Assembly: GCA_964405735.1 (NCBI GenBank)
Contig: CAYOPD010000006.1
Location: forward strand, 4,796-68,795
DNA from: an uncultured Saprospiraceae bacterium
Lineage (GTDB): Bacteria > Bacteroidota > Bacteroidia > Chitinophagales > Saprospiraceae
Reading direction: 5' to 3'
Length of the DNA stretch: 64,000 bases
Part shown: positions 1-64,000 of the stretch, piece by piece
Layout: each line of letters starts with the position of its first letter
Numbering within the stretch: the first letter of the stretch is position 1
Translations under genes and position numbers: made by a program
Notes under the pieces: model-generated
Told to the model about the DNA's origin: nothing
The model's database searches: none
What the model saw: the letters and a program-made list of their open reading frames with translations, nothing else

Positions 1-145
1 GGGTATGGAGTGGAAGGTCAATTCAGACCTGGATGTATATTCCCAATTGACCTATGCACAACGTTTCCTCAACAAACAATTTGGGCCGAACTGGGATCAG
101 TTCAGGTCGCTTTCGCTGGAGATTGGTTTGAAGACGGGGTTGTAG
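1..145 (+). CDS. 3' end of an unidentified CDS (partial, runs off the window start)
   Basis: Frame 2 is open from the window edge to TAG at 143-145 (...RFLNKQFGPNWDQFRSLSLEIGLKTGL*). 47 aa is too short to assign a family. Confidence 0.35.
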   Translation, partial: GMEWKVNSDLDVYSQLTYAQRFLNKQFGPNWDQFRSLSLEIGLKTGL

Positions 146-221
146 TACAAAGAAGTCAGCAGTCAGTTTTCAGCAATTTTTGACTCCTGACCACAGACCA
201 CAGACCACTGATTACTGAATA
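146..221. repeat. Low-complexity intergenic words (AGTCAG-type, then CACAGAC x2) between convergent genes, forming an imperfect hairpin
   Basis: 'agaagtcagcagtcag' (152-167) and 'ttgactcctgacc' (180-192) are imperfectly complementary. 'cacagac' is tandemly repeated. Similar AGTCAG words occur at 21665-21682 and 49128-49150. Confidence 0.5.
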
Positions 222-1088
222 CTACCTGACCAGCTCCAGCTGGGTAGCAGCCATCCTTAGAAAATTAGGAAGGATGGTAGACCGGGTCCTGGCGATTTTA
301 TCCGGGTCTTTCAGATGGACCACCATCTCATGATAAGCGGATTCGCCCACATTGTGGATGATGGGTGCCTTTTTGGCTCCGTTGAAGTGGACCAGCATGC
401 CATCGGGGTCGGCTTCGGGGTGGAATTGCGTGCCGATAAAATAATCAGAAAACCGGATCGCCATCAGCGCCCGGTCTTCGGTGCCCGGTGCGGGCTGATT
501 TTCTTCAGCCAGGATTTCGTATCCGTGGCTGATTATTTTATTCATGTCCGGACGGATCACCTGGAACATCCTGAAATCAGCGATATAAAAAGGATGGGGA
601 AGGGTTTCAAATATGGCTTCAGCCCTGCCGGCTGTAGTCAGTTTGACCGGGAAAATGCCGTACGAAGAAGGTTGCCTTTCATTGATCTCCGCCAGGCCAT
701 AGTGCCTGCAGATCATCTGGAAGGAATGGCATATGAAAAACACATATTTTTTCCTGGAATGGGGCAGGCGGTTCCAGGCTTCGATCGAATCGATCAACTC
801 AAAATACTTGGTGTCCCAGGCCATACCCTTGGTATCCAGTGGGCTTCCGGGTCCGCCGCTGCTGATATAAATATCATACGACAGATCGGGCACGTCTTCT
901 TCCAGTCGGAGGGCATAGGTATCGGTGATGATCTCCTGGTTGATTTCAAGGGAGAAATTTTGAATGAGTTCGTGGATACACCGGATGCCCTCGTTTGCCT
1001 CACCGTTGTAAAGGTCTATAATGGCTATACGGATCAACGCTCTTTCTTTGATATACATTCTCTTGACAGGCTTGGTTGAAGAGGGCAA
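222..1088 (-). CDS. Class I glutamine amidotransferase-like protein (GATase1 fold)
   Basis: 288-aa ORF with 'SSGGPGSP', a nucleophile-elbow-like 'FFICHSFQM' and 'GTQFHPE' (Cys-His-Glu triad pattern). The start could instead be the Met at 1058. Confidence 0.75.
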   Translation of the reverse strand: MPSSTKPVKRMYIKERALIRIAIIDLYNGEANEGIRCIHELIQNFSLEINQEIITDTYALRLEEDVPDLSYDIYISSGGPGSPLDTKGMAWDTKYFELIDSIEAWNRLPHSRKKYVFFICHSFQMICRHYGLAEINERQPSSYGIFPVKLTTAGRAEAIFETLPHPFYIADFRMFQVIRPDMNKIISHGYEILAEENQPAPGTEDRALMAIRFSDYFIGTQFHPEADPDGMLVHFNGAKKAPIIHNVGESAYHEMVVHLKDPDKIARTRSTILPNFLRMAATQLELVR

Positions 1089-1153
1089 AGATACTAAAAA
1101 TCGAATACCGTTGTAATGTTTTGCAAATCAGTCCATTATGATAAATCAGCCCA

Positions 1154-2011
1154 TCAGTAAATGCAGGTGGCTGGATCATGCACTTCCAGGTAAGACCTGT
1201 AATTCCTGGCCCTGGCATCCTTGCATCCTACCAGATTGACCAGTTGGATTTTCCTGAATTCAATAGGCTGTCCTTCACTCTGCAGGGCGATAAAGCCTGA
1301 TGTCAGGGGCTTGCCAGGTTCCCAGACCGCAGGGTTATACCGGTTGGCAACTCCACCGCCCATGGAGGGCATGGAATATTCAAGCACCACTTTTCCTTCG
1401 ATGATGTGGCGCACCAGGCTGTCACCAAGTACTTCCAGTTCGGCAGAAACCCATTTGTCCTTATCATAAGTATCGCTGGTTGAATTGAGGCAATGGCCCG
1501 GGTATTTTTTGCCTTGGTAAACGATGTCGGTGCCAGGAGAACACATGTTTCCGGTAGGCCTCGGTTTTCCATCCCCAAGACCCGCCAGAAACTGCATTTC
1601 TACCGATATCGGCCAATCCTGCTCTTTTGGCATGGTGGCCGGATCCTGGGAATGAAACATGACCCCGCTATTGAGCAGGGTATAATCCGGCGCACCGGGC
1701 TGGAGTTTCCCCCTGAACCGGTAATCCAGCTTCAGGCGGTAATGCGAAAAGGGCTTATGATAATATAAATGTCCAAACTGGTCTTTGAATTCGCCATACC
1801 GATCATAAGAAACCACTATTTTCTTATTCTTCACGCTGAACGTGTTGCCAAAATTGTCGCCATAATCGTGATGGTGGATTTTTACATTCCAGCCATCCAG
1901 GTTTTTACCATTGAATAGTTTTACCCAGTCCCTGGCCGGGATCTGACTGGTTCCGTTTAAACAGAATCCACTGATCATAAAAACCAAGTTCCAGGGGCTG
2001 ATCCTCATCAT
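1154..2011 (-). CDS. DUF1080 (3-keto-disaccharide hydrolase family) secreted protein
   Basis: Hydrophobic N-terminus followed by 'DWVKLFNGKNLDGWNVK', and a C-terminal 'GFIALQSEGQPIEFRKIQL', typical of DUF1080/PF06439. Confidence 0.8.
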   Translation of the reverse strand: MMRISPWNLVFMISGFCLNGTSQIPARDWVKLFNGKNLDGWNVKIHHHDYGDNFGNTFSVKNKKIVVSYDRYGEFKDQFGHLYYHKPFSHYRLKLDYRFRGKLQPGAPDYTLLNSGVMFHSQDPATMPKEQDWPISVEMQFLAGLGDGKPRPTGNMCSPGTDIVYQGKKYPGHCLNSTSDTYDKDKWVSAELEVLGDSLVRHIIEGKVVLEYSMPSMGGGVANRYNPAVWEPGKPLTSGFIALQSEGQPIEFRKIQLVNLVGCKDARARNYRSYLEVHDPATCIY

Positions 2012-2965
2012 TTATAACATTTCTTTGTTTACGCTCCGGGATACGTATTTGCCCCAGGTAAGGTTGTCCTGGCCGGGTTTATGTGCCCTGGCCCTTTCGA
2101 TGGCGTACAGAGCAGCATGTTCCACCACCCAGTCCCAGTTTTCCTTGCCAACGGAATGCAGATCGGCATCCGGGGCCGGGTTGCAAAAATCGATGGCATA
2201 GGGTATACCGTCGCGGACGGCAAATTCCACCGTATTGAAGTCGTAACCCAGGAATTCATTAAGCCGGATGACATAAGATTCAATCAGGGAGATCAGTTTA
2301 TCGGAATTCTCCGGCAGTCTTACATCATAACGCAGGTGATGCGGGTTGCGCGGTTCATAAGCCATGATCCGGACATATTTACTGCCAATGCAATAACAGC
2401 GGAAATAGTAGTCAAATACGATTTCTTCCTGCAGCAGCATGACCAGTTGGTTGGTCTGATTGTATTTCTCAAAAAAATCGGCCTGGTCATGGATTTTGTA
2501 CACATGTTTCCAGCCGCCCCCTGCAAATGGTTTCATGTAAGCCGGCCATCCGATGTATTCAAACATACCCTGCCAGTCGAGCGGAAATGCCAGGTTTCTA
2601 AAGGAGGTTTCCTGGGTATCCGGCGGCCGTTCCTTGGAAGGAAGGATCACGGTTTTAGGCACGGGCACCCCGATTTTCACGGCCAGGCAATTATTAAAAA
2701 ACTTGTCGTCCGCGCTCCACCAGAATGGATTGTTGATCACGGCGGTGCCTGTGATGGCCGCGTTCTTCAGCATGGCCCTGTAAAAGGGCACATCCTGGGA
2801 GATGCGGTCCACGATCACATCGTAATCCAGTGGCACCGCCTGCAACACTTTATCAATCTTTACCGCTTCCGCACGAATCCCCGGCACATTCATGGCATTG
2901 ATCCGGTCGACAAAAGCGGGAGGAAAACTGCTTTCCATGCCGTGAAGGATTCCGATCTTCTTCAT
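2012..2965 (-). CDS. ATP-grasp domain protein (RimK/glutathione-synthetase-like ligase)
   Basis: The ORF track gives 2012-3097. I trimmed it to the Met at 2965 ('MKKIGILHGMES...') because the upstream 44 aa are low-complexity and would overlap the divergent esterase gene. The layout is ATP-grasp-like ('WPAYMKPFAGGGWKHVYKI', 'VMLLQEEI', 'FNTVEFAVRDGIPYAIDFCN'). The stop abuts the DUF1080 start (2011/2012). Confidence 0.75.
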   Translation of the reverse strand: MKKIGILHGMESSFPPAFVDRINAMNVPGIRAEAVKIDKVLQAVPLDYDVIVDRISQDVPFYRAMLKNAAITGTAVINNPFWWSADDKFFNNCLAVKIGVPVPKTVILPSKERPPDTQETSFRNLAFPLDWQGMFEYIGWPAYMKPFAGGGWKHVYKIHDQADFFEKYNQTNQLVMLLQEEIVFDYYFRCYCIGSKYVRIMAYEPRNPHHLRYDVRLPENSDKLISLIESYVIRLNEFLGYDFNTVEFAVRDGIPYAIDFCNPAPDADLHSVGKENWDWVVEHAALYAIERARAHKPGQDNLTWGKYVSRSVNKEML

Positions 2966-3006
2966 AAGTTTGTATTTTGACCCAAAATAGATAAATATTT
3001 TATTCC

Positions 3007-3792
3007 TTGAACCGCAGGTACCACGATTTCCAATCTGACCATCTGGAGAGACCAGTATCCCTTTCCTTTTATCACGGACCGGCTGAAGACCGCCCAACGG
3101 TGGACCACCTGGTGATTGTCAATGACGGGCAGGAACTGGCCCACATGGATATGGGGCATATGGTCAGGGAGCGCGCGGGCCATCACCGGCGTTCAGTCCT
3201 CGTCGTGGGATGTGCCGCCGCACCCGGTGAAGCCCGTAAACAGGAATACGGCGTTCAGTGGTCTTCGGATTATGCCGGCAGGGGCCGGCTCGCCGCAGCC
3301 TACAACCGGTTTATTCTCTCTGAGCTGATTCCCTTTCTTCACCAGGAGTATTCGCTCGATCAAAATACCGATACCACGATGGCCGGCTGGAGCCTGGGTG
3401 GCCTGAGTGCTATGGATATTGCCTGGCATTCTCCAAACCGGTTCAGGAAAACCGGCGTTTTTTCCGGTTCATTCTGGTGGAGGCATCCTGAAAAAATCAA
3501 GGATGATGTACACCACCGGATGATGCATCACCGCATTCGAAACACCTCTTCCCGGCCTGAACTTAAGTTCTGGTTCCAGGCAGGGACCGAAGATGAAACA
3601 GCGGACCGCAACAACAACGGGATCATCGATGTGATTGACGATACCCTGGACCTGATCAGCGAGTTGCATGAAAAGGGCTATCACCGCGAACATGATCTGA
3701 AATTCCATATCGTCGAAGGCGGCCGCCACGACCTTCCCACCTGGAAAAAAATGATGCCGGTTTTTTTGGATTGGGTCATTACGGGGAAGTAG
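3007..3792 (+). CDS. Esterase family alpha/beta-hydrolase (enterochelin-esterase-like, PF00756-type)
   Basis: 'LVIVNDGQEL', 'KQEYG', nucleophile elbow 'GWSLGGLSA', 'FSGSFWW'. TTG start at 3007, so the exact N-terminus is uncertain. Confidence 0.75.
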   Translation: MNRRYHDFQSDHLERPVSLSFYHGPAEDRPTVDHLVIVNDGQELAHMDMGHMVRERAGHHRRSVLVVGCAAAPGEARKQEYGVQWSSDYAGRGRLAAAYNRFILSELIPFLHQEYSLDQNTDTTMAGWSLGGLSAMDIAWHSPNRFRKTGVFSGSFWWRHPEKIKDDVHHRMMHHRIRNTSSRPELKFWFQAGTEDETADRNNNGIIDVIDDTLDLISELHEKGYHREHDLKFHIVEGGRHDLPTWKKMMPVFLDWVITGK

Positions 3793-3833
3793 GTGTGAGG
3801 TGTGAGGTGCTGTGTGTGTCCTTTCTCCCGTAT

Positions 3834-3850
3834 CCCTTCCTCCCGTCTCC
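3834..3850. repeat. 17-nt word 'cccttcctcccgtctcc' abutting the crcB stop codon, identical to 44304-44320
   Basis: Exact 17-mer match read directly at both loci. Both copies sit in short intergenic spacers after stop codons and are followed by similar 't(t/a)t(a/t)ctcct'. Confidence 0.7.
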
Positions 3851-3851
3851 T

Positions 3852-4223
3852 TTACTCCTTCATCACAGCGAATCCCAACCAAGCCAGTAAAATTCCACCC
3901 AGAATACTTGATATCAAATAAATCCCTCCGGACAAATATTGCCCTTTCTGAAGAAGGTTGATCATTTCCAGCGAAAAGGTCGAGAAAGTGGTGAATCCTC
4001 CACAAAACCCGGTGGTGAGTGCCAGGCGGAGCGCAAAATTGCCCGGATGTTTTAAGAAATAGGCCCAAAGGATGCCCAGCAATAAACTGCCGGAAAGATT
4101 GATGATCAGGGTATGCCAGGGAAAGCGGGCCATGTCCGCGCGCATCCAGACCGAGAGGAGATGCCTTAGGATACCACCACCGGCGGCTCCTGAGGCAACA
4201 CTCAAAACGGAGATCCAATTCAT
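3852..4223 (-). CDS. crcB: Fluoride ion channel CrcB/FluC
   Basis: 123 aa with four hydrophobic segments. 'WHTLIINLSGSLLLG' and 'GFCGGFTTFSTFSLE' are CrcB signature-like. Confidence 0.9.
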   Translation of the reverse strand: MNWISVLSVASGAAGGGILRHLLSVWMRADMARFPWHTLIINLSGSLLLGILWAYFLKHPGNFALRLALTTGFCGGFTTFSTFSLEMINLLQKGQYLSGGIYLISSILGGILLAWLGFAVMKE

Positions 4224-4305
4224 GACGGATAGGTCTTAGCTTGCGAATGTATTGATTTCACAAATATTATGTAGGTTTATTCTGAACAAAAAATAAAATC
4301 AAAAC

Positions 4306-4644
4306 ATGACCATTGCAGAACTCCAGCAGGAGGTGGATCAGTGGATAAAAAAACACGGGGTAAAATATTTCAGTGAACTCACCAATACCGCCCTCCTGGC
4401 TGAAGAATGCGGTGAATTGGCCCGGCTCATGGCGAGGATCTACGGCGACCAATCATTCAGGACCCGGGAAGAAGCAGACAAGTCCGGTCAGTCCCTGGCC
4501 GGAGAAATGGCTGATATATTGTTTGTGTTGACCTGCCTGGCCAATCAATGCGGTGTCGATCTCCAGGAGGCCATTACCCTGAATATGGAACATAAAAAAA
4601 ACAGAGATGCAAGCCGGCATCACCATAATCCCAAATTGAAATGA
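4306..4644 (+). CDS. MazG-like nucleotide pyrophosphohydrolase (small, single domain)
   Basis: 'LLAEECGELARLM' and 'EMADILFVLTCLAN' are the EExxE/D-type MazG helices. 112 aa. Confidence 0.8.
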   Translation: MTIAELQQEVDQWIKKHGVKYFSELTNTALLAEECGELARLMARIYGDQSFRTREEADKSGQSLAGEMADILFVLTCLANQCGVDLQEAITLNMEHKKNRDASRHHHNPKLK

Positions 4645-7028
4645 AATCCATCCCTATCCGCTTTTTAGTTGTGTTTTTTTTTCCAGCCTTGACAGCAAAA
4701 GGGCAGGAGCATATCCTGTGGTATTCAAAACCCGCATCCTATTTTGAAGAAGCCCTGCCGGTAGGAAACGGGCGGATGGGCGCCATGGTCTACGGCGGAA
4801 TCCGGAGGGAACGCCTTTCACTGAATGACATCACCTTGTGGACCGGAGAACCTGCAAAAGCAGATCAAAATCCGGAGGCATTCCGGCATCTTCCGGCTGT
4901 CCGGGAAGCGCTTTTCAGGGAAGACTACGCCGCAGCCGATACCCTGGTGCGGAAATTGCAGGGCCGTTTTTCTGAATCCTATGCACCCCTGGGTAATCTG
5001 TGGATAGACTTCCACCATCCGCATGAAGCCGGCGAATACCGCAGGGAACTCGATCTGCAAAACGCACAGGTGAACATTCAATACCGCTCTAACCAAACCC
5101 TCTATACCCGAACCGTTTTTGCCTCCCATCCGGACCAGGTCATGGTCATCCGGCTTCAATCAAAGGGCGAAGGACGGCTCCATTTTACGGTCCATCTCAA
5201 CAGCTTGCTTCTGCATCAGGTGAGTACCAAAGCGCAACGGATGGTGATGACCGGCAGGGCGCCGGTGCATGCAGAACCCAATTACCGGAGGGTGAACAAT
5301 GCCATAATCTATGGTGAACAAAGAGGAACCCGCTTCGCTACGGCGCTTGAAATCCGTCAGGGGGAAGGCCGCATCAGCACCGGAGATTCCACCATAACCG
5401 TTGACCAGGCATCCTGGGCGGAAATCAGGCTGAGCATGGCCACCAGTTTTAATGGATTCGACAAGGATCCTTTCCGTGAGGGCCTTGATGAAATCAAAAG
5501 AGCAAGGGATCCGCTTGAAAAGATTTCAAAATATTCTTATTCCAGTTTGCTCGAAAGGCATCGGGCCGATTATAAAAAATTCTATGACCGGGTCGTTCTG
5601 AACCTGGGCAAAGCGCCATTTGAAAAAACAGAAACCGGCCTCCGGCTGAAACAAAACTCAGCATCCCATCCCGATCATGGGCTGTCTGAATTGTATTTCA
5701 ATTTTGGCCGTTATCTCCTGATCAGCGGGTCCCGCACCGCAACGGCTCCAATCAACCTGCAGGGAATCTGGAATGAACAGATGAGGCCGCCGTGGAGCAG
5801 CAATTATACAGTCAATATCAATACGGAAATGAATTACTGGCCAGTGGAAGTCTGCAACCTTTCCGAACTGCATCAGCCATTGCTTTCATTTATAGGCAAT
5901 CTCGCTCACACAGGAACCGTCACTGCGCGGACCTTCTATAATTGCAGGGGTTGGACTTGTCATCACAATTCCGACATCTGGAGCATGACCAATCCGGTCG
6001 GTGACTTCGGATCGGGTGACCCGAATTGGGCCAACTGGCAATCCGGAGGAGCATGGCTGGTCAACCATCTTTGGGAACATTTTTTATTTACCAGGGACTC
6101 TCTTTTTTTAAGGACCCAGGCTTACCCGCTGATGAAAGGGGCATCCCTCTTTTGCCTGGATTACCTCACCGAAGACCCAAAAGGTTTTTTAGTGACGGCC
6201 CCTTCCACCTCCCCGGAGAATATCTATATCACGGACAAAAATTACAAAGGGGCCACCCTCTATGGAAGCACCGCGGATTTGTCCATGATCCGCGAACTAT
6301 TTCACGCCGTGATCCTTGCAGGAGAAATCCTGGATACAGACCACAGCTTCAAAGACTCCGTTCGATCAGCCCTGGACCGGCTTTATCCCTACCAGGTCAG
6401 TCGGGAAGGGCATCTGCAGGAATGGTATCACGATTGGGCCGACCAGGATCCCAGGCACCGTCATTTATCCCATTTGTACGGGGTTTATCCCGGAAGCACC
6501 ATCACTCCCGGGCAGGGGGATTTGTTTAAAGCGGCCCGGCAATCGCTTTTGAACCGGACCAATAACGGTACGGGATGGTCTATTTCATGGAAGATCGGCA
6601 TGTGGGCGCGGTTACTGGATGGGGAGCAGGCTTACGATGCCTTTATTAAATTATTGAATTATTATCCTGCCGACAAAAGTGAAATCCGGATGGCCGGAGG
6701 AGGGACCTATCCCAATTTATTCGATGCCCATCCACCTTTCCAGATCGATGGCAATTTTGGAGGCGTCGCCGGACTGGCCGAAATGTTGCTGCAAAGCCAT
6801 GAAAAGGAAGTTCACCTCCTGCCAGCTCTTCCATCGGCCTGGCCTTCGGGATCGGTCAAAGGCCTCAAGGCACGTGGTAACATGACCGTAAACCTCTCCT
6901 GGGAAAACGGGAAACTAAAAATGGCAGAGTTCAGAGGATCCATGGATGGTTTCAGGGAGATCAAATATGCCGGACAGATTAAAAAGGTACAACTGAGAAA
7001 GGACAAATGGGTATCCCTGACATTCTAA
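4641..7028 (+). CDS. Glycoside hydrolase family 95 (alpha-L-fucosidase-like), secreted
   Basis: 795 aa with a signal peptide. 'LWYSKPA..FEEALPVGNGRMGAMVYGG...ERLSLNDITLWTG', 'NLQGIWN' and 'YTVNINTEMNYWP' are typical of GH95. The ATGA overlaps the MazG stop. Confidence 0.85.
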   Translation: MKSIPIRFLVVFFFPALTAKGQEHILWYSKPASYFEEALPVGNGRMGAMVYGGIRRERLSLNDITLWTGEPAKADQNPEAFRHLPAVREALFREDYAAADTLVRKLQGRFSESYAPLGNLWIDFHHPHEAGEYRRELDLQNAQVNIQYRSNQTLYTRTVFASHPDQVMVIRLQSKGEGRLHFTVHLNSLLLHQVSTKAQRMVMTGRAPVHAEPNYRRVNNAIIYGEQRGTRFATALEIRQGEGRISTGDSTITVDQASWAEIRLSMATSFNGFDKDPFREGLDEIKRARDPLEKISKYSYSSLLERHRADYKKFYDRVVLNLGKAPFEKTETGLRLKQNSASHPDHGLSELYFNFGRYLLISGSRTATAPINLQGIWNEQMRPPWSSNYTVNINTEMNYWPVEVCNLSELHQPLLSFIGNLAHTGTVTARTFYNCRGWTCHHNSDIWSMTNPVGDFGSGDPNWANWQSGGAWLVNHLWEHFLFTRDSLFLRTQAYPLMKGASLFCLDYLTEDPKGFLVTAPSTSPENIYITDKNYKGATLYGSTADLSMIRELFHAVILAGEILDTDHSFKDSVRSALDRLYPYQVSREGHLQEWYHDWADQDPRHRHLSHLYGVYPGSTITPGQGDLFKAARQSLLNRTNNGTGWSISWKIGMWARLLDGEQAYDAFIKLLNYYPADKSEIRMAGGGTYPNLFDAHPPFQIDGNFGGVAGLAEMLLQSHEKEVHLLPALPSAWPSGSVKGLKARGNMTVNLSWENGKLKMAEFRGSMDGFREIKYAGQIKKVQLRKDKWVSLTF

Positions 7029-7047
7029 ATTCTCCGGATCCGGATCT

Positions 7048-8406
7048 ATGAAAAGATTAATCCTCAAAAGGCTGCTTATTTCAGTTCCCCTGCTCCTGGC
7101 TGTGTCCTTCACCGCCTTTCTTCTTCGGGACATCATGGAATCGGATTCTTTTGAGCATTTTCAGGATTCTCAAAACCGGCCCGCCTCCCTGAGAAAAAGT
7201 GAAATACTCAATCGTGCGAGGGCTGAAGCCAGGGACCTGCCTTTGTTTTATGTTTCCATTCAACCCTGGTCCTATCCCGATACCCTTTATCGTTTTGTCA
7301 TTAAATCGGAAAAAAATCGCATTAAAGGATTTCTCAACCAGGGCTTTCCCTGGCCAGCCGTCCGGAAGTTTTTGTCTGATGAACAAATGATGATGGAAGG
7401 GTTGGCAAACCGACTCGATAAATTGCTTATGGAAGAAGTGAGCCGCCTGGATGAAATCGAAGCGATTTCCGAAAAACTGGATGCCATGACGGATTCTACC
7501 AGGGCCGGAGCCCATTGGGGAACCCTTAAAGGATCCCTGCAGAAAATGAAAGAAGGCCGAAACCGGTTTGCCTTATTCATTCCGGGTCCGGACTGGCATG
7601 GAAGCAATAACCGTTTCCATATCTGGCTCAAAAAAATACTTCGCGGAGATTGGGGCGTATCCAGGTCGGATTACCGGCCAGCCTGGGTCAAAATCCGGGA
7701 AGCGGTTTCCTGGACCCTGTCCATGAGCCTGGCTTCCCTCCTGCTGGTTTACCTTATTTCATTATTTCTGGGTGAATGGTTATTTCGCAGAAAACAGAAA
7801 CAAAAAGGAAGGATCACCGAAACTTTTCTTTTTTTTCTTTATTCCATTCCCCGCTTTTTTCTTGCTCTTATGCTGATCCTGGTTTTTGCCAGCGATACCG
7901 TGTCCCCTTTTTTACACCTTTTTCCCAGCCCGGGGTTTTTTGATTCGGATCCCGATGCCTCCATTCCGGAGCAATGGGCCCGGTATGGGTCCCAACTGGT
8001 ATTGCCCGTTTTGTGTATGGTGCTTCCTTCCCTGGCTTATCTTACCCGCATCTATTCCAGTAAGCTGCGGGAAGAAAAAAACAAACCTTACGCTTTCATG
8101 GCCTGGAGCAGGGGCGATGGAGAAGATTTTATCACAAGGCATCATCTTCGCCGCAATGCCCTCTTGCCGCTGATCGCATTATTGGGCATGGAGATTCCCG
8201 CTTTGTTTGGTGGATCCATCGTGATAGAAGTATTATTTAATATCCCAGGGATGGGCCGGTTGATGCTTCAATCCATTCTGATCCAGGATTGGGTGATCGT
8301 TTTTAATGTTCTTTTACTGATCGGTGCATTTACCATTTTAGGCAAGCTGCTCGCTGACCTGCTCTATGGCCTCACCGATCCCAGGATCAGATGGAAGTCA
8401 TCATGA
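7048..8406 (+). CDS. ABC transporter permease (Dpp/Opp BPD type) with an enlarged first extracytoplasmic loop
   Basis: 'MKRLILKRLLISVPLLLAVSFTAFLL' is a DppB-like N-terminus. The C-terminal half has permease TM segments and 'DLLYGLTDPRIR'. About 190 aa separate TM1 and TM2. Confidence 0.8.
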   Translation: MKRLILKRLLISVPLLLAVSFTAFLLRDIMESDSFEHFQDSQNRPASLRKSEILNRARAEARDLPLFYVSIQPWSYPDTLYRFVIKSEKNRIKGFLNQGFPWPAVRKFLSDEQMMMEGLANRLDKLLMEEVSRLDEIEAISEKLDAMTDSTRAGAHWGTLKGSLQKMKEGRNRFALFIPGPDWHGSNNRFHIWLKKILRGDWGVSRSDYRPAWVKIREAVSWTLSMSLASLLLVYLISLFLGEWLFRRKQKQKGRITETFLFFLYSIPRFFLALMLILVFASDTVSPFLHLFPSPGFFDSDPDASIPEQWARYGSQLVLPVLCMVLPSLAYLTRIYSSKLREEKNKPYAFMAWSRGDGEDFITRHHLRRNALLPLIALLGMEIPALFGGSIVIEVLFNIPGMGRLMLQSILIQDWVIVFNVLLLIGAFTILGKLLADLLYGLTDPRIRWKSS

Positions 8407-9605
8407 AAAGCAGGTTTAGGAAATATTGGCAAAATAAGTCCCTGACTTACCGGGTTTCGCTGGTGGTGATCTTATCCAGCCTGTTTATTGCTGCGGTTGC
8501 AGACCTGATTGCCAATGAAAAACCCTTGTTTTGCATTTGTGGGGGCCGTTGGCATTTTCCGGCCTGGAGGGATTATGCGGAGTATACCGGCCTTCTTCGC
8601 AAAACCAATGCCTTTGATTATGCCGGTTGCACCCACCGGTTGTCCGCCCTTGTTCCCTTTTCACCTTCGACCATAGACCCTGCCGGCTCAGGGTATTTAA
8701 GTCCGGCAGGTGGCCGGTCGTTGAGTGGCCACAAACACTGGCTGGGTACTGATGCTTTGGGCAGGGATGTGCTTGCCGGAATGATCCATGGAACCCGTTA
8801 TGCCTGGCTGATTGGATTGTTGTCCACCCTTCTTGCAGGAATCCCCGGAACTTTTGCAGGTATGGCCATGGGGTACTGGAGAGATCATAAGCTTAAACTG
8901 ACGATTTTTCAAATGATTGGACTGTTCTTTTTTTTCCTGTTATGGTTGTATGAATGGTCGGTATTGATGATCGTCAGTACCGGCATGATGCGGTTATTGT
9001 GTGTCATCGCCATGATGGTTTTTTTGATGGGGGTTTGTTACATACTGCTGAAGCAGGGCAAGCCGGCCGGAACCAGGACCTTTTCCGTGCCGGTAGATAG
9101 TTTGCTCATGCGTTTCATTGATTATTTCGAATCCTTCCCGCGCCTTTTCCTGATGATGGCCCTGCTGGTATTTCTGGCCAGGCCTTCCGGCGCCTTGTTG
9201 ATTGTATTGATCGCCTTTATCCGCTGGCCGCTCTTTGCCCAGGTTGCCCGTTCTGAAACACTTCGGGAAAGTTCCCTGAATTATGTGCTGGCCGCTGAAA
9301 ACCTCGGCCTTCCTTGGTATAGGATCCTTACCCGGCACATCTGGCCGAATATCCGGTCGACCCTGCTGGTCACTGCTTTGTTTTCCATCAGCACAGCGGT
9401 ATTGCTGGAAGCATCTTTGTCCTTCATCGGCCTGGGATTAAAATTGGAAAGCGTGACCTGGGGAAGTATCCTGAATGAAGGCAGGCAATACCTGCCCGGA
9501 TGGTGGCTTTCCGTATTTCCCGGATTTGCTATGTTTATCCTGTTGCTCTCCCTGCATTGGATCCTGGATGAGAAAAGCAGGAGTGGTGCGCATCGGGAAG
9601 GGTAG
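8391..9605 (+). CDS. ABC transporter permease (DppC/OppC type)
   Basis: 'WLGTDALGRDVLAGMIHG' is the classic DppC/OppC motif, and multiple TM segments follow. It overlaps the preceding permease by 16 nt. An alternative start is at 8403. Confidence 0.8.
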   Translation: MEVIMKSRFRKYWQNKSLTYRVSLVVILSSLFIAAVADLIANEKPLFCICGGRWHFPAWRDYAEYTGLLRKTNAFDYAGCTHRLSALVPFSPSTIDPAGSGYLSPAGGRSLSGHKHWLGTDALGRDVLAGMIHGTRYAWLIGLLSTLLAGIPGTFAGMAMGYWRDHKLKLTIFQMIGLFFFFLLWLYEWSVLMIVSTGMMRLLCVIAMMVFLMGVCYILLKQGKPAGTRTFSVPVDSLLMRFIDYFESFPRLFLMMALLVFLARPSGALLIVLIAFIRWPLFAQVARSETLRESSLNYVLAAENLGLPWYRILTRHIWPNIRSTLLVTALFSISTAVLLEASLSFIGLGLKLESVTWGSILNEGRQYLPGWWLSVFPGFAMFILLLSLHWILDEKSRSGAHREG

Positions 9606-9726
9606 TGGGCCCGGAAACCCTTGTCCGCCAGCACTTTCGGACCGATCATGCCCCCGAAGTATTGAAAACAGGGCATTTCCGGAAAAAAAACTTATTAAAA
9701 AATGCTATATATATGAATTTCGATCA

Positions 9727-9734
9727 TATATTTG
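9727..9734 (+). promoter_or_regulatory. Candidate Bacteroidetes-type -7 promoter box (TAnnTTTG) for the HU gene
   Basis: 'TATATTTG' lies 30 nt upstream of the HU ATG in an AT-rich spacer. I saw no clean -33 TTTG. Confidence 0.4.
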
Positions 9735-9764
9735 CCTCATATTTTTAATCAAAATTCAAATAAA

Positions 9765-10037
9765 ATGAACAAATCAGATTTAATCGACGCAATTGCCAAA
9801 GGCGCTTCTATCACTAAAGTACAGGCTGAAGCAGCCCTCGGTTCCACACTGGATTCTATCCGCAAAGCCCTCAAAAAAGGGGACCGGGTACAATTGGTTG
9901 GTTTCGGCACTTTCTCCGTTTCCAAACGTGCTGCCCGTACCGGCCGGAATCCTCAGACCGGCAAAGCGATTAAAATTGCTGCCCGTAAAGTGGCCAAATT
10001 TAAAGCTGGTAAAGAACTCTCAACCGCGGTGAAATAA
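9765..10037 (+). CDS. HU family DNA-binding protein
   Basis: '[12 protein letters not shown]...[48 protein letters not shown]' is a canonical HU/IHF fold sequence. I trimmed the track ORF (9732) to the Met at 9765. Confidence 0.92.
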
Positions 10038-10076
10038 ATCATTGCGCCCGGTTCATTAGTAACCACTGGAATAAAT

Positions 10077-10110
10077 AAAAGGCAGGTGTAGTTTTATACC
10101 TGCCTTTTGT
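10077..10110 (+). terminator. Rho-independent terminator after the HU gene
   Basis: 'ggcaggt' (10081-10087) pairs with 'acctgcc' (10098-10104). It is flanked by an A-tract upstream and 'ttttgt' downstream. Confidence 0.75.
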
Positions 10111-10116
10111 ATTTGA

Positions 10117-11016
10117 ATGGATCCTGAGTTTGAGGTTAATCAAATTCTCTCTTTCTTTGCGGAGTTTATGAAAAAAGATCTGGATTCACTCCGTGCCCTG
10201 GCATCCCAGGTTCGCAGGGACATTGTCCGTATGGTTTACCAGTGCCAGAGTGGCCATCCGGGCGGCTCGCTGGGATGTACGGAATTTATGGTTGCTCTTT
10301 ATGGAGAGCACCTCAGGTACCATCTTCCCTTCACCATGGAAGGCAAAGGGGAAGATTTGTTTTTCCTCTCCAACGGCCATATTTCAGCGCTATGGTACAG
10401 TGTGCTTTCAAGGCTTGGATTTTTCCCGGTAAGCGAACTCGCCACTTTCCGCAAAATCAATAGCCGGTTGCAAGGCCATCCCGCCACCCATGAAGGATTA
10501 CCCGGTGTCCGGGTGGCCTCCGGATCCCTGGGCCAGGGAATTTCGGTTGGCGTCGGTGCCGCCCTTGCGAAAAAACTGGAGGCTGATCCCGGACTGGTCT
10601 ATGTGTTGACCGGTGATGGTGAATTGGATGAAGGACAGAACTGGGAAGCCATCATGAGTGCAGCCCACCACGGCGTGGACAACCTGATCGTCACCGTGGA
10701 CTGGAACGGTCAACAAATTGACGGCCCGACCGATAAGGTGATGAACCTGGGTGATTTGCCCGCTAAATGGCGGGCATTCGGCTGGGACGTTCTCATCCTG
10801 GAAAACGGAAACCATATGGAAGAAGTGGTCCAGGCACTAGCAGAAGCCAAATCCAGGCTGCACCAGCACAAACCGGTGGTGATCCTGATGAAAACGATGA
10901 TGGGTTACGGGGTTGACTTTATGATGGGAAGCCACAAATGGCATGGCGTGGCTCCCAATGAAGAACAATGTAAAAACGCCCTGGCCCAACTGCCAGAAAC
11001 CCTGGGGGATTATTAA
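10117..11016 (+). CDS. Transketolase, N-terminal (TPP-binding) subunit
   Basis: 'GHPGGSLGCTEFMVALY', 'SNGHISALWYS' and 'GDGELDEGQNWEA' are the TPP-binding motif. 299 aa, consistent with the split form. Confidence 0.9.
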   Translation: MDPEFEVNQILSFFAEFMKKDLDSLRALASQVRRDIVRMVYQCQSGHPGGSLGCTEFMVALYGEHLRYHLPFTMEGKGEDLFFLSNGHISALWYSVLSRLGFFPVSELATFRKINSRLQGHPATHEGLPGVRVASGSLGQGISVGVGAALAKKLEADPGLVYVLTGDGELDEGQNWEAIMSAAHHGVDNLIVTVDWNGQQIDGPTDKVMNLGDLPAKWRAFGWDVLILENGNHMEEVVQALAEAKSRLHQHKPVVILMKTMMGYGVDFMMGSHKWHGVAPNEEQCKNALAQLPETLGDY

Positions 11017-11046
11017 ATTTTCTTTTGAACAGAATAAGTAATACGC

Positions 11047-12012
11047 ATGATCAATATCAATGACCTGGTAGTTACCGGTAAAAAAGCCACAAGAGACGGA
11101 TTCGGCACCGGCTTGCTTGAAGCGGCCCGTCAAAATAAGGACGTCGTGGCCCTCACCGCCGACCTGCTGGGCTCCCTGAAAATGGATGAGTTTAAAAAAG
11201 AGTTTCCCGGGCGTTTTTTTCAATTGGGCATTGCGGAAGCCAACATGATGGGTGTGGCGGCCGGCATGGCAATCACCGGTAAAATCCCATATACCGGAAC
11301 TTTTGCCAACTTTTCCACCGGAAGGGTTTACGACCAGATCAGGCAGTCCATCGCTTATTCACATAAAAATGTAAAGATTTGTGCCTCCCATGCCGGATTG
11401 ACCCTGGGTGAAGACGGTGCTACCCACCAGATCCTCGAAGACATCAGCATGATGCGCACCTTGCCAGGTATGAATGTGATCGTACCCTGCGACGCCCACC
11501 AAACCCATCTGGCCACAGTGGCTATTGCACGGCATCATGGCCCGGTTTACCTTCGTTTCGGTCGCCCGGCATGGCCCATCTTTACAGAAGCGCTTCCGTT
11601 TGAAATCGGGAAAGCCCAGGTGTTGAATGAAGGGTCCGATGTCACACTGGTTGCTGCCGGACACCTGGTATGGAACGGGGTCGAGGCGGTTAAATTGCTC
11701 GCCCAGGAAGGGATTCATTGCGACCTCATCAATATGCATACCATCAAACCCTTTGATCAATCCGCCCTGCTGGATAGTGTGGGCAAAACAAAATGTGTGG
11801 TCACCGCCGAAGAACATCAGATCTATGGTGGACTGGGTGATGCCGTAGCCGGTGTCCTGACACGGAACTTCCCGGTACCCCAGGAATATGTGGCCGTCAA
11901 CGACAGCTTCGGCGAAAGTGGCAAACCCGATGAATTGCTGATCAAATATGGTCTTGGTGTACAGGATATTGTAAAAGCCATAAAACGGGTGTTGCAGCGG
12001 AAAAAGGTTTAG
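11047..12012 (+). CDS. Transketolase, C-terminal (pyrimidine-binding/C-terminal domain) subunit
   Basis: 'FQLGIAEANMMGVAAGMA', 'GEDGATHQILEDISMMRTLPGM' and 'GPVYLRFGR'. It directly follows the N-terminal subunit. Confidence 0.9.
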   Translation: MININDLVVTGKKATRDGFGTGLLEAARQNKDVVALTADLLGSLKMDEFKKEFPGRFFQLGIAEANMMGVAAGMAITGKIPYTGTFANFSTGRVYDQIRQSIAYSHKNVKICASHAGLTLGEDGATHQILEDISMMRTLPGMNVIVPCDAHQTHLATVAIARHHGPVYLRFGRPAWPIFTEALPFEIGKAQVLNEGSDVTLVAAGHLVWNGVEAVKLLAQEGIHCDLINMHTIKPFDQSALLDSVGKTKCVVTAEEHQIYGGLGDAVAGVLTRNFPVPQEYVAVNDSFGESGKPDELLIKYGLGVQDIVKAIKRVLQRKKV

Positions 12013-12057
12013 GAAGAGCCTGCCGCGGGCAAAGGATCAAACAACACTGAGATCTCA

Positions 12058-12720
12058 TTGAAAAAGCTTTTCATTTTTGCCGGCTTGTTAATGGGTCACT
12101 GGGACATATCGATTGCCCAGCAACCGCCATTTTGGTCCGAGATCAGCGCCTTTAGCAGGGAGGACAGCCAGCAATCGCCCGGTACCGGCATGATTGTATT
12201 CACCGGAAGTTCTTCCATACGTTTATGGAAATCGCTGGAACAGGACTTCAACGGCCACCGGGTGCTCAACCGGGGTTTTGGAGGATCTACCCTGCCTGAT
12301 GTGATCCGGTATGCAGGGGAAGTCATCCTCAAATACAAACCCAGTCAGGTGGTCGTCTACTGCGGGGAGAATGATCTCGCTGCAGACAGCAGCATCCATG
12401 GGAAAACCGTATTGAAAAGATTCAAAAGCCTGACCGGGATCATACACGATTCCCTGCCCGAAACGAAGATCCTGTTCATCGCCCTCAAACCAAGTCCATC
12501 CCGCATTCGCCTCCTGGAAGAAATCAGGGACGCCAATCGCCGCATCCGCCGCTATATTAAACCAAGGAAATACATGGCTTACGCCGATGTCTTTACGCCC
12601 ATGCTGGGACCGGATGGCCTGCCTCCCGAACGATTGTTTGTCAAAGACCGCCTGCACATGTCCAAGGAAGGGTATAAGATATGGACGGAAGTGGTGGGAC
12701 CCTTGTTGATCCGCGATTGA
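12058..12720 (+). CDS. SGNH/GDSL-like hydrolase (lipase/acylhydrolase), secreted
   Basis: Signal peptide, block I 'IVFTGSSSIRLW', block III 'GENDL', and a C-terminal 'DRLHMSKEGY' (DxxH). TTG start. Confidence 0.75.
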   Translation: MKKLFIFAGLLMGHWDISIAQQPPFWSEISAFSREDSQQSPGTGMIVFTGSSSIRLWKSLEQDFNGHRVLNRGFGGSTLPDVIRYAGEVILKYKPSQVVVYCGENDLAADSSIHGKTVLKRFKSLTGIIHDSLPETKILFIALKPSPSRIRLLEEIRDANRRIRRYIKPRKYMAYADVFTPMLGPDGLPPERLFVKDRLHMSKEGYKIWTEVVGPLLIRD

Positions 12721-12742
12721 TCCGATAACTTTTTTACTTGCC

Positions 12743-12768
12743 AACGGGCTCACTAACCGCCCGTTTCC
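12743..12768 (+). terminator. Possible intrinsic terminator after the SGNH hydrolase gene
   Basis: 'aacgggc' (12743-12749) pairs with 'gcccgtt' (12759-12765), with a 9-nt loop and then 'ttcc'. The T-tract is short. Confidence 0.45.
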
Positions 12769-12800
12769 AATTCTCCCCATATTCCCTTATTTTGGCAAGA

Positions 12801-13319
12801 ATGGAAAACCAGGTTTATTTTTCAGAAGTACAGCGTTTTAAAAAATGGTGGGTCTGGCTCATCCTGCTAACCATGATTGGTTTGTATTCCTATGGGGTGA
12901 CCAGGCAAGTGTTTTTCAATCGGCCTTTCGGCCAAAAACCCATGTCAGACTCTATTTTACTTCTTACATTGGGTCTTATCGTTTTCATCTCAATCCTGGT
13001 CTACAATATCCGGCTGGATACGGTGATCCGGAAAGATGGGGTCCAGGTGCGCTTTTTCCCTTTTCATTTCCACTACCGTTTTTTTTCATGGGATTCCATT
13101 CGCCATTGGCAGGTACGCAAATACAATGCCATCATCGAATACGGGGGCTGGGGTTTCAGGCTCGGATTATTGGGCAAAGGCAAAGCCCTTTCGATCTCGG
13201 GAAACCAGGGACTGCAGCTGGAATTCAATGATGATAAAAAATTGTTGATCGGGACACAGAAGCCCATTGAAATGGAGGAAGCCATTGTGCGGGCCCGGCA
13301 GCGTACTGACCCGGAATAA
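12801..13319 (+). CDS. Hypothetical membrane protein (two N-terminal TM helices plus a soluble C-terminal domain)
   Basis: Trimmed to the Met at 12801 ('MENQVYFSEVQRFKKWWVWLILLTMIGLY...'). It has two hydrophobic helices. I recognise no family. Confidence 0.6.
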   Translation: MENQVYFSEVQRFKKWWVWLILLTMIGLYSYGVTRQVFFNRPFGQKPMSDSILLLTLGLIVFISILVYNIRLDTVIRKDGVQVRFFPFHFHYRFFSWDSIRHWQVRKYNAIIEYGGWGFRLGLLGKGKALSISGNQGLQLEFNDDKKLLIGTQKPIEMEEAIVRARQRTDPE

Positions 13320-13421
13320 CAGGTTTGCCAAAGATAGAGACCGGGAGATATCAAGATAAAAGTCCGGAAATTCGACCTTTGCAGTTGGATGCTCCATTTA
13401 TCGTAATCATTCATTTGAACC

Positions 13422-15713
13422 TTGACCGTGGGACATTTACCAAAATTGATTGAAGACCTGGCCCTGATCCTGATCGTGGGCGCCATGGTAACCTTATTGT
13501 TCAGGAGGATCCGGCAACCCCTGGTCCTGGGTTATATCCTGGCCGGTTTCCTGGTGGGGCCACACCTTTCCATGTTCCCCACTGTGGCGGATATGGAGAA
13601 CGTGGAGACCCTGGCCGAAATCGGTGTGATCTTCCTGCTTTTCAGCCTTGGTCTCGAATTCAGCTTTAAAAAACTCATGCGCATCGGCGGCACGGCCTCC
13701 ATCACAGCGGGCATCGAAATCGTATTCATCACCCTCGCCGGATACATCACCGGAAAGCTGATGGGATGGACCACCATGGACAGCCTGTTTCTGGGGGGCA
13801 TGCTGGCCAGTTCTTCCACGACCATCATCATTCGCGCTTTTGATGAACTGGGTGTGAAAACCAAACAATTCGCCCGCGTGGTTTTTGGAGTGCTCGTTGT
13901 GGAAGACATCGTGGTGATCCTGCTGATGGTCGTTTTGTCGACGGTTGCAGTTACGAGGACCTTTGAAGGGACACAATTATTTTTCACCATTGCCAAGTTG
14001 TTGTTTTTTCTCATTCTTTGGTTTATCACCGGTATTTTTATTTTACCTACTTTTTTAAGGAGGGTCAGGACTTTACTGGATGAGGAGACCCTGCTTATCC
14101 TGGCCATTGGCCTTTGCCTGGGCATGGTCGTATTGGCCACCCAGGTGGGTTTTTCAGCCGAACTGGGCGCCTTCATCATGGGCTCCATTCTTGCAGAAAC
14201 GACCAAGGCCGAGAAAGTGGAACACCTGATCAAACCGGTCAAAGACCTGTTTGGCGCTGTTTTTTTTGTATCGGTAGGTATGCTGATCGATCCCGTCGCC
14301 ATAAAAGAATATGGATGGGCGGTGATTCTGGTCTCCCTGTTGACCATTTTTGGAAAATTTTTGAGTACTGCTGCAGGTGCGCTGATATCAGGACAGACCC
14401 TCAAACAATCGGTGCAGGTAGGGATGAGCATGGCCCAGATCGGGGAATTTGCTTTCATCGTAGCCACCCTGGGCCTGTCGCTGGGCGTAATCAGTGACTT
14501 CCTGTTTCCGGTTGCCGTGGGCGCCTCTGCCATCACTACCTTTACTACTCCCTATTTTATCCGTTATTCGGGGAAGGCATATGATCTGATTGCCGGATGG
14601 CTGCCATCCCGTTGGCTGAATGCCCTGGACCGGTATGCTTACAGTACCCAGGTCACCCAGGTGGAAGGCACCTGGCAGGTCGCGGCCAAATCATACATCA
14701 ATATCCTCCTGATCAACACGATTGTATTGGCCGCCATTCTTTTGCTTTCCGTCAGGTACCTGCTGCCTTTGTCGTTGGATTGGAGCGAAAATCAGACCGT
14801 GGGTCATGGTTTTGCCCTGGGGCTAACCTTGTTGGTATCCTTGCCTTTTTTATGGGGCCTGATGGCCAAACGCCCGGGAAACATGACCTACCGCGAATTG
14901 TGGCTGAACCGTTCGGCCAGTTATGGTGCCCTGAGGATCATTGATATCCTGCGCATCATTGGCGGCATTTTGCTGATCGGATTTATCATTGACCAATTTT
15001 TTTCAACCCTGGTATCCCTGATTGCCGTCCCCATGATCCTGGGAATGTTGTTGTTTTGGTCCAATAAAATTCAGGTTTTTTACAGCCGGCTGGAAGAACG
15101 TTTCCTGACCAATCTCAATGCCCGGGAGACGGCCGCCAAAGCAAACCTGACGGACGAGAAACGGTTGCACCAAAAATTTACGTCCTCCCTGAAACTATCC
15201 CCCTGGGACGTCCATTTGGTCGATCTGAAGGTAGACCCCCAGGCATACAGTGTAGGCAAATCTTTGCAGGATTTGGGGTGGCGGGAAAAATATGGAGTGA
15301 ATGTGGCCTATATCCGCCGTGGTGATAAATTGATCTATGCGCCGGACAGAAACCAAAAAATTTACCCTCATGATCAATTGGGCATTATCGCAACGGATGA
15401 ACAAATCCAGCTTTTTAAGCCTTCATTCGATACCTGCGAATCGGTTGAACCCACTGAGCCGCACGTCGAAGACATTGTGCTTCAGAAAATTCAGGTGGAT
15501 GACAGCAATCAACTGTCAGGCCAGACCATTCGCAATTCAGAGATCCGGGAAAAAACCAAAGGGCTGGTCATTGGGATTGAACGTGGAAGCGAACGAATGA
15601 TCAATCCACGGTCCGATGTCCGCTTTGAAGACGGAGACATCGTCTGGCTGGTAGGAGAAAGACATAGGATCCACGACCAGTTTTCCATCATGGCTCCGGT
15701 CCAGGAACATTGA
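13422..15713 (+). CDS. Cation:proton antiporter (CPA2/Kef-type) with C-terminal RCK_C (TrkA-C) domains
   Basis: 763 aa. 'LPKLIEDLALILIVGAMVTLLFRRIRQPLVLGYILAGFLVGP' is a typical CPA2 N-terminus. 12 or more TM segments are followed by two repeats resembling TrkA-C ('GKSLQDLGWREKYGVNVAYIRRG', 'GQTIRNSEIREKTKGLVIGIERG'). TTG start. Confidence 0.85.
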   Translation: MTVGHLPKLIEDLALILIVGAMVTLLFRRIRQPLVLGYILAGFLVGPHLSMFPTVADMENVETLAEIGVIFLLFSLGLEFSFKKLMRIGGTASITAGIEIVFITLAGYITGKLMGWTTMDSLFLGGMLASSSTTIIIRAFDELGVKTKQFARVVFGVLVVEDIVVILLMVVLSTVAVTRTFEGTQLFFTIAKLLFFLILWFITGIFILPTFLRRVRTLLDEETLLILAIGLCLGMVVLATQVGFSAELGAFIMGSILAETTKAEKVEHLIKPVKDLFGAVFFVSVGMLIDPVAIKEYGWAVILVSLLTIFGKFLSTAAGALISGQTLKQSVQVGMSMAQIGEFAFIVATLGLSLGVISDFLFPVAVGASAITTFTTPYFIRYSGKAYDLIAGWLPSRWLNALDRYAYSTQVTQVEGTWQVAAKSYINILLINTIVLAAILLLSVRYLLPLSLDWSENQTVGHGFALGLTLLVSLPFLWGLMAKRPGNMTYRELWLNRSASYGALRIIDILRIIGGILLIGFIIDQFFSTLVSLIAVPMILGMLLFWSNKIQVFYSRLEERFLTNLNARETAAKANLTDEKRLHQKFTSSLKLSPWDVHLVDLKVDPQAYSVGKSLQDLGWREKYGVNVAYIRRGDKLIYAPDRNQKIYPHDQLGIIATDEQIQLFKPSFDTCESVEPTEPHVEDIVLQKIQVDDSNQLSGQTIRNSEIREKTKGLVIGIERGSERMINPRSDVRFEDGDIVWLVGERHRIHDQFSIMAPVQEH

Positions 15714-15813
15714 TGGATTCAGCTCCTTAATGCAACCTGGCCCGCAGATTTGTATTTGGAGTTGATTCTTATTAATTTGAGCTATTAGGATTTTTAGCCC
15801 CTCTTATAGTATC

Positions 15814-16617
15814 ATGTCTGCAAATAAAATGGTCAACCGGTTCCGTCGTCAAATGGACTTGTTTTACAGGTGTTTGGCAAAAACAAGGATTACCCTGACT
15901 ATGGAGAATATCCACCGCCTCCGGGTAGCCATCAAGAATCTCCGTTCGCTCCTGGTTTTATTGGACAAGGCATGCGGAGGCGCGCTGAAAAAGAAAGATC
16001 ATTTGAAGATCTATGCGCCCTTGTTTAGATTAGCCGGCCAGGTGAGGGACATCCAGATCAGCCTGGGCCTTCTGAAATCCAACAGCGCGTCCTACCTGGT
16101 TCCTTATAAAAAATACATGGGCCAGAAGCTCAGACTGAAACTCCGCCTCCTGCAGGCCGAAACCCAGGCCATCGACCTTAGCCGGCTGGATAAACTCAAT
16201 GCTGCACTGGTCAAAAATCTGGAAGTCCTGCATCCGGGATCAATGCCTGAGCGGACCGATGCCCTGATCAGCCATGTTCTGAGGCGTGTACATGCCCTGT
16301 CGCTAAAACCCAGGGATCTTAAGACCCTTCACGATATCCGCATTTTACTCAAAACGGTGCAGGAAAACCTGGGCATCCTCCTGCGGATAAAACCATCACC
16401 GGGATGGAGATCGATGGATAAAAAACTGAGCCCCTTGTACAATGCCCTAGGAAAATGGCATGACGAAGCTTTATTGATCAAATCCATTAAAGCCTTCCTG
16501 CTTAAAGCCGGCCCTGGCAAGGTGTATTTGGAACGACTGGGCAACAGGTTGAAGAAGAAAAACAAAACCAGGGAGGACAAGATCTATAAACTGCTTCACC
16601 GTATACCAAGCCGGTAA
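15814..16617 (+). CDS. CHAD domain-containing protein
   Basis: All-helical 267 aa. The 'IHRLRVAIKNLRSLL' and 'LHDIRILLKTVQENL' helices are CHAD-like. Confidence 0.65.
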   Translation: MSANKMVNRFRRQMDLFYRCLAKTRITLTMENIHRLRVAIKNLRSLLVLLDKACGGALKKKDHLKIYAPLFRLAGQVRDIQISLGLLKSNSASYLVPYKKYMGQKLRLKLRLLQAETQAIDLSRLDKLNAALVKNLEVLHPGSMPERTDALISHVLRRVHALSLKPRDLKTLHDIRILLKTVQENLGILLRIKPSPGWRSMDKKLSPLYNALGKWHDEALLIKSIKAFLLKAGPGKVYLERLGNRLKKKNKTREDKIYKLLHRIPSR

Positions 16618-16738
16618 AATCGCAGGCCCATCGTAAATGAAACAGGAATTCAACTAATACTTCAACTTCATGCCTATTTGAAATATACAGAACTATAAGT
16701 TATTTTGAGGACGCTGAAAACGCTTAATCTTATATACG

Positions 16739-18091
16739 ATGAATACAAAATCTTCAAGGTCCCGCCGCCGTTTCATCCGGACTTCCGTTGCCGGAGCCGG
16801 CTTGTTGGCAGGAGGGGTGCTTCCCGGCTTTTCCGCCTCAAGTTACCGGAGGATCCCCGGCGCCAATGAAAAAATCAGGGCCTCGGTCATGGGTGTCAAC
16901 AGCAGGGGTTTCGCCCTCGCCCAGAATTTTGCCTACCAGGATGCCTGCGATGTGGTCCATATCTGCGATGTCGATCGTCGGGCTGCCGACAAATGCATCA
17001 AAGGCCTCGAAAGCATCCAGGACCTGAAACCCAAAGCTTATGGGGATTTCAGAAAATCTTTGGAGAGCAGTGAAGTGGATGTCCTGGTGGTTGCCGCCCC
17101 CGACCATTGGCATGCGCCTGCGGCCCTGCTCGCTTTGCAGGCAGGCAAACATGTTTATCTCGAAAAACCCTGCAGCCACAATCCGCAGGAGGGTGAAATC
17201 CTGGTGAAGGCTGCCATGAAGTATAAAAAGTCTATACAGATGGGAAACCAGCGACGCTCCTGGCCCAATGTGATGGAGGGCATCGCGGAACTGAAAAATG
17301 GCATCATCGGCAGGCCTTATTTTGGCAAAGGCTGGTATACCAACAACCGGGAATCCATAGGTATTGGTAAACCCGCCGCCGTCCCGGACTGGCTCGACTG
17401 GGATCTCTGGCAGGGCCCCGCACCGCGGAAACCTTATCAGAACAATGTGGTGCATTACAACTGGCATTGGTTTTGGAATTGGGGCACCGGCGAAGCGCTC
17501 AACAATGGTACCCATATGATCGATCTGCTGCGCTGGGGGCTTGGGGTCGACTTTCCGGTGAAAGTGAGTTCAAATGGCGGCAGGTTCCATTTTAAAGACG
17601 ATTGGGAAACCCCGGACACCCAGGTCATCAACCTGGACTTCAAAGAAGGTGCTTCAATGAGCTGGGAAGGCAGGAGCTGCAACGGCAGACACATCGAAGG
17701 CAGCTCGGTCGGGGTGATCTTTTACGGAGAAAATGGCGCTTTATTTATCCCAAGTGGAAATGAATACCGGGTATACGATTTGAAAAATAAACTGGTCAAA
17801 GAAAAAAAGGATAGCCGTCCTGTGGACCCCAGGGATCTGGCAAATCCGGCGGGACATCTCGACGCCCTTCACATCCTTAATTTTTTCGACAACATTTCTA
17901 AAGGAGAAAAACTGAAATCCGATATCGATTCTGGCCACAAGAGCACCTTGCTGGTGCAGTTGGGCAATATTGCGCAACGGGTAGGGCATTCCCTGGAAAT
18001 CAATCCTCAAAACGGGCATATTCTGGGTGATGTGGCCGCACAAAAGCTTTGGTCGAGGGAATATGAAAGAGGCTGGGAAATGAAGTTGTAA
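16739..18091 (+). CDS. Gfo/Idh/MocA family oxidoreductase with twin-arginine signal
   Basis: 'SRRRFIRTSVAGAGLLAGG' is a TAT motif. Rossmann 'ASVMGVNSRG' and 'EKPCSHN'. Paralogous to 37365-38678. Confidence 0.88.
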   Translation: MNTKSSRSRRRFIRTSVAGAGLLAGGVLPGFSASSYRRIPGANEKIRASVMGVNSRGFALAQNFAYQDACDVVHICDVDRRAADKCIKGLESIQDLKPKAYGDFRKSLESSEVDVLVVAAPDHWHAPAALLALQAGKHVYLEKPCSHNPQEGEILVKAAMKYKKSIQMGNQRRSWPNVMEGIAELKNGIIGRPYFGKGWYTNNRESIGIGKPAAVPDWLDWDLWQGPAPRKPYQNNVVHYNWHWFWNWGTGEALNNGTHMIDLLRWGLGVDFPVKVSSNGGRFHFKDDWETPDTQVINLDFKEGASMSWEGRSCNGRHIEGSSVGVIFYGENGALFIPSGNEYRVYDLKNKLVKEKKDSRPVDPRDLANPAGHLDALHILNFFDNISKGEKLKSDIDSGHKSTLLVQLGNIAQRVGHSLEINPQNGHILGDVAAQKLWSREYERGWEMKL

Positions 18092-18149
18092 TCGCAGATG
18101 CATCTCCAGGCAGCCTCTCCAATCATTCAAATAACCGCAACCACATCAA

Positions 18150-19124
18150 ATGAAATCAAGAAGGAAATTTATAAAGACCCTGGGAGCAGGAGCATTCCTG
18201 GCCCCGACCATTTTACCGGGCCTGAAGGATAATACCGGAAGGATGGCCTTTAAACCCATTCGTATCGGGATCATCGGGGCGGAAAATTCACATACCGCCG
18301 CCTTTGGCAAATTATTCAATATCGATAAAAAATTTCCCGGGGTGGAGGTGACGATGGTTTGGGGAGAAACCGATGAATATGCCCAAAAGTCCATGAAAGC
18401 GGGCAATATCCCAATCCAGGTCAAAGACCCGGCTGAAATGATGGGGAAGATCGATGCCCTCATCGTGGACCATCGCCATGCCAAATACCATCTTGAACCG
18501 GCCCGGCCTTTTGTGGAAGCCGGGATCCCGTCCTTCATCGATAAACCCTTTTGTTACCGGGCCTCGGAAGGATTGGCCTTTCTTCAAATGGCGAGGAAAA
18601 GGGGGACTGCAGTGACTTCTTACAGTTCCATAGCACACAGCGATACTACACTGGACCTGAGAGCGCAGGTAAATGCCATGCCGGATATCAGCCAGGTCAT
18701 CATTACCGGTCCCGTTGACCCGGACTCGCCATATGGCGGGATCTTCTTTTATGGGGTACATATGGTAGAGCCGCTGATGGCGGTTTTCGGGGAAGACATC
18801 CAGGCGGTAAAGGTCAGCCGTGGTGGAAAAGCAGGGAATGCTCTATTGAAATTCACCTCCGGGCTCACCGCCACTTTTATTTTTAAAACCAAAGCTTACG
18901 GATGGGAAACCTATGTGGAGACCAGCAAAGCCATGATCGAGCTTAAACCCAAGGTAAAAGAGAAAGACCCACCCAGGGCGGATGCCGATATGGTCGAAAT
19001 GTTCTCGACAGGAAAAGAACCCAGGTCACATCAGAGCATACTGAATGGAATATCTGTCCTGGAAGCCCTGGAAAAATCAGTCCAGACCGAAAAATGGACA
19101 GATGTGGAATACCTGAACATCTGA
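18150..19124 (+). CDS. Gfo/Idh/MocA-like oxidoreductase with twin-arginine signal
   Basis: 'SRRKFIKTLGAGAFLA' is a TAT motif. 'IRIGIIGAENSHT' and 'FIDKPF' fit the EKP-like position. Confidence 0.75.
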   Translation: MKSRRKFIKTLGAGAFLAPTILPGLKDNTGRMAFKPIRIGIIGAENSHTAAFGKLFNIDKKFPGVEVTMVWGETDEYAQKSMKAGNIPIQVKDPAEMMGKIDALIVDHRHAKYHLEPARPFVEAGIPSFIDKPFCYRASEGLAFLQMARKRGTAVTSYSSIAHSDTTLDLRAQVNAMPDISQVIITGPVDPDSPYGGIFFYGVHMVEPLMAVFGEDIQAVKVSRGGKAGNALLKFTSGLTATFIFKTKAYGWETYVETSKAMIELKPKVKEKDPPRADADMVEMFSTGKEPRSHQSILNGISVLEALEKSVQTEKWTDVEYLNI

Positions 19125-19133
19125 GGATGAGTT

Positions 19134-20381
19134 ATGAAAGGGAAAATGCGTATTCCGTCCATCCTGGCCGTTCCGGTTTTTGTATTATTATCTGCCCTGA
19201 TGAATGAATGGACCGCCCAGGAAGCAGTCGAAGGCTTGCATTATGCAACCGGCCAACCGGTCCGCATTGAGTTCAGCGGAAGCAAAATTAAATCAATCAA
19301 AAAAATCAAAAAGTTGTCCGGCCCGGCCAGGGTGTATCTAGCGCCCGGTTTTTTTGATAACCAGGTAAACGGATTTGCAGGCATTTCCTTTTCCTTTGGA
19401 AACAGCGACCTGAGGCCGGATGATATCCTGAAGGCGACCCGGGAGTTATGGAAAAAAGGAGTGACCTCCTATTTGCCCACCCTGACGACCCATAGCCACG
19501 AAGTACTGATGAAGAACTTCGAAGTACTGAGCCAGACTTATTCGGGGGATTCTCTGCTGGGGTCCATACCGGGCTTTCATCTGGAAGGTCCCTATATCAA
19601 TCCGGAAGACGGCTACCGTGGAGCCCATCCCAAAGCCTTCGTACGCCTTCCGGATTGGGATGAGTTTATGAAATTATACCATGCCTCCGGAAAGAAAATT
19701 TTGCAGGTAACCCTTGCCCCTGAATTGGATGGGGCCATGGATTTTATTAAAAAATGTAAGGAATTGGGCGTCACGGTTGCCATCGGACATCACAATGCCA
19801 ACCGGAGCCAGGTGGATGAAGCCGTTAAATATGGGGCCAGGATAGTCACCCATTTGGGAAATGGTTGTGCGAATACGATCAACCGGCATATCAATCCCTT
19901 GTGGCCGCAACTGTCCAATGACGGACTCATGATCAGCATCATCTGCGATGGATTCCATTTAAATGAAGAAGAGATCCGCGTTTTTTACAAAGTAAAAGGA
20001 CCGGGCATGACGGTCATTACGTCAGACGTCACCAGTTACGCCGCCCTCGAGCCCGGAGAATACAAAACCCAGACCGGGGAGACGATTGAACTTACTCGGG
20101 AAGGAATGCTGAGGTATCCCGCGCAAAATGTGATGTATGGTTCCGCCTCGCCCATCACCAAAGGGGTGGGCCACATCATGAAAGCGACCGGATGCTCCCT
20201 GTCAGAAGCAGTTCAAATGGCCAGCACCAACCCGGCGCAACTTTACGGCCTTACCGATCGGGGAAAACTGGAAAAAGGCCTGCGCGGAGACCTGGTCTTG
20301 TTTACCCTGGAAGATTTTAATATCACGATTCAAAAGACCTATGTTCAGGGGATACGGGTGTATGACCGCAATCATCCTTAA
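19134..20381 (+). CDS. nagA: NagA-like amidohydrolase (N-acetylglucosamine-6-phosphate deacetylase family), N-terminal hydrophobic extension possible
   Basis: 'LAPGFFDNQVNGFAGISF' matches the E. coli-type NagA 'PGFIDVQLNG' motif. 'GFHLEGPYIN' and 'VAIGHHNA' also fit. Residues 5-22 ('RIPSILAVPVFVLLSAL') look like a signal or anchor. An alternative Met at 19200 would remove it. Confidence 0.8.
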   Translation: MKGKMRIPSILAVPVFVLLSALMNEWTAQEAVEGLHYATGQPVRIEFSGSKIKSIKKIKKLSGPARVYLAPGFFDNQVNGFAGISFSFGNSDLRPDDILKATRELWKKGVTSYLPTLTTHSHEVLMKNFEVLSQTYSGDSLLGSIPGFHLEGPYINPEDGYRGAHPKAFVRLPDWDEFMKLYHASGKKILQVTLAPELDGAMDFIKKCKELGVTVAIGHHNANRSQVDEAVKYGARIVTHLGNGCANTINRHINPLWPQLSNDGLMISIICDGFHLNEEEIRVFYKVKGPGMTVITSDVTSYAALEPGEYKTQTGETIELTREGMLRYPAQNVMYGSASPITKGVGHIMKATGCSLSEAVQMASTNPAQLYGLTDRGKLEKGLRGDLVLFTLEDFNITIQKTYVQGIRVYDRNHP

Positions 20382-20425
20382 TACGGTTGATTTTGCCGGA
20401 AACCCGAATACCACAAAGTGCCATC

Positions 20426-21661
20426 ATGAAAAATCTATTTAAAAAAATCTCACTAGCCCTTGCTGCGGTCGGGCCGGGACTGTTTTTAATTGGTTATAAT
20501 ATTGGGACCGGGAGTGTCACGACTATGGCCAAATCGGGAGCGGACCATGGGATGTCCCTTTTCTGGGCCCTGGTCCTGTCCTGCGTCTTTACCTATATCC
20601 TGATGGTGGCTTATGGAAGGTTGACCCTGGTAACCGGCAGGACCCCGCTTTTTAATTTTAAACATGAATTCAAATATGGGTGGATCCTGGCTTTGTATGT
20701 CCTGATGGCCCTGGTGGTGGGAGAGTTGTTTGCGCTGATCGGAGTCACGGGTATTGTGGCCGATCTGTTGCAGGAAGGCATTAGAATCGTTTCGGGCGGA
20801 ACGGTCATTCACACCGGGTGGATCATCCTGGTCATTGTGATCCTGATGTATATTCTGTTGTGGTTTGGACGGTACAAACAGTTTGAAAAAGTGCTCACGG
20901 CCATCGTGGTATTGATGGGGCTTTGTTTTGTGCTTGTCTTTTTTATGCTGAAACCGGACCTGGCCAGCATCCTTCTCGGAATGGTTCCCCGGATCCCGGA
21001 CACACCGGGAGCGCTTGGACTGATCGCGGCGATGGCTGGCACCACCTGTTCGGCCGCCGTGTTTATTGTTCGTGGTACGGTGGTCGCAGAGAAAGGCTGG
21101 ACGGTGAAAGACCTGCCGGCTGAAAAAAGAGATTCATTCGTATCCGCGTTCATGATGTTGTTTCTAAGCGGTATCATCATGGCGGTTTCCGCGGGTACCC
21201 TTCATGTCATGGGCTTGAAACTCAACAATACCGTCGAGATGATCCACCTTTTCCAGCCCCTGGGTGGTAAGGCCGCGGCACTGATCCTCATTCTGGGTGT
21301 GACCGGAGCCGGACTTTCGACGATCTTCCCTATTGTGCTCATCGCGCCCTGGCTGGTCAGTGATTATTTGGGTAAACCAAGGGACCTCCGGTCTCCCATG
21401 TTCCGCTGGCTGATTTTATTGGGTTTGTTTTTTGCTTTCGGCACCTTGTTCCTTGAACAAAAAGCCCCTGCCCTCATGATTTTTTCACAGGCTTTCCAGG
21501 CTTGTATATTGCCCGCGGTGGCCATTCCCGCCTTTATTCTTCTGAACCGGCAAAACACCATGAAGGAGTTCACCGCCGGATGGAAAATGAACCTGGGGGT
21601 CATTGCGGTCATCCTGTTTTCATTTCTCACCACCTGGTTTGCAATACTCGATATATTTTAG
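20426..21661 (+). CDS. NRAMP-family (APC/LeuT-fold) transporter lacking the canonical metal-binding motifs
   Basis: It aligns along its length with MntH ('GPGLFLIGYNIGTGS...', 'GMVPRIPDTPGALGLIAAMAGTTCSAAVF'). However, DPGN is replaced by NIGTG and MPH by CSA. Trimmed to the Met at 20426. Confidence 0.75.
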   Translation: MKNLFKKISLALAAVGPGLFLIGYNIGTGSVTTMAKSGADHGMSLFWALVLSCVFTYILMVAYGRLTLVTGRTPLFNFKHEFKYGWILALYVLMALVVGELFALIGVTGIVADLLQEGIRIVSGGTVIHTGWIILVIVILMYILLWFGRYKQFEKVLTAIVVLMGLCFVLVFFMLKPDLASILLGMVPRIPDTPGALGLIAAMAGTTCSAAVFIVRGTVVAEKGWTVKDLPAEKRDSFVSAFMMLFLSGIIMAVSAGTLHVMGLKLNNTVEMIHLFQPLGGKAAALILILGVTGAGLSTIFPIVLIAPWLVSDYLGKPRDLRSPMFRWLILLGLFFAFGTLFLEQKAPALMIFSQAFQACILPAVAIPAFILLNRQNTMKEFTAGWKMNLGVIAVILFSFLTTWFAILDIF

Positions 21662-21716
21662 TGTAGTCAGGAGTCAGTGATCAACCGGTTGTCTTTTAAA
21701 ATGCGGAATTGAAATA

Positions 21717-22481
21717 ATGATTAAAGAGTTTACATCAGATGCACTGCGAATTAAAATATTTGAAAATTCGGATACCTTGGGGAAGGCCGCCTCAGGAATG
21801 GTTGCAAGGCAACTGCATGATGTGATTGGGAAAAAAGGTCATGCCAATCTGATCCTTGCTACCGGTGCCTCTCAATTCTCCTTCCTCGGGCATCTTCAGA
21901 AAGAAACGATTGACTGGAAAAAAATCACGGTGTTCCACCTGGATGAATACCTGGGCATACCGGAAGCCCACCCGGCCAGTTTTCGGAAATACCTGAAAGA
22001 AAGGATCCTTGAAAAAGTGCAGCCCGGGCAGGTTCATTACCTGGATGGAGATGCAGCCGATATAGCCGCAGAAGCCTCCAGGTATGAAGCGTTGCTGAAG
22101 GATCATCCCATTGACCTGGCCTGCATCGGGATCGGTGAAAACGGGCATATCGCTTTTAACGATCCACCGGTTGCAGATTTTGATGATCCGCGGCTCGTCA
22201 AGGTAGTGGCCCTGGACCAGGCTTGCCGTATGCAGCAATTGGGAGAGGGTTGGTTCCCAAGCCTTGAGGAAGTTCCCACCCATGCCTTAACCCTGACCAT
22301 ACCTGCGATCATGTCCTGCTCCAGAATCAGTTGTGTGGTGCCCGACGAAAGAAAGGCAAAGGCAGTGTATGAGACCGTCAAAGGAGAAATTTCAACGGCT
22401 TGCCCGGCAAGTATTTTACGCCGGCACCCGGATGCGGATTTATACCTCGATCTGTATTCAGCTAAATTATTGATTGACTAA
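21717..22481 (+). CDS. nagB: Glucosamine-6-phosphate deaminase/isomerase family protein (NagB-like)
   Basis: 'NLILATGASQFSFL', 'FHLDEYLGI' and 'IGIGENGHIAFNDP' are hallmark NagB/6-phosphogluconolactonase family motifs. Confidence 0.85.
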   Translation: MIKEFTSDALRIKIFENSDTLGKAASGMVARQLHDVIGKKGHANLILATGASQFSFLGHLQKETIDWKKITVFHLDEYLGIPEAHPASFRKYLKERILEKVQPGQVHYLDGDAADIAAEASRYEALLKDHPIDLACIGIGENGHIAFNDPPVADFDDPRLVKVVALDQACRMQQLGEGWFPSLEEVPTHALTLTIPAIMSCSRISCVVPDERKAKAVYETVKGEISTACPASILRRHPDADLYLDLYSAKLLID

Positions 22482-22562
22482 GAGCAACCGGGCTGAGGCG
22501 AGTGAGGACGGCGATACCTTATTCTGTACTCAATGGACACAGGAAAGAAAAATGATCCCAAA

Positions 22563-24326
22563 TTAAGCCGGGACTACTTTGATCCCCAGTTCCTTCAACT
22601 GCTTTTCATCAATCACTGAAGGTGCGTCGATCATCATATCCCTGCCCATATTGTTTTTTGGGAAAGCGATGTAGTCGCGGATGGATGTTTGCCCTTGCAT
22701 CACCGCACACAAGCGGTCGAATCCAAACGCAATTCCTCCATGCGGCGGGGCTCCAAATTCAAAAGCATTCAGTAAAAATCCAAACTGGTCCAGGGCCTGT
22801 TCCGGAGTAAAACCAAGCAGGGAGAAATTTTTTGCCTGCAGGTCACGGTCGTGTATCCGGATCGATCCGCCGCCAATCTCCGTGCCGTTGATCACCAGGT
22901 CATAAGCGTCAGCGCGAATACCGGCAAGCACGGCCCGGTCGTTGCTGGCCATTTTTTCGATATCTCCGGGTTTGGGGGAAGTGAAAGGATGATGCATGGC
23001 AAAAAACCGTCCCGCTTCTTCGTCCCATTCCAGGAGGGGAAAGTCCAGGACCCAAAGTGGTTTAAAATCGCCAGCCTGGATCAGGAAATGTTTTCTGCCC
23101 AGTTCCAGGCGCAATTCCCCGAGTTGTTTGCGGGTCCTCTCCTGCTCACCGGAAAGGATAAAGAGGATATCACCCGGTTTGGCTCCGGTGAATTCCGCCC
23201 AGGCCTGGAGATCTTCTGAGCTGTAAAATTTATCCACACTGGATTTGAAACTGCCATCTTCCAGGCATTTGACATAGATCAGTCCCTTGGCGCCGATCTG
23301 TGGACGCTGGACCCATTCGGTCAGCTCCTTGATTTCTTTATTGGAATAGTGATCCGCTTCTCCGGCCAGGACCAGGGCTCCGATATAGGGCGCATTTTCA
23401 AATATGGAAAATCCTTTGCCTTTGGCCTTTTCGTTCAGCTCGTGGATGGGCATGCCGAACCGCAGGTCTGGTTTGTCGATACCATACAAACGCATGGCAT
23501 CATCATAACTCATCCTGGGGAAGGTGCCCAGATCGATCTCGAGCATGGATAAAAACAAATGGTGGATCAGTCCTTCAAAGGTCTGAAGGATATCTTCCCG
23601 GTGCACAAAAGACATTTCACAATCGATCTGGGTAAACTCCGGCTGCCGGTCGGCCCGGAGGTCTTCGTCCCGGAAACATTTTACGATCTGGAAATATTTG
23701 TCCATCCCGGCGACCATCAATATTTGTTTGAACGTTTGCGGGGACTGCGGCAGTGCATAAAACTGGCCCTGGTTGAGCCGGCTTGGAACCACAAAATCCC
23801 TGGCGCCCTCGGGAGTGCTTTTAATCAGGAAGGGGGTCTCGATCTCTATAAAACCATGTCCGGACATGTATTTCCTGGTCTCCAGTCCGAGTAAAGACCG
23901 GAAAATAATTTTGGATTGTACACTGTGCCTGCGGATATCCAGGTAACGGTATTTCATGCGCAGGTCGTCGCCTCCGTCCGTATCCTCGGTAATGGTAAAA
24001 GGCGGCACCTTGGCTGCATTGAGCACTTCAAGGCTTTGGGCCAGGATTTCAATATCACCAGTGGGCCTTTTCAGGTTTTTGGCGCTCCGTTCCCGCACTT
24101 CTCCGGTGACCCGGATGACATATTCCCGGCCTAGTTTTCTGGCTTCTCCACATAAGGCTGCATCCGAATCCATATTGAATACAAGTTGGGTGATTCCGTA
24201 CCGGTCTCTCAGGTCCATAAAGGTCATGCCGCCAAAGTCCCGGCTGGCATCCACCCACCCGCTTAAGGTCACGGTGTGCCCTGCATGTTCTATCCGCAGC
24301 TCACCACATGTGTGCGTCCTGTACAT
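22563..24326 (-). CDS. aspS: Aspartate--tRNA ligase
   Basis: '[11 protein letters not shown]', 'FMDLRDRYG', '[24 protein letters not shown]' and 'GGGSIRIH'. 587 aa. Confidence 0.97.
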
Positions 24327-24351
24327 ATCTTTCTGTTTTGTTTATATTTCC

Positions 24352-24359
24352 GCAAAGGT
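24352..24359 (-). promoter_or_regulatory. Candidate -7 box (TAnnTTTG) for aspS
   Basis: The minus strand reads 'TACCTTTG', about 25 nt upstream of the aspS ATG. Confidence 0.4.
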
Positions 24360-24620
24360 ATATCAATCGGAAGATATGGATCAGGGACAGGGAACAGGGT
24401 AAATGACGGTTCCGCGCCTGAGGGAGCAGGTATCGTCTTTGGAAAAAAGAGGCCCGCAAGAAACCAATTCCCGGTAGTTTATTGAAATACATGCCCGGAA
24501 GCCTGGTTAAATTAATCCTAATCATCTGAATGGCAAGGATATAACCAGAGTGCACCTTTTGGTTATGAAAATCATTGGGTGCCAGGATAAAAATAAAAGA
24601 TAAAAATATTCATCATTTAA

Positions 24621-24791
24621 ATGATCCACCAGGAGGACGAAGTGCCCAGAGTAAAAATCTCGCGTTACCTCCGCAATAAGTTAAACTTCGATTACAATTA
24701 TCTTTCCAATCTTTATTCAGAGGTAAAAGGCACCACTATCGAACACTTTATCATTGTTCACTCTATCGAGCGGGACCCATCAATGGTATAA
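24621..24791 (+). pseudogene. Possible remnant of an AraC-family HTH gene (56-aa ORF)
   Basis: My own translation is 'MIHQEDEVPRVKISRYLRNKLNFDYNYLSNLYSEVKGTTIEHFIIVHSIERDPSMV*'. The segment 'L..KLNF.YNYLSNL.S.VKG.T...FI...IE' resembles the first HTH plus linker helix of AraC/XylS domains. There is no second HTH, and upstream frames are closed. Confidence 0.25.
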
Positions 24792-25976
24792 TAGGACATC
24801 CTTTACCCTTTCGGCCCAGCCCGGGACGGCCAATAAATCCTCAAGTTCATCCAGGGAGTTTAAAGGATCCTTTTCCAACCAGGCTTTTAACCTTACGTCA
24901 CCGGTCAGCAACTCAAAATGCCTTTCCCCGGACGGATTGACCAGGGTGGGATAAGGCGTCCATTCAAAATACCCGGAATATAGATTCTTCAGCAGGGCCA
25001 ATAAAAGCATACCCGTTTTTACGGGACGATAAACGGCAGCGTCTGACACCAGAAGCCGGATCCCTTCACAAGACTGACTTTTGTATTTTCCCTCCTGTGG
25101 AATGCATTGATAAGGTAAGGCTTCAACCCCCTGGGGAGCATATTGATTAAAAGCATTTGAAAGTTCCTTCGCCTGGATCCAGGGAGCATAGGCCACTTCA
25201 AAGGAGTCAGGACCACCACGGCCTTCACTGATATTGGCAGCCTCCAAAAAACAAAGGCTGGGATAGGTTAAACAAGTAGTTGGGGACAGGATAGCAGGGG
25301 ATGGAGGTTTAAATGGATATTGCCAGTCCAGGATGGTGTCCTTTCTTTCCCAGCCTTGCACATTTATGATTTGCAAAGAAAGTTTGTCCAGATCCATTTC
25401 CTGCTTTAATAAAAGAGCGAGCTCTCCGAGGGTCAGGCAGAACCTTATGGGAATGTTCCACCTCCCGATGAAAGAATGATAGCCCGGCATCATCATGGGG
25501 CCTTCCGTGCGGGAAAAATCTGCCCCCAGGGGATTGGGCCGGTCCAGGATGATTAACGGCAGGTCTTCTTCCGCACACCATTCCATGACGTAAGACATCG
25601 TCCACAGATAGGTATAAAATCTTACACCGGCATTAGGAAGGTCAAGGAGGATGGCATCCGGCAAAGTTTCAAATTCACGGGAGGGCTTGAGTTGATTTCC
25701 ATAAAGGCTGGTCACGGGTATTCCAGTGAGAGGGTCCAGACTGTCAGGTTGGGGGGCGCCGTCCATACCCCTGGCCTGCAAACCATGTTCCGGTGAAAAA
25801 AGCCGAATGATCCGGTACCCAGCCTCAATAAGAGCTTGTTTTATGCCAATACCCGACCTGCTGACCGAAGATTCATTGGTCACAAGACCATAAGACAAGG
25901 ATGTATTTAGTGTTTTCTCCATTAGCAGCCGGTCGATGCCATTGTATAAAACCTTTGTATGGATCGGAGATTCCAT
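24780..25976 (-). CDS. DUF1343 family protein (NamZ-like exo-beta-N-acetylmuramidase family)
   Basis: 'GLVTNESSV', 'LFSPEHG', 'ILLDLPNAGVRFYTYLWTM' and 'IILDRPNPLG' are characteristic DUF1343 blocks. Confidence 0.8.
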   Translation of the reverse strand: MESPIHTKVLYNGIDRLLMEKTLNTSLSYGLVTNESSVSRSGIGIKQALIEAGYRIIRLFSPEHGLQARGMDGAPQPDSLDPLTGIPVTSLYGNQLKPSREFETLPDAILLDLPNAGVRFYTYLWTMSYVMEWCAEEDLPLIILDRPNPLGADFSRTEGPMMMPGYHSFIGRWNIPIRFCLTLGELALLLKQEMDLDKLSLQIINVQGWERKDTILDWQYPFKPPSPAILSPTTCLTYPSLCFLEAANISEGRGGPDSFEVAYAPWIQAKELSNAFNQYAPQGVEALPYQCIPQEGKYKSQSCEGIRLLVSDAAVYRPVKTGMLLLALLKNLYSGYFEWTPYPTLVNPSGERHFELLTGDVRLKAWLEKDPLNSLDELEDLLAVPGWAERVKDVLLYH

Positions 25977-26006
25977 TTTGTATCTTGACCAAAATATTTA
26001 AAATGT

Positions 26007-27434
26007 ATGAAACGGACTATCACCGCCTTGATGTTAGTTTATTCCACAACGATCTTTGGCCAACTTTCCAAAACCGATCTACATCAAAACATCAATGACC
26101 GCTATGAGGAATATTCCGCTATAGCACAATCTATTTGGGAATATGCCGAAGTCGGATTCCAGGAATATAAAAGCAGCAACCTGCTGAAATCCTTGTTGAA
26201 GAAAGAAGGATTTTCAATCGAGGACAGTGTGGCGGGCATGCCCACGGCCTTTATTGCTTCCTATGGCAATGGTAAACCGGTAATCGCCCTGCTTGGAGAA
26301 TTTGACGCCCTGCCGGGGGTTTCCCAGGATAGGGTTCCTTATTTGAAAATTTTAGACGAAAAACAGGCTGGGCATGCCTGTGGGCATCACTTGTTCGGGA
26401 CAGCCTCTGCCGCTGCGGCGATTGAGGTCAAAAACTGGTTGAAATCTTCTAAGGCCAGCGGGACCATCCGTTTTTATGGCAGCCCGGCTGAGGAAGGCGG
26501 TTCCGGCAAGGTATATCTGGTGAGGGAAAACCTGTTCAGGGATGTGGACGCCGTTTTACATTGGCACCCAGCGGATATGAACGGGGCCTCCGCCAGTCCA
26601 TCTTTGGCCAATAAAAATGGCAAGTTCAGGTTCTATGGGGTCTCTTCCCATGCCGCCATGTCTCCGGAGCGGGGAAGGTCAGCGCTGGATGGGGTAGAGG
26701 CCATGGATGCCATGGTCAATATGATGCGGGAACACGTACCCTCCGATGCACGAATACATTATGTGATCACCCGGGGAGGTGAGGCCCCCAATGTGGTGCC
26801 GGCCTTTGCGGAAGTATATTATTATGTAAGGCATCCTAAAGCGGAGACGGTGAATTCCATCTGGGAAAGAATTGAAAAAGCGGCCCAGGGTGCCGCCATG
26901 GGGACGGAAACCCGGGTGGAGTGGGAAATCACAGGTGGGGTATACAACCTGCTCAACAATGCGGCGCTCTCCGGCCTGATGGATAAAAACCTCAGGCTCG
27001 TTGGCGGGTATACCTATTCCCCGGAAGAAAAGGCTTTTGCCGAAAAAATTCAATCCACTTTTAAGGGAAATTTGAAAGAACTCTCAAGCACGGCGGTGAT
27101 AACTCCTTTTACGGTCAGTGAGATTCCATGGCCGGCATCCACAGATGTAGGTGATGTCAGTTGGGTAGTGCCCACCGCCGGACTGAGCACGGCGACCTGG
27201 GTGCCCGGTACTGCAGCGCACAGCTGGCAGGCCGTTGCCGCCGGAGGGACCTCCATCGGTATAAAAGGAATGATGGTGGCCGCCAAAACACTGGCGGGCA
27301 CTGCCGTGGATTTATTCAATGCGAGCGCTTTGATCGGGGAGGCCTGGAAAGAACTAAATGGCCGCCGGGGGGACAAATTTGAATATAAACCTATGCTTGG
27401 AAGCCGTAAACCCGCCCTGGACTATAGGAATTAA
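26007..27434 (+). CDS. M20 family metallopeptidase/amidohydrolase (AbgB-like), secreted
   Basis: Signal peptide. 'LLGEFDALPG', 'GHACGHHLFG' and 'GSPAEEGG' fit the M20D/AbgB-like metal-ligand pattern. Confidence 0.8.
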   Translation: MKRTITALMLVYSTTIFGQLSKTDLHQNINDRYEEYSAIAQSIWEYAEVGFQEYKSSNLLKSLLKKEGFSIEDSVAGMPTAFIASYGNGKPVIALLGEFDALPGVSQDRVPYLKILDEKQAGHACGHHLFGTASAAAAIEVKNWLKSSKASGTIRFYGSPAEEGGSGKVYLVRENLFRDVDAVLHWHPADMNGASASPSLANKNGKFRFYGVSSHAAMSPERGRSALDGVEAMDAMVNMMREHVPSDARIHYVITRGGEAPNVVPAFAEVYYYVRHPKAETVNSIWERIEKAAQGAAMGTETRVEWEITGGVYNLLNNAALSGLMDKNLRLVGGYTYSPEEKAFAEKIQSTFKGNLKELSSTAVITPFTVSEIPWPASTDVGDVSWVVPTAGLSTATWVPGTAAHSWQAVAAGGTSIGIKGMMVAAKTLAGTAVDLFNASALIGEAWKELNGRRGDKFEYKPMLGSRKPALDYRN

Positions 27435-27494
27435 AGGTTCGGGGGTTGTCCTTTTTAATAAAATATCCAGTTTGAAACCTTCTAATAAGTCGGT

Positions 27495-28976
27495 CTAGGG
27501 TATCTGAGGATTCAGGTCCCAGAGAGTGGTTTTTGCATGGAATTGTTTGCCGGTTATCCTGAATTTCTGGAGAGGCCCCGGAGCAAAAAACACGGAAGTA
27601 AGGGCGGCTTTGCCATTGTCCGAAAAGATTTCCATGGAATAGTGGTCCATCAGGATTTGGAGCGTCAGGTTATGTCCTGGGCTCACTGCTAAACAGTCAA
27701 TGGAAGGATATGCCGGGTGAAAAGCAAGGGTCTTGCTGGTCCGGTCGAGACAGAGTTGATGCCGAACTGCATCCCAGGTCACGAGCAATTTGGCTTTCCT
27801 GCCAAAATCAAAATCCAGGACAGCACCTTTATGGGAATCAAGGTTGATCTGCCACTCCATGGCGGGAGAGGTCTGGATATCCCAGGAGTCAAATTTTGTA
27901 TTGGGATCAGCCAGGTATTCCCTTTTATTGGTCCTGATCGCCTGTAAGGTATCCACCGGCAACTGGAGAAGCCGGTAAGATCCTTCTGTTTCACGCTGAA
28001 GCCCGAGTTCCCGGGCGGTGGCCATCATGCCTTTCCAGCCTTCCGTCGGGTTTTGGTTGGCATAAGCCCAGTTGTTCATCCAACCCATAAGGATCCTTTT
28101 TTGCCCCGGGGCCTGGTAGAAAGGAATGGCGGCGTAAAAATCCCTGCCGGCATCTACCTTGTTTACCTGGTCAAGGGCATGGTCGCATCGGAAAGAGGTT
28201 CCGTCAAAATCCCCCGTGAAATAACGCATGGATGAATAATCCCGGTTGGTGGAAATAAGCAATACCCATTTGGTTTTATCTTTTTGGTTATTCACCGGTA
28301 AGGCAAACAGCGCAGGGCATTCCCAAATTTCCTTAAAAGAAGGGTGGCCTCCAAAATCACTGAGCAGATCCCATTTGATCAGGTTTTTTGACGCGTAAAA
28401 CTGCACCTTGAATTCATTGGGCAAAACCACCGCCATGATCCACCGGGCGGTCTCTTCGTGCCAGAAAACATTGGGGTCCCTGAAATCCCGCTTTTTCAGG
28501 TCCAGCACCGGGTTGTTTTTGTACAGCGCCCACTGGAGACCGTTATCGTTGCTGTAGGCTAAATGCTGCGCCTGATGTCCTTCCCGGTGCGCGGTGTACA
28601 ACGCGATCAGCGGTCCGCGGTTCGCGCTACCCAGGCCACTTGAATTTTTATGGTCATGGACTACGCAACCGGAAAATATCATATGGTCCTTTTGTTCGGG
28701 GATTGCAACCGGGAGATGGGTCCATTTTACGAGATCCCGGCTTTTGGCATGGCCCCAGGTCATATGTCCCCATTCATTACCGAAAGGATTATGCTGGTAA
28801 AAAAGGTGGTATTCCCCTTTATAAAAGATAAGGCCGTTGGGATCATTGATCCAAAACTGCGGTGCAGTGAAATGATAAATGGGTCTTGGGGATTCCTCGA
28901 AGTTCCCCTGAAATGCTGACATAGAAAAGAAAGTCAAAATTAGAACAAGTTCCATCAATTTTTCCTGCATAGACAT
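27495..28976 (-). CDS. Glycoside hydrolase family 32 (beta-fructofuranosidase/levanase-like)
   Basis: 'WINDPNGLIFYKGEYHLFYQHNPF', 'FSGC', 'FRDPNVFW' and 'WECP' are the GH32 catalytic blocks. Confidence 0.92.
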   Translation of the reverse strand: MSMQEKLMELVLILTFFSMSAFQGNFEESPRPIYHFTAPQFWINDPNGLIFYKGEYHLFYQHNPFGNEWGHMTWGHAKSRDLVKWTHLPVAIPEQKDHMIFSGCVVHDHKNSSGLGSANRGPLIALYTAHREGHQAQHLAYSNDNGLQWALYKNNPVLDLKKRDFRDPNVFWHEETARWIMAVVLPNEFKVQFYASKNLIKWDLLSDFGGHPSFKEIWECPALFALPVNNQKDKTKWVLLISTNRDYSSMRYFTGDFDGTSFRCDHALDQVNKVDAGRDFYAAIPFYQAPGQKRILMGWMNNWAYANQNPTEGWKGMMATARELGLQRETEGSYRLLQLPVDTLQAIRTNKREYLADPNTKFDSWDIQTSPAMEWQINLDSHKGAVLDFDFGRKAKLLVTWDAVRHQLCLDRTSKTLAFHPAYPSIDCLAVSPGHNLTLQILMDHYSMEIFSDNGKAALTSVFFAPGPLQKFRITGKQFHAKTTLWDLNPQIP

Positions 28977-29155
28977 TTATTTCTTTTACATATAAGAATT
29001 ATGAATGAATAAATAATTAATGGATCAACAGGTTAAACATTAATTTCAAAAATATGAGTTAAAAGATCCCGAATTTATTCGTATCAATTCAATTTGGCAA
29101 GAAATATGCATTATAATTGCCGAAGTATTGATCCTAACAGATTGATGCTTTATGA

Positions 29156-29199
29156 GGTCGGTTCGCTGGGGGGTAAGAGCCGATCTCTTTTTTCTTTTT
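29156..29199 (+). terminator. Orphan intrinsic-terminator-like hairpin plus U-tract (plus strand), 56 nt upstream of the 29255 ATG
   Basis: 'ggtcggttc' (29156-29164) pairs with 'gagccgatc' (29177-29185) as 9 bp, using two G-U wobbles that only work on the plus-strand RNA. It is followed by 'tctttttttcttttt'. No plus-strand CDS lies upstream. Confidence 0.45.
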
Positions 29200-29254
29200 C
29201 CGGCCTTTCTCCCGGTCGATTCCCACCCCGTGCAAATCCCTTACTTTTGTCCTG

Positions 29255-29824
29255 ATGTCGTTTCAGAGGACAATATTGGTTTTATGCCTGATCTCCAGTT
29301 TTAAAGGAGCAGGACAGATCCAATATACCCGTGATTTCACTATGCGGATCCGGTCCGCGGGCCTTGAACTCAGTCTTCCGGACAGCACCTGGTATAAAGT
29401 GCATCTTCCCTGTGAAGATGTTTACAACCGTTATGATCTGTGCCTGGTATCGGAAAAGGATTCGGCGGAATTAAAATACCTCATCCTGGATGCTTTCCAG
29501 TCAGGAAAAATTTTTTCCCCGCAGGTGCATTTCATGAATAAAGTCGCCAATCTGGCAACCAATGCGGACAACCAATGGATGCGTACGCGTTCATTTTCTT
29601 CCCGTTTTATCCAGGATTCCCTACGGGCTGATTGGGCCGGCGAATTGAGTTTTACCCCAAAATTATCCCTGACCCCCAAAAGATATGGTAAACTGTTTGG
29701 CATCTACCGGGAAGAAACCGGGATGGCTTATGTGATCCTGTTTTACAATTACGAGTTCCCGGGATTCAACGATCACCTGCATTCGGTATTTTTCAAATTA
29801 CCCAGACCCAATAGCGCTGAATAA
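29255..29824 (+). CDS. Hypothetical secreted protein
   Basis: 189-aa ORF with a signal-like N-terminus ('ILVLCLISSFKGAGQ'). I recognise no family. Confidence 0.55.
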   Translation: MSFQRTILVLCLISSFKGAGQIQYTRDFTMRIRSAGLELSLPDSTWYKVHLPCEDVYNRYDLCLVSEKDSAELKYLILDAFQSGKIFSPQVHFMNKVANLATNADNQWMRTRSFSSRFIQDSLRADWAGELSFTPKLSLTPKRYGKLFGIYREETGMAYVILFYNYEFPGFNDHLHSVFFKLPRPNSAE

Positions 29825-29827
29825 ATC

Positions 29828-30160
29828 ATGTTTGTTTACAACATCACCCTGAATATGGATCCCGATACCGAGGAGGAAGGTCTGAGCTGGGTCAAATCGG
29901 ATTTTATCCCCAGGGTCATGCAGGATGGCCTTTTTCATGAATTTCAATTGTGTAAACTCAGGTTTGCCGACCAGGATACACCTGCCTATGCGGTTCAGTT
30001 TTATTGTTCGGATGAATCCGAAAAAGAACAGTTGCTGCATCCGGGCCAGTCCCGATATCTCGACTGGGTCGCGGACCGTTTTGGTCTCAGGATGATGACT
30101 TTTGCAACCATTCTGGATATCCTTGAACCGGCTTACCTCTCCTTCATTCATAAAAATTGA
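29828..30160 (+). CDS. DUF4286 family protein
   Basis: 'MFVYNITLNMDPDTEEEGLSWVKSDFIPRVM' matches the typical DUF4286 N-terminus seen in Bacteroidota. 110 aa. Confidence 0.7.
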   Translation: MFVYNITLNMDPDTEEEGLSWVKSDFIPRVMQDGLFHEFQLCKLRFADQDTPAYAVQFYCSDESEKEQLLHPGQSRYLDWVADRFGLRMMTFATILDILEPAYLSFIHKN

Positions 30161-30193
30161 GCAATTTTGCACCCTCTTATCAACCAGTAAAAA

Positions 30194-31360
30194 GTGGATT
30201 ATTTTAAATTATCTGAAGTCCAGGCCGGAGCTCGGGATATGGCCCGGGATTTTGCGCATAAAATACTTCTGCCCGGGGTGATCGAGCGGGACAAGAACAT
30301 GCATTTTCCCCGTGAACTCATCCGGGAGATGGGGGGCCTGGGCCTGATGGGCATGATGGTCGGCGAACAAAATGGTGGGAGCGGACTGGATACCTTGTCT
30401 TATGTGCTCACCCTGGAAGAAATTTCCAAAATCGATGCCTCGGCAGCCGTGATCCTTTCAGTCAATAATTCCCTGGTGTGTTTTGGCCTGGAGAAATACG
30501 GGACGGAAATGCAAAAGGAAAAATACCTGTCTCTCCTGGCATCCGGTGCATGGCTGGGATCCTTTTGCCTTTCAGAGCCCGAGGCGGGCAGTGATGCGAT
30601 GAAACAAAAGACGGTTGCCATTGACAAGGGGGACCACTATGAAATTTCAGGAGTAAAAAACTGGATTACGAATGGCGCCCAGTCGGATGTTCATCTCGTA
30701 TTTGCCCAATCCAATCCAGCGTTAGGGCATAAAGGCATTAATGTCTTCATTGTTGAAAGATCATGGCCGGGTATCACCATCGGGCCTAAAGAAGATAAAA
30801 TGGGGATTCGGGCCAGCGACACCACCTCCATTCAATACGACAAGGTGATCGTGCCCAAAGAAAACAGGCTCGGGCCGGAGGGCTTTGGTTTTTCTTTTGC
30901 CCTAAATACCCTGGATGGGGGACGCATCGGGATAGCCGCCCAGGCGCTGGGACTGGCTGCCGGTGCATATGAACGGGCACTCCGGTACAGTAAAGAGCGT
31001 GAAACCTTCGGCAAACCCATTTTTGAACACCAGGCGGTTTCATTCAAACTGGCTGACATGGCTACAGAAATCGAAGGTGTGCGCCTCCTGGTTTACCGTG
31101 CGGCCTGGCTTAAAGACCAGGGCCGGGAGTATACGGCCGCAGCCAGCATGGCCAAATATGCGGCAGCCGAAATGGCCATGAAACAAACCACGCAGGCCGT
31201 CCAGATCCATGGAGGCAATGGATACGTGCGGGAATACCATATTGAACGCATGATGCGGGATGCCAAGATCACCCAGATCTATGAAGGCACTTCCGAGATC
31301 CAGCAAATGATCCTTTCCCGTGAAATTCTGAAAGGCAATCTTTATCCCAGCCTGTATTGA
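30194..31360 (+). CDS. Acyl-CoA dehydrogenase (short/butyryl-CoA type)
   Basis: 'CLSEPEAGSDA', 'KNWITNG', 'GGRIGIAAQALG' and 'QIHGGNGYVREYHIERMMRDAKITQIYEGTSEIQ'. GTG start. Confidence 0.92.
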   Translation: MDYFKLSEVQAGARDMARDFAHKILLPGVIERDKNMHFPRELIREMGGLGLMGMMVGEQNGGSGLDTLSYVLTLEEISKIDASAAVILSVNNSLVCFGLEKYGTEMQKEKYLSLLASGAWLGSFCLSEPEAGSDAMKQKTVAIDKGDHYEISGVKNWITNGAQSDVHLVFAQSNPALGHKGINVFIVERSWPGITIGPKEDKMGIRASDTTSIQYDKVIVPKENRLGPEGFGFSFALNTLDGGRIGIAAQALGLAAGAYERALRYSKERETFGKPIFEHQAVSFKLADMATEIEGVRLLVYRAAWLKDQGREYTAAASMAKYAAAEMAMKQTTQAVQIHGGNGYVREYHIERMMRDAKITQIYEGTSEIQQMILSREILKGNLYPSLY

Positions 31361-32496
31361 TGTTTGACAGCGGGACTTTGCAATTGGCGAAAATCGCCGG
31401 GATCCCCATCCGCCTTCATTGGAGTTTTATGCTCATTTTTTTATGGGTGGGATACAATGGCTGGCAGGACCGGATTTCCATGTTACAGATTCTCTATCTG
31501 GAATTATATGTCATTACCTTATTTTTTTGTGTCCTGTTGCACGAATATGGCCATGCCCTGGTGGCCAGGAAATTTGGCCATAAGACCAGGGATATCCTGC
31601 TGACTCCGATCGGAGGTATAGCCCGCCTGGAAAGCATCAGTGAAAAACCCTCCCAGGAATTCTGGATAGCCATCGCTGGGCCGATGGTCAATATTGTCAT
31701 TGCCCTGATCCTGGGCGCCGCCATGCTTCTTTCCGGGCCTTCGGAGTTTTTTGAAAGGGCCGCCGCTTTTCCGGAGTCGGATGCCAGCCTCAAATCGTTC
31801 ATCCCGCTGACCATGGTTTCCAATGTGATCCTCGCTGTTTTTAACTTCATACCTGCCTTCCCGATGGACGGAGGGAGGATCCTCCGGGCCCTGCTTTCGA
31901 TGAAATGGTCCAGGCTCAGATCGACCTGGATTGCAGCCCGCATTGGCCAGGTTTTCGCCCTGGTTTTTCTGATCTTTGCCGCTTCGCAAGGGCACTGGAT
32001 GCTGATCCTGGTGAGCATATTTATCTTTTTTACCGCGGCCAGTGAATTGAAGCAGGTGCAGTGGGAATCCGTGCTTGACCGTAAAAAGGCGGGAGATCTT
32101 ATGCTCTCGCAGTTTACCACGCTTAATGCAGATTCCCCCATGGCCATCCCGATGGAATTGATTCAGAGAGGAATGGAGCGGAATTTTATCGTGCTGAAAG
32201 ACGGCCAGTTGTTCGGTAGCCTGGCCATGTCTGACATCATCGATGCCATGAAGAAAAATGGCCACGGGCAAATGATCGGAGAATATACACATCCTAACCT
32301 TCAACCGGTGACCCCCGAGCAAAACCTCAAGAAAGTATTGCACCAGATGCAGGCCACCGGCCACCCCCTCCTGCCTGTGATCCACCTGGAAGGCATCACC
32401 GGTGTAATCGATGAAAACCAGATTAACAAGTATGTCGAAATCCAGCTCAAGGCCGGAACGGACCGGTTGCTGGCACGGGAAAAACCCTTAAATTGA
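31357..32496 (+). CDS. Site-2 protease family (M50) metalloprotease with C-terminal CBS pair
   Basis: 'LLHEYGHALVA' is HExxH. 'NFIPAFPMDGGRIL' is the M50 second motif. The C-terminal ~130 aa are CBS-like. The ATGA overlaps the upstream stop. Confidence 0.88.
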   Translation: MMFDSGTLQLAKIAGIPIRLHWSFMLIFLWVGYNGWQDRISMLQILYLELYVITLFFCVLLHEYGHALVARKFGHKTRDILLTPIGGIARLESISEKPSQEFWIAIAGPMVNIVIALILGAAMLLSGPSEFFERAAAFPESDASLKSFIPLTMVSNVILAVFNFIPAFPMDGGRILRALLSMKWSRLRSTWIAARIGQVFALVFLIFAASQGHWMLILVSIFIFFTAASELKQVQWESVLDRKKAGDLMLSQFTTLNADSPMAIPMELIQRGMERNFIVLKDGQLFGSLAMSDIIDAMKKNGHGQMIGEYTHPNLQPVTPEQNLKKVLHQMQATGHPLLPVIHLEGITGVIDENQINKYVEIQLKAGTDRLLAREKPLN

Positions 32497-32518
32497 AAAG
32501 CGTTTTTATCCTGTTTGT

Positions 32519-33784
32519 ATGGAGACCTATGGTAAAATTCTTTTAGTGGCCATGCCGGCCTTCCTGCTCCTGGTCCTGTTTGAAAAATGGTATGGCTGGA
32601 AGAAAGGAATGGATACCGTAAGGAACCTGGACATGATCTCCTCCCTGAGTTCCGGGGTGACCAATGTGGTAAAGGATGTGCTTGGGCTGAGTGTGGGCAT
32701 CATCAGTTATGGCTGGATGGTGGATCGCCTGGCCGTCGTCCACGTTCAAAACTCCCTGGCCATTTATGCCATTGCCTTTCTGGCTCTGGATTTTTCCGGG
32801 TATTGGGTGCACCGCATTGCTCACGAATACAATTTTTTCTGGAACAACCACATCATCCATCATAGCAGTGAAGAGTTCAATCTGGCCTGCGCGCTCAGGC
32901 AGAGCATTTCAGTCTTTGTAAGGTTGTTTACTTTTTTCCTGTTGCCCGCGGCCCTGGTCGGGGTCCCGGGTGAGGTCATTGCCGTAGTGGCACCCCTCCA
33001 TCTTTTTGCCCAGTTTTGGTATCACACCCGGCATATCGGCAGAATGGGTTTCCTGGAAAAAATCATCGTAACCCCTTCCCATCACCGGGTTCATCATGCC
33101 ATCAATCCGGAGTACCTGGATAAAAATTATTCTCAAATCTTTATCTGGTGGGACAAGTGGTTCGGTACTTTTCAACCCGAGTTGGATCATATACCGCCAG
33201 TATACGGCATCACCCGACCGGTACATACCTGGAACCCGATCAAAATCAATTTTCAGCATCTCTGGTTGCTGATCCGGGATGCCTGGCAGACGGCCAGTTG
33301 GAAAGATAAACTGCGGATCTGGATCATGCCCACCGGCTGGCGTCCGGCAGATGTGGCAGCAAGGCACGAGGTGTATAAGATCGGTGATGTTTATCATTTT
33401 GAAAAATACGATACCAAAGCTTCCGCTGCCCTTCAGATCTGGACCTGGATTCAACTGGTGGTCCTTCTGCTTCTTACAAGCTATTTATTCGGCAACATCG
33501 CGGCCATCAACGAGCTGAATCCCTGGCACATCTATCTCTATGGCCTTTTTTTGTTTGTATTTGTTTATGCCTTTACAGAGCTCATGGACCGTAATCCGAA
33601 GGCCTGGATACCGGAAAGTTTCAAAGCGTTGTTAGGCGCCTATTTTCTGATTGCTCAGGGAGATTGGTTCCTCGCTTCTTCGTTATGGACTTTTATTCCT
33701 GTGATGCTGGCCGCCTATTTGGGGATTTCATTAGCGGTCACCTTGTACTTCGTGAGAAGACACCGTAAAGAAGATGGGAGATAG
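32519..33784 (+). CDS. Fatty acid hydroxylase/sterol desaturase superfamily membrane protein
   Basis: Histidine boxes 'HRIAHE', 'HIIHHSS' and 'HHRVHH', plus extra C-terminal TM helices. Confidence 0.85.
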   Translation: METYGKILLVAMPAFLLLVLFEKWYGWKKGMDTVRNLDMISSLSSGVTNVVKDVLGLSVGIISYGWMVDRLAVVHVQNSLAIYAIAFLALDFSGYWVHRIAHEYNFFWNNHIIHHSSEEFNLACALRQSISVFVRLFTFFLLPAALVGVPGEVIAVVAPLHLFAQFWYHTRHIGRMGFLEKIIVTPSHHRVHHAINPEYLDKNYSQIFIWWDKWFGTFQPELDHIPPVYGITRPVHTWNPIKINFQHLWLLIRDAWQTASWKDKLRIWIMPTGWRPADVAARHEVYKIGDVYHFEKYDTKASAALQIWTWIQLVVLLLLTSYLFGNIAAINELNPWHIYLYGLFLFVFVYAFTELMDRNPKAWIPESFKALLGAYFLIAQGDWFLASSLWTFIPVMLAAYLGISLAVTLYFVRRHRKEDGR

Positions 33785-33807
33785 AAGTTGGAGTTGGAAG
33801 TTGGAAG
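33783..33807. repeat. Left low-complexity arm 'agaagttggagttggaagttggaag', starting within the desaturase stop codon
   Basis: 'ggaagttggaag' (33796-33807) is the reverse complement of 'cttccaacttc' at 34055-34065, with one extra terminal base on the left. Confidence 0.6.
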
Positions 33808-33863
33808 ATTTTTTCTTATTTTGTATTGAGACACACATATTTATTCATTAAGAACACACTTTC

Positions 33864-34034
33864 ATGCGATTTGAAGGTCTACTGGCCTGGCAAGAGGCGA
33901 GGAGTTTGATAAAAATGATTTTCGAAATGACAAAAGAAAATTCGATCGAAAAGGACTACCGCCTAAATAAAGTGGGGAAGCTAATCACAGGACTTCTCCA
34001 GTCCACTCAAAAAAGGTTAGAAGATAGGAGATAG
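33864..34034 (+). pseudogene. Internally deleted four-helix-bundle protein gene (23S rRNA intervening-sequence protein family, TIGR02436-like)
   Basis: My own translation is 'MRFEGLLAWQEARSLIKMIFEMTKENSIEKDYRLNKVGKLITGLLQSTQKRLEDRR*'. The N-terminus matches the family pattern 'F.dL.vWQ.A..L...iy..t......ekd(Y)rL'. The tail resembles the family C-terminal helix. The central ~60 aa are missing. Confidence 0.6.
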
Positions 34035-34046
34035 GAGAGTGGGAGA

Positions 34047-37290
<3,244 letters not shown>

Positions 37291-37364
37291 GACGGATTTT
37301 TGGGGTTGTCAATCTGAAATGAGGTCATAAACAACAGCGGTGAAATCAGACTATTCCCGCCAGG

Positions 37365-38678
37365 TCAAACCACCGGTTCCCAGCCTTTTTGATACTTTCT
37401 GTTCCATAAAGCCATTGCCCCTTTGTCTTTTAATACATGGCCGTTGCTGGGATCGCAATGGAGGGTCCGTCCGGTCCGGTGGGCGATATTGGCCAGGTGG
37501 CAGAGCAACACGCTTTTTGAAGCATCTTCGACCGGGGAGTTGAGTTTGGAATTACCGCGGATCGTTTCTACAAAATTTTCAAGGTGCAGTTTATCCAGTT
37601 GTGCAGCGGGGCTTACGGGATTGGATGGATCCACCGCAACTCTGGCGTCAACATGATCCATGAGCTTATTGTTCAGATCATATACTTTGTAGGAACCACC
37701 ACCATCGTTGACCAAAGTGCCCTGGGTTCCATGTACGATAAAGCCCCTGCCGCTGCCCTCTATCGGATAATCGTTGCAACTTCTTCCTTCCCAGGTGATG
37801 TTTTTGCCGGAACCGAATTCCCAGCCTGCAGTCTGAGTGTCCGGCGTTTCCCAATCATCTTTATAAGCGTACCTGCCCCCGGTGGAGGTCACCCGTGTTG
37901 GGAAATCAACTCCCAGAAACCAGCGGGCGCAATCGACTTCGTGGGTTCCGTTGTTGCAGGCTTCTCCCGTGCCCCAGTGCCAGAACCAATGCCAGTTGTA
38001 GTGAACGAGATTGTCTTTATAGGCCATGCGGGGCGCTGGGCCCTGCCAGAGATCAAAATCCAGGGTAGAGGGTACGGGGATCACTTTTCCGGTACCAATG
38101 GGTTTTCGTTTGTTGGTATACCAGGTTTTTACAAAATAGGGGTCACCGATCAATCCTTCTTTTACCCTTTTAACGGCCTCAATCAGGGTGGGGTAGGACC
38201 TGCGCTGGTTGCCCATCTGGATCAGCGGTTTGTGTTTTTTGGACGCCATCACCAGCATTTCTCCTTCTCCGGGATTGTACCCGCAGGGTTTTTCGACATA
38301 TACATGTTTTCCATTGGCTACACCAAGTAAGGCAGCCGGCGTGTGCCAGTGGTCCGGCGTGGCAATGGCTATGGCATCGAGATCGCCTTGGGTCACCAGT
38401 TTCCGGATGTCCTTGATCACGGTGGGTGTTTTTCCCGTGGACTTAAGGGCTTTTATTCCATTGGCAATCGCCTGGTCTTCCACATCACAGATATAGGCCA
38501 CTTCCACATTGCCCAGTTTGGCAAAATATTCAGCCAGCCAGGAACCGCGGCTGTTGACACCGGCCACTCCGATCACTACTTTATTGGATGGGGCTTGTTT
38601 GCCAAGAATCGGAAAAGGCAGAAGGGTAATCCCGGCAAGGGAACTTCCGTATTTCAAAAATGACCTTCTTTTAATCAT
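37365..38678 (-). CDS. Gfo/Idh/MocA family oxidoreductase with twin-arginine signal
   Basis: 'IKRRSFLKYGSSLAGITL' is a TAT motif. 'EKPCGYN' and 'HYNWHWFWHWGTGEACNNGTHEVD'. It is a close paralog of 16739-18091. Confidence 0.88.
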   Translation of the reverse strand: MIKRRSFLKYGSSLAGITLLPFPILGKQAPSNKVVIGVAGVNSRGSWLAEYFAKLGNVEVAYICDVEDQAIANGIKALKSTGKTPTVIKDIRKLVTQGDLDAIAIATPDHWHTPAALLGVANGKHVYVEKPCGYNPGEGEMLVMASKKHKPLIQMGNQRRSYPTLIEAVKRVKEGLIGDPYFVKTWYTNKRKPIGTGKVIPVPSTLDFDLWQGPAPRMAYKDNLVHYNWHWFWHWGTGEACNNGTHEVDCARWFLGVDFPTRVTSTGGRYAYKDDWETPDTQTAGWEFGSGKNITWEGRSCNDYPIEGSGRGFIVHGTQGTLVNDGGGSYKVYDLNNKLMDHVDARVAVDPSNPVSPAAQLDKLHLENFVETIRGNSKLNSPVEDASKSVLLCHLANIAHRTGRTLHCDPSNGHVLKDKGAMALWNRKYQKGWEPVV

Positions 38679-38718
38679 GAGTTAAGGCATTGAAAAGTTA
38701 AGAGGCTAATATAATACA

Positions 38719-39285
38719 TTATTCGATCGGCCGGACCACTCTGCAAGGATTGCCCATGGCTAAAACACCGTTCGGAATATCTTTTGTCACGACGCTGCCC
38801 GCTCCTATGGTACAATCTTTTCCAATATTGACACCAGGCATTATTCGGGTGCCCCCGCCGATCCATGCGCGGTCTCCTATATTCACCGGTTTGCTCTGTG
38901 TGATATAGCCTGCATTATCCGGTTTTAGCCGGTCCTTCGAAGCCAGGGGGTGATAGGCGGTATAGATATGCACCCCCGGGCCAATCAATACCTGATCCCC
39001 CAGGGTGATGGTATTGCTGTCGAGCCATACGGCCTGGGTATGGATGAAACAATGGGCCCCGATGTGGATGGACTTTCCATAATCGCAATAAAATGGGGAT
39101 TCAATCCAGGATCCCTCACCAATGCTTCCAAATAAGGAAACCAGCATGGCAAACCGGCCCGGTTCATCCGGTAGGCCTGCATTGAAGGATTGTAATATTC
39201 TTTTGCACGAATAATAGAGCGCCAGCAATTCCGGATCGCGGCTGTTGTATTCATACCCGGCCCGCATTTTTTCAATTTCTTTCAT
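38719..39285 (-). CDS. Sugar O-acetyltransferase (maltose/galactoside acetyltransferase family, left-handed beta-helix)
   Basis: The N-terminal 'MKEIEKMRAGYEYN' is a Mac-type domain. Hexapeptide repeats and 'VNIGDRAWIGGGTRIMPGVNIGKDCTIGAGSVVTKDIP' follow. Confidence 0.88.
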   Translation of the reverse strand: MKEIEKMRAGYEYNSRDPELLALYYSCKRILQSFNAGLPDEPGRFAMLVSLFGSIGEGSWIESPFYCDYGKSIHIGAHCFIHTQAVWLDSNTITLGDQVLIGPGVHIYTAYHPLASKDRLKPDNAGYITQSKPVNIGDRAWIGGGTRIMPGVNIGKDCTIGAGSVVTKDIPNGVLAMGNPCRVVRPIE

Positions 39286-39352
39286 AGAACAGATAAAATA
39301 AAGAAATAGCTTTAATTCCTTAATTCTTAATTTTTTTAATTTTTAATTCAAA

Positions 39353-40402
39353 ATGAAGGCCCTCACCTTTAACGGCATTGGTTCAATCCGCTATGAAGAG
39401 ATACCGGATCCGGTCCTGATCAACGATGACGACGTCATTGTCCATACGGAACATTGTGCCATCTGCGGTTCGGATCTTCATGTTTTGCACGGCAGGGAGC
39501 AGGGCATTGACCTTCACACTGCCATGGGCCATGAATTTACCGGTGAAGTGGTGGAAGTGGGTAAAAAGGTTGGCCGCTTTCGGCCCGGCGATAAAGTGGT
39601 CAGCCCTTTCACTACAGCTTGCGGAAAATGTTATTATTGTCTACATGGCCTCAGTGCGCGCTGCATCCACAATCAGATATATGGCTGGGTGCAAAACGGG
39701 ACAGGTTTGCAGGGCGGCCAGGCTGAATATGTAAGGGTGCCATTGGCTAACTCGACCCTGATCAACTATGAGGAATATGATTTATCCGGCGAGCTTGCCC
39801 TGCTTGCCGGAGATGTTTTCAGTACCGGTTATTTCGGAGCCAGCATGGCCGAGGTGAAAAAGGGTGGGTCGGTAGTGGTGATCGGATGCGGACCGGTGGG
39901 CCTGATGGCGGTCTACAGCGCACTGCTGATGGATGCGGGGAAGATCCTGGCGGTGGATACCATTGATCGACGTCTTCAGTTTGCCAATAAAATGGGAGCC
40001 ATCGCCCTGGATGCCAGCCAACCGGTACGGGAGGCGGTTTTTCAATATACCGAAGGCCGTGGAGCGGATGCCGTGATCGAAGCAGTGGGTAGCGCTCCTG
40101 CCCAAAGGCTTGCCTTTGAGTTGGTCAGGCCCGGGGGAATTATAGCCACCATTGGAGTGCATACCACAGACCATTTTGTATTTAAACCTGCTGACGTATA
40201 CAATAAGAACATCACCTATAAAAGCGGCCGCTGCCCGGCACGGTCCCTGATGGAAACTACACTGCCGCTGCTCGCAGCCAATGTCCAAACCCTTTCCAAT
40301 ATCATCACCCACCGGATGCATTTAAAAGAAGGCGTAAAGGCTTATGATATTTTTGATCAGAAAAAGGACGGATGTATAAAATTGATCCTGAGTACGGATT
40401 AG
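39353..40402 (+). CDS. Zinc-dependent alcohol dehydrogenase family protein
   Basis: 'CAICGSDLHVLHG', 'GHEFTGEVVEVG', a structural-Zn Cys cluster 'CGKCYYCLHGLSARC', and Rossmann 'VIGCGPVG'. Confidence 0.9.
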   Translation: MKALTFNGIGSIRYEEIPDPVLINDDDVIVHTEHCAICGSDLHVLHGREQGIDLHTAMGHEFTGEVVEVGKKVGRFRPGDKVVSPFTTACGKCYYCLHGLSARCIHNQIYGWVQNGTGLQGGQAEYVRVPLANSTLINYEEYDLSGELALLAGDVFSTGYFGASMAEVKKGGSVVVIGCGPVGLMAVYSALLMDAGKILAVDTIDRRLQFANKMGAIALDASQPVREAVFQYTEGRGADAVIEAVGSAPAQRLAFELVRPGGIIATIGVHTTDHFVFKPADVYNKNITYKSGRCPARSLMETTLPLLAANVQTLSNIITHRMHLKEGVKAYDIFDQKKDGCIKLILSTD

Positions 40403-40575
40403 ATCAACAGGTGGTCCATTTGTTCACAAAAAGAAAAAACACCTGGGTATTGATTCATTAACCTTCGTTAAATTCAATTCGTGAAGAACTAACCTCTGTT
40501 TTGCCACGTTGCATTGATATCCCTGCAGTTGAAGGTGCGGGATATGGCGTTTCTATCTGAGGCGGTGTTCCCGCA

Positions 40576-41907
40576 TCAACTTTTAATCTCGGCGAGGTTT
40601 GGAGATTTTTTAAATTTAGGAGGCTTTCCCTTTAATGGGTTATTGTACAAGTGAAGGGTCATTAGTTTGGGCAGGTTACTGAATTCAGGAATTTTTCCCG
40701 TCAGTTGGTTGTCATTCAGTTGAAGGGATAGTAGACGCGGGATTTTTGCAAAATTGGGAATGACACCGGTCAACTGGTTTTGAGCCAGGTTGAGATTTTC
40801 CAGCAGGGGCAGGTGATTAAAATTGGGTATGGCTCCATTGAGTTTGTTGTTGCTCAGATTTAAGGCGCGCAGTTCGGGCATCAACTTAAAGTCCGGTATG
40901 GACCCGCCTATAATGTTGTTTTGCAGCCACAGGGTCCGTAATCTGGGCATGTTGTAATCCTTGAGAAGGCCATCAAAGCCATTGTTCTGAAGCATCAGCT
41001 CGGACATATTCACCGAGACTGGCAAGGCCGGAAGGCCGCCTTCAAGGTGGTTACCGGATAAATTCAATGTTTCCAGTTTGTCGTGGACGGAGAAGGCAGG
41101 CGCCGGGCCACTGAGGGCATTATCCGACAGGTCCAGGGTCTGAAGGTGGATGTGCAATTTCCATTCCGGAATCTTCCCCGAAATTTTAGTGCCTGAAATC
41201 CTCAGGTTGCGAAGAAGCGGTGTTTTTTCAAAAGAAGGCAGGTTGCCTTCAAGGGCGCCGGTAATTTCCAGCGTATGAAGCTTGGGAAGTTTTCCAAAAT
41301 CGGGTAGGGTGCCTGAAAAATTTCCGTTCAGATAAAGTTCTTCCAGGGCCGGGGTTTTATCCAGATCGGGGACAGTCCCGGTGACTTGTCCGGAAGAAAT
41401 ATCCAGGTATTCCAGTTCTGGCAGTTTATCAAACTTGGGTATGCTGCCGGTCACCTGATCGGATTTTATGATCAGGTATTTGAGGTTGGCCAGGTTGTTA
41501 AAGTTGGGTATGGCTCCTCTGATGCCGGGTTCGTCGAGCATCAGTTGGTATAGGGCAGGCAGGACAAGGTTGGGCAGAGTCCCGTTGAGGTTGTTGTTGG
41601 ACAGGATGATTTCTGAAACGCAACCCGTTTTGCTGGTGGTCACCCCATGCCAGGTGCCGACCGGTTGAGCGAGGTCCCATTTTTTGTACCAGTCCGGCCC
41701 TCCAAGGGCATTGTAGAATTTGACAAGTTCAAGGGAATCATTTTTTCTTGAACATTTAGCGACCGGAGGCGGGCTTGGTTTTTTAACCGGATTGGTCCTT
41801 TTTGGAGGAGGATTTTTAAGTTTTATTTGTGCATGAAGGCCTTCCTGATCCGGAATGGAAAGAAAAAAGACGCACGCTAAAAATATCTTCAACAGTCTTG
41901 CAATCAT
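40576..41907 (-). CDS. Secreted leucine-rich-repeat protein with plant-type (PS-class) LRRs and an LRRNT_2-like N-cap
   Basis: It has a signal peptide and a Pro/Lys-rich linker. The cap is 'DSLELVKFYNALGGPDWYKKWDLAQPVGTWHGVTTSKTGCVSEIILSNNNLNGTLP'. About 14 tandem ~24-aa repeats follow, of the form 'L..L..L.LS.N.L.G.IP.F'. Confidence 0.85.
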   Translation of the reverse strand: MIARLLKIFLACVFFLSIPDQEGLHAQIKLKNPPPKRTNPVKKPSPPPVAKCSRKNDSLELVKFYNALGGPDWYKKWDLAQPVGTWHGVTTSKTGCVSEIILSNNNLNGTLPNLVLPALYQLMLDEPGIRGAIPNFNNLANLKYLIIKSDQVTGSIPKFDKLPELEYLDISSGQVTGTVPDLDKTPALEELYLNGNFSGTLPDFGKLPKLHTLEITGALEGNLPSFEKTPLLRNLRISGTKISGKIPEWKLHIHLQTLDLSDNALSGPAPAFSVHDKLETLNLSGNHLEGGLPALPVSVNMSELMLQNNGFDGLLKDYNMPRLRTLWLQNNIIGGSIPDFKLMPELRALNLSNNKLNGAIPNFNHLPLLENLNLAQNQLTGVIPNFAKIPRLLSLQLNDNQLTGKIPEFSNLPKLMTLHLYNNPLKGKPPKFKKSPNLAEIKS

Positions 41908-41938
41908 CTTTCTCGTTTGAACCTATAAAGAATATGGT

Positions 41939-42697
41939 TCAGCTTTTAATGGTTTTTTTATAGATATGGTTCACTTTTTTCTGAATATCGGTGATCCTTT
42001 CATCCGACATGCGGTCCAGGGCCAGTTTCGGATCTCCGAAAGCGAGGCAAGCCTTGTATTGCCATATTTCGCCGATCTGGCTGAAGGGTATGGTATAAGG
42101 TTCATAGGCCGGATTGTCTGAGGTCAATTGGATCTCTTTTTTTTCTTTCAGGACTTTCAGGCGTTTGAATACAACGCCTTCGGATTTATGAATCAGGATG
42201 TAAAGATGATCATTTTTGATTTCATTTATTTTTTCCACGTATTGCCCGATGATGATGGACCCGCTCTCAATGGGCATCATGGAATCGCCACGGATTTCGA
42301 AGGCCCTGAAGCTGCCTTGTGGCAATTTTGGGATATACATGCGGGGCAACTGACGGAGGTATTGCGGGTCCTGGAAGGCATCCAGGTAACCGGCTTCAGC
42401 CTTGGTGTCCACCAATTCGATATTCTGGCGGTTTTGACTGTCTACGGTAATGGCCAGGATTTTCAGGTCGCGGTCCGTAAGTCGGGAAGGATCGAGCTGG
42501 TCCATTTGATGGATCAGAAGGTCATCGAGTCCCACATTAAAATAGCGGGCTATTTTGGCAAGCATGTTCACACTGGGCTCGGTATGATTCCTTTCATAAT
42601 CGCCCAGGGTGGTGCGTGGCAGGCCCAGGTCATTGGCCGCTTGTTGTTGTGAAATTTTTTTTATTTCCCTTAGGTATTTCAGGTTGTCACCCAGCAT
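41939..42697 (-). CDS. XRE-family HTH repressor fused to an S24 (LexA/CI-like) self-cleaving peptidase domain
   Basis: The N-terminal 'LKYLREIKKISQQQAANDLGLPRTTLGDYERNHTEPSVNMLAKIARYF' is an HTH_3 domain. The C-terminal 'FEIRGDSMMP' (Ser) and 'VVFKRL' (Lys) form the dyad. Confidence 0.88.
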   Translation of the reverse strand: MLGDNLKYLREIKKISQQQAANDLGLPRTTLGDYERNHTEPSVNMLAKIARYFNVGLDDLLIHQMDQLDPSRLTDRDLKILAITVDSQNRQNIELVDTKAEAGYLDAFQDPQYLRQLPRMYIPKLPQGSFRAFEIRGDSMMPIESGSIIIGQYVEKINEIKNDHLYILIHKSEGVVFKRLKVLKEKKEIQLTSDNPAYEPYTIPFSQIGEIWQYKACLAFGDPKLALDRMSDERITDIQKKVNHIYKKTIKS

Positions 42698-42934
42698 GGT
42701 TCCGGATTTTTCGACAAAGTTAGGGATAATTATTCGACCATGCTTTTCTCTTTTTAGGCTGTATATGTTGGCTCATTTGAAATTCAGCATTTAATCAATA
42801 CGGTTAAGTTCCACACTCTTTAGCCTGTACCTTCTCGGACCGAATTCTCGGACTACCAACCACTATCCACCCTTTTTGGTTTCCACCCGGATAATCCCTA
42901 TTTTTATCATTCACTAAAAACAAAAAACTGCATC

Positions 42935-44242
42935 ATGGATCGTCGCAAATTTGTAAAGTCCACCGCTGCCCTGGGCGGAGCCAGCCTCTTACTGGACAAC
43001 CCCCTCCAGGCTATGGTTCACCACAGCATGGCCGATGAAATCAAAATAGCCGTCGTGGGTTGCGGCGGAAGAGGTACCGGTGCCGCCATCCAGGCCCTGA
43101 GCACCAAACAAAATGTAAAACTGGTCGCCATGGCCGATGCCTTTGCCGACCGCATCGAAGAAAGCGTGAAGGCCATCCAAAAAGAGATGGAGGAATCCGG
43201 CATCCTTAAATCCAAATTTGCCGTAGCCGAAGAAAACAAATTCACCGGTTTCGATGCCTATAAAAAAGCCATTCCCCTGGCCGATGTGGTGATCCTGGCC
43301 ACTCCCCCGGGGTTCCGGCCCATCCACTTCGCGGAGGCCATATCCAAAAACAAACAGGTTTTCATGGAGAAACCCGTGGCTACCGATGCCTTGGGTGTTC
43401 GCAGCGTCCTGGAAACCGCCGAAAAAGCCAAAGCCAAAAAACTCAATGTGGTGGTCGGCCTTCAAAGGCATTACCAGAAAATATACCAGAGATGGGTGGA
43501 AGCCCTGCAGGAAGGGGCCATTGGGGAAATCACCGCCTCCAGGGTTTACTGGAACGATGCGGGGGTATGGGTGAAAGAACGCAAACCGGGCATGACCGAA
43601 ATGGAATACCAAATGCGAAACTGGTATTATTTCAACTGGCTCTGCGGCGACCATATCTGTGAACAGCATATCCATAACCTCGATGTCGGCAACTGGGTAA
43701 AACAAGGTTATCCCGTCTCCGCCAAAGGCATGGGTGGCCGCCAAACCCGTACTGGCAAGGAATTCGGGGAGATCTACGACCATTTTACCGTTGAATATGA
43801 ATATGCCGACGGCTCCCGGATGTATAGCCAGTGCCGCCATACCAAAGGCTGCCTCAATGCCGTAACCGAACAATTTGACGGCACCGCCGGCGTGGCCCCT
43901 AAACCGGGCCTGATCCAGACCCGCAAAGGTTATGTCCTGCTCAAACACGACGATAAAAATGATGGCAATCCTTACCAGGTCGAGCATGATGTCCTTTTTG
44001 ATGCCATCGCAAAGAATGAATACAAATTCGCCGATGCTGAAAACGGAGCCAAGGCAACCCTTACTGCCATCATGGGCAGGATGGCCGCTTACAGTGGCCA
44101 GCTCATCGAATGGGACAAAGCCCTGCAATCCAACATCAACCTTCAACCTGAGGCTTATTCCTGGGATGCCAAACCAAAATCATTGCCGGACAAAGACGGA
44201 TTTTACCAGATCCCAATGCCTGGGAAATCTATAGTTATATAA
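42935..44242 (+). CDS. Gfo/Idh/MocA family oxidoreductase with twin-arginine signal
   Basis: 'MDRRKFVKSTAALGGASLLL' is a TAT motif. Rossmann 'IKIAVVGCGGRG' and 'MEKPVATD'. Confidence 0.88.
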   Translation: MDRRKFVKSTAALGGASLLLDNPLQAMVHHSMADEIKIAVVGCGGRGTGAAIQALSTKQNVKLVAMADAFADRIEESVKAIQKEMEESGILKSKFAVAEENKFTGFDAYKKAIPLADVVILATPPGFRPIHFAEAISKNKQVFMEKPVATDALGVRSVLETAEKAKAKKLNVVVGLQRHYQKIYQRWVEALQEGAIGEITASRVYWNDAGVWVKERKPGMTEMEYQMRNWYYFNWLCGDHICEQHIHNLDVGNWVKQGYPVSAKGMGGRQTRTGKEFGEIYDHFTVEYEYADGSRMYSQCRHTKGCLNAVTEQFDGTAGVAPKPGLIQTRKGYVLLKHDDKNDGNPYQVEHDVLFDAIAKNEYKFADAENGAKATLTAIMGRMAAYSGQLIEWDKALQSNINLQPEAYSWDAKPKSLPDKDGFYQIPMPGKSIVI

Positions 44243-44254
44243 TCCAAAAATATA

Positions 44255-44313
44255 GGAGGAAGGGAGGAAGGGAGAAAGGGAGGAAAGCATACCTTCCCTT
44301 CCTCCCTTCCTCC
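44255..44313. repeat. Perfect 19-bp inverted repeat of low-complexity sequence (GGAGGAAGGGAGGAAGGGA / TCCCTTCCTCCCTTCCTCC) with a 21-nt loop
   Basis: Left arm 44255-44273 and right arm 44295-44313, read directly. It lies between co-directional genes (stop at 44242, next start at 44336). No U-tract follows. Confidence 0.8.
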
Positions 44314-44335
44314 CGTCTCCATTTCTCCTCAACAA

Positions 44336-45313
44336 TTGTCTCTATTTAAAGGGATTTTCCTTCTCTATCTTTTGATGCAATGCAGCGTGAGCTGTCCTGT
44401 CATTGCTCAACAGACTCGGTATGAATTCCATTCCCCCAAGATGGGTACAGAGTTCAACATGATCGTATATGGTCACGATTCCATCAAAGTGGCCGGAGCG
44501 GTTGCCCTTGCCTGGCAAAGGATTGACCGGATCAATGAAGTTTTTAGCGATTACAGTTCCAGCAGCGAATTGCACCGGATCCATGAAAATGCCAGGGAAG
44601 GGTATTACCCGGTGAGCGGAGAGTTTGAAAAGATCCTGCGGTTGAGCCTGGTATATTCCCGGTTGAGCAAAGGCGCCTTTGATGTATCCGTGGGTTCACT
44701 GTCCAGGCTATGGAGGCGGGCTATAAAAACGGATGACTTTCCAGAAGCAGGGAAAATTGAGGAGGCGCGCAAGGCTGCTGGTTACCGGAAAATAAAATTC
44801 AAGGATTCCGGAATACGCATTCCGGCCAATCTGTTCCTGGATTTTGGGGCCATCGCCAAGGGTTATGCGGTGGATGAGGCCTATAGGGTCCTTGTGGAAA
44901 ATCAACTGCCCATCGCCCTGGTGGATGGCGGCGGTGATGTGTATGCCGGCCTGGCCCCACCAGGGACCGAAGGTTGGGTGGTCAGTCTCCTGGTCAGTAA
45001 TCCGGATGGCCGGGTCGAAGACAGCACCGTCCTCGTCGCTTCAAAGGCCATTGTCACCTCCGGCGATGCGTATAAATATATCGAACGGGGTGGGAAGCGG
45101 TATTCACACATCATCGATCCCCGAACAGGTTATGGAGTCGCCGGTCCGCAATGGGCAACGGTGATCGCAGCATCGGCAACGCATGCTGACGCCCTGGCTA
45201 CCGTCATGTGTTTATTATCCGGGAGAGCGGCTTTAAAATTTGAGAAAAAATGGAAAAGAAGGTTTGGAGACCAAGGAGAATACAGGGTGTTAGTTAGTAA
45301 GTTGGCAAGTTAG
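44336..45313 (+). CDS. apbE: FAD:protein FMN transferase (ApbE family) lipoprotein
   Basis: 'MGTEFNMIVY', 'GAFDVSVG', 'DFGAIAKGYAVD' and 'SHIIDPRTG' are ApbE blocks. TTG start. Confidence 0.88.
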   Translation: MSLFKGIFLLYLLMQCSVSCPVIAQQTRYEFHSPKMGTEFNMIVYGHDSIKVAGAVALAWQRIDRINEVFSDYSSSSELHRIHENAREGYYPVSGEFEKILRLSLVYSRLSKGAFDVSVGSLSRLWRRAIKTDDFPEAGKIEEARKAAGYRKIKFKDSGIRIPANLFLDFGAIAKGYAVDEAYRVLVENQLPIALVDGGGDVYAGLAPPGTEGWVVSLLVSNPDGRVEDSTVLVASKAIVTSGDAYKYIERGGKRYSHIIDPRTGYGVAGPQWATVIAASATHADALATVMCLLSGRAALKFEKKWKRRFGDQGEYRVLVSKLAS

Positions 45314-45317
45314 CAGG

Positions 45318-46175
45318 TCATTTCATTTCCGGTAATATAATTTTCATACTGATGTCCAGTTGACCCGCCGAATGGGTCAAGGCGCCTACTGAAATATACT
45401 GTACCCCGGTCTGGGCGATTTTCCTAACGTTGAGCAAGGTGACCCCTCCGGAGGCTTCCGTTTCAAATTGGTTATTGACTATGGCTACCGCTTCCTTGAG
45501 AAGGGGCAACTGAAAATTGTCAAACATGATGCGGTTGACGCCCCCTACACGAACAATCTCGTAAACTTCGACCAGGTTGCGGGCTTCGATCGTGATTTTT
45601 CTTTTCAGTTTTTTCTTTTTGAGGTAATCTTTCACCTGGTTGATCGCCAGTTCGATGGAGCCGCAGGCATCGATATGATTGTCCTTGAGCATGATCCAGT
45701 CGTATAGACCACTGCGGTAATTGTGGCATCCGCCGCATTTGACCGCGTATTTTTCCAGGAAACGGTTGAGCGGAGTGGTTTTCCTCGTGTCGAGGATCTT
45801 GACCGGCAAACCCTCCACTTCAGCGGCAAAACGGTCTGCCATGGTGGCAATGCCGCTCAGGCGCTGCAGGGTATTCAGGACCAGTCGTTCAGCCATGAGC
45901 AATTTCCGGGTGTTGGCCTGCACTTCAAAAGCGATATCCCCATAGACCACGGGTTGTCCATCTTTCAGAAAAGCCTTGAACCGGGACGCCGGATCGATGA
46001 TCTTGAAGGCCTTTCTCGCGAATTCTATGCCCGCCACCACACCATCGTCCTTAATGACGCACCGGGCCCTGGATACCGATTTGGCCGGAATACAGGCATT
46101 GGAGGTATGATCCCCTTCCCCCACATCTTCTTTTAAAGCCAGTTTTACAAAAGTTTCGACTTGCGCTTGATCCAT
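45318..46175 (-). CDS. nadC: Nicotinate-nucleotide pyrophosphorylase (carboxylating)
   Basis: 'ALKEDVGEGDHTS', 'ERLVLNTLQRLSGIAT', 'ILDTRKTTP', 'GGCHNYRSGLYD' and 'IMFDNF'. Confidence 0.93.
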   Translation of the reverse strand: MDQAQVETFVKLALKEDVGEGDHTSNACIPAKSVSRARCVIKDDGVVAGIEFARKAFKIIDPASRFKAFLKDGQPVVYGDIAFEVQANTRKLLMAERLVLNTLQRLSGIATMADRFAAEVEGLPVKILDTRKTTPLNRFLEKYAVKCGGCHNYRSGLYDWIMLKDNHIDACGSIELAINQVKDYLKKKKLKRKITIEARNLVEVYEIVRVGGVNRIMFDNFQLPLLKEAVAIVNNQFETEASGGVTLLNVRKIAQTGVQYISVGALTHSAGQLDISMKIILPEMK

Positions 46176-46184
46176 ACGTCTGTT

Positions 46185-46967
46185 TTAAAATACAAAACCC
46201 AGCCGGATACTGAGGCCGTGAATAAAAGTATTTGAATTTTCAGGAAGGCGGGTGTAGATATCGTTGTTCGGGTCTCCGTTGTTTCCCTGGGAAATGATCC
46301 GGGATTTAAATCCGTGGTTGAGGGTGAGATCGGATAGGAAACGTTGATAACGAATACCAGCAGAGAGCCAGGCCCTCCTGCCTATCCTTCTTTCCAGCCC
46401 CATACCCACGCCGATGGATAAGGACATTCTTTGCAGGTCGGGCAGGATGTTTTCTCCACCGGTCAGCACCCCATTATTATGAATGGCCCCTCTTGCCTTG
46501 AGTAATTTATGAATGCCCATCTGCAAGGGCTCAAGATAATAGTTTTTCTCTTCGTGGCTTTCCATCCGGTATTTCAGGCCCAGCCCGGCTTCCCAGAATT
46601 GAAGCTGGTAGGTGAGTCTGCTGTTGTCGGGCACCGGCTTATGGCCCAGGTTATAGTTTGGCGATTTGAGCTCCGATTCCAACCAGAAATTACCTCCGGT
46701 TTGATAGAGGAGGGACCCTCCCTGGTTGATGGAAAGACTGGTGGATGCCCCGAGGGCCCATTTGTTGTGAAACAAATATTCGCCGGAGATGCCCATCCGC
46801 AGGCCAAGTTTCCCGGCTCCGGTTTTTATCTCTAAATCCGAGGACGACATCCATGTAAAAACAGGTTCCGCATATAAACCCAATTTGAGAGACTGTCCAT
46901 GGCCGGAAAAAGGGAATAATCCACTTCCGACCAGGGCGATCAAAATTATAATCCGGCTCCGGCTCAT
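46185..46967 (-). CDS. Outer-membrane beta-barrel protein (porin-family-like)
   Basis: Trimmed to the Met at 46967 ('MSRSRIIILIALVGSGLFPFSGHGQ'). It shows an alternating hydrophobic beta-strand pattern and a terminal 'LSIRLGFVF' aromatic C-terminus. Confidence 0.7.
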   Translation of the reverse strand: MSRSRIIILIALVGSGLFPFSGHGQSLKLGLYAEPVFTWMSSSDLEIKTGAGKLGLRMGISGEYLFHNKWALGASTSLSINQGGSLLYQTGGNFWLESELKSPNYNLGHKPVPDNSRLTYQLQFWEAGLGLKYRMESHEEKNYYLEPLQMGIHKLLKARGAIHNNGVLTGGENILPDLQRMSLSIGVGMGLERRIGRRAWLSAGIRYQRFLSDLTLNHGFKSRIISQGNNGDPNNDIYTRLPENSNTFIHGLSIRLGFVF

Positions 46968-47120
46968 TTTAGCGGGCGCAAATATCCACTTTTGGTTTGA
47001 TTTCTTCCTGATTATCCATGGAAAGTATCCCTTACAGGTATTCCCAGCCATCTGTTCACACATATCATAATAACGTGTATTTTCGTTAATTGCCTGAGAT
47101 GGCTTTAGTTAAATTGATTA

Positions 47121-48125
47121 ATGAGATACTTAACCATCTTCCTCCTGGGTTTCCTATGGTCTCAATGCCGAAATGATTCTGCCTCCGGCCCGGCCCCCGC
47201 TGAGGTAATGGTCGAAGATGCTTTCATCCGGTTTATTGGAACACCGGAGGACCAGCTTACCTTAAAACTGGATTCGATCATGAACCTGGATCGTTCATTT
47301 ACAGTACTTTTCAATGGGGTAATCCTGGGTGGTTTGGACAGTGTTCCTGTGAGGGAGCATGTGCTTGCCTGGTTTAAGGATACGGTGAGGGCCAGGTTAA
47401 AAGAAAATTGCCAAATCGTTTTTAAGTCCATGGACTGGCAAAAAAGCCTGGGCCTGCCATTTGCAAAATACAAACAGGCTTTCCCCGAAAGGGCGGTTCC
47501 GGTGATCCATACCCTCATCACTGATTTTAATTACGGCATATTTTTGTTCAGGGACGATCTGGGAAGGGATGCCCTGGGTGTTGGACTGGAGATGTTTTTG
47601 GGTGATACACGCTTATACGATCAGCTGTCCGTTCAGAACCCGAATTTTTCCTCTTATCTCAACCGGACCTTCAACCTGGACCACCTTCCATCCAAAATCA
47701 TCCATGCCCTCATCAGCGACCTGGTTCCGGAACCTTCGGGCAACCGGCTGCTGGACCATATTATCCGTGAAGGCAAAATCCTGTACATCACCCGGGACCT
47801 GATGCCAGGCATTGCAGATACCATCCTGCATGAATACAGATCCGACCAAATGCGATGGGTGATTGAAAATGAATGGGACATCTGGCGTTTCCTCCTCAGT
47901 GAAAAATTGCTTTACCAGTCTGTGGGCAAGGACATCATCAACCTGGTGCAACCGGCTCCTCATAGCCAGGGCATGCCCCCGGAAGCTCCCGGGCGTGCGG
48001 TGAATGCAGTCGGCCTGAAAATCATCGAAGCATTTATGAAGCGCGAAAAGCACAGTCTCTCTGAGTTGGCCGGAAAAACCAATGCCGACGAAATCCTGCA
48101 AAAAGCACGCTATCGCCCGGGCTAA
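47121..48125 (+). CDS. gldB: Gliding motility lipoprotein GldB-like
   Basis: Lipobox 'LLGFLWSQC'. The mid and C-terminal regions ('FNYGIFLFRDD', 'PEAPGRAVNAVGLKIIEAFM', 'ADEILQKARYRPG') resemble Flavobacterium GldB as I recall it. Confidence 0.65.
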   Translation: MRYLTIFLLGFLWSQCRNDSASGPAPAEVMVEDAFIRFIGTPEDQLTLKLDSIMNLDRSFTVLFNGVILGGLDSVPVREHVLAWFKDTVRARLKENCQIVFKSMDWQKSLGLPFAKYKQAFPERAVPVIHTLITDFNYGIFLFRDDLGRDALGVGLEMFLGDTRLYDQLSVQNPNFSSYLNRTFNLDHLPSKIIHALISDLVPEPSGNRLLDHIIREGKILYITRDLMPGIADTILHEYRSDQMRWVIENEWDIWRFLLSEKLLYQSVGKDIINLVQPAPHSQGMPPEAPGRAVNAVGLKIIEAFMKREKHSLSELAGKTNADEILQKARYRPG

Positions 48126-48172
48126 AGTCCAAATGGAACGGAATTTGTATATTACAAAAAAATTTAATTTGT

Positions 48173-49129
48173 ATGGCCGGAAAAAGAGCGATTCCATTGG
48201 TGGATCTTTCCCAGTTTACCAAAGGGGATGAAGCTGCCCGTAAATTATTCATCAGGAAACTTGCCAAAGCGTTTCGCGAAATCGGCTTTGTAGGTGTCAT
48301 CAATCATGGCATACCCAAAGCCCTGGTGAATAAGTTCTATGACGAATCCAAAGCCTTTTTTAACCTGCCCGTTGAAAAAAAGCTGAAATATGAGATCAAG
48401 GGCCTCGCGGGACAGCGCGGTTATACCTCCTTTGGAAAAGAACACGCCAAACAGTCCAAAGTGGCCGATCTGAAAGAATTTTTCCAAATAGGCCAGGAAG
48501 TGGCCGGAAAAGATTCCATCCGCAAAGAATATCCCAAAAACGTCTATGTCCGTGAACGCCCGCAATTTCTGGCAACCGGACTGAAACTCTATAAATCCTT
48601 TGAAAAATCAGGTGCCCATTTGCTGAAAGCGATAGCCATCCACCTCGACCTGGGTGAAAAATATTTTGACGCCCGGATCAAAAACGGCAATAGCATCCTG
48701 CGTGCCATTTATTATCCCCCGATCACCACGGAACCGAAATCCGCCATCCGGGCAGAGCAACATGAAGACATCAACCTGATCACCCTGCTCGTCGGCGCTT
48801 CGGCTGGTGGCCTCCAGGTCCTCAACCTGGATAACGAATGGCTGGAGGTAGTGCCCCAACAGGACGAAATCGTGATCAATGTGGGCGATATGCTGCAACG
48901 CCTGACTAACAATTACCTCAAATCCACCACCCACAGGGTGGTCAATCCGCCCAGGGAAGAATGGCACAAACCGAGACTTTCCATTCCGTTTTTCCTTCAT
49001 CCGCGAAGTGAAATGGACCTGACCTGCCTGCCTTTTACGGTCACCAAATCCAATCCACTTCAATATCCTCCGATTACGGCAGGCGAATACTTGGCGGAAA
49101 GGTTGAGGGAGATCGGACTCAAGAAGTAG
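48173..49129 (+). CDS. 2-oxoglutarate/Fe(II)-dependent oxygenase (isopenicillin N synthase-like family)
   Basis: 'IPLVDLS' and 'GFVGVINHGIP' are DIOX_N-like. 'EQHEDINLITLL' (HxD) and 'TTHRVVNP' (His, Arg). Confidence 0.85.
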   Translation: MAGKRAIPLVDLSQFTKGDEAARKLFIRKLAKAFREIGFVGVINHGIPKALVNKFYDESKAFFNLPVEKKLKYEIKGLAGQRGYTSFGKEHAKQSKVADLKEFFQIGQEVAGKDSIRKEYPKNVYVRERPQFLATGLKLYKSFEKSGAHLLKAIAIHLDLGEKYFDARIKNGNSILRAIYYPPITTEPKSAIRAEQHEDINLITLLVGASAGGLQVLNLDNEWLEVVPQQDEIVINVGDMLQRLTNNYLKSTTHRVVNPPREEWHKPRLSIPFFLHPRSEMDLTCLPFTVTKSNPLQYPPITAGEYLAERLREIGLKK

Positions 49130-49201
49130 TCAGTGGTCAGAAGTCAGTGGATGGAAAAATAAGCTTTGGTTAAAGCTTTCCCACTGAGCTTAAATTCTCT
49201 G

Positions 49202-49209
49202 TATATTTG
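49202..49209 (+). promoter_or_regulatory. Candidate -7 box (TAnnTTTG) for tatA
   Basis: 'TATATTTG' lies 18 nt upstream of the tatA ATG. Confidence 0.4.
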
Positions 49210-49227
49210 TGTCAAATTATTAGAATA

Positions 49228-49446
49228 ATGAACTCATTTTTATTATTATCAATGCCCGGCGGAGGGGAGTGGATCCTGATCTTCGTGGTCGTTTTATTGC
49301 TTTTCGGCGGTAAAAAAATTCCGGAGTTGATGAAAGGCCTGGGCAAAGGAATCCGGGAATTCAACAATGCCCGCAATTCCATCGAGGAGGAAATCCAGGA
49401 AGGAATCCGGGAAGTGGAAAAGAAAAAAGTCAACGAACCGAAATAA
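49228..49446 (+). CDS. tatA: Twin-arginine translocase subunit TatA/E
   Basis: '[35 protein letters not shown]' is a canonical TatA TM plus amphipathic helix. Trimmed to the Met at 49228. Confidence 0.9.
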
Positions 49447-49472
49447 ATCCTTCACAAAGATTTTAATAAAAT

Positions 49473-49505
49473 ACCCTGGGGCCTTGCTCCGGGGTTTCTT
49501 TTTTA
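49473..49505 (+). terminator. Intrinsic terminator after tatA
   Basis: 'accctgg' (49473-49479) pairs with 'ccggggt' (49489-49495), with one G-U. It is followed by 'ttctttttta'. Confidence 0.6.
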
Positions 49506-49520
49506 TAAGTTGTAACTTTC

Positions 49521-49528
49521 TACATTTG
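49521..49528 (+). promoter_or_regulatory. Candidate -7 box (TAnnTTTG) for the OmpH gene
   Basis: 'TACATTTG' lies 30 nt upstream of the ATG at 49559. Confidence 0.4.
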
Positions 49529-49558
49529 CGTCCGTTATTTTATCCAAAGCCCAATCAC

Positions 49559-50059
49559 ATGCGATTGTTATTTATTCTTTTGCTGGGACTTAGCCCCTGG
49601 TTTGTCAACGGCCAGAAATTCGGCCATATCAATTCGGCCGAGATTTTGAGCAAGGTGCCCGAAATTGCCCAGGCGGATACCATCCTTCGGAAATACCAGG
49701 ACACCCTGGTGGCTGCGGGGGATTCCCTGGTCCGAATTTTTCAAAAACACGTTTCAGAGTATCAGGCCGAATCCCAAAAAGGAAACCTGGCTCCCATTGC
49801 CGCACAAAAAAAGGAAGAAGAACTCTCCAAAGAGCAGGAAGTGTTGAGGAATTATGAAAATGAAGTCAAACAACGGCTCATCCTCCGGCGGGAAGCCCTT
49901 TATAAACCCATTCTGGATAAAATCGACCAGATCGTCACCCGCATCGGTAAAGACAATAAATACACCATGATCTTCGACTCTTCTCAGCCCGGATACCTTT
50001 ATCTCGCGGAGAGCGATAACCTCGGGCCCCTGGTTCTCAAAGAACTGGGTATTCAATAG
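49559..50059 (+). CDS. OmpH/Skp family periplasmic chaperone
   Basis: Signal peptide 'MRLLFILLLGLSPWFVNGQ', then 'KFGHINSAEILSKVPE' and a coiled-coil-like Lys/Glu-rich body. Trimmed from the track ORF (49367). Confidence 0.85.
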   Translation: MRLLFILLLGLSPWFVNGQKFGHINSAEILSKVPEIAQADTILRKYQDTLVAAGDSLVRIFQKHVSEYQAESQKGNLAPIAAQKKEEELSKEQEVLRNYENEVKQRLILRREALYKPILDKIDQIVTRIGKDNKYTMIFDSSQPGYLYLAESDNLGPLVLKELGIQ

Positions 50060-50077
50060 CGGAAAGCGGAAAAAGCA

Positions 50078-50109
50078 AAACCGGTGGAATTCATGTTTTC
50101 CACCGGTTT
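50078..50109. terminator. Bidirectional intrinsic terminator between convergent genes
   Basis: Perfect 12-bp stem: 'aaaccggtggaa' (50078-50089) pairs with 'ttccaccggttt' (50098-50109), with an 8-nt loop. An A-tract lies upstream and a T-tract downstream. Confidence 0.85.
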
Positions 50110-50127
50110 ATTTATGGTTTGATCTGT

Positions 50128-51003
50128 TTACATTTTGACAAGGGTCTGATCTCCGTCCATACCTCTGAATAAGATTACTTTGCCGTCCTTAAACCGGAAG
50201 TGATGGGTGTAATGGGATTCATACATTTTCCCGGAAGCCAGGTGAGTGTATTTTGCTTTTACCCGGCAGTACACATTGTCTCCGCTGGCTACAAAATCAT
50301 AAGGTTCGAATACGCTGTATTTGAATTTGTCATTCAATTCTTTGAAAAATTGGGCGACTTCCTTTTTCCCTTTGTACCAGCGGGTGCCGTAGTCGAAAAC
50401 CCGGTCATCGATCTCAAACATCAGGTCCGGATCGGATCCGGAAAGGATGCCGTTGACATCGCCGCTTCCGAATTTTTTATAAATATCCATGACCGCATTC
50501 GCATTTGGATTGCCTAAAAATCCATAACCGATCTGTTCGAAAATGAGATTGGGATTGCTCACGGCGTGCGATAGGGCCTTTCCCATGCCATCCATTTCAA
50601 TGACATCGACGTCGGTGAATTCCACTTTTTTGCCGGTAGGCGGAAGCATGCCCATCACTGAACCGGTATTGGTGCCTGTCAGCTTAACAATGGAGTAATA
50701 CTTGTTGCCATCATTGACCGAATGGATTACGGTAAACTTCAGGTCCGGAAAGGCTTTCATGAATGCTTCGTATGCAGGTTGTATGTTTTCCCTCCCTTTG
50801 ACCGGCATGGGCGCCGCCGTATAGTCTGTATATTCAGGGGACACCATGGTAAAGAAGAGGTCGAAATTGCGCATATTCAATGATTCATAGGCTGCCTTGA
50901 TCAGGGCTTTGTTTTGCTCAATGACTTTTGGTTTTTGAGCAGAAAGGACAGAGGCAGTGAAAACCAGGAACAAAAGAATCGGTTTTGTGAGTTGAATTTT
51001 CAT
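50128..51003 (-). CDS. Secreted tandem NTF2-like (SnoaL/ester-cyclase-like) domain protein
   Basis: Signal peptide. 'NKALIKAAYESLNMRNFDLFFTMVSPEYTDY' and 'GTNTGSVMGMLPPTGKKVEFTDVDVIEM' are SnoaL-like. A second NTF2-like half follows. Trimmed to the Met at 51003. Confidence 0.65.
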   Translation of the reverse strand: MKIQLTKPILLFLVFTASVLSAQKPKVIEQNKALIKAAYESLNMRNFDLFFTMVSPEYTDYTAAPMPVKGRENIQPAYEAFMKAFPDLKFTVIHSVNDGNKYYSIVKLTGTNTGSVMGMLPPTGKKVEFTDVDVIEMDGMGKALSHAVSNPNLIFEQIGYGFLGNPNANAVMDIYKKFGSGDVNGILSGSDPDLMFEIDDRVFDYGTRWYKGKKEVAQFFKELNDKFKYSVFEPYDFVASGDNVYCRVKAKYTHLASGKMYESHYTHHFRFKDGKVILFRGMDGDQTLVKM

Positions 51004-51114
51004 GTGGAGTTTTTTTTGTTGTATAATGTCCACAAATCTAAATTCCTCGACTGTCCGTTATCCAGTCCAGACTTTATCCAGCTTTTGTTCAAAAAAAAGA
51101 AAAAGAAACCGCGA

Positions 51115-51546
51115 TCAGCAGTTTGATATCTTTTGCACCCTTTCACTGTGGCGGCCTCCCTCGAACGCGGTTTGAAGGAAGATCCCAACCATGCGAACCG
51201 CTTCATCCGCTGAGACAAAACGGCCCGGCAGGGCGATGACATTGGCATCGTTGTGCAGGCGGGCTAGCCTGGCGATATCATCCGTCCAGCATAAGGCGGC
51301 CCGGATGCCCGGGTGCTTGTTGGCGGTGATGGCAACTCCATTGCCGCTGCCACAAACCAGGATGCCGAAATGGGCAACTCCCTGTTCGACCGCCTTGGCT
51401 ACCGGATGGGCAAAATCCGGATAATCCACCCGGTCCGGGCTGTAAGTTCCATAGTCCATACAGTCGATATTCTGTTCCTGCAGGCTTTTTAGGATGGCCT
51501 GCTTCACTTCGAATCCGGCATGGTCCGCACCCAGGGCAATGGTCAT
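51115..51546 (-). CDS. rpiB: Ribose-5-phosphate isomerase B
   Basis: 'MTIALGADHAGFEVKQAI', 'GILVCGSGNGVAITANKHPGIRAA' and 'HNDANVIALPGRF'. Trimmed to the Met at 51546. Confidence 0.93.
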   Translation of the reverse strand: MTIALGADHAGFEVKQAILKSLQEQNIDCMDYGTYSPDRVDYPDFAHPVAKAVEQGVAHFGILVCGSGNGVAITANKHPGIRAALCWTDDIARLARLHNDANVIALPGRFVSADEAVRMVGIFLQTAFEGGRHSERVQKISNC

Positions 51547-51716
51547 TGGCTTATCGGTTGTTTGATACAAATATCGGTACTCCAGGGTTATTCCTTGTAA
51601 TTTAAAGCAGAGCAATAACGCAGTGGTTTGTTCCTTATTTCCAATGACAGCGGGGAAAGGGCTTAAAATTTTCCAAACTCGCCTTAGTTTGCAGGATCAA
51701 AACCAATCCTAACGTC

Positions 51717-53423
51717 ATGAAACCAGGGATTATCCTTCTGACTTTTTTTTTATTGGCCGGTTGCAAATCCGAATTACCGGCTGACCTCATCCTGCTGGGA
51801 GGCAATATTTACACCGGTGACCGGGAAAATCCAAGTGCCAGGGCATTGGCAGTCCGTGAAGGCAAGTTGATCTACGTCGGGGATGAAGCCGGTGCAAAAA
51901 AATTTGCCGGCCCGAACACAGAGATGGTTGATGCGGAAGGGAAATTTGTCATGCCCGGATTCATCGAAGGCCACGGCCATTTTGCCGGCCTCGGAGGCAG
52001 CCTGATCAACCTCAATTTTATAAAAACCAAAAGCTGGGACGAAATCGTGGCCATGGTCGCTGAAAAAGCAAAAACCGCGAAACCGGGTGAATGGATCATC
52101 GGGAGGGGATGGCACCAGGAAAAATGGACCCAGCCCCTTTTTGCCAGCGTTCACGGCTATCCGATGCACGACGCCCTTTCAGCCGTTTCTCCTGAAAATC
52201 CGGTCCTGCTCAATCATGCCAGCGGGCATGGTTCATTTGCAAATAAAAAAGCAATGGAACTGGCGGGCATTACCCGGGAGACCCCGGATCCCAAAGGAGG
52301 TACCATCATACGGGATGCCCAGGGGGATGCCATCGGTATGTTTGAAGAAAGAGCCCAGGGTATTATTTATCAGGCCTATAATACCTATCTCAAAACACAA
52401 TCTCCGGAACAACTTGAAAAAATCTGGCACGACGGCATTGAGCTGGCCCAGCAAGAATGCCTGCGCAAAGGGGTGACTTCTTTTCAGGACGCGGGCAGCA
52501 GTTTTCAGGAAATGGAATGGTATAAGGCCCTGGCTGAACAAAATAAACTTAAAGTAAGGCTCTGGGCCATGCTCCGGCAAGGCAGTAGGGATTTGGCGGG
52601 AGAGGCGCTCAATACCTTTCCCTGGGTCGGCCTTGGCAACGACCATTTTACCATGAGGGCGGTGAAGGCGGATGTAGATGGAGCCCTGGGGTCCTATGGT
52701 GCCTGGCTGCTCGCTCCATATTCGGATCGTTCAGACCGTTTTTATGGACAGAATACCACCGAAGTCAGTGAAGTCGATGCGGTCGCCCGGCTTTGTGTTG
52801 ACCATGGGCTGCAACTTTGTGTACATGCCATCGGCGACAGGGCCAACCGGGAAGTGCTGGACCTGATGGAAAGACATTTTGAAGCCAATCCGGAAAAAAA
52901 GGACCTGAGATGGCGTATAGAACATTCACAGCATCTGGATACCGCTGATATTCCCAGGTTTGCAGAACTCGGAGTCATCGCTTCCATGCAAGGCATCCAC
53001 TGTACCAGCGATGCGCCTTTTGTAGTGAAACGATTGGGTGAATTCAGGGCCCGTACTGGAGCGTATGCCTGGAAAAGTCTTCTGCGGGCCGGGGCGGTGG
53101 TCACCAATGGAACCGATACCCCTGTCGAAGATGTGGATCCGCTGGCTTCCTTTTATGCAACCGTAACCCGGACCCGGGCGGATAATGGCATGCGGTTTTT
53201 CCCCGAACAAAAATTAAGCCGGGAAGAAGCCCTTCATTCTTATACCCTGGCGGCTGCGTTTTCGGCTTTTGAGGAGACGGTGAAAGGTTCTCTGAGCCCC
53301 GGCAAATGGGCCGATTTTATTATCCTGTCGGAAGACCTGGTCCACTGTCCGGATGAAGCCATCCTGAAAACGGAAGTCCTCAAAACCTGGGTGGGCGGTA
53401 AATTATTGTACTCAAAGGGATAA
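51717..53423 (+). CDS. Amidohydrolase family (Amidohydro_3-type) lipoprotein
   Basis: Lipobox 'LLAGCKS'. 'MPGFIEGHGHF' is the HxH metal motif. 'VHAIGDRAN' and 'NGTDTPVEDVDP'. Confidence 0.85.
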   Translation: MKPGIILLTFFLLAGCKSELPADLILLGGNIYTGDRENPSARALAVREGKLIYVGDEAGAKKFAGPNTEMVDAEGKFVMPGFIEGHGHFAGLGGSLINLNFIKTKSWDEIVAMVAEKAKTAKPGEWIIGRGWHQEKWTQPLFASVHGYPMHDALSAVSPENPVLLNHASGHGSFANKKAMELAGITRETPDPKGGTIIRDAQGDAIGMFEERAQGIIYQAYNTYLKTQSPEQLEKIWHDGIELAQQECLRKGVTSFQDAGSSFQEMEWYKALAEQNKLKVRLWAMLRQGSRDLAGEALNTFPWVGLGNDHFTMRAVKADVDGALGSYGAWLLAPYSDRSDRFYGQNTTEVSEVDAVARLCVDHGLQLCVHAIGDRANREVLDLMERHFEANPEKKDLRWRIEHSQHLDTADIPRFAELGVIASMQGIHCTSDAPFVVKRLGEFRARTGAYAWKSLLRAGAVVTNGTDTPVEDVDPLASFYATVTRTRADNGMRFFPEQKLSREEALHSYTLAAAFSAFEETVKGSLSPGKWADFIILSEDLVHCPDEAILKTEVLKTWVGGKLLYSKG

Positions 53424-53427
53424 AGTC

Positions 53428-54537
53428 ATGGTTAAGTGGATCTTCCTGGCCGGCCTGATGGGTATGGCCAATGGGTCGTGGGCACAGGATTTGCTACGGT
53501 TCAATGAAAAGTCCTTTATTAAACCTGCAGAGAATCCAATCCTGCGTGCGGATTCCAATCTTATATTTCAGGATCCGGTTTTACAACAAATGGTGCGATG
53601 GCAGCGGGCCGATGTATTTAACCCTGCTGCAATCGTCCGGGACGGTAAAGTTTTGCTTTTATACCGGTGTGAGGACAATCCGGCCGCCCACCTTGGTGGC
53701 AGGACCTCCCGGCTCGGCTTAGCGGAAAGTAGGGACGGAATACGTTTTACCAAATTCCCGGAACCCGTGCTTTATCCGGCGGATGATCTTTTCCGGGAAT
53801 TCGAATATCCCGGGGGTTGCGAAGATCCACGGCTGGTCCAGACCGAAGAGGGCCTCTATGTGGTGGCCTATACTTCCTGGAATCAAAAGGTGGCCAGGTT
53901 ATGCATTGCGTTTTCCAGGGATCTGATCCATTGGGAGAAAAAGGGGCCGGCCTTTGCAAAAGCCTACGATGGAAAATTTCTCAATACCTGGAGTAAATCG
54001 GGATCCATGATCACCCGGATGATCAAAGGCAGGCAGGTTTTGGCAAAAATCAACGGCAAATACTGGATGTATTGGGGAGAACAGCTGGTCAACCTGGCCT
54101 GGTCCGAAAATTTATACGACTGGCACCCGACCCTGGATGAGGCGGGCAAGCTGAAAGCTGTGATTGCGCCCAGGAAAAAATATTTTGACAGCCATCTCAC
54201 GGAGTGCGGCCCTCCGGCCATAATGACCTCCAAAGGCATTACCTTATTGTACAATGGAAAAAACCTTTCCGGGGAGGATGCAGATCCCGCCCTCCCGGGG
54301 AATACCTATTCTGTGGGTCAGGTGATCCTGGACCCGGCCCGTCCGGATATAGTCTTGTACCGTTCGGAAATCCCTTTTCTACAACCCTCCCTTCCGCATG
54401 AAAAGACAGGGCAATATGAGGCAGGCACCACCTTTGCCGAAGGCCTCGTCTATTTTAAGAAAAAATGGTTTTTGTATTATGGTACTGCGGATTCCTTTGT
54501 CGGCCTGGCCATTGCTAAAAACAAAACCTATAGATAA
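53428..54537 (+). CDS. Glycoside hydrolase family 130-like glycosidase/phosphorylase, secreted
   Basis: Signal peptide. 'VFNPAAIVRDGKVLLLYRCED', 'SRLGLAESRDGIRF', 'GCEDPRLV' and 'WFLYYGTADS' form the five-bladed propeller GH130 pattern. Confidence 0.8.
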   Translation: MVKWIFLAGLMGMANGSWAQDLLRFNEKSFIKPAENPILRADSNLIFQDPVLQQMVRWQRADVFNPAAIVRDGKVLLLYRCEDNPAAHLGGRTSRLGLAESRDGIRFTKFPEPVLYPADDLFREFEYPGGCEDPRLVQTEEGLYVVAYTSWNQKVARLCIAFSRDLIHWEKKGPAFAKAYDGKFLNTWSKSGSMITRMIKGRQVLAKINGKYWMYWGEQLVNLAWSENLYDWHPTLDEAGKLKAVIAPRKKYFDSHLTECGPPAIMTSKGITLLYNGKNLSGEDADPALPGNTYSVGQVILDPARPDIVLYRSEIPFLQPSLPHEKTGQYEAGTTFAEGLVYFKKKWFLYYGTADSFVGLAIAKNKTYR

Positions 54538-54942
54538 GGACCCGGATTGTGGCCTGCTGATTGAACTCAGGACTCTTCACCCTCTCCGAACGGTTCGTCT
54601 CCGGTTGTAATGCGGCTGTTATTGAATCCGTCGTCGTCATTAAATTCTACAGTGATGCATCTTTCTCCGGCAGCCCCCTTGATGAGCAGATTGGTTTTGG
54701 AACCGGACTTCCTGGAAGACCAGTGATAGAATACATAAGATTGGGCGGGAAGGATTCACGCATGATGACCAGATTGTTTTGAATAAAATTAAGGAAAAGT
54801 CTGGTAGAAGGGTGGGGTTTGAGGAGCGAGGTGCCGGATCCTGGAAACAAAGACTTGCCTGCCCTTCCGTTTTTTATCTTTCCGGGCATTTTGTCTTCCA
54901 TTCAATAGTGAAAACCTTCTTTCAACTCAAAGGATTAAGTCC

Positions 54943-54950
54943 TATTTTTG
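54943..54950 (+). promoter_or_regulatory. Candidate -7 box (TAnnTTTG) just upstream of uvrA
   Basis: 'TATTTTTG' overlaps the TTG at 54948 used by the ORF track. This is why I prefer the ATG at 54957 as the start, which implies a very short leader. Confidence 0.35.
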
Positions 54951-54956
54951 CAGGTC

Positions 54957-57797
54957 ATGTCAGGAAAAAAGAGCCAGGAGACGGCTGAGGAAGAATTCAT
55001 AGAGGTGACTGGAGCGCGGGTGCACAACCTGAAAAACATCGATATCCGCATACCCAGGAATCAGCTGGTGGTCATTACAGGCCTTAGTGGGAGCGGCAAG
55101 TCTTCCCTCGCATTTGATACGATCTATGCCGAAGGCCAGAGAAGGTATATGGAGACCTTTTCTTCCTACGCCCGTCAGTTTATCGGAAATATGGAAAGGC
55201 CAGACGTGGAATTGATTACCGGTCTAAGCCCGGTGATATCCATCGAACAAAAGACCAGCGGATGGAATCCCCGGTCCACCGTAGGGACCATCACGGAGGT
55301 TTACGATTTATTCCGCCTCCTTTTTGCCCGGATCGGGGAGGCTTACAGCTATGTCAGCGGTAAAAAAATGGTCAAATACAGCGAGGCCCAGGTCATCGAC
55401 CATGTCCTGAGTACCTACCAGGAAAAAAAAATTATCCTCCTGGCACCGGTCATCCGGGGCAGAAAAGGCCATTACCGGGAGATCTTTGAGCAGGCCCGAA
55501 AGCAGGGCTATAGCAAGGTCAGGGTGGATGGACAGATGATGGACCTGAGGCCAGGCATGCAGGTCGACCGCTACAAGGTCCACGATATTGAGATCGTGAT
55601 CGACCGCATCCAGGTGCAGCATTCCAGGCGTGACCGGCTTGCGTCTTCGGTTCAATTGGCCATGAAAATGGGCAATGGCCTCCTGATGGTGGAGGACGAA
55701 GCAGGGCAGGTGGTGCCTTACAGCCAGAACCTGATGGACCCTGAAAACGGCATTTCCTATGAGGATCCGTCTCCAAATACCTTTTCCTTTAATTCCCCTT
55801 ACGGGGCCTGCCCAAATTGCGATGGCTTGGGCAAACTGCACCAGGTGGATATGGAAAAGGTGATCCCGGATCCTAAAAAAAGCATCAATGAGACCGGTAT
55901 TGCCCCATTGGGGGAGGTGAGGGAAAACATGACCTTCCAGCAGCTCAGGGCGATCTCAAAACAATATGGATTCACCTTCAGTACCGCCATTGAAAATATC
56001 CCGAAGAAAGCCCTCGAGATTATCCTGCACGGCGGTGAGGAAGGATTTGAAGTGAAGCCCAATTATTCACAAAACGAATTTGTATACAACCTGGCCCGTG
56101 AAGGCCTGGTCAATATGCTGGTCCGATGGCACCGGGACAGCACCAGCGAAAAAATAAGGCAATGGGCCGAGGATTTTATGACCATCAGCCTTTGCCCCGA
56201 ATGCCAGGGAGCCAGGCTGAAAAAAGAAGCGCTGCATTTCAAAGTTGCCGGTTTGAATATTTCTGAGCTTGCTGAAATGGACTTGTCCGATTTGGCCCGA
56301 TGGCTGGATGAGGCGGAACCAAAACTCAACCCAAGGCAACAACAAATCGGCCTGGATGTAATCAAGGAAGTCCGGCTGCGGCTCCGGTTTTTGTTGCATG
56401 TAGGCCTGGATTACCTGAGCATGAACCGGCCTGCGAACTCCCTCTCCGGAGGAGAATCGCAGCGTACCCGCCTGGCGACCCAGATTGGTTCCCAACTCAC
56501 CGGAGTCACTTATATCCTGGATGAGCCCAGCATTGGCCTGCATGCCAGGGACAACCAAAGGCTGATCCAGGCCTTACGCGAACTCAGGGACATTGGCAAT
56601 TCCCTGCTGGTAGTCGAGCACGACAAGGAAATCATGCTGGCTTCGGATTACCTGCTTGACCTCGGGCCGGGAGCGGGATCGCACGGTGGCCGGCTGGTAG
56701 CCAGCGGCATTCCCCGGGAATTTTTATTACAGGACTCGCTTACGGCCGACTATCTCAGCGACCGGAAAAAAATCGCTGTTCCAGGCAGAAGGCGTAAAGG
56801 AAATGGCCAGTTTCTGAAATTGTTTGGGGCCCGGGGGCACAATCTCCGGAAAGTGGACCTGAGTATACCCCTGAGTACCTTTATCTGCGTCACCGGTGTC
56901 AGCGGGAGCGGCAAAAGCAGCCTGATCAATGAAACCTTGTACCCGATCCTTCGCAAACATTTTTATGGCAGTGTGCAGAAACCATTGCCTTTTGACCGGG
57001 TTGAAGGCATAGACCTTCTGGACAAGGTCATTGAGATCGACCAGTCACCCATTGGCCGCACCCCGCGGTCCAATCCAGCTACCTATACCGGTGTATTCAC
57101 TGACATCCGTAACATATTCACCGGGCTTCCCGAGGCAAAAATCAGGGGATACAAGGCCGGAAGGTTTTCATTTAACGTAAAGGGAGGAAGGTGTGAAACC
57201 TGCGAAGGAGGGGGGATGCGCGTGATTGAGATGAATTTTTTGCCGGATGTCCAGGTCGAATGCGAAACCTGCCTGGGCAGAAGGTACAACCGGGAAACCC
57301 TGGAAATCCTGTACAAAGGCAAGAATATCAGCCAGGTACTGGATATGCGGGTGGAAGATGCCATGCATTTTTTTGAAAATGTGCCCAATATCCACCGGAA
57401 GATGAAGACGCTTTACGAAGTGGGCCTGGGTTATATCTCCCTGGGCCAGCAAGCAACCACCCTTTCCGGAGGGGAGGCCCAAAGGGTAAAATTGTCGGAA
57501 GAACTTTCAAAGCGGGACAGCGGCAATACGCTTTATATCCTTGATGAGCCGACTACCGGGTTGCACTTTGCTGATATACAACACCTTTTGGACATTTTAA
57601 ACCGCCTGGTAGACCGGGGCAATACGGTGGTAGTGATTGAACACAACCTGGATGTGATCAAAGTGGCGGATCACATCATCGACATGGGGCCTGAGGGCGG
57701 CAAATATGGGGGCAGGATAGTGGCGACCGGCACCCCTGAGGCCGTCGCCAGGTCTAAGGAGAGCCTTACGGCGAAATATTTGAAAGAAGAGCTCTGA
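54957..57797 (+). CDS. uvrA: Excinuclease ABC subunit A
   Basis: 'GARVHNLKNIDIRIPRNQLVVITGLSGSGKSSLAFDTIYAEGQRRY', two ABC modules, and zinc-finger Cys pairs. The track ORF starts at 54948 (TTG). Confidence 0.97.
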   Translation: MSGKKSQETAEEEFIEVTGARVHNLKNIDIRIPRNQLVVITGLSGSGKSSLAFDTIYAEGQRRYMETFSSYARQFIGNMERPDVELITGLSPVISIEQKTSGWNPRSTVGTITEVYDLFRLLFARIGEAYSYVSGKKMVKYSEAQVIDHVLSTYQEKKIILLAPVIRGRKGHYREIFEQARKQGYSKVRVDGQMMDLRPGMQVDRYKVHDIEIVIDRIQVQHSRRDRLASSVQLAMKMGNGLLMVEDEAGQVVPYSQNLMDPENGISYEDPSPNTFSFNSPYGACPNCDGLGKLHQVDMEKVIPDPKKSINETGIAPLGEVRENMTFQQLRAISKQYGFTFSTAIENIPKKALEIILHGGEEGFEVKPNYSQNEFVYNLAREGLVNMLVRWHRDSTSEKIRQWAEDFMTISLCPECQGARLKKEALHFKVAGLNISELAEMDLSDLARWLDEAEPKLNPRQQQIGLDVIKEVRLRLRFLLHVGLDYLSMNRPANSLSGGESQRTRLATQIGSQLTGVTYILDEPSIGLHARDNQRLIQALRELRDIGNSLLVVEHDKEIMLASDYLLDLGPGAGSHGGRLVASGIPREFLLQDSLTADYLSDRKKIAVPGRRRKGNGQFLKLFGARGHNLRKVDLSIPLSTFICVTGVSGSGKSSLINETLYPILRKHFYGSVQKPLPFDRVEGIDLLDKVIEIDQSPIGRTPRSNPATYTGVFTDIRNIFTGLPEAKIRGYKAGRFSFNVKGGRCETCEGGGMRVIEMNFLPDVQVECETCLGRRYNRETLEILYKGKNISQVLDMRVEDAMHFFENVPNIHRKMKTLYEVGLGYISLGQQATTLSGGEAQRVKLSEELSKRDSGNTLYILDEPTTGLHFADIQHLLDILNRLVDRGNTVVVIEHNLDVIKVADHIIDMGPEGGKYGGRIVATGTPEAVARSKESLTAKYLKEEL

Positions 57798-57811
57798 AGG
57801 GATAAAAAAAT

Positions 57812-57840
57812 AAAGCCCGATTCCTTTGAATCGGGCTTTT
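57812..57840 (+). terminator. Strong intrinsic terminator after uvrA
   Basis: Perfect 12-bp stem: 'aaagcccgattc' pairs with 'gaatcgggcttt', with a 4-nt loop and T-rich tail. It marks the left edge of the AT-rich island. Confidence 0.88.
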
Positions 57841-58170
57841 ATCAAATTACCCTTTACACTAAATACATATTGATTTTCAAGGATTTGAGGATACTAAATT
57901 TGATAATAGTCCTGGTAATCCTTGCGGTCTCAACGCATCAAATGGTCTGAAATTATATTCAGATCATATTTTTGATGCTATTGTAAATAATTAATTTATA
58001 ACTAAGTATAAACATTTAACAACTCCCGCCAACAGAAATAATTCTAGAATCCATCTACAACTGTGGTAATTCCAAGAGCACAGAGAATCCATTCAATAAA
58101 ATTTTTCATTTCGATTCAATTTTGAATCAAAATTATAGCAGCGCTGGAAGCCAAAGAATATCATAAACCC

Positions 58171-58365
58171 TTGGATATGGACGGAGTTATTTTTGTAAAT
58201 TATATGAATTCAGTTCATATATTCCTGATTTTAAGTATTATATATTACTTTACAGTTATTATATTATTGATTCCTCACATTTATATTATTGCTTTCGTCA
58301 AAGCTAAGTTGGCTTTGGGATTGACCATGTATCAATATTTCATTCACCAAGACGTAAAAAATTGA
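58171..58365 (+). CDS. Possible small two-TM membrane protein (very AT-rich ORF)
   Basis: 64-aa ORF with 'HIFLILSIIYYFTVIILLIPHIYIIAFV'. Hydrophobic ORFs arise easily by chance in T-rich DNA, and there is no independent support. Confidence 0.2.
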   Translation: MDMDGVIFVNYMNSVHIFLILSIIYYFTVIILLIPHIYIIAFVKAKLALGLTMYQYFIHQDVKN

Positions 58366-58422
58366 GTTTTTTTCAAAATACTTCCCTTTAAAATATTGAT
58401 ATTTAGCTTATTGTGATTAATA

Positions 58423-59952
58423 TTGAATGAACATTTTATTATGATAAATGAAATAAAATCCCTTGTAAACTTTGTAAACAAATGTAAAGTCCAACATCTG
58501 GAGATCTTCACTCGGGAAGATTTTGGTAGAAGAAAGACAAAAATGGGGGAATTATTTGAACTGATCCGGGACTTAGATGTGAAGACAGAGGATGATTTAA
58601 AAACCGCTTTATATGGTGATAAGATATTGGCTTATGGTTTTGATAAAATCTATTCAAGGTTCAAGGAAAAATTGTCAAATACCCTCTTTTTTATTGACAC
58701 CCGGACCTCAATGTTTAGCGAAAGGGCTATTGCCTATTACAACTGTTCAAGAAGGGCTTATATCACGCGGATACTGCTCGAACGCGGTTATCATAAATTT
58801 TCCATTTCCCTTGTTGAGAAAACTCTACCGGTAAGCCTTAAATTTGAGTTTAGTGATCTGTCGGTCCATTTTCTGAAAGCTTTGATCCGCCATTATAGTA
58901 CCCGGAATATTGATTTAAAAAAGTTTGAAAAATATAAAGATATTTATCTGCCAGCTATCCAAACCCTCAATGCTGAGAATAAGTTGGAAATCATGGTTTC
59001 AAACATTGCTTATGAAAGCAATGCTGCGCATGCTTCCAAGCACAGTATCATATCTGAGGATGCACTCCTTGATTCTGTGGAAACAGCAGAAAACCTTTTA
59101 AAGGGGGAGGCGTCCATCGATTCCATTATGGCCGCCTCAAAAATTTTACAGTATTATTTCAAACAGAAAAAAAATTATGGTGAATATAAAAAGATCACGG
59201 CCGAGGCAATAAAAAAGATAAGTGCAAAACCATTTAGATCTATCATTGCGATTGAGTCCCTGATTCACGCTCAACTGACTATGACCCTAATTACTAGGGA
59301 TATCAAGTCAGCCGAGGCTATCCGATCTGAGTATTTCAACAGTATTAATATTGGGAATTTCAACTGGTACGTCATTCATTATTATTATGCATTGACCTTA
59401 ATGCATGGAAAGTCGTACCAGAAAGCTTATGAAGTAGTTCAGTCCATTCTGAATTATAAATCTTTTTCCAAACAACCCCCCGTAATCAGGGAAAATTTTT
59501 ATGTCTTGCAGGCCTATACGGAATTTCTTCTCAAAATCGGACGGATCCACCCGGTCGAACAGTCACTGGATTTCAGGCTTACCAAATTCTTGAACCAGGT
59601 GCCTGAATATTCTAAAGATAAACAGGGTGTAAATATTGCGATTATTCTGATCCAGGTCCTATATTTTCTGACGGAAAGTAAATATTCACGGATCATCGAC
59701 CGGATGGAGTCTTTGAACCTTTATGCCTACCGACACCTAAAGCATGATGAAAGCTTTCGTTCACAATCCTTCATCAAGATGCTTACTGAGATGGTAAGGG
59801 CGGATTTTAGGAAAAATGGAACGGTCTTCCGCACAGGTAAAATTAAACAAAACTTAAAGAATGCGGCTATCGAAACTAACCCGGATTCGGCGGAAACCGA
59901 AATCATTCCATATGAGGATTTGTGGGAATTGATCTTGGAGCAATTGGAATAA
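58423..59952 (+). CDS. Uncharacterised ~505-aa cytoplasmic protein, island paralog A
   Basis: A long ORF in AT-rich DNA, which is improbable by chance. It is a full-length paralog of 60923-62458. There is no signal peptide, TM segment or catalytic motif I recognise. The start may be TTG at 58423 or ATG at 58441. Confidence 0.8.
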   Translation: MNEHFIMINEIKSLVNFVNKCKVQHLEIFTREDFGRRKTKMGELFELIRDLDVKTEDDLKTALYGDKILAYGFDKIYSRFKEKLSNTLFFIDTRTSMFSERAIAYYNCSRRAYITRILLERGYHKFSISLVEKTLPVSLKFEFSDLSVHFLKALIRHYSTRNIDLKKFEKYKDIYLPAIQTLNAENKLEIMVSNIAYESNAAHASKHSIISEDALLDSVETAENLLKGEASIDSIMAASKILQYYFKQKKNYGEYKKITAEAIKKISAKPFRSIIAIESLIHAQLTMTLITRDIKSAEAIRSEYFNSINIGNFNWYVIHYYYALTLMHGKSYQKAYEVVQSILNYKSFSKQPPVIRENFYVLQAYTEFLLKIGRIHPVEQSLDFRLTKFLNQVPEYSKDKQGVNIAIILIQVLYFLTESKYSRIIDRMESLNLYAYRHLKHDESFRSQSFIKMLTEMVRADFRKNGTVFRTGKIKQNLKNAAIETNPDSAETEIIPYEDLWELILEQLE

Positions 59953-60463
59953 ACAACAAGGCTCAAGTTTTGACTAAAATAGGCTTGTGGCTATTGGGGT
60001 TGAGTCCTTGAAGGATAAATTTACGTCAAATGGTGACATTTGGCACCCAAACTATTTCCTGATCGGGGGAAATAGGTACTTTTATTCTGCGCAATAGAAG
60101 TATTTGGCCAATAATTTTCAGTAAGAGTTGACACTTAAAGCAAATTGGTGTTCGGTAAACATATCAATTAGATCAATTTATATCCATATAGGAAACCATT
60201 GCTCTCTCCTTCGATTAGTATCAGGAATGGGCGGTTTATTAGTAATTTAAAAATGGCAAGCCAGGTTTAATAAATTTAATAACCTGTCTTTGTATAATTA
60301 TAGATTATTAAAAAGATACTCGACGGGACCATTATGGATATTAGTCGTTCTTTAAAGAATGAATGTATAGGATATGGACAGGATAGGCTTTATTTTGGGA
60401 GTGTGGGTTGTAGTTTCGTGAAATTAAAATAAGTTCGCCAGTGGTTCGCCGCACAAATAAGCC

Positions 60464-60745
60464 TTAGAGATTTGCCAGCCGCGTCCTATTTTCCCGAATT
60501 ATTTTCCCGGGTACTTTAACTATTGGAATAAGCGATCCTTGGGTGCTTATTCTGCCGGATCCCTTCTGTAGTTGAGTGGCCAAAGCAGAATACCCCAGCT
60601 TCATCAGAATCTGGATCTGACAATCCGGGCTGATGAGTCCTCTCGGGATATTTAATTCTGCCCTGAGCAGTTTTCTCTGTAAAGTTCGCAGGCTGAGACC
60701 AAGTAAATCAGCCAATTGACTTTTTGTTAGTGGTTCATGTTTCAT
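60464..60745 (-). CDS. Small helix-turn-helix protein (excisionase/DUF4248-like HTH)
   Basis: 'LTKSQLADLLGLSLRTLQRKL' is a clear HTH. 'LISPDCQIQILMKLGY' resembles the 'tpkqv..I...LG' tail of small Bacteroidota HTH proteins. The last ~40 aa are low-information. Confidence 0.6.
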   Translation of the reverse strand: MKHEPLTKSQLADLLGLSLRTLQRKLLRAELNIPRGLISPDCQIQILMKLGYSALATQLQKGSGRISTQGSLIPIVKVPGKIIRENRTRLANL

Positions 60746-60922
60746 TGATCTTCAAATTGTGATAGTGAAATATTTATCTAAACAAGATCTGAAATTGTGA
60801 ATCACATACGAGTTTCCACTACTTGTTGAATAGGACAGGGCATTCTTTATAAAATTGGCATTGTTAAGTAGCAATTAATTGAAAATCAAGTAGATAAAAT
60901 GCAAGATGTAGGTACTTAAAAT

Positions 60923-62458
60923 ATGAAAGTTATGTCAGAAATTATCTTTGATGAAATACGAGAATTAACATTACTTATTAAAAAGGCGAATGTAAATAAA
61001 CTTGAAATTTTTTCTAGTGAAGATTTTGATAAAAATATTAATCTTATGACCAAAATATTCAATGGTCTAAGTTCAAATGAGATTGTGAATGTTTATCAAT
61101 TAAGAGATTTTATAAAAGTCGCTTCAAATTCGTCAGAATCTTCGTTTAATAAATTATTCTATAGATTTCGAGAAAAACTAGTTAATACTCTGTTTTTTAT
61201 TAATACAAATTTAAGCTTATTTGGTGATAGAGCTAGAGCTTATTATGTGTGTTCTAAAAGAACTGTATTGGTAAGAATGATATCACAATTGGGTTTTAAA
61301 GAACTATCTCAATCCATTGCTGAATCAACTATTGGAATTACATTAAAATATGAATTTACTGAATTAACTCTGATTTTAAGTAAATTATTAATAAATCAAA
61401 TAGGTATTTTAAATAAAAAGAATAAAAATTATAATAAATATAAAATAATATATAAAAATGCAATAGACGTCTATTTTAAAGAACTTTCATTTTCTGAAAA
61501 ATGTCACGAATTAAATGCTTATCTAAACTCAACACATAAGCTTATTAATAACCCCATTAAATCTCCTGAAATCGAAAATTTGGTGAAAACCGCGTGGCAG
61601 TATGTAAAACAAAATCCTTCAATTGAACTTCTGAAAAATTGTTCGTTGGTAATCTTGAATTATGACAAAGAGAATAGACAGTTTTTACAGTATAAAAGCA
61701 ATACATTTTTATTTCTAAAAATGATTTTTGAAAAACCGTTTTTGTCATCAAATACATTGGAGTACATTATTAATGAATTATTTAAGGTTTTATTAATTAC
61801 TAAAGATTTAAAGACGGTGCTTAAAATTAAAAATTTGTACTTTAAGTATATTACAGTTACAGAATTCAACTGGTTTGCAATACAAATAAGTTATATTCAT
61901 ACATTATTTCACTGCAGGGATTATAATAGATGTTGGAACGAACTATTTATTTTTCATTCCAATAGTCAATTTAAAAGACAGCCTCAAATTGTATTACAAC
62001 ATTTTTTAATTTTTCAAGCATATGCCTATTTTCTTTGTAAAATAGGGAAGATTATTAATGTTACAACTGAAAAAGAATTTAGATTAAATAAATTTCTCAA
62101 TGAAGTTCCAGAATATTCCAAAGACAAACAAGGTGTCAATATCCCTATAATCCTAATTCAAATCCTCTTTTTCCTGGCCGATCAAAAACACCATTTAATC
62201 ATCGACAGAATGGACTCCTTGAAACTGTACGCCTACCGTTATCTTAAAAAGGATGAAAATTTCAGGTCACAGTGTTTTATACGTATGCTGGGGGAGATGG
62301 TGAGGGCGGGCTTCAAACGGCAGGGTACTGTGTTCAGAACGCAGGCTCTGATGGATAAGTTGAAATCGGTGCCCATCGATACCTATCCGTCCACGGCGGA
62401 AAATGAAATCATACCTTATGAGGACCTGTGGGAAATGGTTTTGGGTTTGCTTAAATGA
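60923..62458 (+). CDS. Uncharacterised 511-aa cytoplasmic protein, island paralog B
   Basis: An uninterrupted 1.5-kb ORF through extremely AT-rich DNA. It aligns end-to-end with paralog A ('KLEIF..EDF', 'F.EKL.NTLFFI.T', 'EFNW', 'EVPEYSKDKQGVNI', 'EIIPYEDLWE'). Confidence 0.8.
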   Translation: MKVMSEIIFDEIRELTLLIKKANVNKLEIFSSEDFDKNINLMTKIFNGLSSNEIVNVYQLRDFIKVASNSSESSFNKLFYRFREKLVNTLFFINTNLSLFGDRARAYYVCSKRTVLVRMISQLGFKELSQSIAESTIGITLKYEFTELTLILSKLLINQIGILNKKNKNYNKYKIIYKNAIDVYFKELSFSEKCHELNAYLNSTHKLINNPIKSPEIENLVKTAWQYVKQNPSIELLKNCSLVILNYDKENRQFLQYKSNTFLFLKMIFEKPFLSSNTLEYIINELFKVLLITKDLKTVLKIKNLYFKYITVTEFNWFAIQISYIHTLFHCRDYNRCWNELFIFHSNSQFKRQPQIVLQHFLIFQAYAYFLCKIGKIINVTTEKEFRLNKFLNEVPEYSKDKQGVNIPIILIQILFFLADQKHHLIIDRMDSLKLYAYRYLKKDENFRSQCFIRMLGEMVRAGFKRQGTVFRTQALMDKLKSVPIDTYPSTAENEIIPYEDLWEMVLGLLK

Positions 62459-62757
62459 GCATTTTGCAGATTAAACTTTAAGGGTATTCAATACTGAACT
62501 CTGCGAGGGGGTATGTCACAATCATTCGATTATATTTTTTATTAGAAGGCAAAATTTCCTGCAAATATTCATAAGAATCGCTAAAAGGGTTACCACAGCA
62601 AAATAAAGGTCTTGGATGAAAACATGAACATTTAAAATTCAATTCATTGTGTATCTCTGAAAGAAACCAAATTTTGACTTTTTGGTCACCCCCATCTCAT
62701 CCCATTGAGCCCCGAATTCCCTACCTTAGCGCCTCCTAACCAATACCATAGCAATCT

Positions 62758-64000
62758 ATGTCAGACCTGAAGAAGGATGCCCTCCAGTACCACCAGCAGG
62801 GGAGACCCGGGAAAATAGAAGTCATTCCATCAAAACCGCATGCCACCCAGCGGGACCTTAGCCTGGCTTATTCTCCAGGGGTGGCCGAACCCTGCCTGGC
62901 GATTAAAGCAAATCCCGAAGACGTATATAAATATACCGCCAAGGGAAACCTGGTCGCCGTGATCTCCAACGGCACCGCCGTGCTCGGCCTCGGTAATATA
63001 GGGGCCGAAGCGGGCAAACCGGTGATGGAAGGCAAAGGCCTGCTGTTTAAAATTTACGCCGACATCGATGTCTTTGATATTGAGATCAATGAGACCGATC
63101 CCGACAAGCTGGTGGATACCATTAAAGCCATTTCGCCCACCTTCGGAGGGATCAACCTGGAAGACATCAAAGCTCCGGAATGTTTTTATATCGAGGACCG
63201 CCTGAAAAAAGAACTGGACATCCCCCTCATGCACGACGACCAGCACGGTACTGCCATCATCTCCTCGGCGGCACTGCTCAACGCCCTCCTGGTGGTGGAC
63301 AAAAAAATCGAAGAAGTCAAAATCGTAGTCAGCGGTTCCGGCGCCTCGGCCATCTCCTGCTCCCGGTTATATATTAAACTGGGCGCCCGCCGTGAAAACA
63401 TCGTCATGCTGGATTCGACAGGGGTCCTCAACCGTAAAAGAACCGACCTCAATAAACAAAAACAGGAATTCATCACCGACCGGGACGTCGATACCCTCGC
63501 CGAGGCCCTGGTGGATGCCGATGTTTTCCTGGGGCTCAGCGTTGCCGGTGTATTGAAAAAGGAGATGTTGTTGTCCATGGCCAAGGACCCTATCGTATTT
63601 GCCCTGGCCAACCCGGACCCGGAAATCTCCTATGAGGATGCAACCAGCACCAGGGACGATGTGATCATGGCCACGGGACGTTCGGATTACCCCAATCAGG
63701 TCAACAATGTGCTCGGATTCCCCTATATTTTCCGGGGAGCGCTGGATGTGAGGGCCAAGGCGATCAACGATGAAATGAAACTCGCCGCGGCGATGGCACT
63801 GGCCGACCTGGCCAAACTCCCCGTACCCGAAGAAGTAAATTCCGCCTATGGAGGAACCAATCTCCATTTTGGCCCCGAATACATCATCCCCAAGCCGGTC
63901 GACCCCAGGCTGATCACCACCGTAGCCATTGCCGTGGCCAAAACCGCAATTGAAACCGGGGTAGCGCGCAAAAACATTGATGATTGGGAAGCTTATGGGG
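62758..64000 (+). CDS. maeB: NADP-dependent malic enzyme (5' part; runs off the window end)
   Basis: My own translation from the ATG at 62758: '[41 protein letters not shown]', '[20 protein letters not shown]', '[11 protein letters not shown]', '[15 protein letters not shown]', '[10 protein letters not shown]' and 'ANPDPEI'. It is absent from the ORF track because there is no stop in the window. Confidence 0.93.

What the first reader, a model, noticed from the sequence alone, without database searches (positions are those of the whole stretch)
20426..21661. NRAMP-fold transporter lacking all canonical metal ligands, embedded between NagA-like and NagB-like genes
The protein aligns along its length with MntH-type NRAMPs. 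However, the TM1 'DPGN' motif (Asp and Asn metal ligands) reads 'NIGTG' at 20498-20512. The TM6 'A..MPH' motif (Ala carbonyl and Met ligands) reads 'GTTCSAA' at about 21038-21058. Loss of Asp, Asn and Met argues against transition-metal transport. The gene sits in the same-strand run Gfo, Gfo, NagA-like, this gene, NagB-like, with spacers of 5-58 nt. NRAMPs belong to the LeuT-fold APC superfamily, so a switch to an organic substrate is structurally plausible. An amino sugar or derivative is a candidate. I know of no characterised example.
Basis: partly seen in the sequence, partly recalled or inferred. Interest (0 to 1): 0.65.

Follow-up and report, generated by a model that had tools for sequence, protein, structure and literature searches.

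The report
NRAMP-fold transporter in an amino-sugar operon
A membrane transporter with the fold of the NRAMP manganese/iron importers has lost every metal-binding and proton-relay residue and sits, across several bacterial phyla, between an exported sugar deacetylase and a cytoplasmic sugar deaminase, so it most likely imports an amino-sugar-type nutrient rather than a metal.

Summary
ORF 20426-21661 (+) is a full-length PF01566/NRAMP protein (E 3e-54; AF2 pLDDT 85; Foldseek TM 0.77-0.84 to DraNramp and EleNRMT). The Slc11 ligands are replaced: Asp56->Gly27, Asn59->Ser30, Ala227->Thr206, Met230->Ser209, His232->Ala211. The Slc11 proton-relay residues are also gone, and an invariant Arg216 appears in TM6b.

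It belongs to a monophyletic 'IGTGS' clade (295/300 NJ bootstraps), separate from Slc11, NRMT and the YcsG/PxpT-type 'IGPGT' group.

The neighbourhood is conserved. Of 42 loci with at least 3 kb on both sides, 32 have the NagA-like or NagB-like gene within 5 kb and 25 have both.

New points:
- Both Gfo enzymes carry twin-arginine signals.
- The NagA-like deacetylase carries a conserved signal peptide, so it is extracytoplasmic.
- The NagB-like enzyme has no signal and has lost Arg172.

This topology fits periplasmic processing, import, then cytoplasmic deamination of a non-phosphorylated amino sugar. The sugar may be an amino-uronate, because uronate genes recur around clade members.

No transport was measured. 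A partial precedent for a non-metal substrate in PF01566 exists (PxpT/YcsG, 5-oxoproline, disputed). Verdict: new variant of a known kind; interest about 0.62.

The parts
16739..18091 (+). Gfo/Idh/MocA oxidoreductase 1 (450 aa) with a twin-arginine signal (SRSRRRFIRTSVAGAG); distantly like glycoside 3-dehydrogenases
   Evidence: Pfam GFO_IDH_MocA plus C-terminal domains. NCBIfam BT_2158 glycoside 3-dehydrogenase scores 152 bits, far below the 750 cut-off. Best PDB hits are 8tdf/8tdh dehydrogenases (E 3e-31) and DgpA. RR motif seen.
18150..19124 (+). Gfo/Idh/MocA oxidoreductase 2 (324 aa) with a twin-arginine signal (KSRRKFIKTLGAGA)
   Evidence: Pfam PF01408, N-terminal domain only. RR-x-F-[IL]-K motif conserved in orthologues.
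19134..20381 (+). NagA-like amidohydrolase (415 aa) with an N-terminal signal peptide, predicted extracytoplasmic deacetylase
   Evidence: TIGR00221 nagA 213.4 bits, below the 225.65 cut-off. PDB NagA hits E 9e-44. E. coli NagA residues Q59, N61, E131, H143, H195, H216, R227, H251 and D273 all kept; Y223->N. Hydrophobic N-terminal leader in 14 of 14 orthologues.
20426..21661 (+). NRAMP-fold (PF01566) transporter of the 'IGTGS' clade, the subject of the finding
20504..20515 (+). TM1 unwound segment G27-T28-G29-S30, in the place of the Slc11 D-P-G-N motif
   Evidence: Alignments. AF2 helix break at residues 25-28. G27 and G29 invariant, T28 and S30 at least 90% conserved in 33 sequences.
21038..21058 (+). 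TM6 unwound segment G205-T-T-C-S-A-A211, in the place of the Slc11 G-A-T-V-M-P-H motif
   Evidence: Alignments. AF2 helix break at residues 207-210. G205 and T206 invariant.
21071..21073 (+). Codon of Arg216 in TM6b, invariant in the clade, at the position of DraNramp His237
   Evidence: R in 21/21 clade representatives; H/Q/Y in the IGPGT group.
21717..22481 (+). NagB-like deaminase/isomerase (254 aa), no signal peptide, predicted cytoplasmic
   Evidence: Pfam Glucosamine_iso. Every NCBIfam nagB model is below its cut-off. PDB NagB hits E 9e-32. T41, D72, H143 and K208 kept; T44->S (hydroxyl retained), R172->G and E148->D in all 9 orthologues.

Best explanation
The gene encodes an inner-membrane secondary importer with the NRAMP/LeuT fold whose substrate is an organic solute, not a metal cation. 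The solute is most likely a 2-amino-2-deoxy sugar or a close derivative.

Proposed pathway. The order of steps is inferred; the parts and their locations are read from the sequence.
1. In the periplasm, the two Tat-exported Gfo/Idh/MocA oxidoreductases work on an N-acetylated amino-sugar glycoside or sugar. In some genomes a PF06439 3-keto-disaccharide hydrolase or a GH109 enzyme is also present.
2. The signal-peptide-bearing NagA-like metallo-amidohydrolase removes the acetyl group outside the cytoplasm.
3. The NRAMP-like protein carries the free amino sugar across the inner membrane. It would be bound in the unwound TM1 (GTGS) and TM6 (GTT) segments by main-chain and hydroxyl groups, as in other LeuT-fold carriers of organic solutes.
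4. The cytoplasmic NagB-like enzyme opens the ring and deaminates/isomerises it to a keto sugar plus ammonium.

Because deacetylation happens outside the cell and the NagB-like enzyme has lost Arg172, the transported sugar is not a sugar phosphate. A mono-anionic C6 group is a reasonable guess, giving an amino-uronate such as GalNA or GlcNA, less likely a 6-sulfate.

The coupling ion is unknown. The Slc11 proton relay is absent.
For: Shown from sequence and tools:
- PF01566 and the NRAMP fold.
- Every Slc11 metal ligand with a side chain and every proton-relay residue (E124, D131, E134, H232, R352, R353) is replaced by a neutral residue. No Asp/Glu/His/Met/conserved Cys is left at any mapped Slc11 ligand position, and Arg216 is invariant.
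- The clade is monophyletic in 295/300 bootstraps. It occurs in Bacteroidota, Planctomycetota, Gemmatimonadota and Ca. Glassbacteria.
- NagA-like or NagB-like lies within 5 kb in 32 of 42 well-flanked loci, both in 25, and Gfo1/2 in 20 of 36. The order Gfo1-Gfo2-NagAl-NRl-NagBl holds down to 44-47% identity.
- Where NagA-like is missing, other deacylases or amine-handling enzymes take its place: M20, CN-hydrolase, Amidohydro_2, DegT aminotransferases.
- Tat motifs on Gfo1/Gfo2, a signal peptide on NagA-like in 14/14 orthologues, none on NagB-like.
- NagA-like keeps the whole catalytic set including R227. NagB-like keeps D72, H143, K208 and T41, has T44->S (hydroxyl retained), and has lost R172.
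- No metal riboswitch or any other Rfam family in the window.
- A LacI-type sugar regulator heads the operon in several genomes.

Uronate hints:
- L012: UxaB-UxaA-Eda-KdgK next door.
- CE15 glucuronoyl-esterase-like genes run on from the operon in L117, L118, L061, L065 and L066, and occur in L019, L074 and L009.
- Clade paralogues sit beside UxaC/UxaE/GH28, GH28 and two PL7 alginate lyases.

Precedent: the PF01566 'IGPGT' relatives lie inside pxpA-...-pxpBC clusters, and PxpT is required for growth on 5-oxoproline (PMC13274462).
Against: - No transport, binding or growth data exist for any member of this clade.
- Gene neighbourhood shows involvement in the pathway, not which molecule is moved.
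- Several more distant clade members sit next to an SSF-family sugar symporter. The NRAMP-like protein might therefore carry something other than the main sugar.
- B. subtilis YcsG was reported to raise cellular Mn2+ (PMC10448178). The YcsG/PxpT-type proteins seen here also lack the Slc11 ligands (P0207 in a pxp cluster); the YcsG sequence itself was not examined. Loss of the canonical ligands is therefore not proof against metal transport.
- The role of Gfo1/Gfo2 is unexplained, and they are absent from about 45% of loci.
- No kinase or downstream enzyme is consistently linked.
- The amino-uronate idea rests on scattered contexts and on residue roles in NagA/NagB recalled from the literature (Arg227', Arg172 and Lys208 as phosphate ligands).
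Confidence: 0.6

Rival explanations
1. It is still a cation transporter. It would supply a divalent metal (Mn2+, Zn2+, Fe2+, Co2+ or hydrated Mg2+) to the metal-dependent enzymes of the sugar pathway, such as the NagA-like amidohydrolase or sugar isomerases, using a re-made low-affinity site.
For: - The best sequence and structure match is the Mg2+ transporter EleNRMT (E 8e-18, TM 0.83). Like NRMT it has Thr at A227 and a small residue at M230.
- Gln378 is kept.
- The NagA-like enzyme keeps its metal ligands.
- YcsG was reported as a Mn2+ importer (PMC10448178), and the YcsG/PxpT-type proteins seen here also lack the DPGN/MPH residues.
- A. baumannii links an NRAMP-family gene to urea catabolism (cited in PMC10448178).
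Against: - NRMT keeps Asp55. This clade has Gly there in 21/21 representatives and no other acidic, His, Met or conserved Cys residue at any mapped ligand position.
- An invariant Arg is added in TM6b.
- The metallo-enzyme that would need the metal is exported, while the transporter would deliver metal to the cytoplasm.
- There is no metal riboswitch and no MgtE fragment.
- The operon is headed by a LacI-type sugar regulator in several genomes.
Confidence: 0.15
2. It is an organic-solute carrier of the pathway, but not for the deacetylated amino sugar. It might import a plain uronate or keto-sugar product of the Gfo enzymes, or move a by-product such as acetate or ammonium.
For: - Clade paralogues without NagA/NagB neighbours sit by alginate lyases, UxaC/UxaE/GH28, ThuA+Gfo, xylose-isomerase-like TIM enzymes, an AGE-family epimerase and SSF symporters. 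The clade as a whole is therefore not tied to amino sugars.
- Gfo1/Gfo2 chemistry is unresolved.
Against: - Within the query's own subclade (62-91% identity) the tightest partners are the deacetylase upstream and the deaminase downstream, usually immediately adjacent.
- Replacements for NagA-like are other N-deacylases or aminotransferases. This points to the amine-bearing intermediate that must cross the membrane between an exported and a cytoplasmic enzyme.
Confidence: 0.17
3. It no longer transports anything. It would be a sensor (transceptor) or a decaying gene kept by chance next to sugar genes.
For: Loss of all family-defining residues could be read as decay.
Against: - The reading frame is full length.
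- 18 columns are invariant across 33 sequences down to 29% identity, including both unwound segments.
- The AF2 model is confident.
- Thousands of homologues exist (2726 with E<=1e-10 among those scored).
- Position in the operon is conserved across phyla.
Confidence: 0.03

Closest known systems
Slc11/NRAMP/MntH divalent transition-metal:H+ symporters (DraNramp, ScaDMT, EcoDMT, BfraNramp, DMT1)
   Same: Same Pfam family (PF01566, E 3e-54) and same 11-helix LeuT-type fold, with TM1 and TM6 broken in mid-membrane. The TM8 'GAGLS(S/T)' segment and Gln378 are kept.
   Different: Identity is about 19-21%. D56, N59, M230 and H232 and the relay residues E124, D131, E134, R352 and R353 are all replaced. 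Arg replaces His237. The genomic context is sugar catabolism, not metal homeostasis.
NRMT (NRAMP-related Mg2+ transporters; EleNRMT 7QIA, C. acetobutylicum NrmT)
   Same: Best PDB sequence hit (E 8e-18) and best TM-score (0.83). Thr at the A227 position and a small residue at M230. No Slc11 proton relay.
   Different: NRMT keeps Asp55 in TM1 ('DAGG'); here it is Gly. There is no M-box riboswitch and no MgtE-fragment partner (PMC4072509). EleNRMT falls outside the clade in the NJ tree.
YcsG/PxpT/MntG-type PF01566 proteins ('IGPGT' group), linked to 5-oxoprolinase pxpABC
   Same: A PF01566 branch that also lacks Asp56/Asn59/Met230 (G, T and V at those positions) and is embedded in a catabolic operon for an organic compound. 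PxpT is genetically required for growth on 5-oxoproline (PMC13274462). This is the nearest precedent for a non-metal substrate.
   Different: Only 24-31% identical to the query. TM1 reads IGPGT rather than IGTGS. Tyr and His stand where the query clade has Ala and Arg. The neighbours are lactam/hydantoin enzymes, not sugar enzymes. Its function is disputed: Mn2+ import was claimed for YcsG (PMC10448178).
Cellier's 'Slc11 phylogenetic outgroup' within PF01566
   Same: Described as PF01566 members under 30% identical to Slc11 that lack the residues for Mn2+ and H+ transport, with function unknown (PMC9606685, PMC4072509). The query fits that description.
   Different: That outgroup was defined from a handful of sequences (7 in PMC9606685) as a rooting device. 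Neither paper read here mentions an IGTGS clade, sugar-operon context or a substrate proposal.
Canonical amino-sugar route NagE/NagP - NagK - NagA - NagB, and the NagX route for glucosamine
   Same: It uses homologues of NagA and NagB. NagX/HGSNAT-like genes occur near some orthologous operons.
   Different: Here deacetylation is extracytoplasmic and precedes uptake. No kinase or PTS is linked. NagB-like lacks Arg172. The NagX route does the opposite: it acetylates GlcN outside and imports GlcNAc (PMC9007349).

Membership tests
Pfam PF01566 / LeuT-fold APC superfamily | Significant full-length match to the Nramp profile | tested here: met
   E 3.3e-54, 184.7 bits against a cut-off of 29.8, profile positions 1-356 of 357.
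Pfam PF01566 / LeuT-fold APC superfamily | NRAMP-type fold with TM1 and TM6 unwound in mid-membrane | tested here: met
   AF2 pLDDT 85.2, pTM 0.85, helix breaks at residues 25-28 and 207-210. Foldseek top 25 hits are all NRAMP-family chains, TM 0.71-0.84.
Slc11 (canonical NRAMP/MntH metal:H+ symporters) | TM1 D-P-G-N with Asp and Asn as metal ligands | tested here: not met
   G27-T28-G29-S30. Gly in 21/21 and Ser in 20/21 clade representatives.
Slc11 (canonical NRAMP/MntH metal:H+ symporters) | TM6 A-x-x-M-P-H with Met ligand and His | tested here: not met
   T206-T-C-S209-A-A211. Met->A/S and His->A/V in the clade.
Slc11 (canonical NRAMP/MntH metal:H+ symporters) | Proton-relay residues in TM3 and TM9 (DraNramp E124, D131, E134, R352, R353) | tested here: not met
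   V, L, gap, P and M in the query; no conserved charge in the clade.
Slc11 (canonical NRAMP/MntH metal:H+ symporters) | Transport of Mn2+/Fe2+ | not testable with these tools
   Needs uptake assays.
NRMT (Mg2+) | TM1 Asp retained (D-A-G-G); Thr and Ala in TM6 | tested here: not met
   Asp55 position is Gly. The TM6 Thr and small residue are present.
NRMT (Mg2+) | Frequent M-box riboswitch or MgtE-fragment partner | tested here: not met
   No Rfam hit in the 64 kb window. Neighbours are sugar enzymes.
YcsG/PxpT type | TM1 I-G-P-G-T and location in pxpABC (LamB_YcsF, CT_C_D, CT_A_B) clusters | tested here: not met
   The query has IGTGS. No pxp genes in the window or in the related loci whose neighbours were annotated. 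It is a separate clade.
NagA (GlcNAc-6-P deacetylase), for the upstream neighbour | Catalytic and metal residues of E. coli NagA | tested here: met
   Q59, N61, E131, H143, H195, H216, H251, D273 and R227 are identical in 9 orthologues.
NagA (GlcNAc-6-P deacetylase), for the upstream neighbour | Cytoplasmic enzyme acting on a sugar phosphate; passes the equivalog model | tested here: not met
   N-terminal signal peptide in 14/14 orthologues. TIGR00221 scores 213.4 against a cut-off of 225.65.
NagB (GlcN-6-P deaminase), for the downstream neighbour | Catalytic Asp72 and His143; phosphate ligands Arg172 and Lys208 (roles from the literature on E. coli NagA/NagB, recalled) | tested here: inconclusive
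   D72, H143 and K208 kept. R172->G and E148->D in 9/9 orthologues. All NCBIfam nagB models are below their cut-offs.

The most novel reading that the evidence does not exclude
The whole 'IGTGS' clade of NRAMP-fold proteins may be importers of sugar acids and amino sugars.

On this reading the operon encodes an undescribed 'deacetylate outside, deaminate inside' pathway. A 2-acetamido-2-deoxy-hexuronate, or a related N-acetyl amino sugar, is released and deacetylated in the periplasm. It is imported by the NRAMP-like carrier. A NagB-like enzyme that works on a non-phosphorylated substrate then converts it directly to tagaturonate or fructuronate plus ammonium. That enzyme would be the amino counterpart of UxaC.
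Probability: 0.25. Interest if true: 0.8.

Novelty: new variant of a known kind. Interest (0 to 1): 0.62.

Why it matters
All sequences in this clade that carry a source name are annotated 'Nramp family divalent metal transporter' or 'manganese transport protein'. If they carry sugars, thousands of metal-transport annotations in marine and sediment Bacteroidota and other phyla are wrong.

It would give a clear case of a metal-ion carrier fold re-used for an organic nutrient. It would add a second, independent example beside the disputed PxpT/YcsG case and help settle what the ligand-less branch of PF01566 does.

The linked enzymes point to an unrecognised route of amino-sugar breakdown that starts outside the cytoplasm. 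These are an exported NagA-like deacetylase, a NagB-like enzyme without Arg172, and Tat-exported Gfo enzymes. The route is relevant to the turnover of bacterial and algal glycans.

Tried and rejected
- Restoring the motif: I looked for an alignment that restores DPGN/MPH. Pairwise phmmer to four NRAMP structures and a 56-sequence MAFFT alignment give the same TM1 register. In TM6 the pairwise alignments differ by one position (Met opposite Ser209 against EleNRMT, opposite Cys208 against DraNramp); MAFFT gives Ser209. In no register is a ligand restored.
- Metal regulation: I looked for metal regulation. There is no Rfam family in the window. The sigma-70 and terminator scans were uninformative, and sigma-70 consensus is not expected to apply to Bacteroidota.
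- Literature: eight searches found no paper on this clade or on an NRAMP gene in an amino-sugar cluster. The PDB codes 8TDF/8TDH could not be traced to a paper.
- GH109 idea: I considered Gfo1 as a GH109 glycosidase. The GH109 C-terminal domain is not found in Gfo1, but it is in a separate gene of L008/L009.
- Aldonic-acid idea: I considered oxidation at C1 to an amino-aldonic acid as the transported species. I rejected it as the main idea because the NagB-like enzyme keeps the aldose-ketose catalytic residues, which need a free C1 aldehyde. This is inference.
- Placing YcsG: I tried to place B. subtilis YcsG directly. Its PDB model 9a52 appears in Foldseek but not in the sequence search, so its group was inferred from a pxp-cluster member instead.
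- Tree building: the first NJ runs failed, one on time-out and one on NaN distances. They were redone.
Model coordinates are not exposed, so no pocket analysis was possible.
- One look-up, for P0138, found nothing.
Full report
**1. What is there**

The ORF at 20426-21661 (+) encodes 411 aa. A TTG at 20387 would add 13 residues. Orthologues of 411-414 aa start at the ATG-equivalent position, so the ATG is the likelier start.

Pfam gives a full-length Nramp match: PF01566, E 3.3e-54, profile positions 1-356 of 357. NCBIfam gives only weak matches: MntH model 63.6 bits against a cut-off of 430, and the generic Nramp_1 model 63 against 50.

Against solved structures the best sequence match is the Mg2+ transporter EleNRMT (7QIA, E 8e-18). 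DraNramp and BfraNramp follow at about 1e-7 to 1e-9.

An AlphaFold2 model built on a 33-sequence alignment is confident: mean pLDDT 85.2, pTM 0.85. Its helices break at residues 25-28 and 207-210, the unwound centres of TM1 and TM6. Foldseek returns NRAMP-family chains as its top 25 hits, with TM-scores of 0.71-0.84; the highest-ranked are DraNramp and EleNRMT (0.76-0.85). APC-family amino-acid carriers follow further down the list. The fold assignment is secure.

**2. The binding site**

Pairwise phmmer alignments and a MAFFT alignment of 56 sequences agree for TM1; for TM6 the pairwise alignments differ by one position and the table follows the MAFFT register. The mapping, with DraNramp numbering, is below.

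| DraNramp residue | Query residue | Clade representatives (n = 21) |
|---|---|---|
| D56 | G27 | G in 21/21 |
| P57 | T28 | T in 20/21 |
| G58 | G29 | G in 21/21 |
| N59 | S30 | S in 20/21 |
| A227 | T206 | T in 21/21 |
| M230 | S209 | A or S in 17/21 |
| H232 | A211 | A or V most common (12/21) |
| H237 | R216 | R in 21/21 |
| E124, D131, E134, R352, R353 | V, L, gap, P, M | no conserved charge |
| Q378 | Q355 | kept in 18/21 |

The conclusion stands and is stronger than stated. Not one acidic, His, Met or conserved Cys residue remains at the mapped ligand positions. The Slc11 proton relay is gone and a positive charge has been added in TM6b. Cys208 lies at the Val229 position and varies within the clade.

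In a 33-sequence alignment reaching down to 29% identity, G27, G29, G205, T206 and R216 are invariant. T28, S30, T207 and Q355 are at least 90% conserved. The altered site is therefore under selection and is not decay.

**3. Where it sits in the family**

A search of 1.84 billion 50%-identity cluster representatives gives only 80 hits at E<=1e-30 and 588 at E<=1e-10. Sequences with 'IGTGS' in TM1 form one clade of 23 representatives, monophyletic in 295 of 300 neighbour-joining bootstraps.

The next relatives, at 24-31% identity, carry 'IGPGT' in TM1. One of them lies in the order LamB_YcsF - D-Glu cyclase - Nramp - CT_C_D - CT_A_B, which is the pxpA-ycsG-pxpBC arrangement. Another lies beside an OPLAH-type hydantoinase. 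That group is therefore the YcsG/PxpT type.

The literature describes PF01566 as Slc11 plus NRMT plus an 'outgroup' that lacks the Mn2+/H+ residues and has no known function (PMC9606685, PMC4072509). [quoted passage not shown] B. subtilis YcsG was renamed MntG after evidence for Mn2+ import (PMC10448178).

So a partly characterised, disputed precedent for a non-metal substrate exists. I found nothing on the IGTGS clade in eight literature searches.

**4. The neighbourhood**

In the window the same-strand run is as follows.

| Gene | Coordinates | Spacer to next gene (nt) |
|---|---|---|
| Gfo1 | 16739-18091 | 58 |
| Gfo2 | 18150-19124 | 9 |
| NagA-like | 19134-20381 | 44 |
| NRAMP-like | 20426-21661 | 55 |
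| NagB-like | 21717-22481 | followed by convergent aspS |

Twenty-five genome loci from Prolixibacteraceae, Cyclobacteriaceae, Reichenbachiella, a Flavobacteriaceae MAG, Bacteroidales, Sedimentisphaerales, Longimicrobiales, Gemmatimonadales and Ca. Glassbacteria were fetched, together with 80 metagenome loci at 62-91% identity. They were compared with a panel of the window's proteins.

- The five-gene order is kept in 13 of the genome loci and many metagenome loci. A rearranged form of the cluster persists down to 44-47% identity (L016, L023).
- Of 42 loci with at least 3 kb on both sides, 28 have NagA-like, 29 have NagB-like, 32 have one or the other and 25 have both within 5 kb.
- Gfo1/2 occur in 20 of 36 loci with enough upstream sequence.
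- Starting instead from the NagB-like protein leads back to the same arrangement.

Extra members appear in some genomes:
- a LacI-family regulator upstream;
- a PF06439 3-keto-disaccharide hydrolase between Gfo2 and NagA-like;
- a Tat-signal GH109 enzyme and a NagX/HGSNAT-like membrane protein downstream.

Where NagA-like is absent, other N-deacylases or amine-handling enzymes stand next to the transporter:
- M20 peptidase family (L011 by Pfam; M20-like genes by similarity in L063 and L072);
- a carbon-nitrogen hydrolase with PfkB and a class II aldolase (L049);
- a Tat-signal Amidohydro_2 (L103);
- two DegT-type aminotransferases (L088).

**5. Topology, the most informative new point**

Gfo1 (SRSRRRFIRTSVAGAG) and Gfo2 (KSRRKFIKTLGAGA) begin with twin-arginine motifs that are conserved in orthologues. 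The NagA-like protein begins with a basic stretch and then a hydrophobic leader. The leader is present in all 14 orthologues examined and precedes the conserved 'VEG(I/L)HY' start of the mature domain. The NagB-like protein has no leader.

So three enzymes are predicted to act outside the cytoplasm and one inside, with a single membrane carrier encoded between them. A deacetylase outside the cytoplasm cannot be working on GlcNAc-6-phosphate.

The NagA-like enzyme keeps every catalytic and metal residue of E. coli NagA: Q59, N61, E131, H143, H195, H216, H251 and D273. It also keeps Arg227.

The NagB-like enzyme keeps T41, D72, H143 and K208 and has Ser for T44, retaining the hydroxyl. In all nine orthologues it has Gly for Arg172, within a conserved 'QQLGEGWF', and Asp for Glu148.

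From my recollection of the E. coli NagA and NagB structural literature, Arg227' is the phosphate ligand in NagA, and Arg172 and Lys208 are the phosphate ligands in NagB. Keeping part of the anion site while losing one arginine would suit a singly charged group at C6, such as a carboxylate or a sulfate. It could also suit no anion at all. This is inference.

**6. Which substrate**

The data fix the class better than the molecule. The NagB-type catalytic residues require a 2-amino-2-deoxy-aldose with a free C1.

Hints towards a uronic form recur:
- L012 (a Flavobacteriaceae MAG labelled Urechidicola croceus) has UxaB, UxaA, Eda and KdgK next to the operon.
- In L117, L118, L061, L065 and L066 the operon runs directly into two or three CE15 glucuronoyl-esterase-like genes. 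CE15-like genes also occur in L019, L074 and L009.
- More distant clade members sit beside UxaC/UxaE/GH28 (L017), GH28 (L076), a protein with weak GH88/GH127-family matches (L021) and two PL7 alginate lyases (P0131).

If the imported sugar were 2-amino-2-deoxy-galacturonate or -glucuronate, a NagB-type reaction would give tagaturonate or fructuronate. These are the products of UxaC, and they would feed the standard hexuronate route.

Plain GalN or GlcN remains possible, given the GH109 neighbours and the PfkB plus class II aldolase in L049. I put about 0.25-0.3 on the amino-uronate version and about 0.6 on the general statement 'imports an amino-sugar-type organic solute'.

**7. Against, and rivals**

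Nothing here measures transport. Three distant clade members lie next to an SSF symporter, so in those loci the NRAMP-like protein may not be the main sugar carrier.

The metal-supply idea cannot be dismissed, because YcsG was linked to Mn2+ and YcsG/PxpT-type proteins also lack the ligands (PMC10448178). Four points weigh against it here:
- there is no acidic residue at the site, whereas NRMT keeps Asp55;
- an invariant Arg has been added;
- the metallo-enzyme of the operon is exported while the carrier would deliver inward;
- there is no metal riboswitch, and the regulator is of the LacI type.

The roles of Gfo1/Gfo2 are not explained. They resemble glycoside 3-dehydrogenases only distantly: 8tdf/8tdh at E 3e-31, and the BT_2158 model at 152 bits against a cut-off of 750. 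They are missing from nearly half of the loci. The core unit is therefore deacylase, carrier, deaminase.

**8. Verdict**

The protein is a member of PF01566. It fails the defining tests for Slc11, NRMT and the YcsG/PxpT type. It belongs to a distinct, widespread clade whose source names, where given, are all metal-transporter names.

I rate it a new variant of a known kind, with interest 0.62. The decisive work is experimental: uptake assays, enzyme specificities, localisation, and knockouts in a cultured carrier such as Maribellus maritimus.

Noticed in passing
window 19134-20381 (+): The NagA-like deacetylase has a conserved N-terminal signal peptide (14/14 orthologues) while keeping every NagA catalytic residue and Arg227. 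An extracytoplasmic NagA homologue is unusual in itself.
   Followed up: yes
window 21717-22481 (+): The NagB-like enzyme forms a distinct subfamily with a conserved 'QQLGEGWF' in which Arg172 is Gly and Glu148 is Asp. It scores below all NCBIfam nagB cut-offs, yet sources name it glucosamine-6-phosphate deaminase.
   Followed up: partly
L116 (P0207), L112/L113 (P0278), L114/L115 (P0266): The 'IGPGT' relatives also lack the Slc11 ligands. They sit in pxpA-...-pxpBC clusters, beside an OPLAH-type hydantoinase, or among N-heterocycle/amidohydrolase genes. This bears on the published dispute over whether YcsG/PxpT moves 5-oxoproline or Mn2+.
   Followed up: partly
L026 1245-3803 (P0126): An 852-aa fusion: an IGTGS-clade NRAMP-like domain (residues 8-407) followed by about 445 residues with no Pfam match, encoded next to a GlcNAc 2-epimerase-family gene.
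   Followed up: no
L088 6970-8346 (+): A DegT/DnrJ/EryC1 aminotransferase has an N-terminal RR-type signal ('KTRRTFIKSAG') next to a 65%-identical NRAMP-like gene. A Tat-exported PLP sugar aminotransferase would be unusual.
   Followed up: no
L117 8772-13706; L061, L065, L066; L019, L074, L009: CE15 glucuronoyl-esterase-like genes (PF22244), one with two such domains, follow the operon directly in one group of loci. They recur near clade members in unrelated taxa.
   Followed up: partly
L023 3768-5009 and 5805-7142: Two NagA-like paralogues, both with leaders, flank the NagB-like gene in a Bacteroidales MAG. In L016 and L023 the order is NagA-like, NagB-like, NRAMP-like instead of NagA-like, NRAMP-like, NagB-like.
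   Followed up: no
L005 6108-7343: The NagA-like gene of this Prolixibacteraceae MAG has an in-frame stop after the leader region ('KSIKN*RMK'). Extra genes lie between the NRAMP-like and NagB-like genes. This is possibly a pseudogene or an assembly error.
   Followed up: no
window 24780-25976 (-) and 26007-27434 (+): An exo-beta-N-acetylmuramidase NamZ homologue and a signal-peptide M20 amidohydrolase are divergently arranged just beyond aspS. This pairing next to the operon is kept only in the closest relatives (L001, L032). M20 enzymes also neighbour the transporter in L011, L063 and L072.
   Followed up: partly
window 13422-16617 (+): A CPA2 Na+/H+-exchanger-type protein with two TrkA_C domains (763 aa) is followed by a CHAD-domain protein immediately upstream of the operon. 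No LacI regulator is present here, unlike in L006, L008, L009, L012 and L117.
   Followed up: no
window 4641-12012, 27495-28976, 34064-37290: The general context is saccharolytic: GH95, two unusually long BPD_transp_1 permeases (452 and 404 aa), a split transketolase pair, GH32, GH1 and an SSF symporter.
   Followed up: no

Follow-up and report, generated by a model that had tools for sequence, protein, structure and literature searches.

The interval between uvrA and maeB in this uncultured Saprospiraceae bacterium very probably holds a chromosomal, vertically inherited three-gene cassette, in which a small HTH gene accompanies tandem, anciently diverged paralogs (genes A and B) from a very large protein family restricted to Bacteroidota (Table 1). 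The best explanation overall, which we favor only tentatively, is that this inherited unit acts as a regulatory cassette. Among the roles offered by a first-pass annotation of the window (the whole 64-kb stretch of DNA analyzed here), a regulator or sensor pair is the most plausible.

The gene content was confirmed as that annotation had described it, and the boundaries held too. An end-to-end alignment of the products of genes A and B (41% identity, E = 1e-120) identifies them as full-length paralogs on the same strand, and the divergent 93-aa gene is present between them. At this base composition, stop-free frames of such length would arise by chance with probabilities of ~1e-16 (A) and ~1e-20 (B), which, together with the signs of purifying selection, upholds the view that both long open reading frames are genuine genes. 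Homologues of gene A begin at the ATG at 58441, with an alternative TTG at 58423. The start of maeB was placed by alignment to the malic-enzyme gene of locus L084. By dN/dS, all three cassette genes are under purifying selection (gene A 0.057, HTH gene 0.16, gene B ~0.13; neighboring GH130 gene 0.107), gene B diverging 4.5 times faster than gene A.

Table 1. Features of the uvrA-maeB interval (positions within the 64-kb window).
Feature	Position	Strand	Basis or remark
uvrA terminator hairpin, bidirectional	57812..57839	.	Terminator scan; left boundary
AT-rich long leader 5' of gene A	57840..58440	+	blastn and alignment; several conserved blocks
Conserved 21-codon ORF MKNFIEWILCALGITTVVDGF	58044..58109	-	Putative coding sequence; alignments
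Perfect palindrome GATTCAA-tt-TTGAATC	58113..58128	.	Directly 5' of the 21-codon ORF
Family gene A, 503 aa, soluble basic TPR-like solenoid	58441..59952	+	ORF and homologue starts
Terminator-like hairpin	60052..60075	+	Terminator scan; 100 nt past the gene A stop
HTH gene, 93 aa	60464..60745	-	Transcribed divergently from gene B
HTH-gene/B divergent promoter region	60746..60931	.	Alignment
Family gene B, 508 aa	60932..62458	+	Alternative ATG at 60923 gives 511 aa
maeB (NADP malic enzyme with PTA domain)	62758..64000	+	Right boundary; continues past the window end

Several non-coding elements of the cassette were also conserved. The uvrA terminator hairpin and ~45 nt downstream of it (to ~57884) form a block that is 100% identical across three lineages in a three-way alignment, and the terminator block in L082/L083 shows 100% identity over 63 nt. 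The gene A leader is 78-81% identical to those of L084 and L002, despite a uvrA dS of 0.84. Within it, the 21-codon ORF has its start, stop and frame preserved in L002 and in L004/L084/L085, a conservation confined to three close lineages; by eye only, the N-terminus of its product is not signal-peptide-like. The adjacent palindrome is unchanged in all three lineages aligned and is a candidate operator. The HTH/B divergent promoter region has the short motifs CAAGATC and GACAkGG in common with L084, L002 and L086. No conserved small ORF was found downstream of A or B.

The order uvrA-A-HTH-B-maeB recurs in the nearest relatives (L084/L085/L004/L002; UvrA 96% identical). Among 11 lineages surveyed, with UvrA identities of 72-96%, a family member lies immediately 3' of uvrA in 8, including every lineage with UvrA identity of at least 84% except L091; L091, L095 and L096 have no uvrA-adjacent member. 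In L090 and L092 the adjacency is kept (same strand, 640-850 bp gap) with both outer flanks wholly different. The junction of more distant relatives holds a single copy or a pair, accompanied by a TrmB-like gene in some cases and not in others, or no family member. In a distance-based neighbor-joining (NJ) tree without support values, all uvrA-linked copies group in a single clade that contains the A/B duplication, suggesting that the duplication arose in place.

Genes A and B belong to a family of ~3,990 clusters at 50% identity (E <= 1e-3), almost all of them stand-alone proteins of ~500 aa, with no fewer than 575 loci among GTDB species genomes, chiefly Saprospiraceae/Lewinellaceae. The family is restricted to Bacteroidota and has no Pfam or NCBIfam model. 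The two proteins had been called unrecognizable, and indeed neither matched anything in Pfam, NCBIfam, PADLOC or PHROG, while Foldseek returned generic solenoids only (including AimR, NprR, Rap and MalT-III; E 0.008-0.09). Their supposed all-helical, repeat-like character was borne out by AlphaFold2, which predicted an all-alpha fold of 24 helices and zero strands (pLDDT 90.2, pTM 0.86). The top Foldseek matches were all TPR-like solenoids, so the proteins share the paired-helix, all-alpha architecture of the TPR superfamily. The family profile matched the kinesin light chain 1 TPR (E = 5e-5, profile positions 112-300). Neither A nor B matched a Pfam TPR model at E <= 1, and 2 of 81 members matched TPR_2/TPR_8 (E ~2e-4). 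As the first-pass annotation had noted, no transmembrane segment was found in A or B (maximum Kyte-Doolittle 19-residue mean 1.3-1.5).

Each A/B protein is soluble, strongly basic, ~500 aa long and tripartite. An N-terminal four-helix domain (~90 aa) precedes a variable TPR-like solenoid (~residues 90-365) that bears the positive charge, followed by a strongly conserved C-terminal module (~140 aa) featuring the loop VPxYSKDKxGxN and the acidic-aromatic tail ExEIIPYEDLWE; a variable middle and conserved C-terminus are thus the family pattern. The N-terminal domain had no PDB match with a 95-aa profile and no fold match with its model (pLDDT 74), and no PDB sequence matched the C-terminal module. 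Neither protein matched an HTH Pfam model or contained a recognizable DNA-binding domain, and no effector domain was found in either (Pfam; nuclease, TIR, protease, NTPase). A natural two-unit fusion of family proteins, P0124, is a single case that could be sequencing read-through.

The HTH assignment of the small gene comes from sub-threshold matches to ~20 residues. Its product (pI 11) has a candidate N-terminal HTH at residues 6-28, where the HTH_8 score of 21.4 bits falls just below the cutoff of 22. It scored 21 bits against Xre-like-HTH (cutoff 25.8), both matches covering residues 6-28 only, and a 15-bit match to PADLOC mad1 involved the HTH part only. The family of this 93-aa protein is tiny, with 12 database matches; for one homologue, P0372, a PF02954 match had been precomputed.

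Two family copies were found at 22 of 82 loci, mostly as same-strand tandems, and the NJ tree indicates that tandem pairs stem from several independent duplications. At 5 of the 82 loci first scanned (the window, L002, L004, L005 and L036) and also at L084-L086, added to the survey later, a gene of the small HTH family separates the paired copies and is transcribed divergently from the downstream one. The co-occurrence of paralogs and HTH gene holds at these loci and fails for most family members elsewhere, which have no HTH neighbor, so the HTH link may be clade-specific. A TrmB-like wHTH gene lies divergently upstream of A in L001, L003 and L086-L089. The commonest neighbor is an unrelated 150-aa Cys-motif protein (33/82 loci), followed by giant HYR-domain surface proteins (19/82). 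A homologue adjacent to Opp in Adhaeribacter is a single, anecdotal case.

How a regulatory cassette of this kind might work can be sketched from gene arrangement and predicted structure. We infer, as a possible but doubtful arrangement, that a paired solenoid acts as binder or sensor in partnership with the mini-HTH protein. The latter would bind the intergenic DNA that its own gene shares with gene B. In the solenoid proteins, which probably act as an A/B pair, the variable basic groove would be the binding site for a ligand, a protein or a nucleic acid, and the conserved C-terminal module may be the surface for output or interaction that all members have in common and through which the DNA-binding partner is modulated. 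The TrmB-like wHTH gene of sister lineages sits at the equivalent divergent position, upstream of A. A bolder and rather unlikely extension holds that the ~500-aa proteins are undescribed, Bacteroidota-specific basic solenoid receptors or adaptors, hetero-paired via the C-terminal module (VPxYSKDKxGxN ... EIIPYEDLW) and served by separate mini DNA-binding partners, with AT-richness kept by selection. If true, ~4,000 clusters without a Pfam model would constitute a "split" analogue of RRNPP/MalT-type receptor-regulators, and AT-rich coding would be selected, e.g. for silencing or expression control, and would not reflect foreign origin.

Another reading, also unlikely, is one of direct RNA or DNA binding through the basic groove of the solenoid, as known from PPR, IFIT, PUF-type or nucleoid-associated proteins, in a post-transcriptional or architectural role, with the HTH gene regulating only gene B locally. 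This would suit the charge of the family (median pI 9.28, above 8.5 in 94% of members; median net charge +18), which is centered on the solenoid, the tail being acidic. PPR-RNA complexes, mitoribosomal PPR proteins, Rmd9p-RNA, IFIT2/3, eIF3 and SKI subunits appear in the Foldseek list, and the HTH neighbor is absent for most family members. However, these fold matches are all weak (E > 0.008, TM <= 0.4), no repeat-code-like regularity was seen, the conserved columns of the family are not the basic residues, and the lysine richness of AT-rich members could partly follow from AT-rich coding.

It is less probable still that the family serves as a cytoplasmic scaffold or chaperone for giant T9SS-type surface adhesins, the uvrA-linked copies being a derived offshoot. 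TPR proteins are frequently chaperones or adaptors, and the giant neighbors mentioned above are 1,000-2,000-aa HYR/Ig-domain proteins encoded on the strand of the family gene; in 9 of 22 occurrences they occupy the -1 position, and at some loci a second giant SdrD_B/GEVED protein comes next. Yet the association holds at only about a quarter of loci, and no giant surface protein occurs in the 64-kb window or at any uvrA-linked locus.

The first-pass annotation had described an accessory island of unclear acquisition route and offered a defense or competition module as one possible function; taken as a horizontally acquired island with a novel module of that kind, this reading has a strong compositional anomaly in its favor. 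From the uvrA terminator to the maeB start (57841-62757), G+C drops from ~0.50 to 0.335, against 0.497 +/- 0.022 in 1-kb windows of the remainder, where every 1-kb window has a G+C of at least 0.42; the AT-rich trough described earlier is therefore real, and the underlying counts (15 G+C in 57841-57900, 4 of 60 in 61381-61440) are exact. GC3 is 0.43 in gene A and 0.27 in gene B, 4 and 8 SD below the mean of the other window genes (0.577 +/- 0.037, n = 48), and gene B has the lowest G+C of the window (0.28). By composition, then, the interval looks like a horizontally acquired genomic island. The low GC3 of gene B nevertheless recurs in three lineages (0.27, 0.30 and 0.22) whose uvrA GC3 values are 0.64, 0.65 and 0.48. 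Since orthologues with saturated dS are still low in GC3, recent import is excluded, and AT-richness is a long-standing trait of the cassette genes in this clade, not a trace of recent transfer.

Other observations could be enlisted for this reading: in 3 of 11 lineages the uvrA junction lacks the family, and the junction content varies; the HTH protein weakly matches the Xre-like antitoxin HTH and mad1; one distant homologue on a Hymenobacter plasmid adjoins a tyrosine recombinase and an RHS toxin; and a DUF559 fragment adjoins the L087 copy. Where patchy presence and an incongruent phylogeny would mark an island, however, we found the same site kept in 8 of 11 lineages and a monophyletic clade across UvrA identities of 72-96%, with purifying selection at the level of ordinary genes. 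Measured against the annotation's own ground for refutation, identical content in all relatives, the junction gave a split answer, close relatives sharing identical content and distant ones having related but variable content. The annotation had itself reported no mobility genes, tRNA or repeats, rightly: there is no tRNA in the 64-kb window, no flanking direct repeat apart from the A/B paralogy itself, and no integrase or transposase match for any ORF between 57798 and 62757. The cassette is not mobile. As for defense or competition, A and B have no match in PADLOC-DB 2.0 at E <= 1 and no effector-type domain, the family does not occur on phage or viral contigs in IMG/VR or phage GenBank, and the locus has no defense-island neighborhood. 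The acquired-island reading is thus largely refuted and highly improbable. Finally, a partner or regulator of UvrA or nucleotide excision repair, held in place by selection, is a very remote prospect: the adjacency outlives complete flank change in L090 and L092, the terminator and spacer block is unusually conserved and the protein is basic, but the strong terminator and long spacer imply that uvrA and gene A are not co-transcribed, three lineages lack the adjacency, and the vast majority of family members lie far from uvrA.

Set against known systems, the vertically inherited cassette shares with AT-rich acquired islands a sharp G+C and GC3 trough between housekeeping genes, and differs in its conserved position, its vertical descent, its lack of mobility genes, tRNA and repeats, and a compositional bias that has not been ameliorated across speciation. 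PPR/IFIT-type proteins (5I9H, 7A9W, 9MK9) resemble A and B as basic, high-pI helical-repeat solenoids with weak Foldseek matches, but the 35-aa PPR periodicity and any sequence match are undetectable in A/B, where nucleic-acid binding is putative. With TPR scaffolds (kinesin light chain 1 TPR, PDB 3NF1, 5OJ8) the likeness is the all-alpha antiparallel helical-repeat solenoid, whereas the A/B repeats are so degenerate that Pfam TPR models miss them, and the family adds the 140-aa C-terminal module and 90-aa N-terminal domain, neither with a PDB sequence match. RRNPP receptors, which are cytoplasmic, carry an N-terminal HTH fused to the TPR domain, missing only in Rap, and bind a peptide in the TPR groove, with signal import dependent on Opp. 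The A/B polypeptide, in contrast, has no HTH by Pfam or by N-terminal profile and fold search, no adjoining secreted pro-peptide gene was found, and its hosts are Bacteroidota, not Bacillota; unlike MalT/STAND proteins, A/B have no NTPase domain. In fold, A and B resemble receptor-type TPR proteins only weakly (TM 0.3-0.4), and no more than they resemble scaffold TPRs; for RRNPP receptors (AimR 6JG9/5Y24/5XYB, NprR 5DBK, Rap 8RTC) and MalT domain III (1HZ4), Foldseek gave probabilities of 0.94-1.0 with E of only 0.02-0.09 and TM of 0.3-0.45. Like these receptors, A and B are soluble TPR-like solenoids of comparable size; they come from a paralogue-rich family whose middle varies and whose end is conserved, and a DNA-binding function is encoded nearby.

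Between uvrA and maeB, the latter encoding an NADP malic enzyme with a PTA domain, G+C falls to 0.335 (57841-62757), compared with 0.497 ± 0.022 in the rest of the window (1-kb windows). This trough is unique within the window, where all other 1-kb windows have at least 0.42 G+C. The maeB start was placed using a relative whose 754-aa product carries malic, Malic_M and PTA_PTB domains. The trough contains three genes: two paralogs (A and B) and, between them, the gene for a small HTH protein. A and B are paralogous over their full length (41% identity, E = 1e-120), and the chance of stop-free frames this long in such AT-rich DNA is about 1e-16 and 1e-20. The two base counts by which the first-pass annotation had recognized the trough were exact on recount, and its view of both long frames as real, full-length paralogous genes is borne out by these values and by purifying selection. 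No tRNA was found in the window by a tRNA search, Rfam returned no family at threshold on 57000-64000 (sub-threshold chance matches only), and no repeats flank the trough apart from the A/B paralogy itself.

Features of the AT-rich trough and its edges, in window positions
Feature	Position	Strand	Remarks
uvrA terminator hairpin	57812-57839		bidirectional; left edge of trough; from terminator scan
21-codon ORF (MKNFIEWILCALGITTVVDGF)	58044-58109	-	in-frame in related loci L002 and L004/L084/L085
Palindrome GATTCAA-tt-TTGAATC (GATTCAAttTTGAATC)	58113-58128		perfect 7+2+7; just upstream of the 21-codon ORF
Gene A	58441-59952	+	503 aa, counted from the ATG that homologues use
Small HTH gene	60464-60745	-	93 aa
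Gene B	60932-62458	+	
maeB start	62758		right edge of trough; from alignment to a relative

Scans of A and B against Pfam, NCBIfam, PADLOC and PHROG gave no match, and a Pfam scan of all 81 aligned family members gave two marginal TPR matches only. A word-indexed search retrieved 102 relatives, every one about 500 aa long, from Saprospiraceae/Lewinellaceae MAGs, Flavilitoribacter nigricans and Adhaeribacter aquaticus; they contain zero Pfam domains and every named one is "hypothetical". Among 1.84 billion representatives, a profile search recovered 3,990 clusters at E <= 1e-3 (2,056 at 1e-30), and at least 575 family loci were counted when one genome was scanned for each species. Across clusters the architecture is nearly invariant, a stand-alone protein of ~500 aa; the one two-unit protein (P0124, metagenomic, 1,032 aa) joins two diverged family units in a natural fusion, through a basic linker of ~25 aa, the first unit having a degenerate C-terminal motif. 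No description of the family was found in a literature search. It ranks among the larger wholly unannotated families of Bacteroidota and is abundant in Saprospiraceae, a group with a key place in activated sludge and on marine particles as filamentous, hydrolytic and predatory bacteria. Because it has a confident predicted fold and two culturable carriers, the family is ripe for Pfam/DUF definition and genetics.

AlphaFold2, given the 81-sequence alignment, confidently predicted an all-helical solenoid (pLDDT 90.2, pTM 0.86), and the family profile matched kinesin-light-chain TPR repeats at positions 112-300 (E = 5e-5). Searched against PDB and BFVD with Foldseek, the full model matched generic solenoids only (E >= 0.008, TM <= 0.45), including APC/C, eIF3, TTC7, AimR, NprR, Rap, MalT-III, PPR and IFIT. 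The all-helical, repeat-like character suspected in the first reading therefore stands, with a fold now attached to it, and homology to a characterized family did not emerge. Conservation is uneven: the most variable residues are 200-300, in the middle, and strong conservation marks the last 140. The C-terminal module contains the motifs VPxYSKDKxGxN and EIIPYEDLW and the invariant residues R440, F444, E487, Y491, E492 and W495; its conserved profile had no sequence match in PDB. The N-terminal 95 residues, searched as a sub-alignment, had no sequence match in PDB either, and their separate model (pLDDT 74) had no fold match, so that there is no evidence of a built-in HTH. Both proteins are soluble, lacking any hydrophobic segment of TM grade.

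A probable HTH of typical form lies in the small protein encoded between A and B (residues 6-28), which scores 21.4 bits against HTH_8, below the cutoff of 22, and 21 bits against Xre-like-HTH, and has a pI of 11. Its own family is tiny (12 database matches, from close relatives). The gene always lies between paired family genes and divergent from the downstream copy, at a distance of 150-390 bp, an arrangement seen in the window and in L002, L004, L084, L085, L086, L036 and L005; within the uvrA-linked clade the family is linked to small HTH genes. We tentatively read the cassette as regulatory, an HTH protein acting with a solenoid pair, a possibility we favor without considering it probable. 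DNA binding would come from the mini-HTH protein or, in sister lineages, from a TrmB-like one, the solenoid pair would recognize a ligand, protein or nucleic acid through its variable basic groove, and the C-terminal module would be the common output of the pair. A and B are strongly basic (pI 9.1 and 9.3), as is the family (median pI 9.28, net charge +18), with the positive charge in the solenoid and an acidic tail. Such charge would also suit solenoid proteins that bind nucleic acid directly; we consider direct binding unlikely, though the likeliest of the rival readings.

The DNA upstream of A is itself conserved. Its 640-bp leader is 78-81% identical across three lineages, matching the conservation of coding DNA, and the block 57802-57884 (the uvrA terminator hairpin plus ~45 nt beyond) is 100% identical in three lineages at a uvrA dS of 0.84, with 78% identity remaining in L086. 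This block, for which Rfam gave sub-threshold matches only, may be a shared 3' end for a minus-strand transcript or an sRNA. Neither the 21-codon ORF nor the palindrome was found beyond the closest relatives, and the palindrome was accordingly rejected as a shared operator. We likewise rejected the leader and 21-codon ORF as remnants of a TrmB-like gene of the kind present in L086 and L087 (best E = 0.5 in a leader-restricted tblastn).

Two family copies are present at 22 of 82 loci, usually as same-strand tandems, and the family tree implies several independent duplications. The commonest neighbor, absent from the window, is an unrelated ~150-aa protein found at 33/82 loci, 215-730 bp from the family gene (e.g. 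L038:11859-12323, L009:7568-8017). It shares the motif EVxFGSPSxxCxGxGIC (CxGxGIC invariant) and a third conserved Cys, and matched nothing in Pfam, NCBIfam or PDB. Giant HYR/Ig surface proteins (1,000-2,000 aa) are encoded near family genes on the same strand at 19 loci (L009, L013, L041 and L045 among them), most often on the upstream side, with 9 of them right next to the family gene, and some of these loci have SdrD_B/GEVED giants downstream too. The family proteins could accordingly be a scaffold for giant adhesins, a role that we find doubtful; no such giant is encoded in the window or at any uvrA-linked locus. A Pfam scan of 120 immediate neighbors found no regulator family enriched. 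In one case only, Adhaeribacter aquaticus (L094, KI421517.1, 837370-854863), a single family gene is divergent from an operon for a peptide ABC importer of Opp type, with SBP_bac_5 and two permeases.

Compositional islands without recognizable genes are commonly taken as recent horizontal transfers or defense loci. Starting from uvrA, we surveyed the junction through UvrA homologues and contig look-ups, with every case HMM-confirmed.

Gene content downstream of uvrA at related loci
Locus	UvrA identity	Content
L084/L085 (= L004)	96%	A - HTH - B - maeB, same as window
L002	(uvrA partial)	A - HTH - B - maeB, same as window
L086	86%	TrmB-like (-), A, HTH (-), B, then ATP-synthase operon
L087-L089, L001, L003	85%	TrmB-like (-), one family copy, then ATP-synthase operon; in L003, further genes separate uvrA from the TrmB-like gene and one more precedes the ATP-synthase operon
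L090	84%	one family gene; both outer flanks unrelated
L092	72%	one family gene; both outer flanks unrelated
L091	83%	family gene absent
L095, L096	72%	family gene absent

In a NJ tree of 106 family proteins the uvrA-linked copies form one clade, inside which A and B split. Between the window and L084, dN/dS is 0.03 (uvrA), 0.107 (GH130), 0.057 (A), 0.16 (HTH gene) and about 0.13 (B, with dN 0.305 and saturated dS); B diverges 4.5 times faster than A. Fast evolution or allelic replacement, suggested by 61% identity of B against 96% of UvrA, was rejected for A: synonymous divergence of uvrA has itself reached 0.84, and the dN/dS values of A and B are ordinary. IMG/VR and phage GenBank contained no relatives, and plasmids a single distant one. 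From synteny, phylogeny, dN/dS and absence from viral sets we therefore conclude, with high confidence in this and the identity of the family taken jointly, that the cassette is an old resident of its chromosomal site and not a recent import. It has been reshaped by in-situ duplication and by gain and loss of small regulator genes. The first-pass annotation had proposed an acquired accessory island, possibly a defense or competition module. Content does vary at the junction, with a single copy or none in some lineages, and is the same in the closest relatives; the synteny and the single clade speak against acquisition, and no defense model, effector or phage relative was found. Despite its composition, an acquired defense or competition island is thus improbable. 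A functional link of the cassette to UvrA, its neighbor throughout one clade and a gene that also occurs with no family gene beside it, is the least likely reading of all.

Several observations concern individual loci. The plasmid homologue (L093, Hymenobacter sp. BRD128, NZ_CP053909, 62156-64678; 27% identity) has a tyrosine recombinase 22 bp further on and an RHS toxin, a transposase and a TraM-recognition protein nearby, the sole mobile-element context found for the family. L002 and L004 both belong to MAG USDE_metabat.41 and share the uvrA-A-HTH-B-maeB order with clearly different sequences (B nucleotide identity to the window 74% and 67%), so this bin mixes two related populations. Two Logan contigs (L082 and L083, UvrA 97%) both stop 394 bp past the uvrA stop, just beyond the conserved terminator block, so that assembly breaks off where the AT-rich cassette begins, which could reflect strain heterogeneity or poor coverage of such AT-rich DNA. 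Downstream of the single family copy in L087 (13938-14159) and L001 (11739-11960), a 73-aa gene is a fragment of DUF559 (Vsr-like endonuclease), a hint that an earlier insertion has decayed at the locus's right edge.

GC3 is 0.43 in A and 0.27 in B, compared with 0.577 ± 0.037 in 48 other window genes. Family genes lie below their neighbors in G+C at 77 of 80 loci (mean gap 6 points), and since the median GC3 difference at these 80 loci is about zero, the family-wide low G+C stems partly from amino-acid composition. GC3 itself is depressed in the uvrA-linked clade and a few other paired-copy loci (L005, L021). There it persists in orthologues (B 0.27, 0.30 and 0.22; A 0.43, 0.63 and 0.41), uvrA in the same three lineages having 0.64, 0.65 and 0.48. 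A foreign gene resident for so long is expected to have ameliorated. Its persistence across speciation may be a sign that selection acts on DNA composition or on expression. A resident cassette with such a compositional trough is a useful caution for composition-based island calling.

The cassette differs from a genomic island in mobility, distribution and phylogeny, and from known defense systems in that A and B have neither model match nor effector. RRNPP receptors possess a fused HTH and an adjacent pro-peptide gene; the cassette has neither, the N-terminus matching nothing in sequence or fold, and RRNPP membership was therefore rejected. Overall, the cassette would most resemble a TPR receptor or adaptor in its working, its TPR-like solenoid being joined to N- and C-terminal modules that have no PDB match, in a family that is very large and unannotated.
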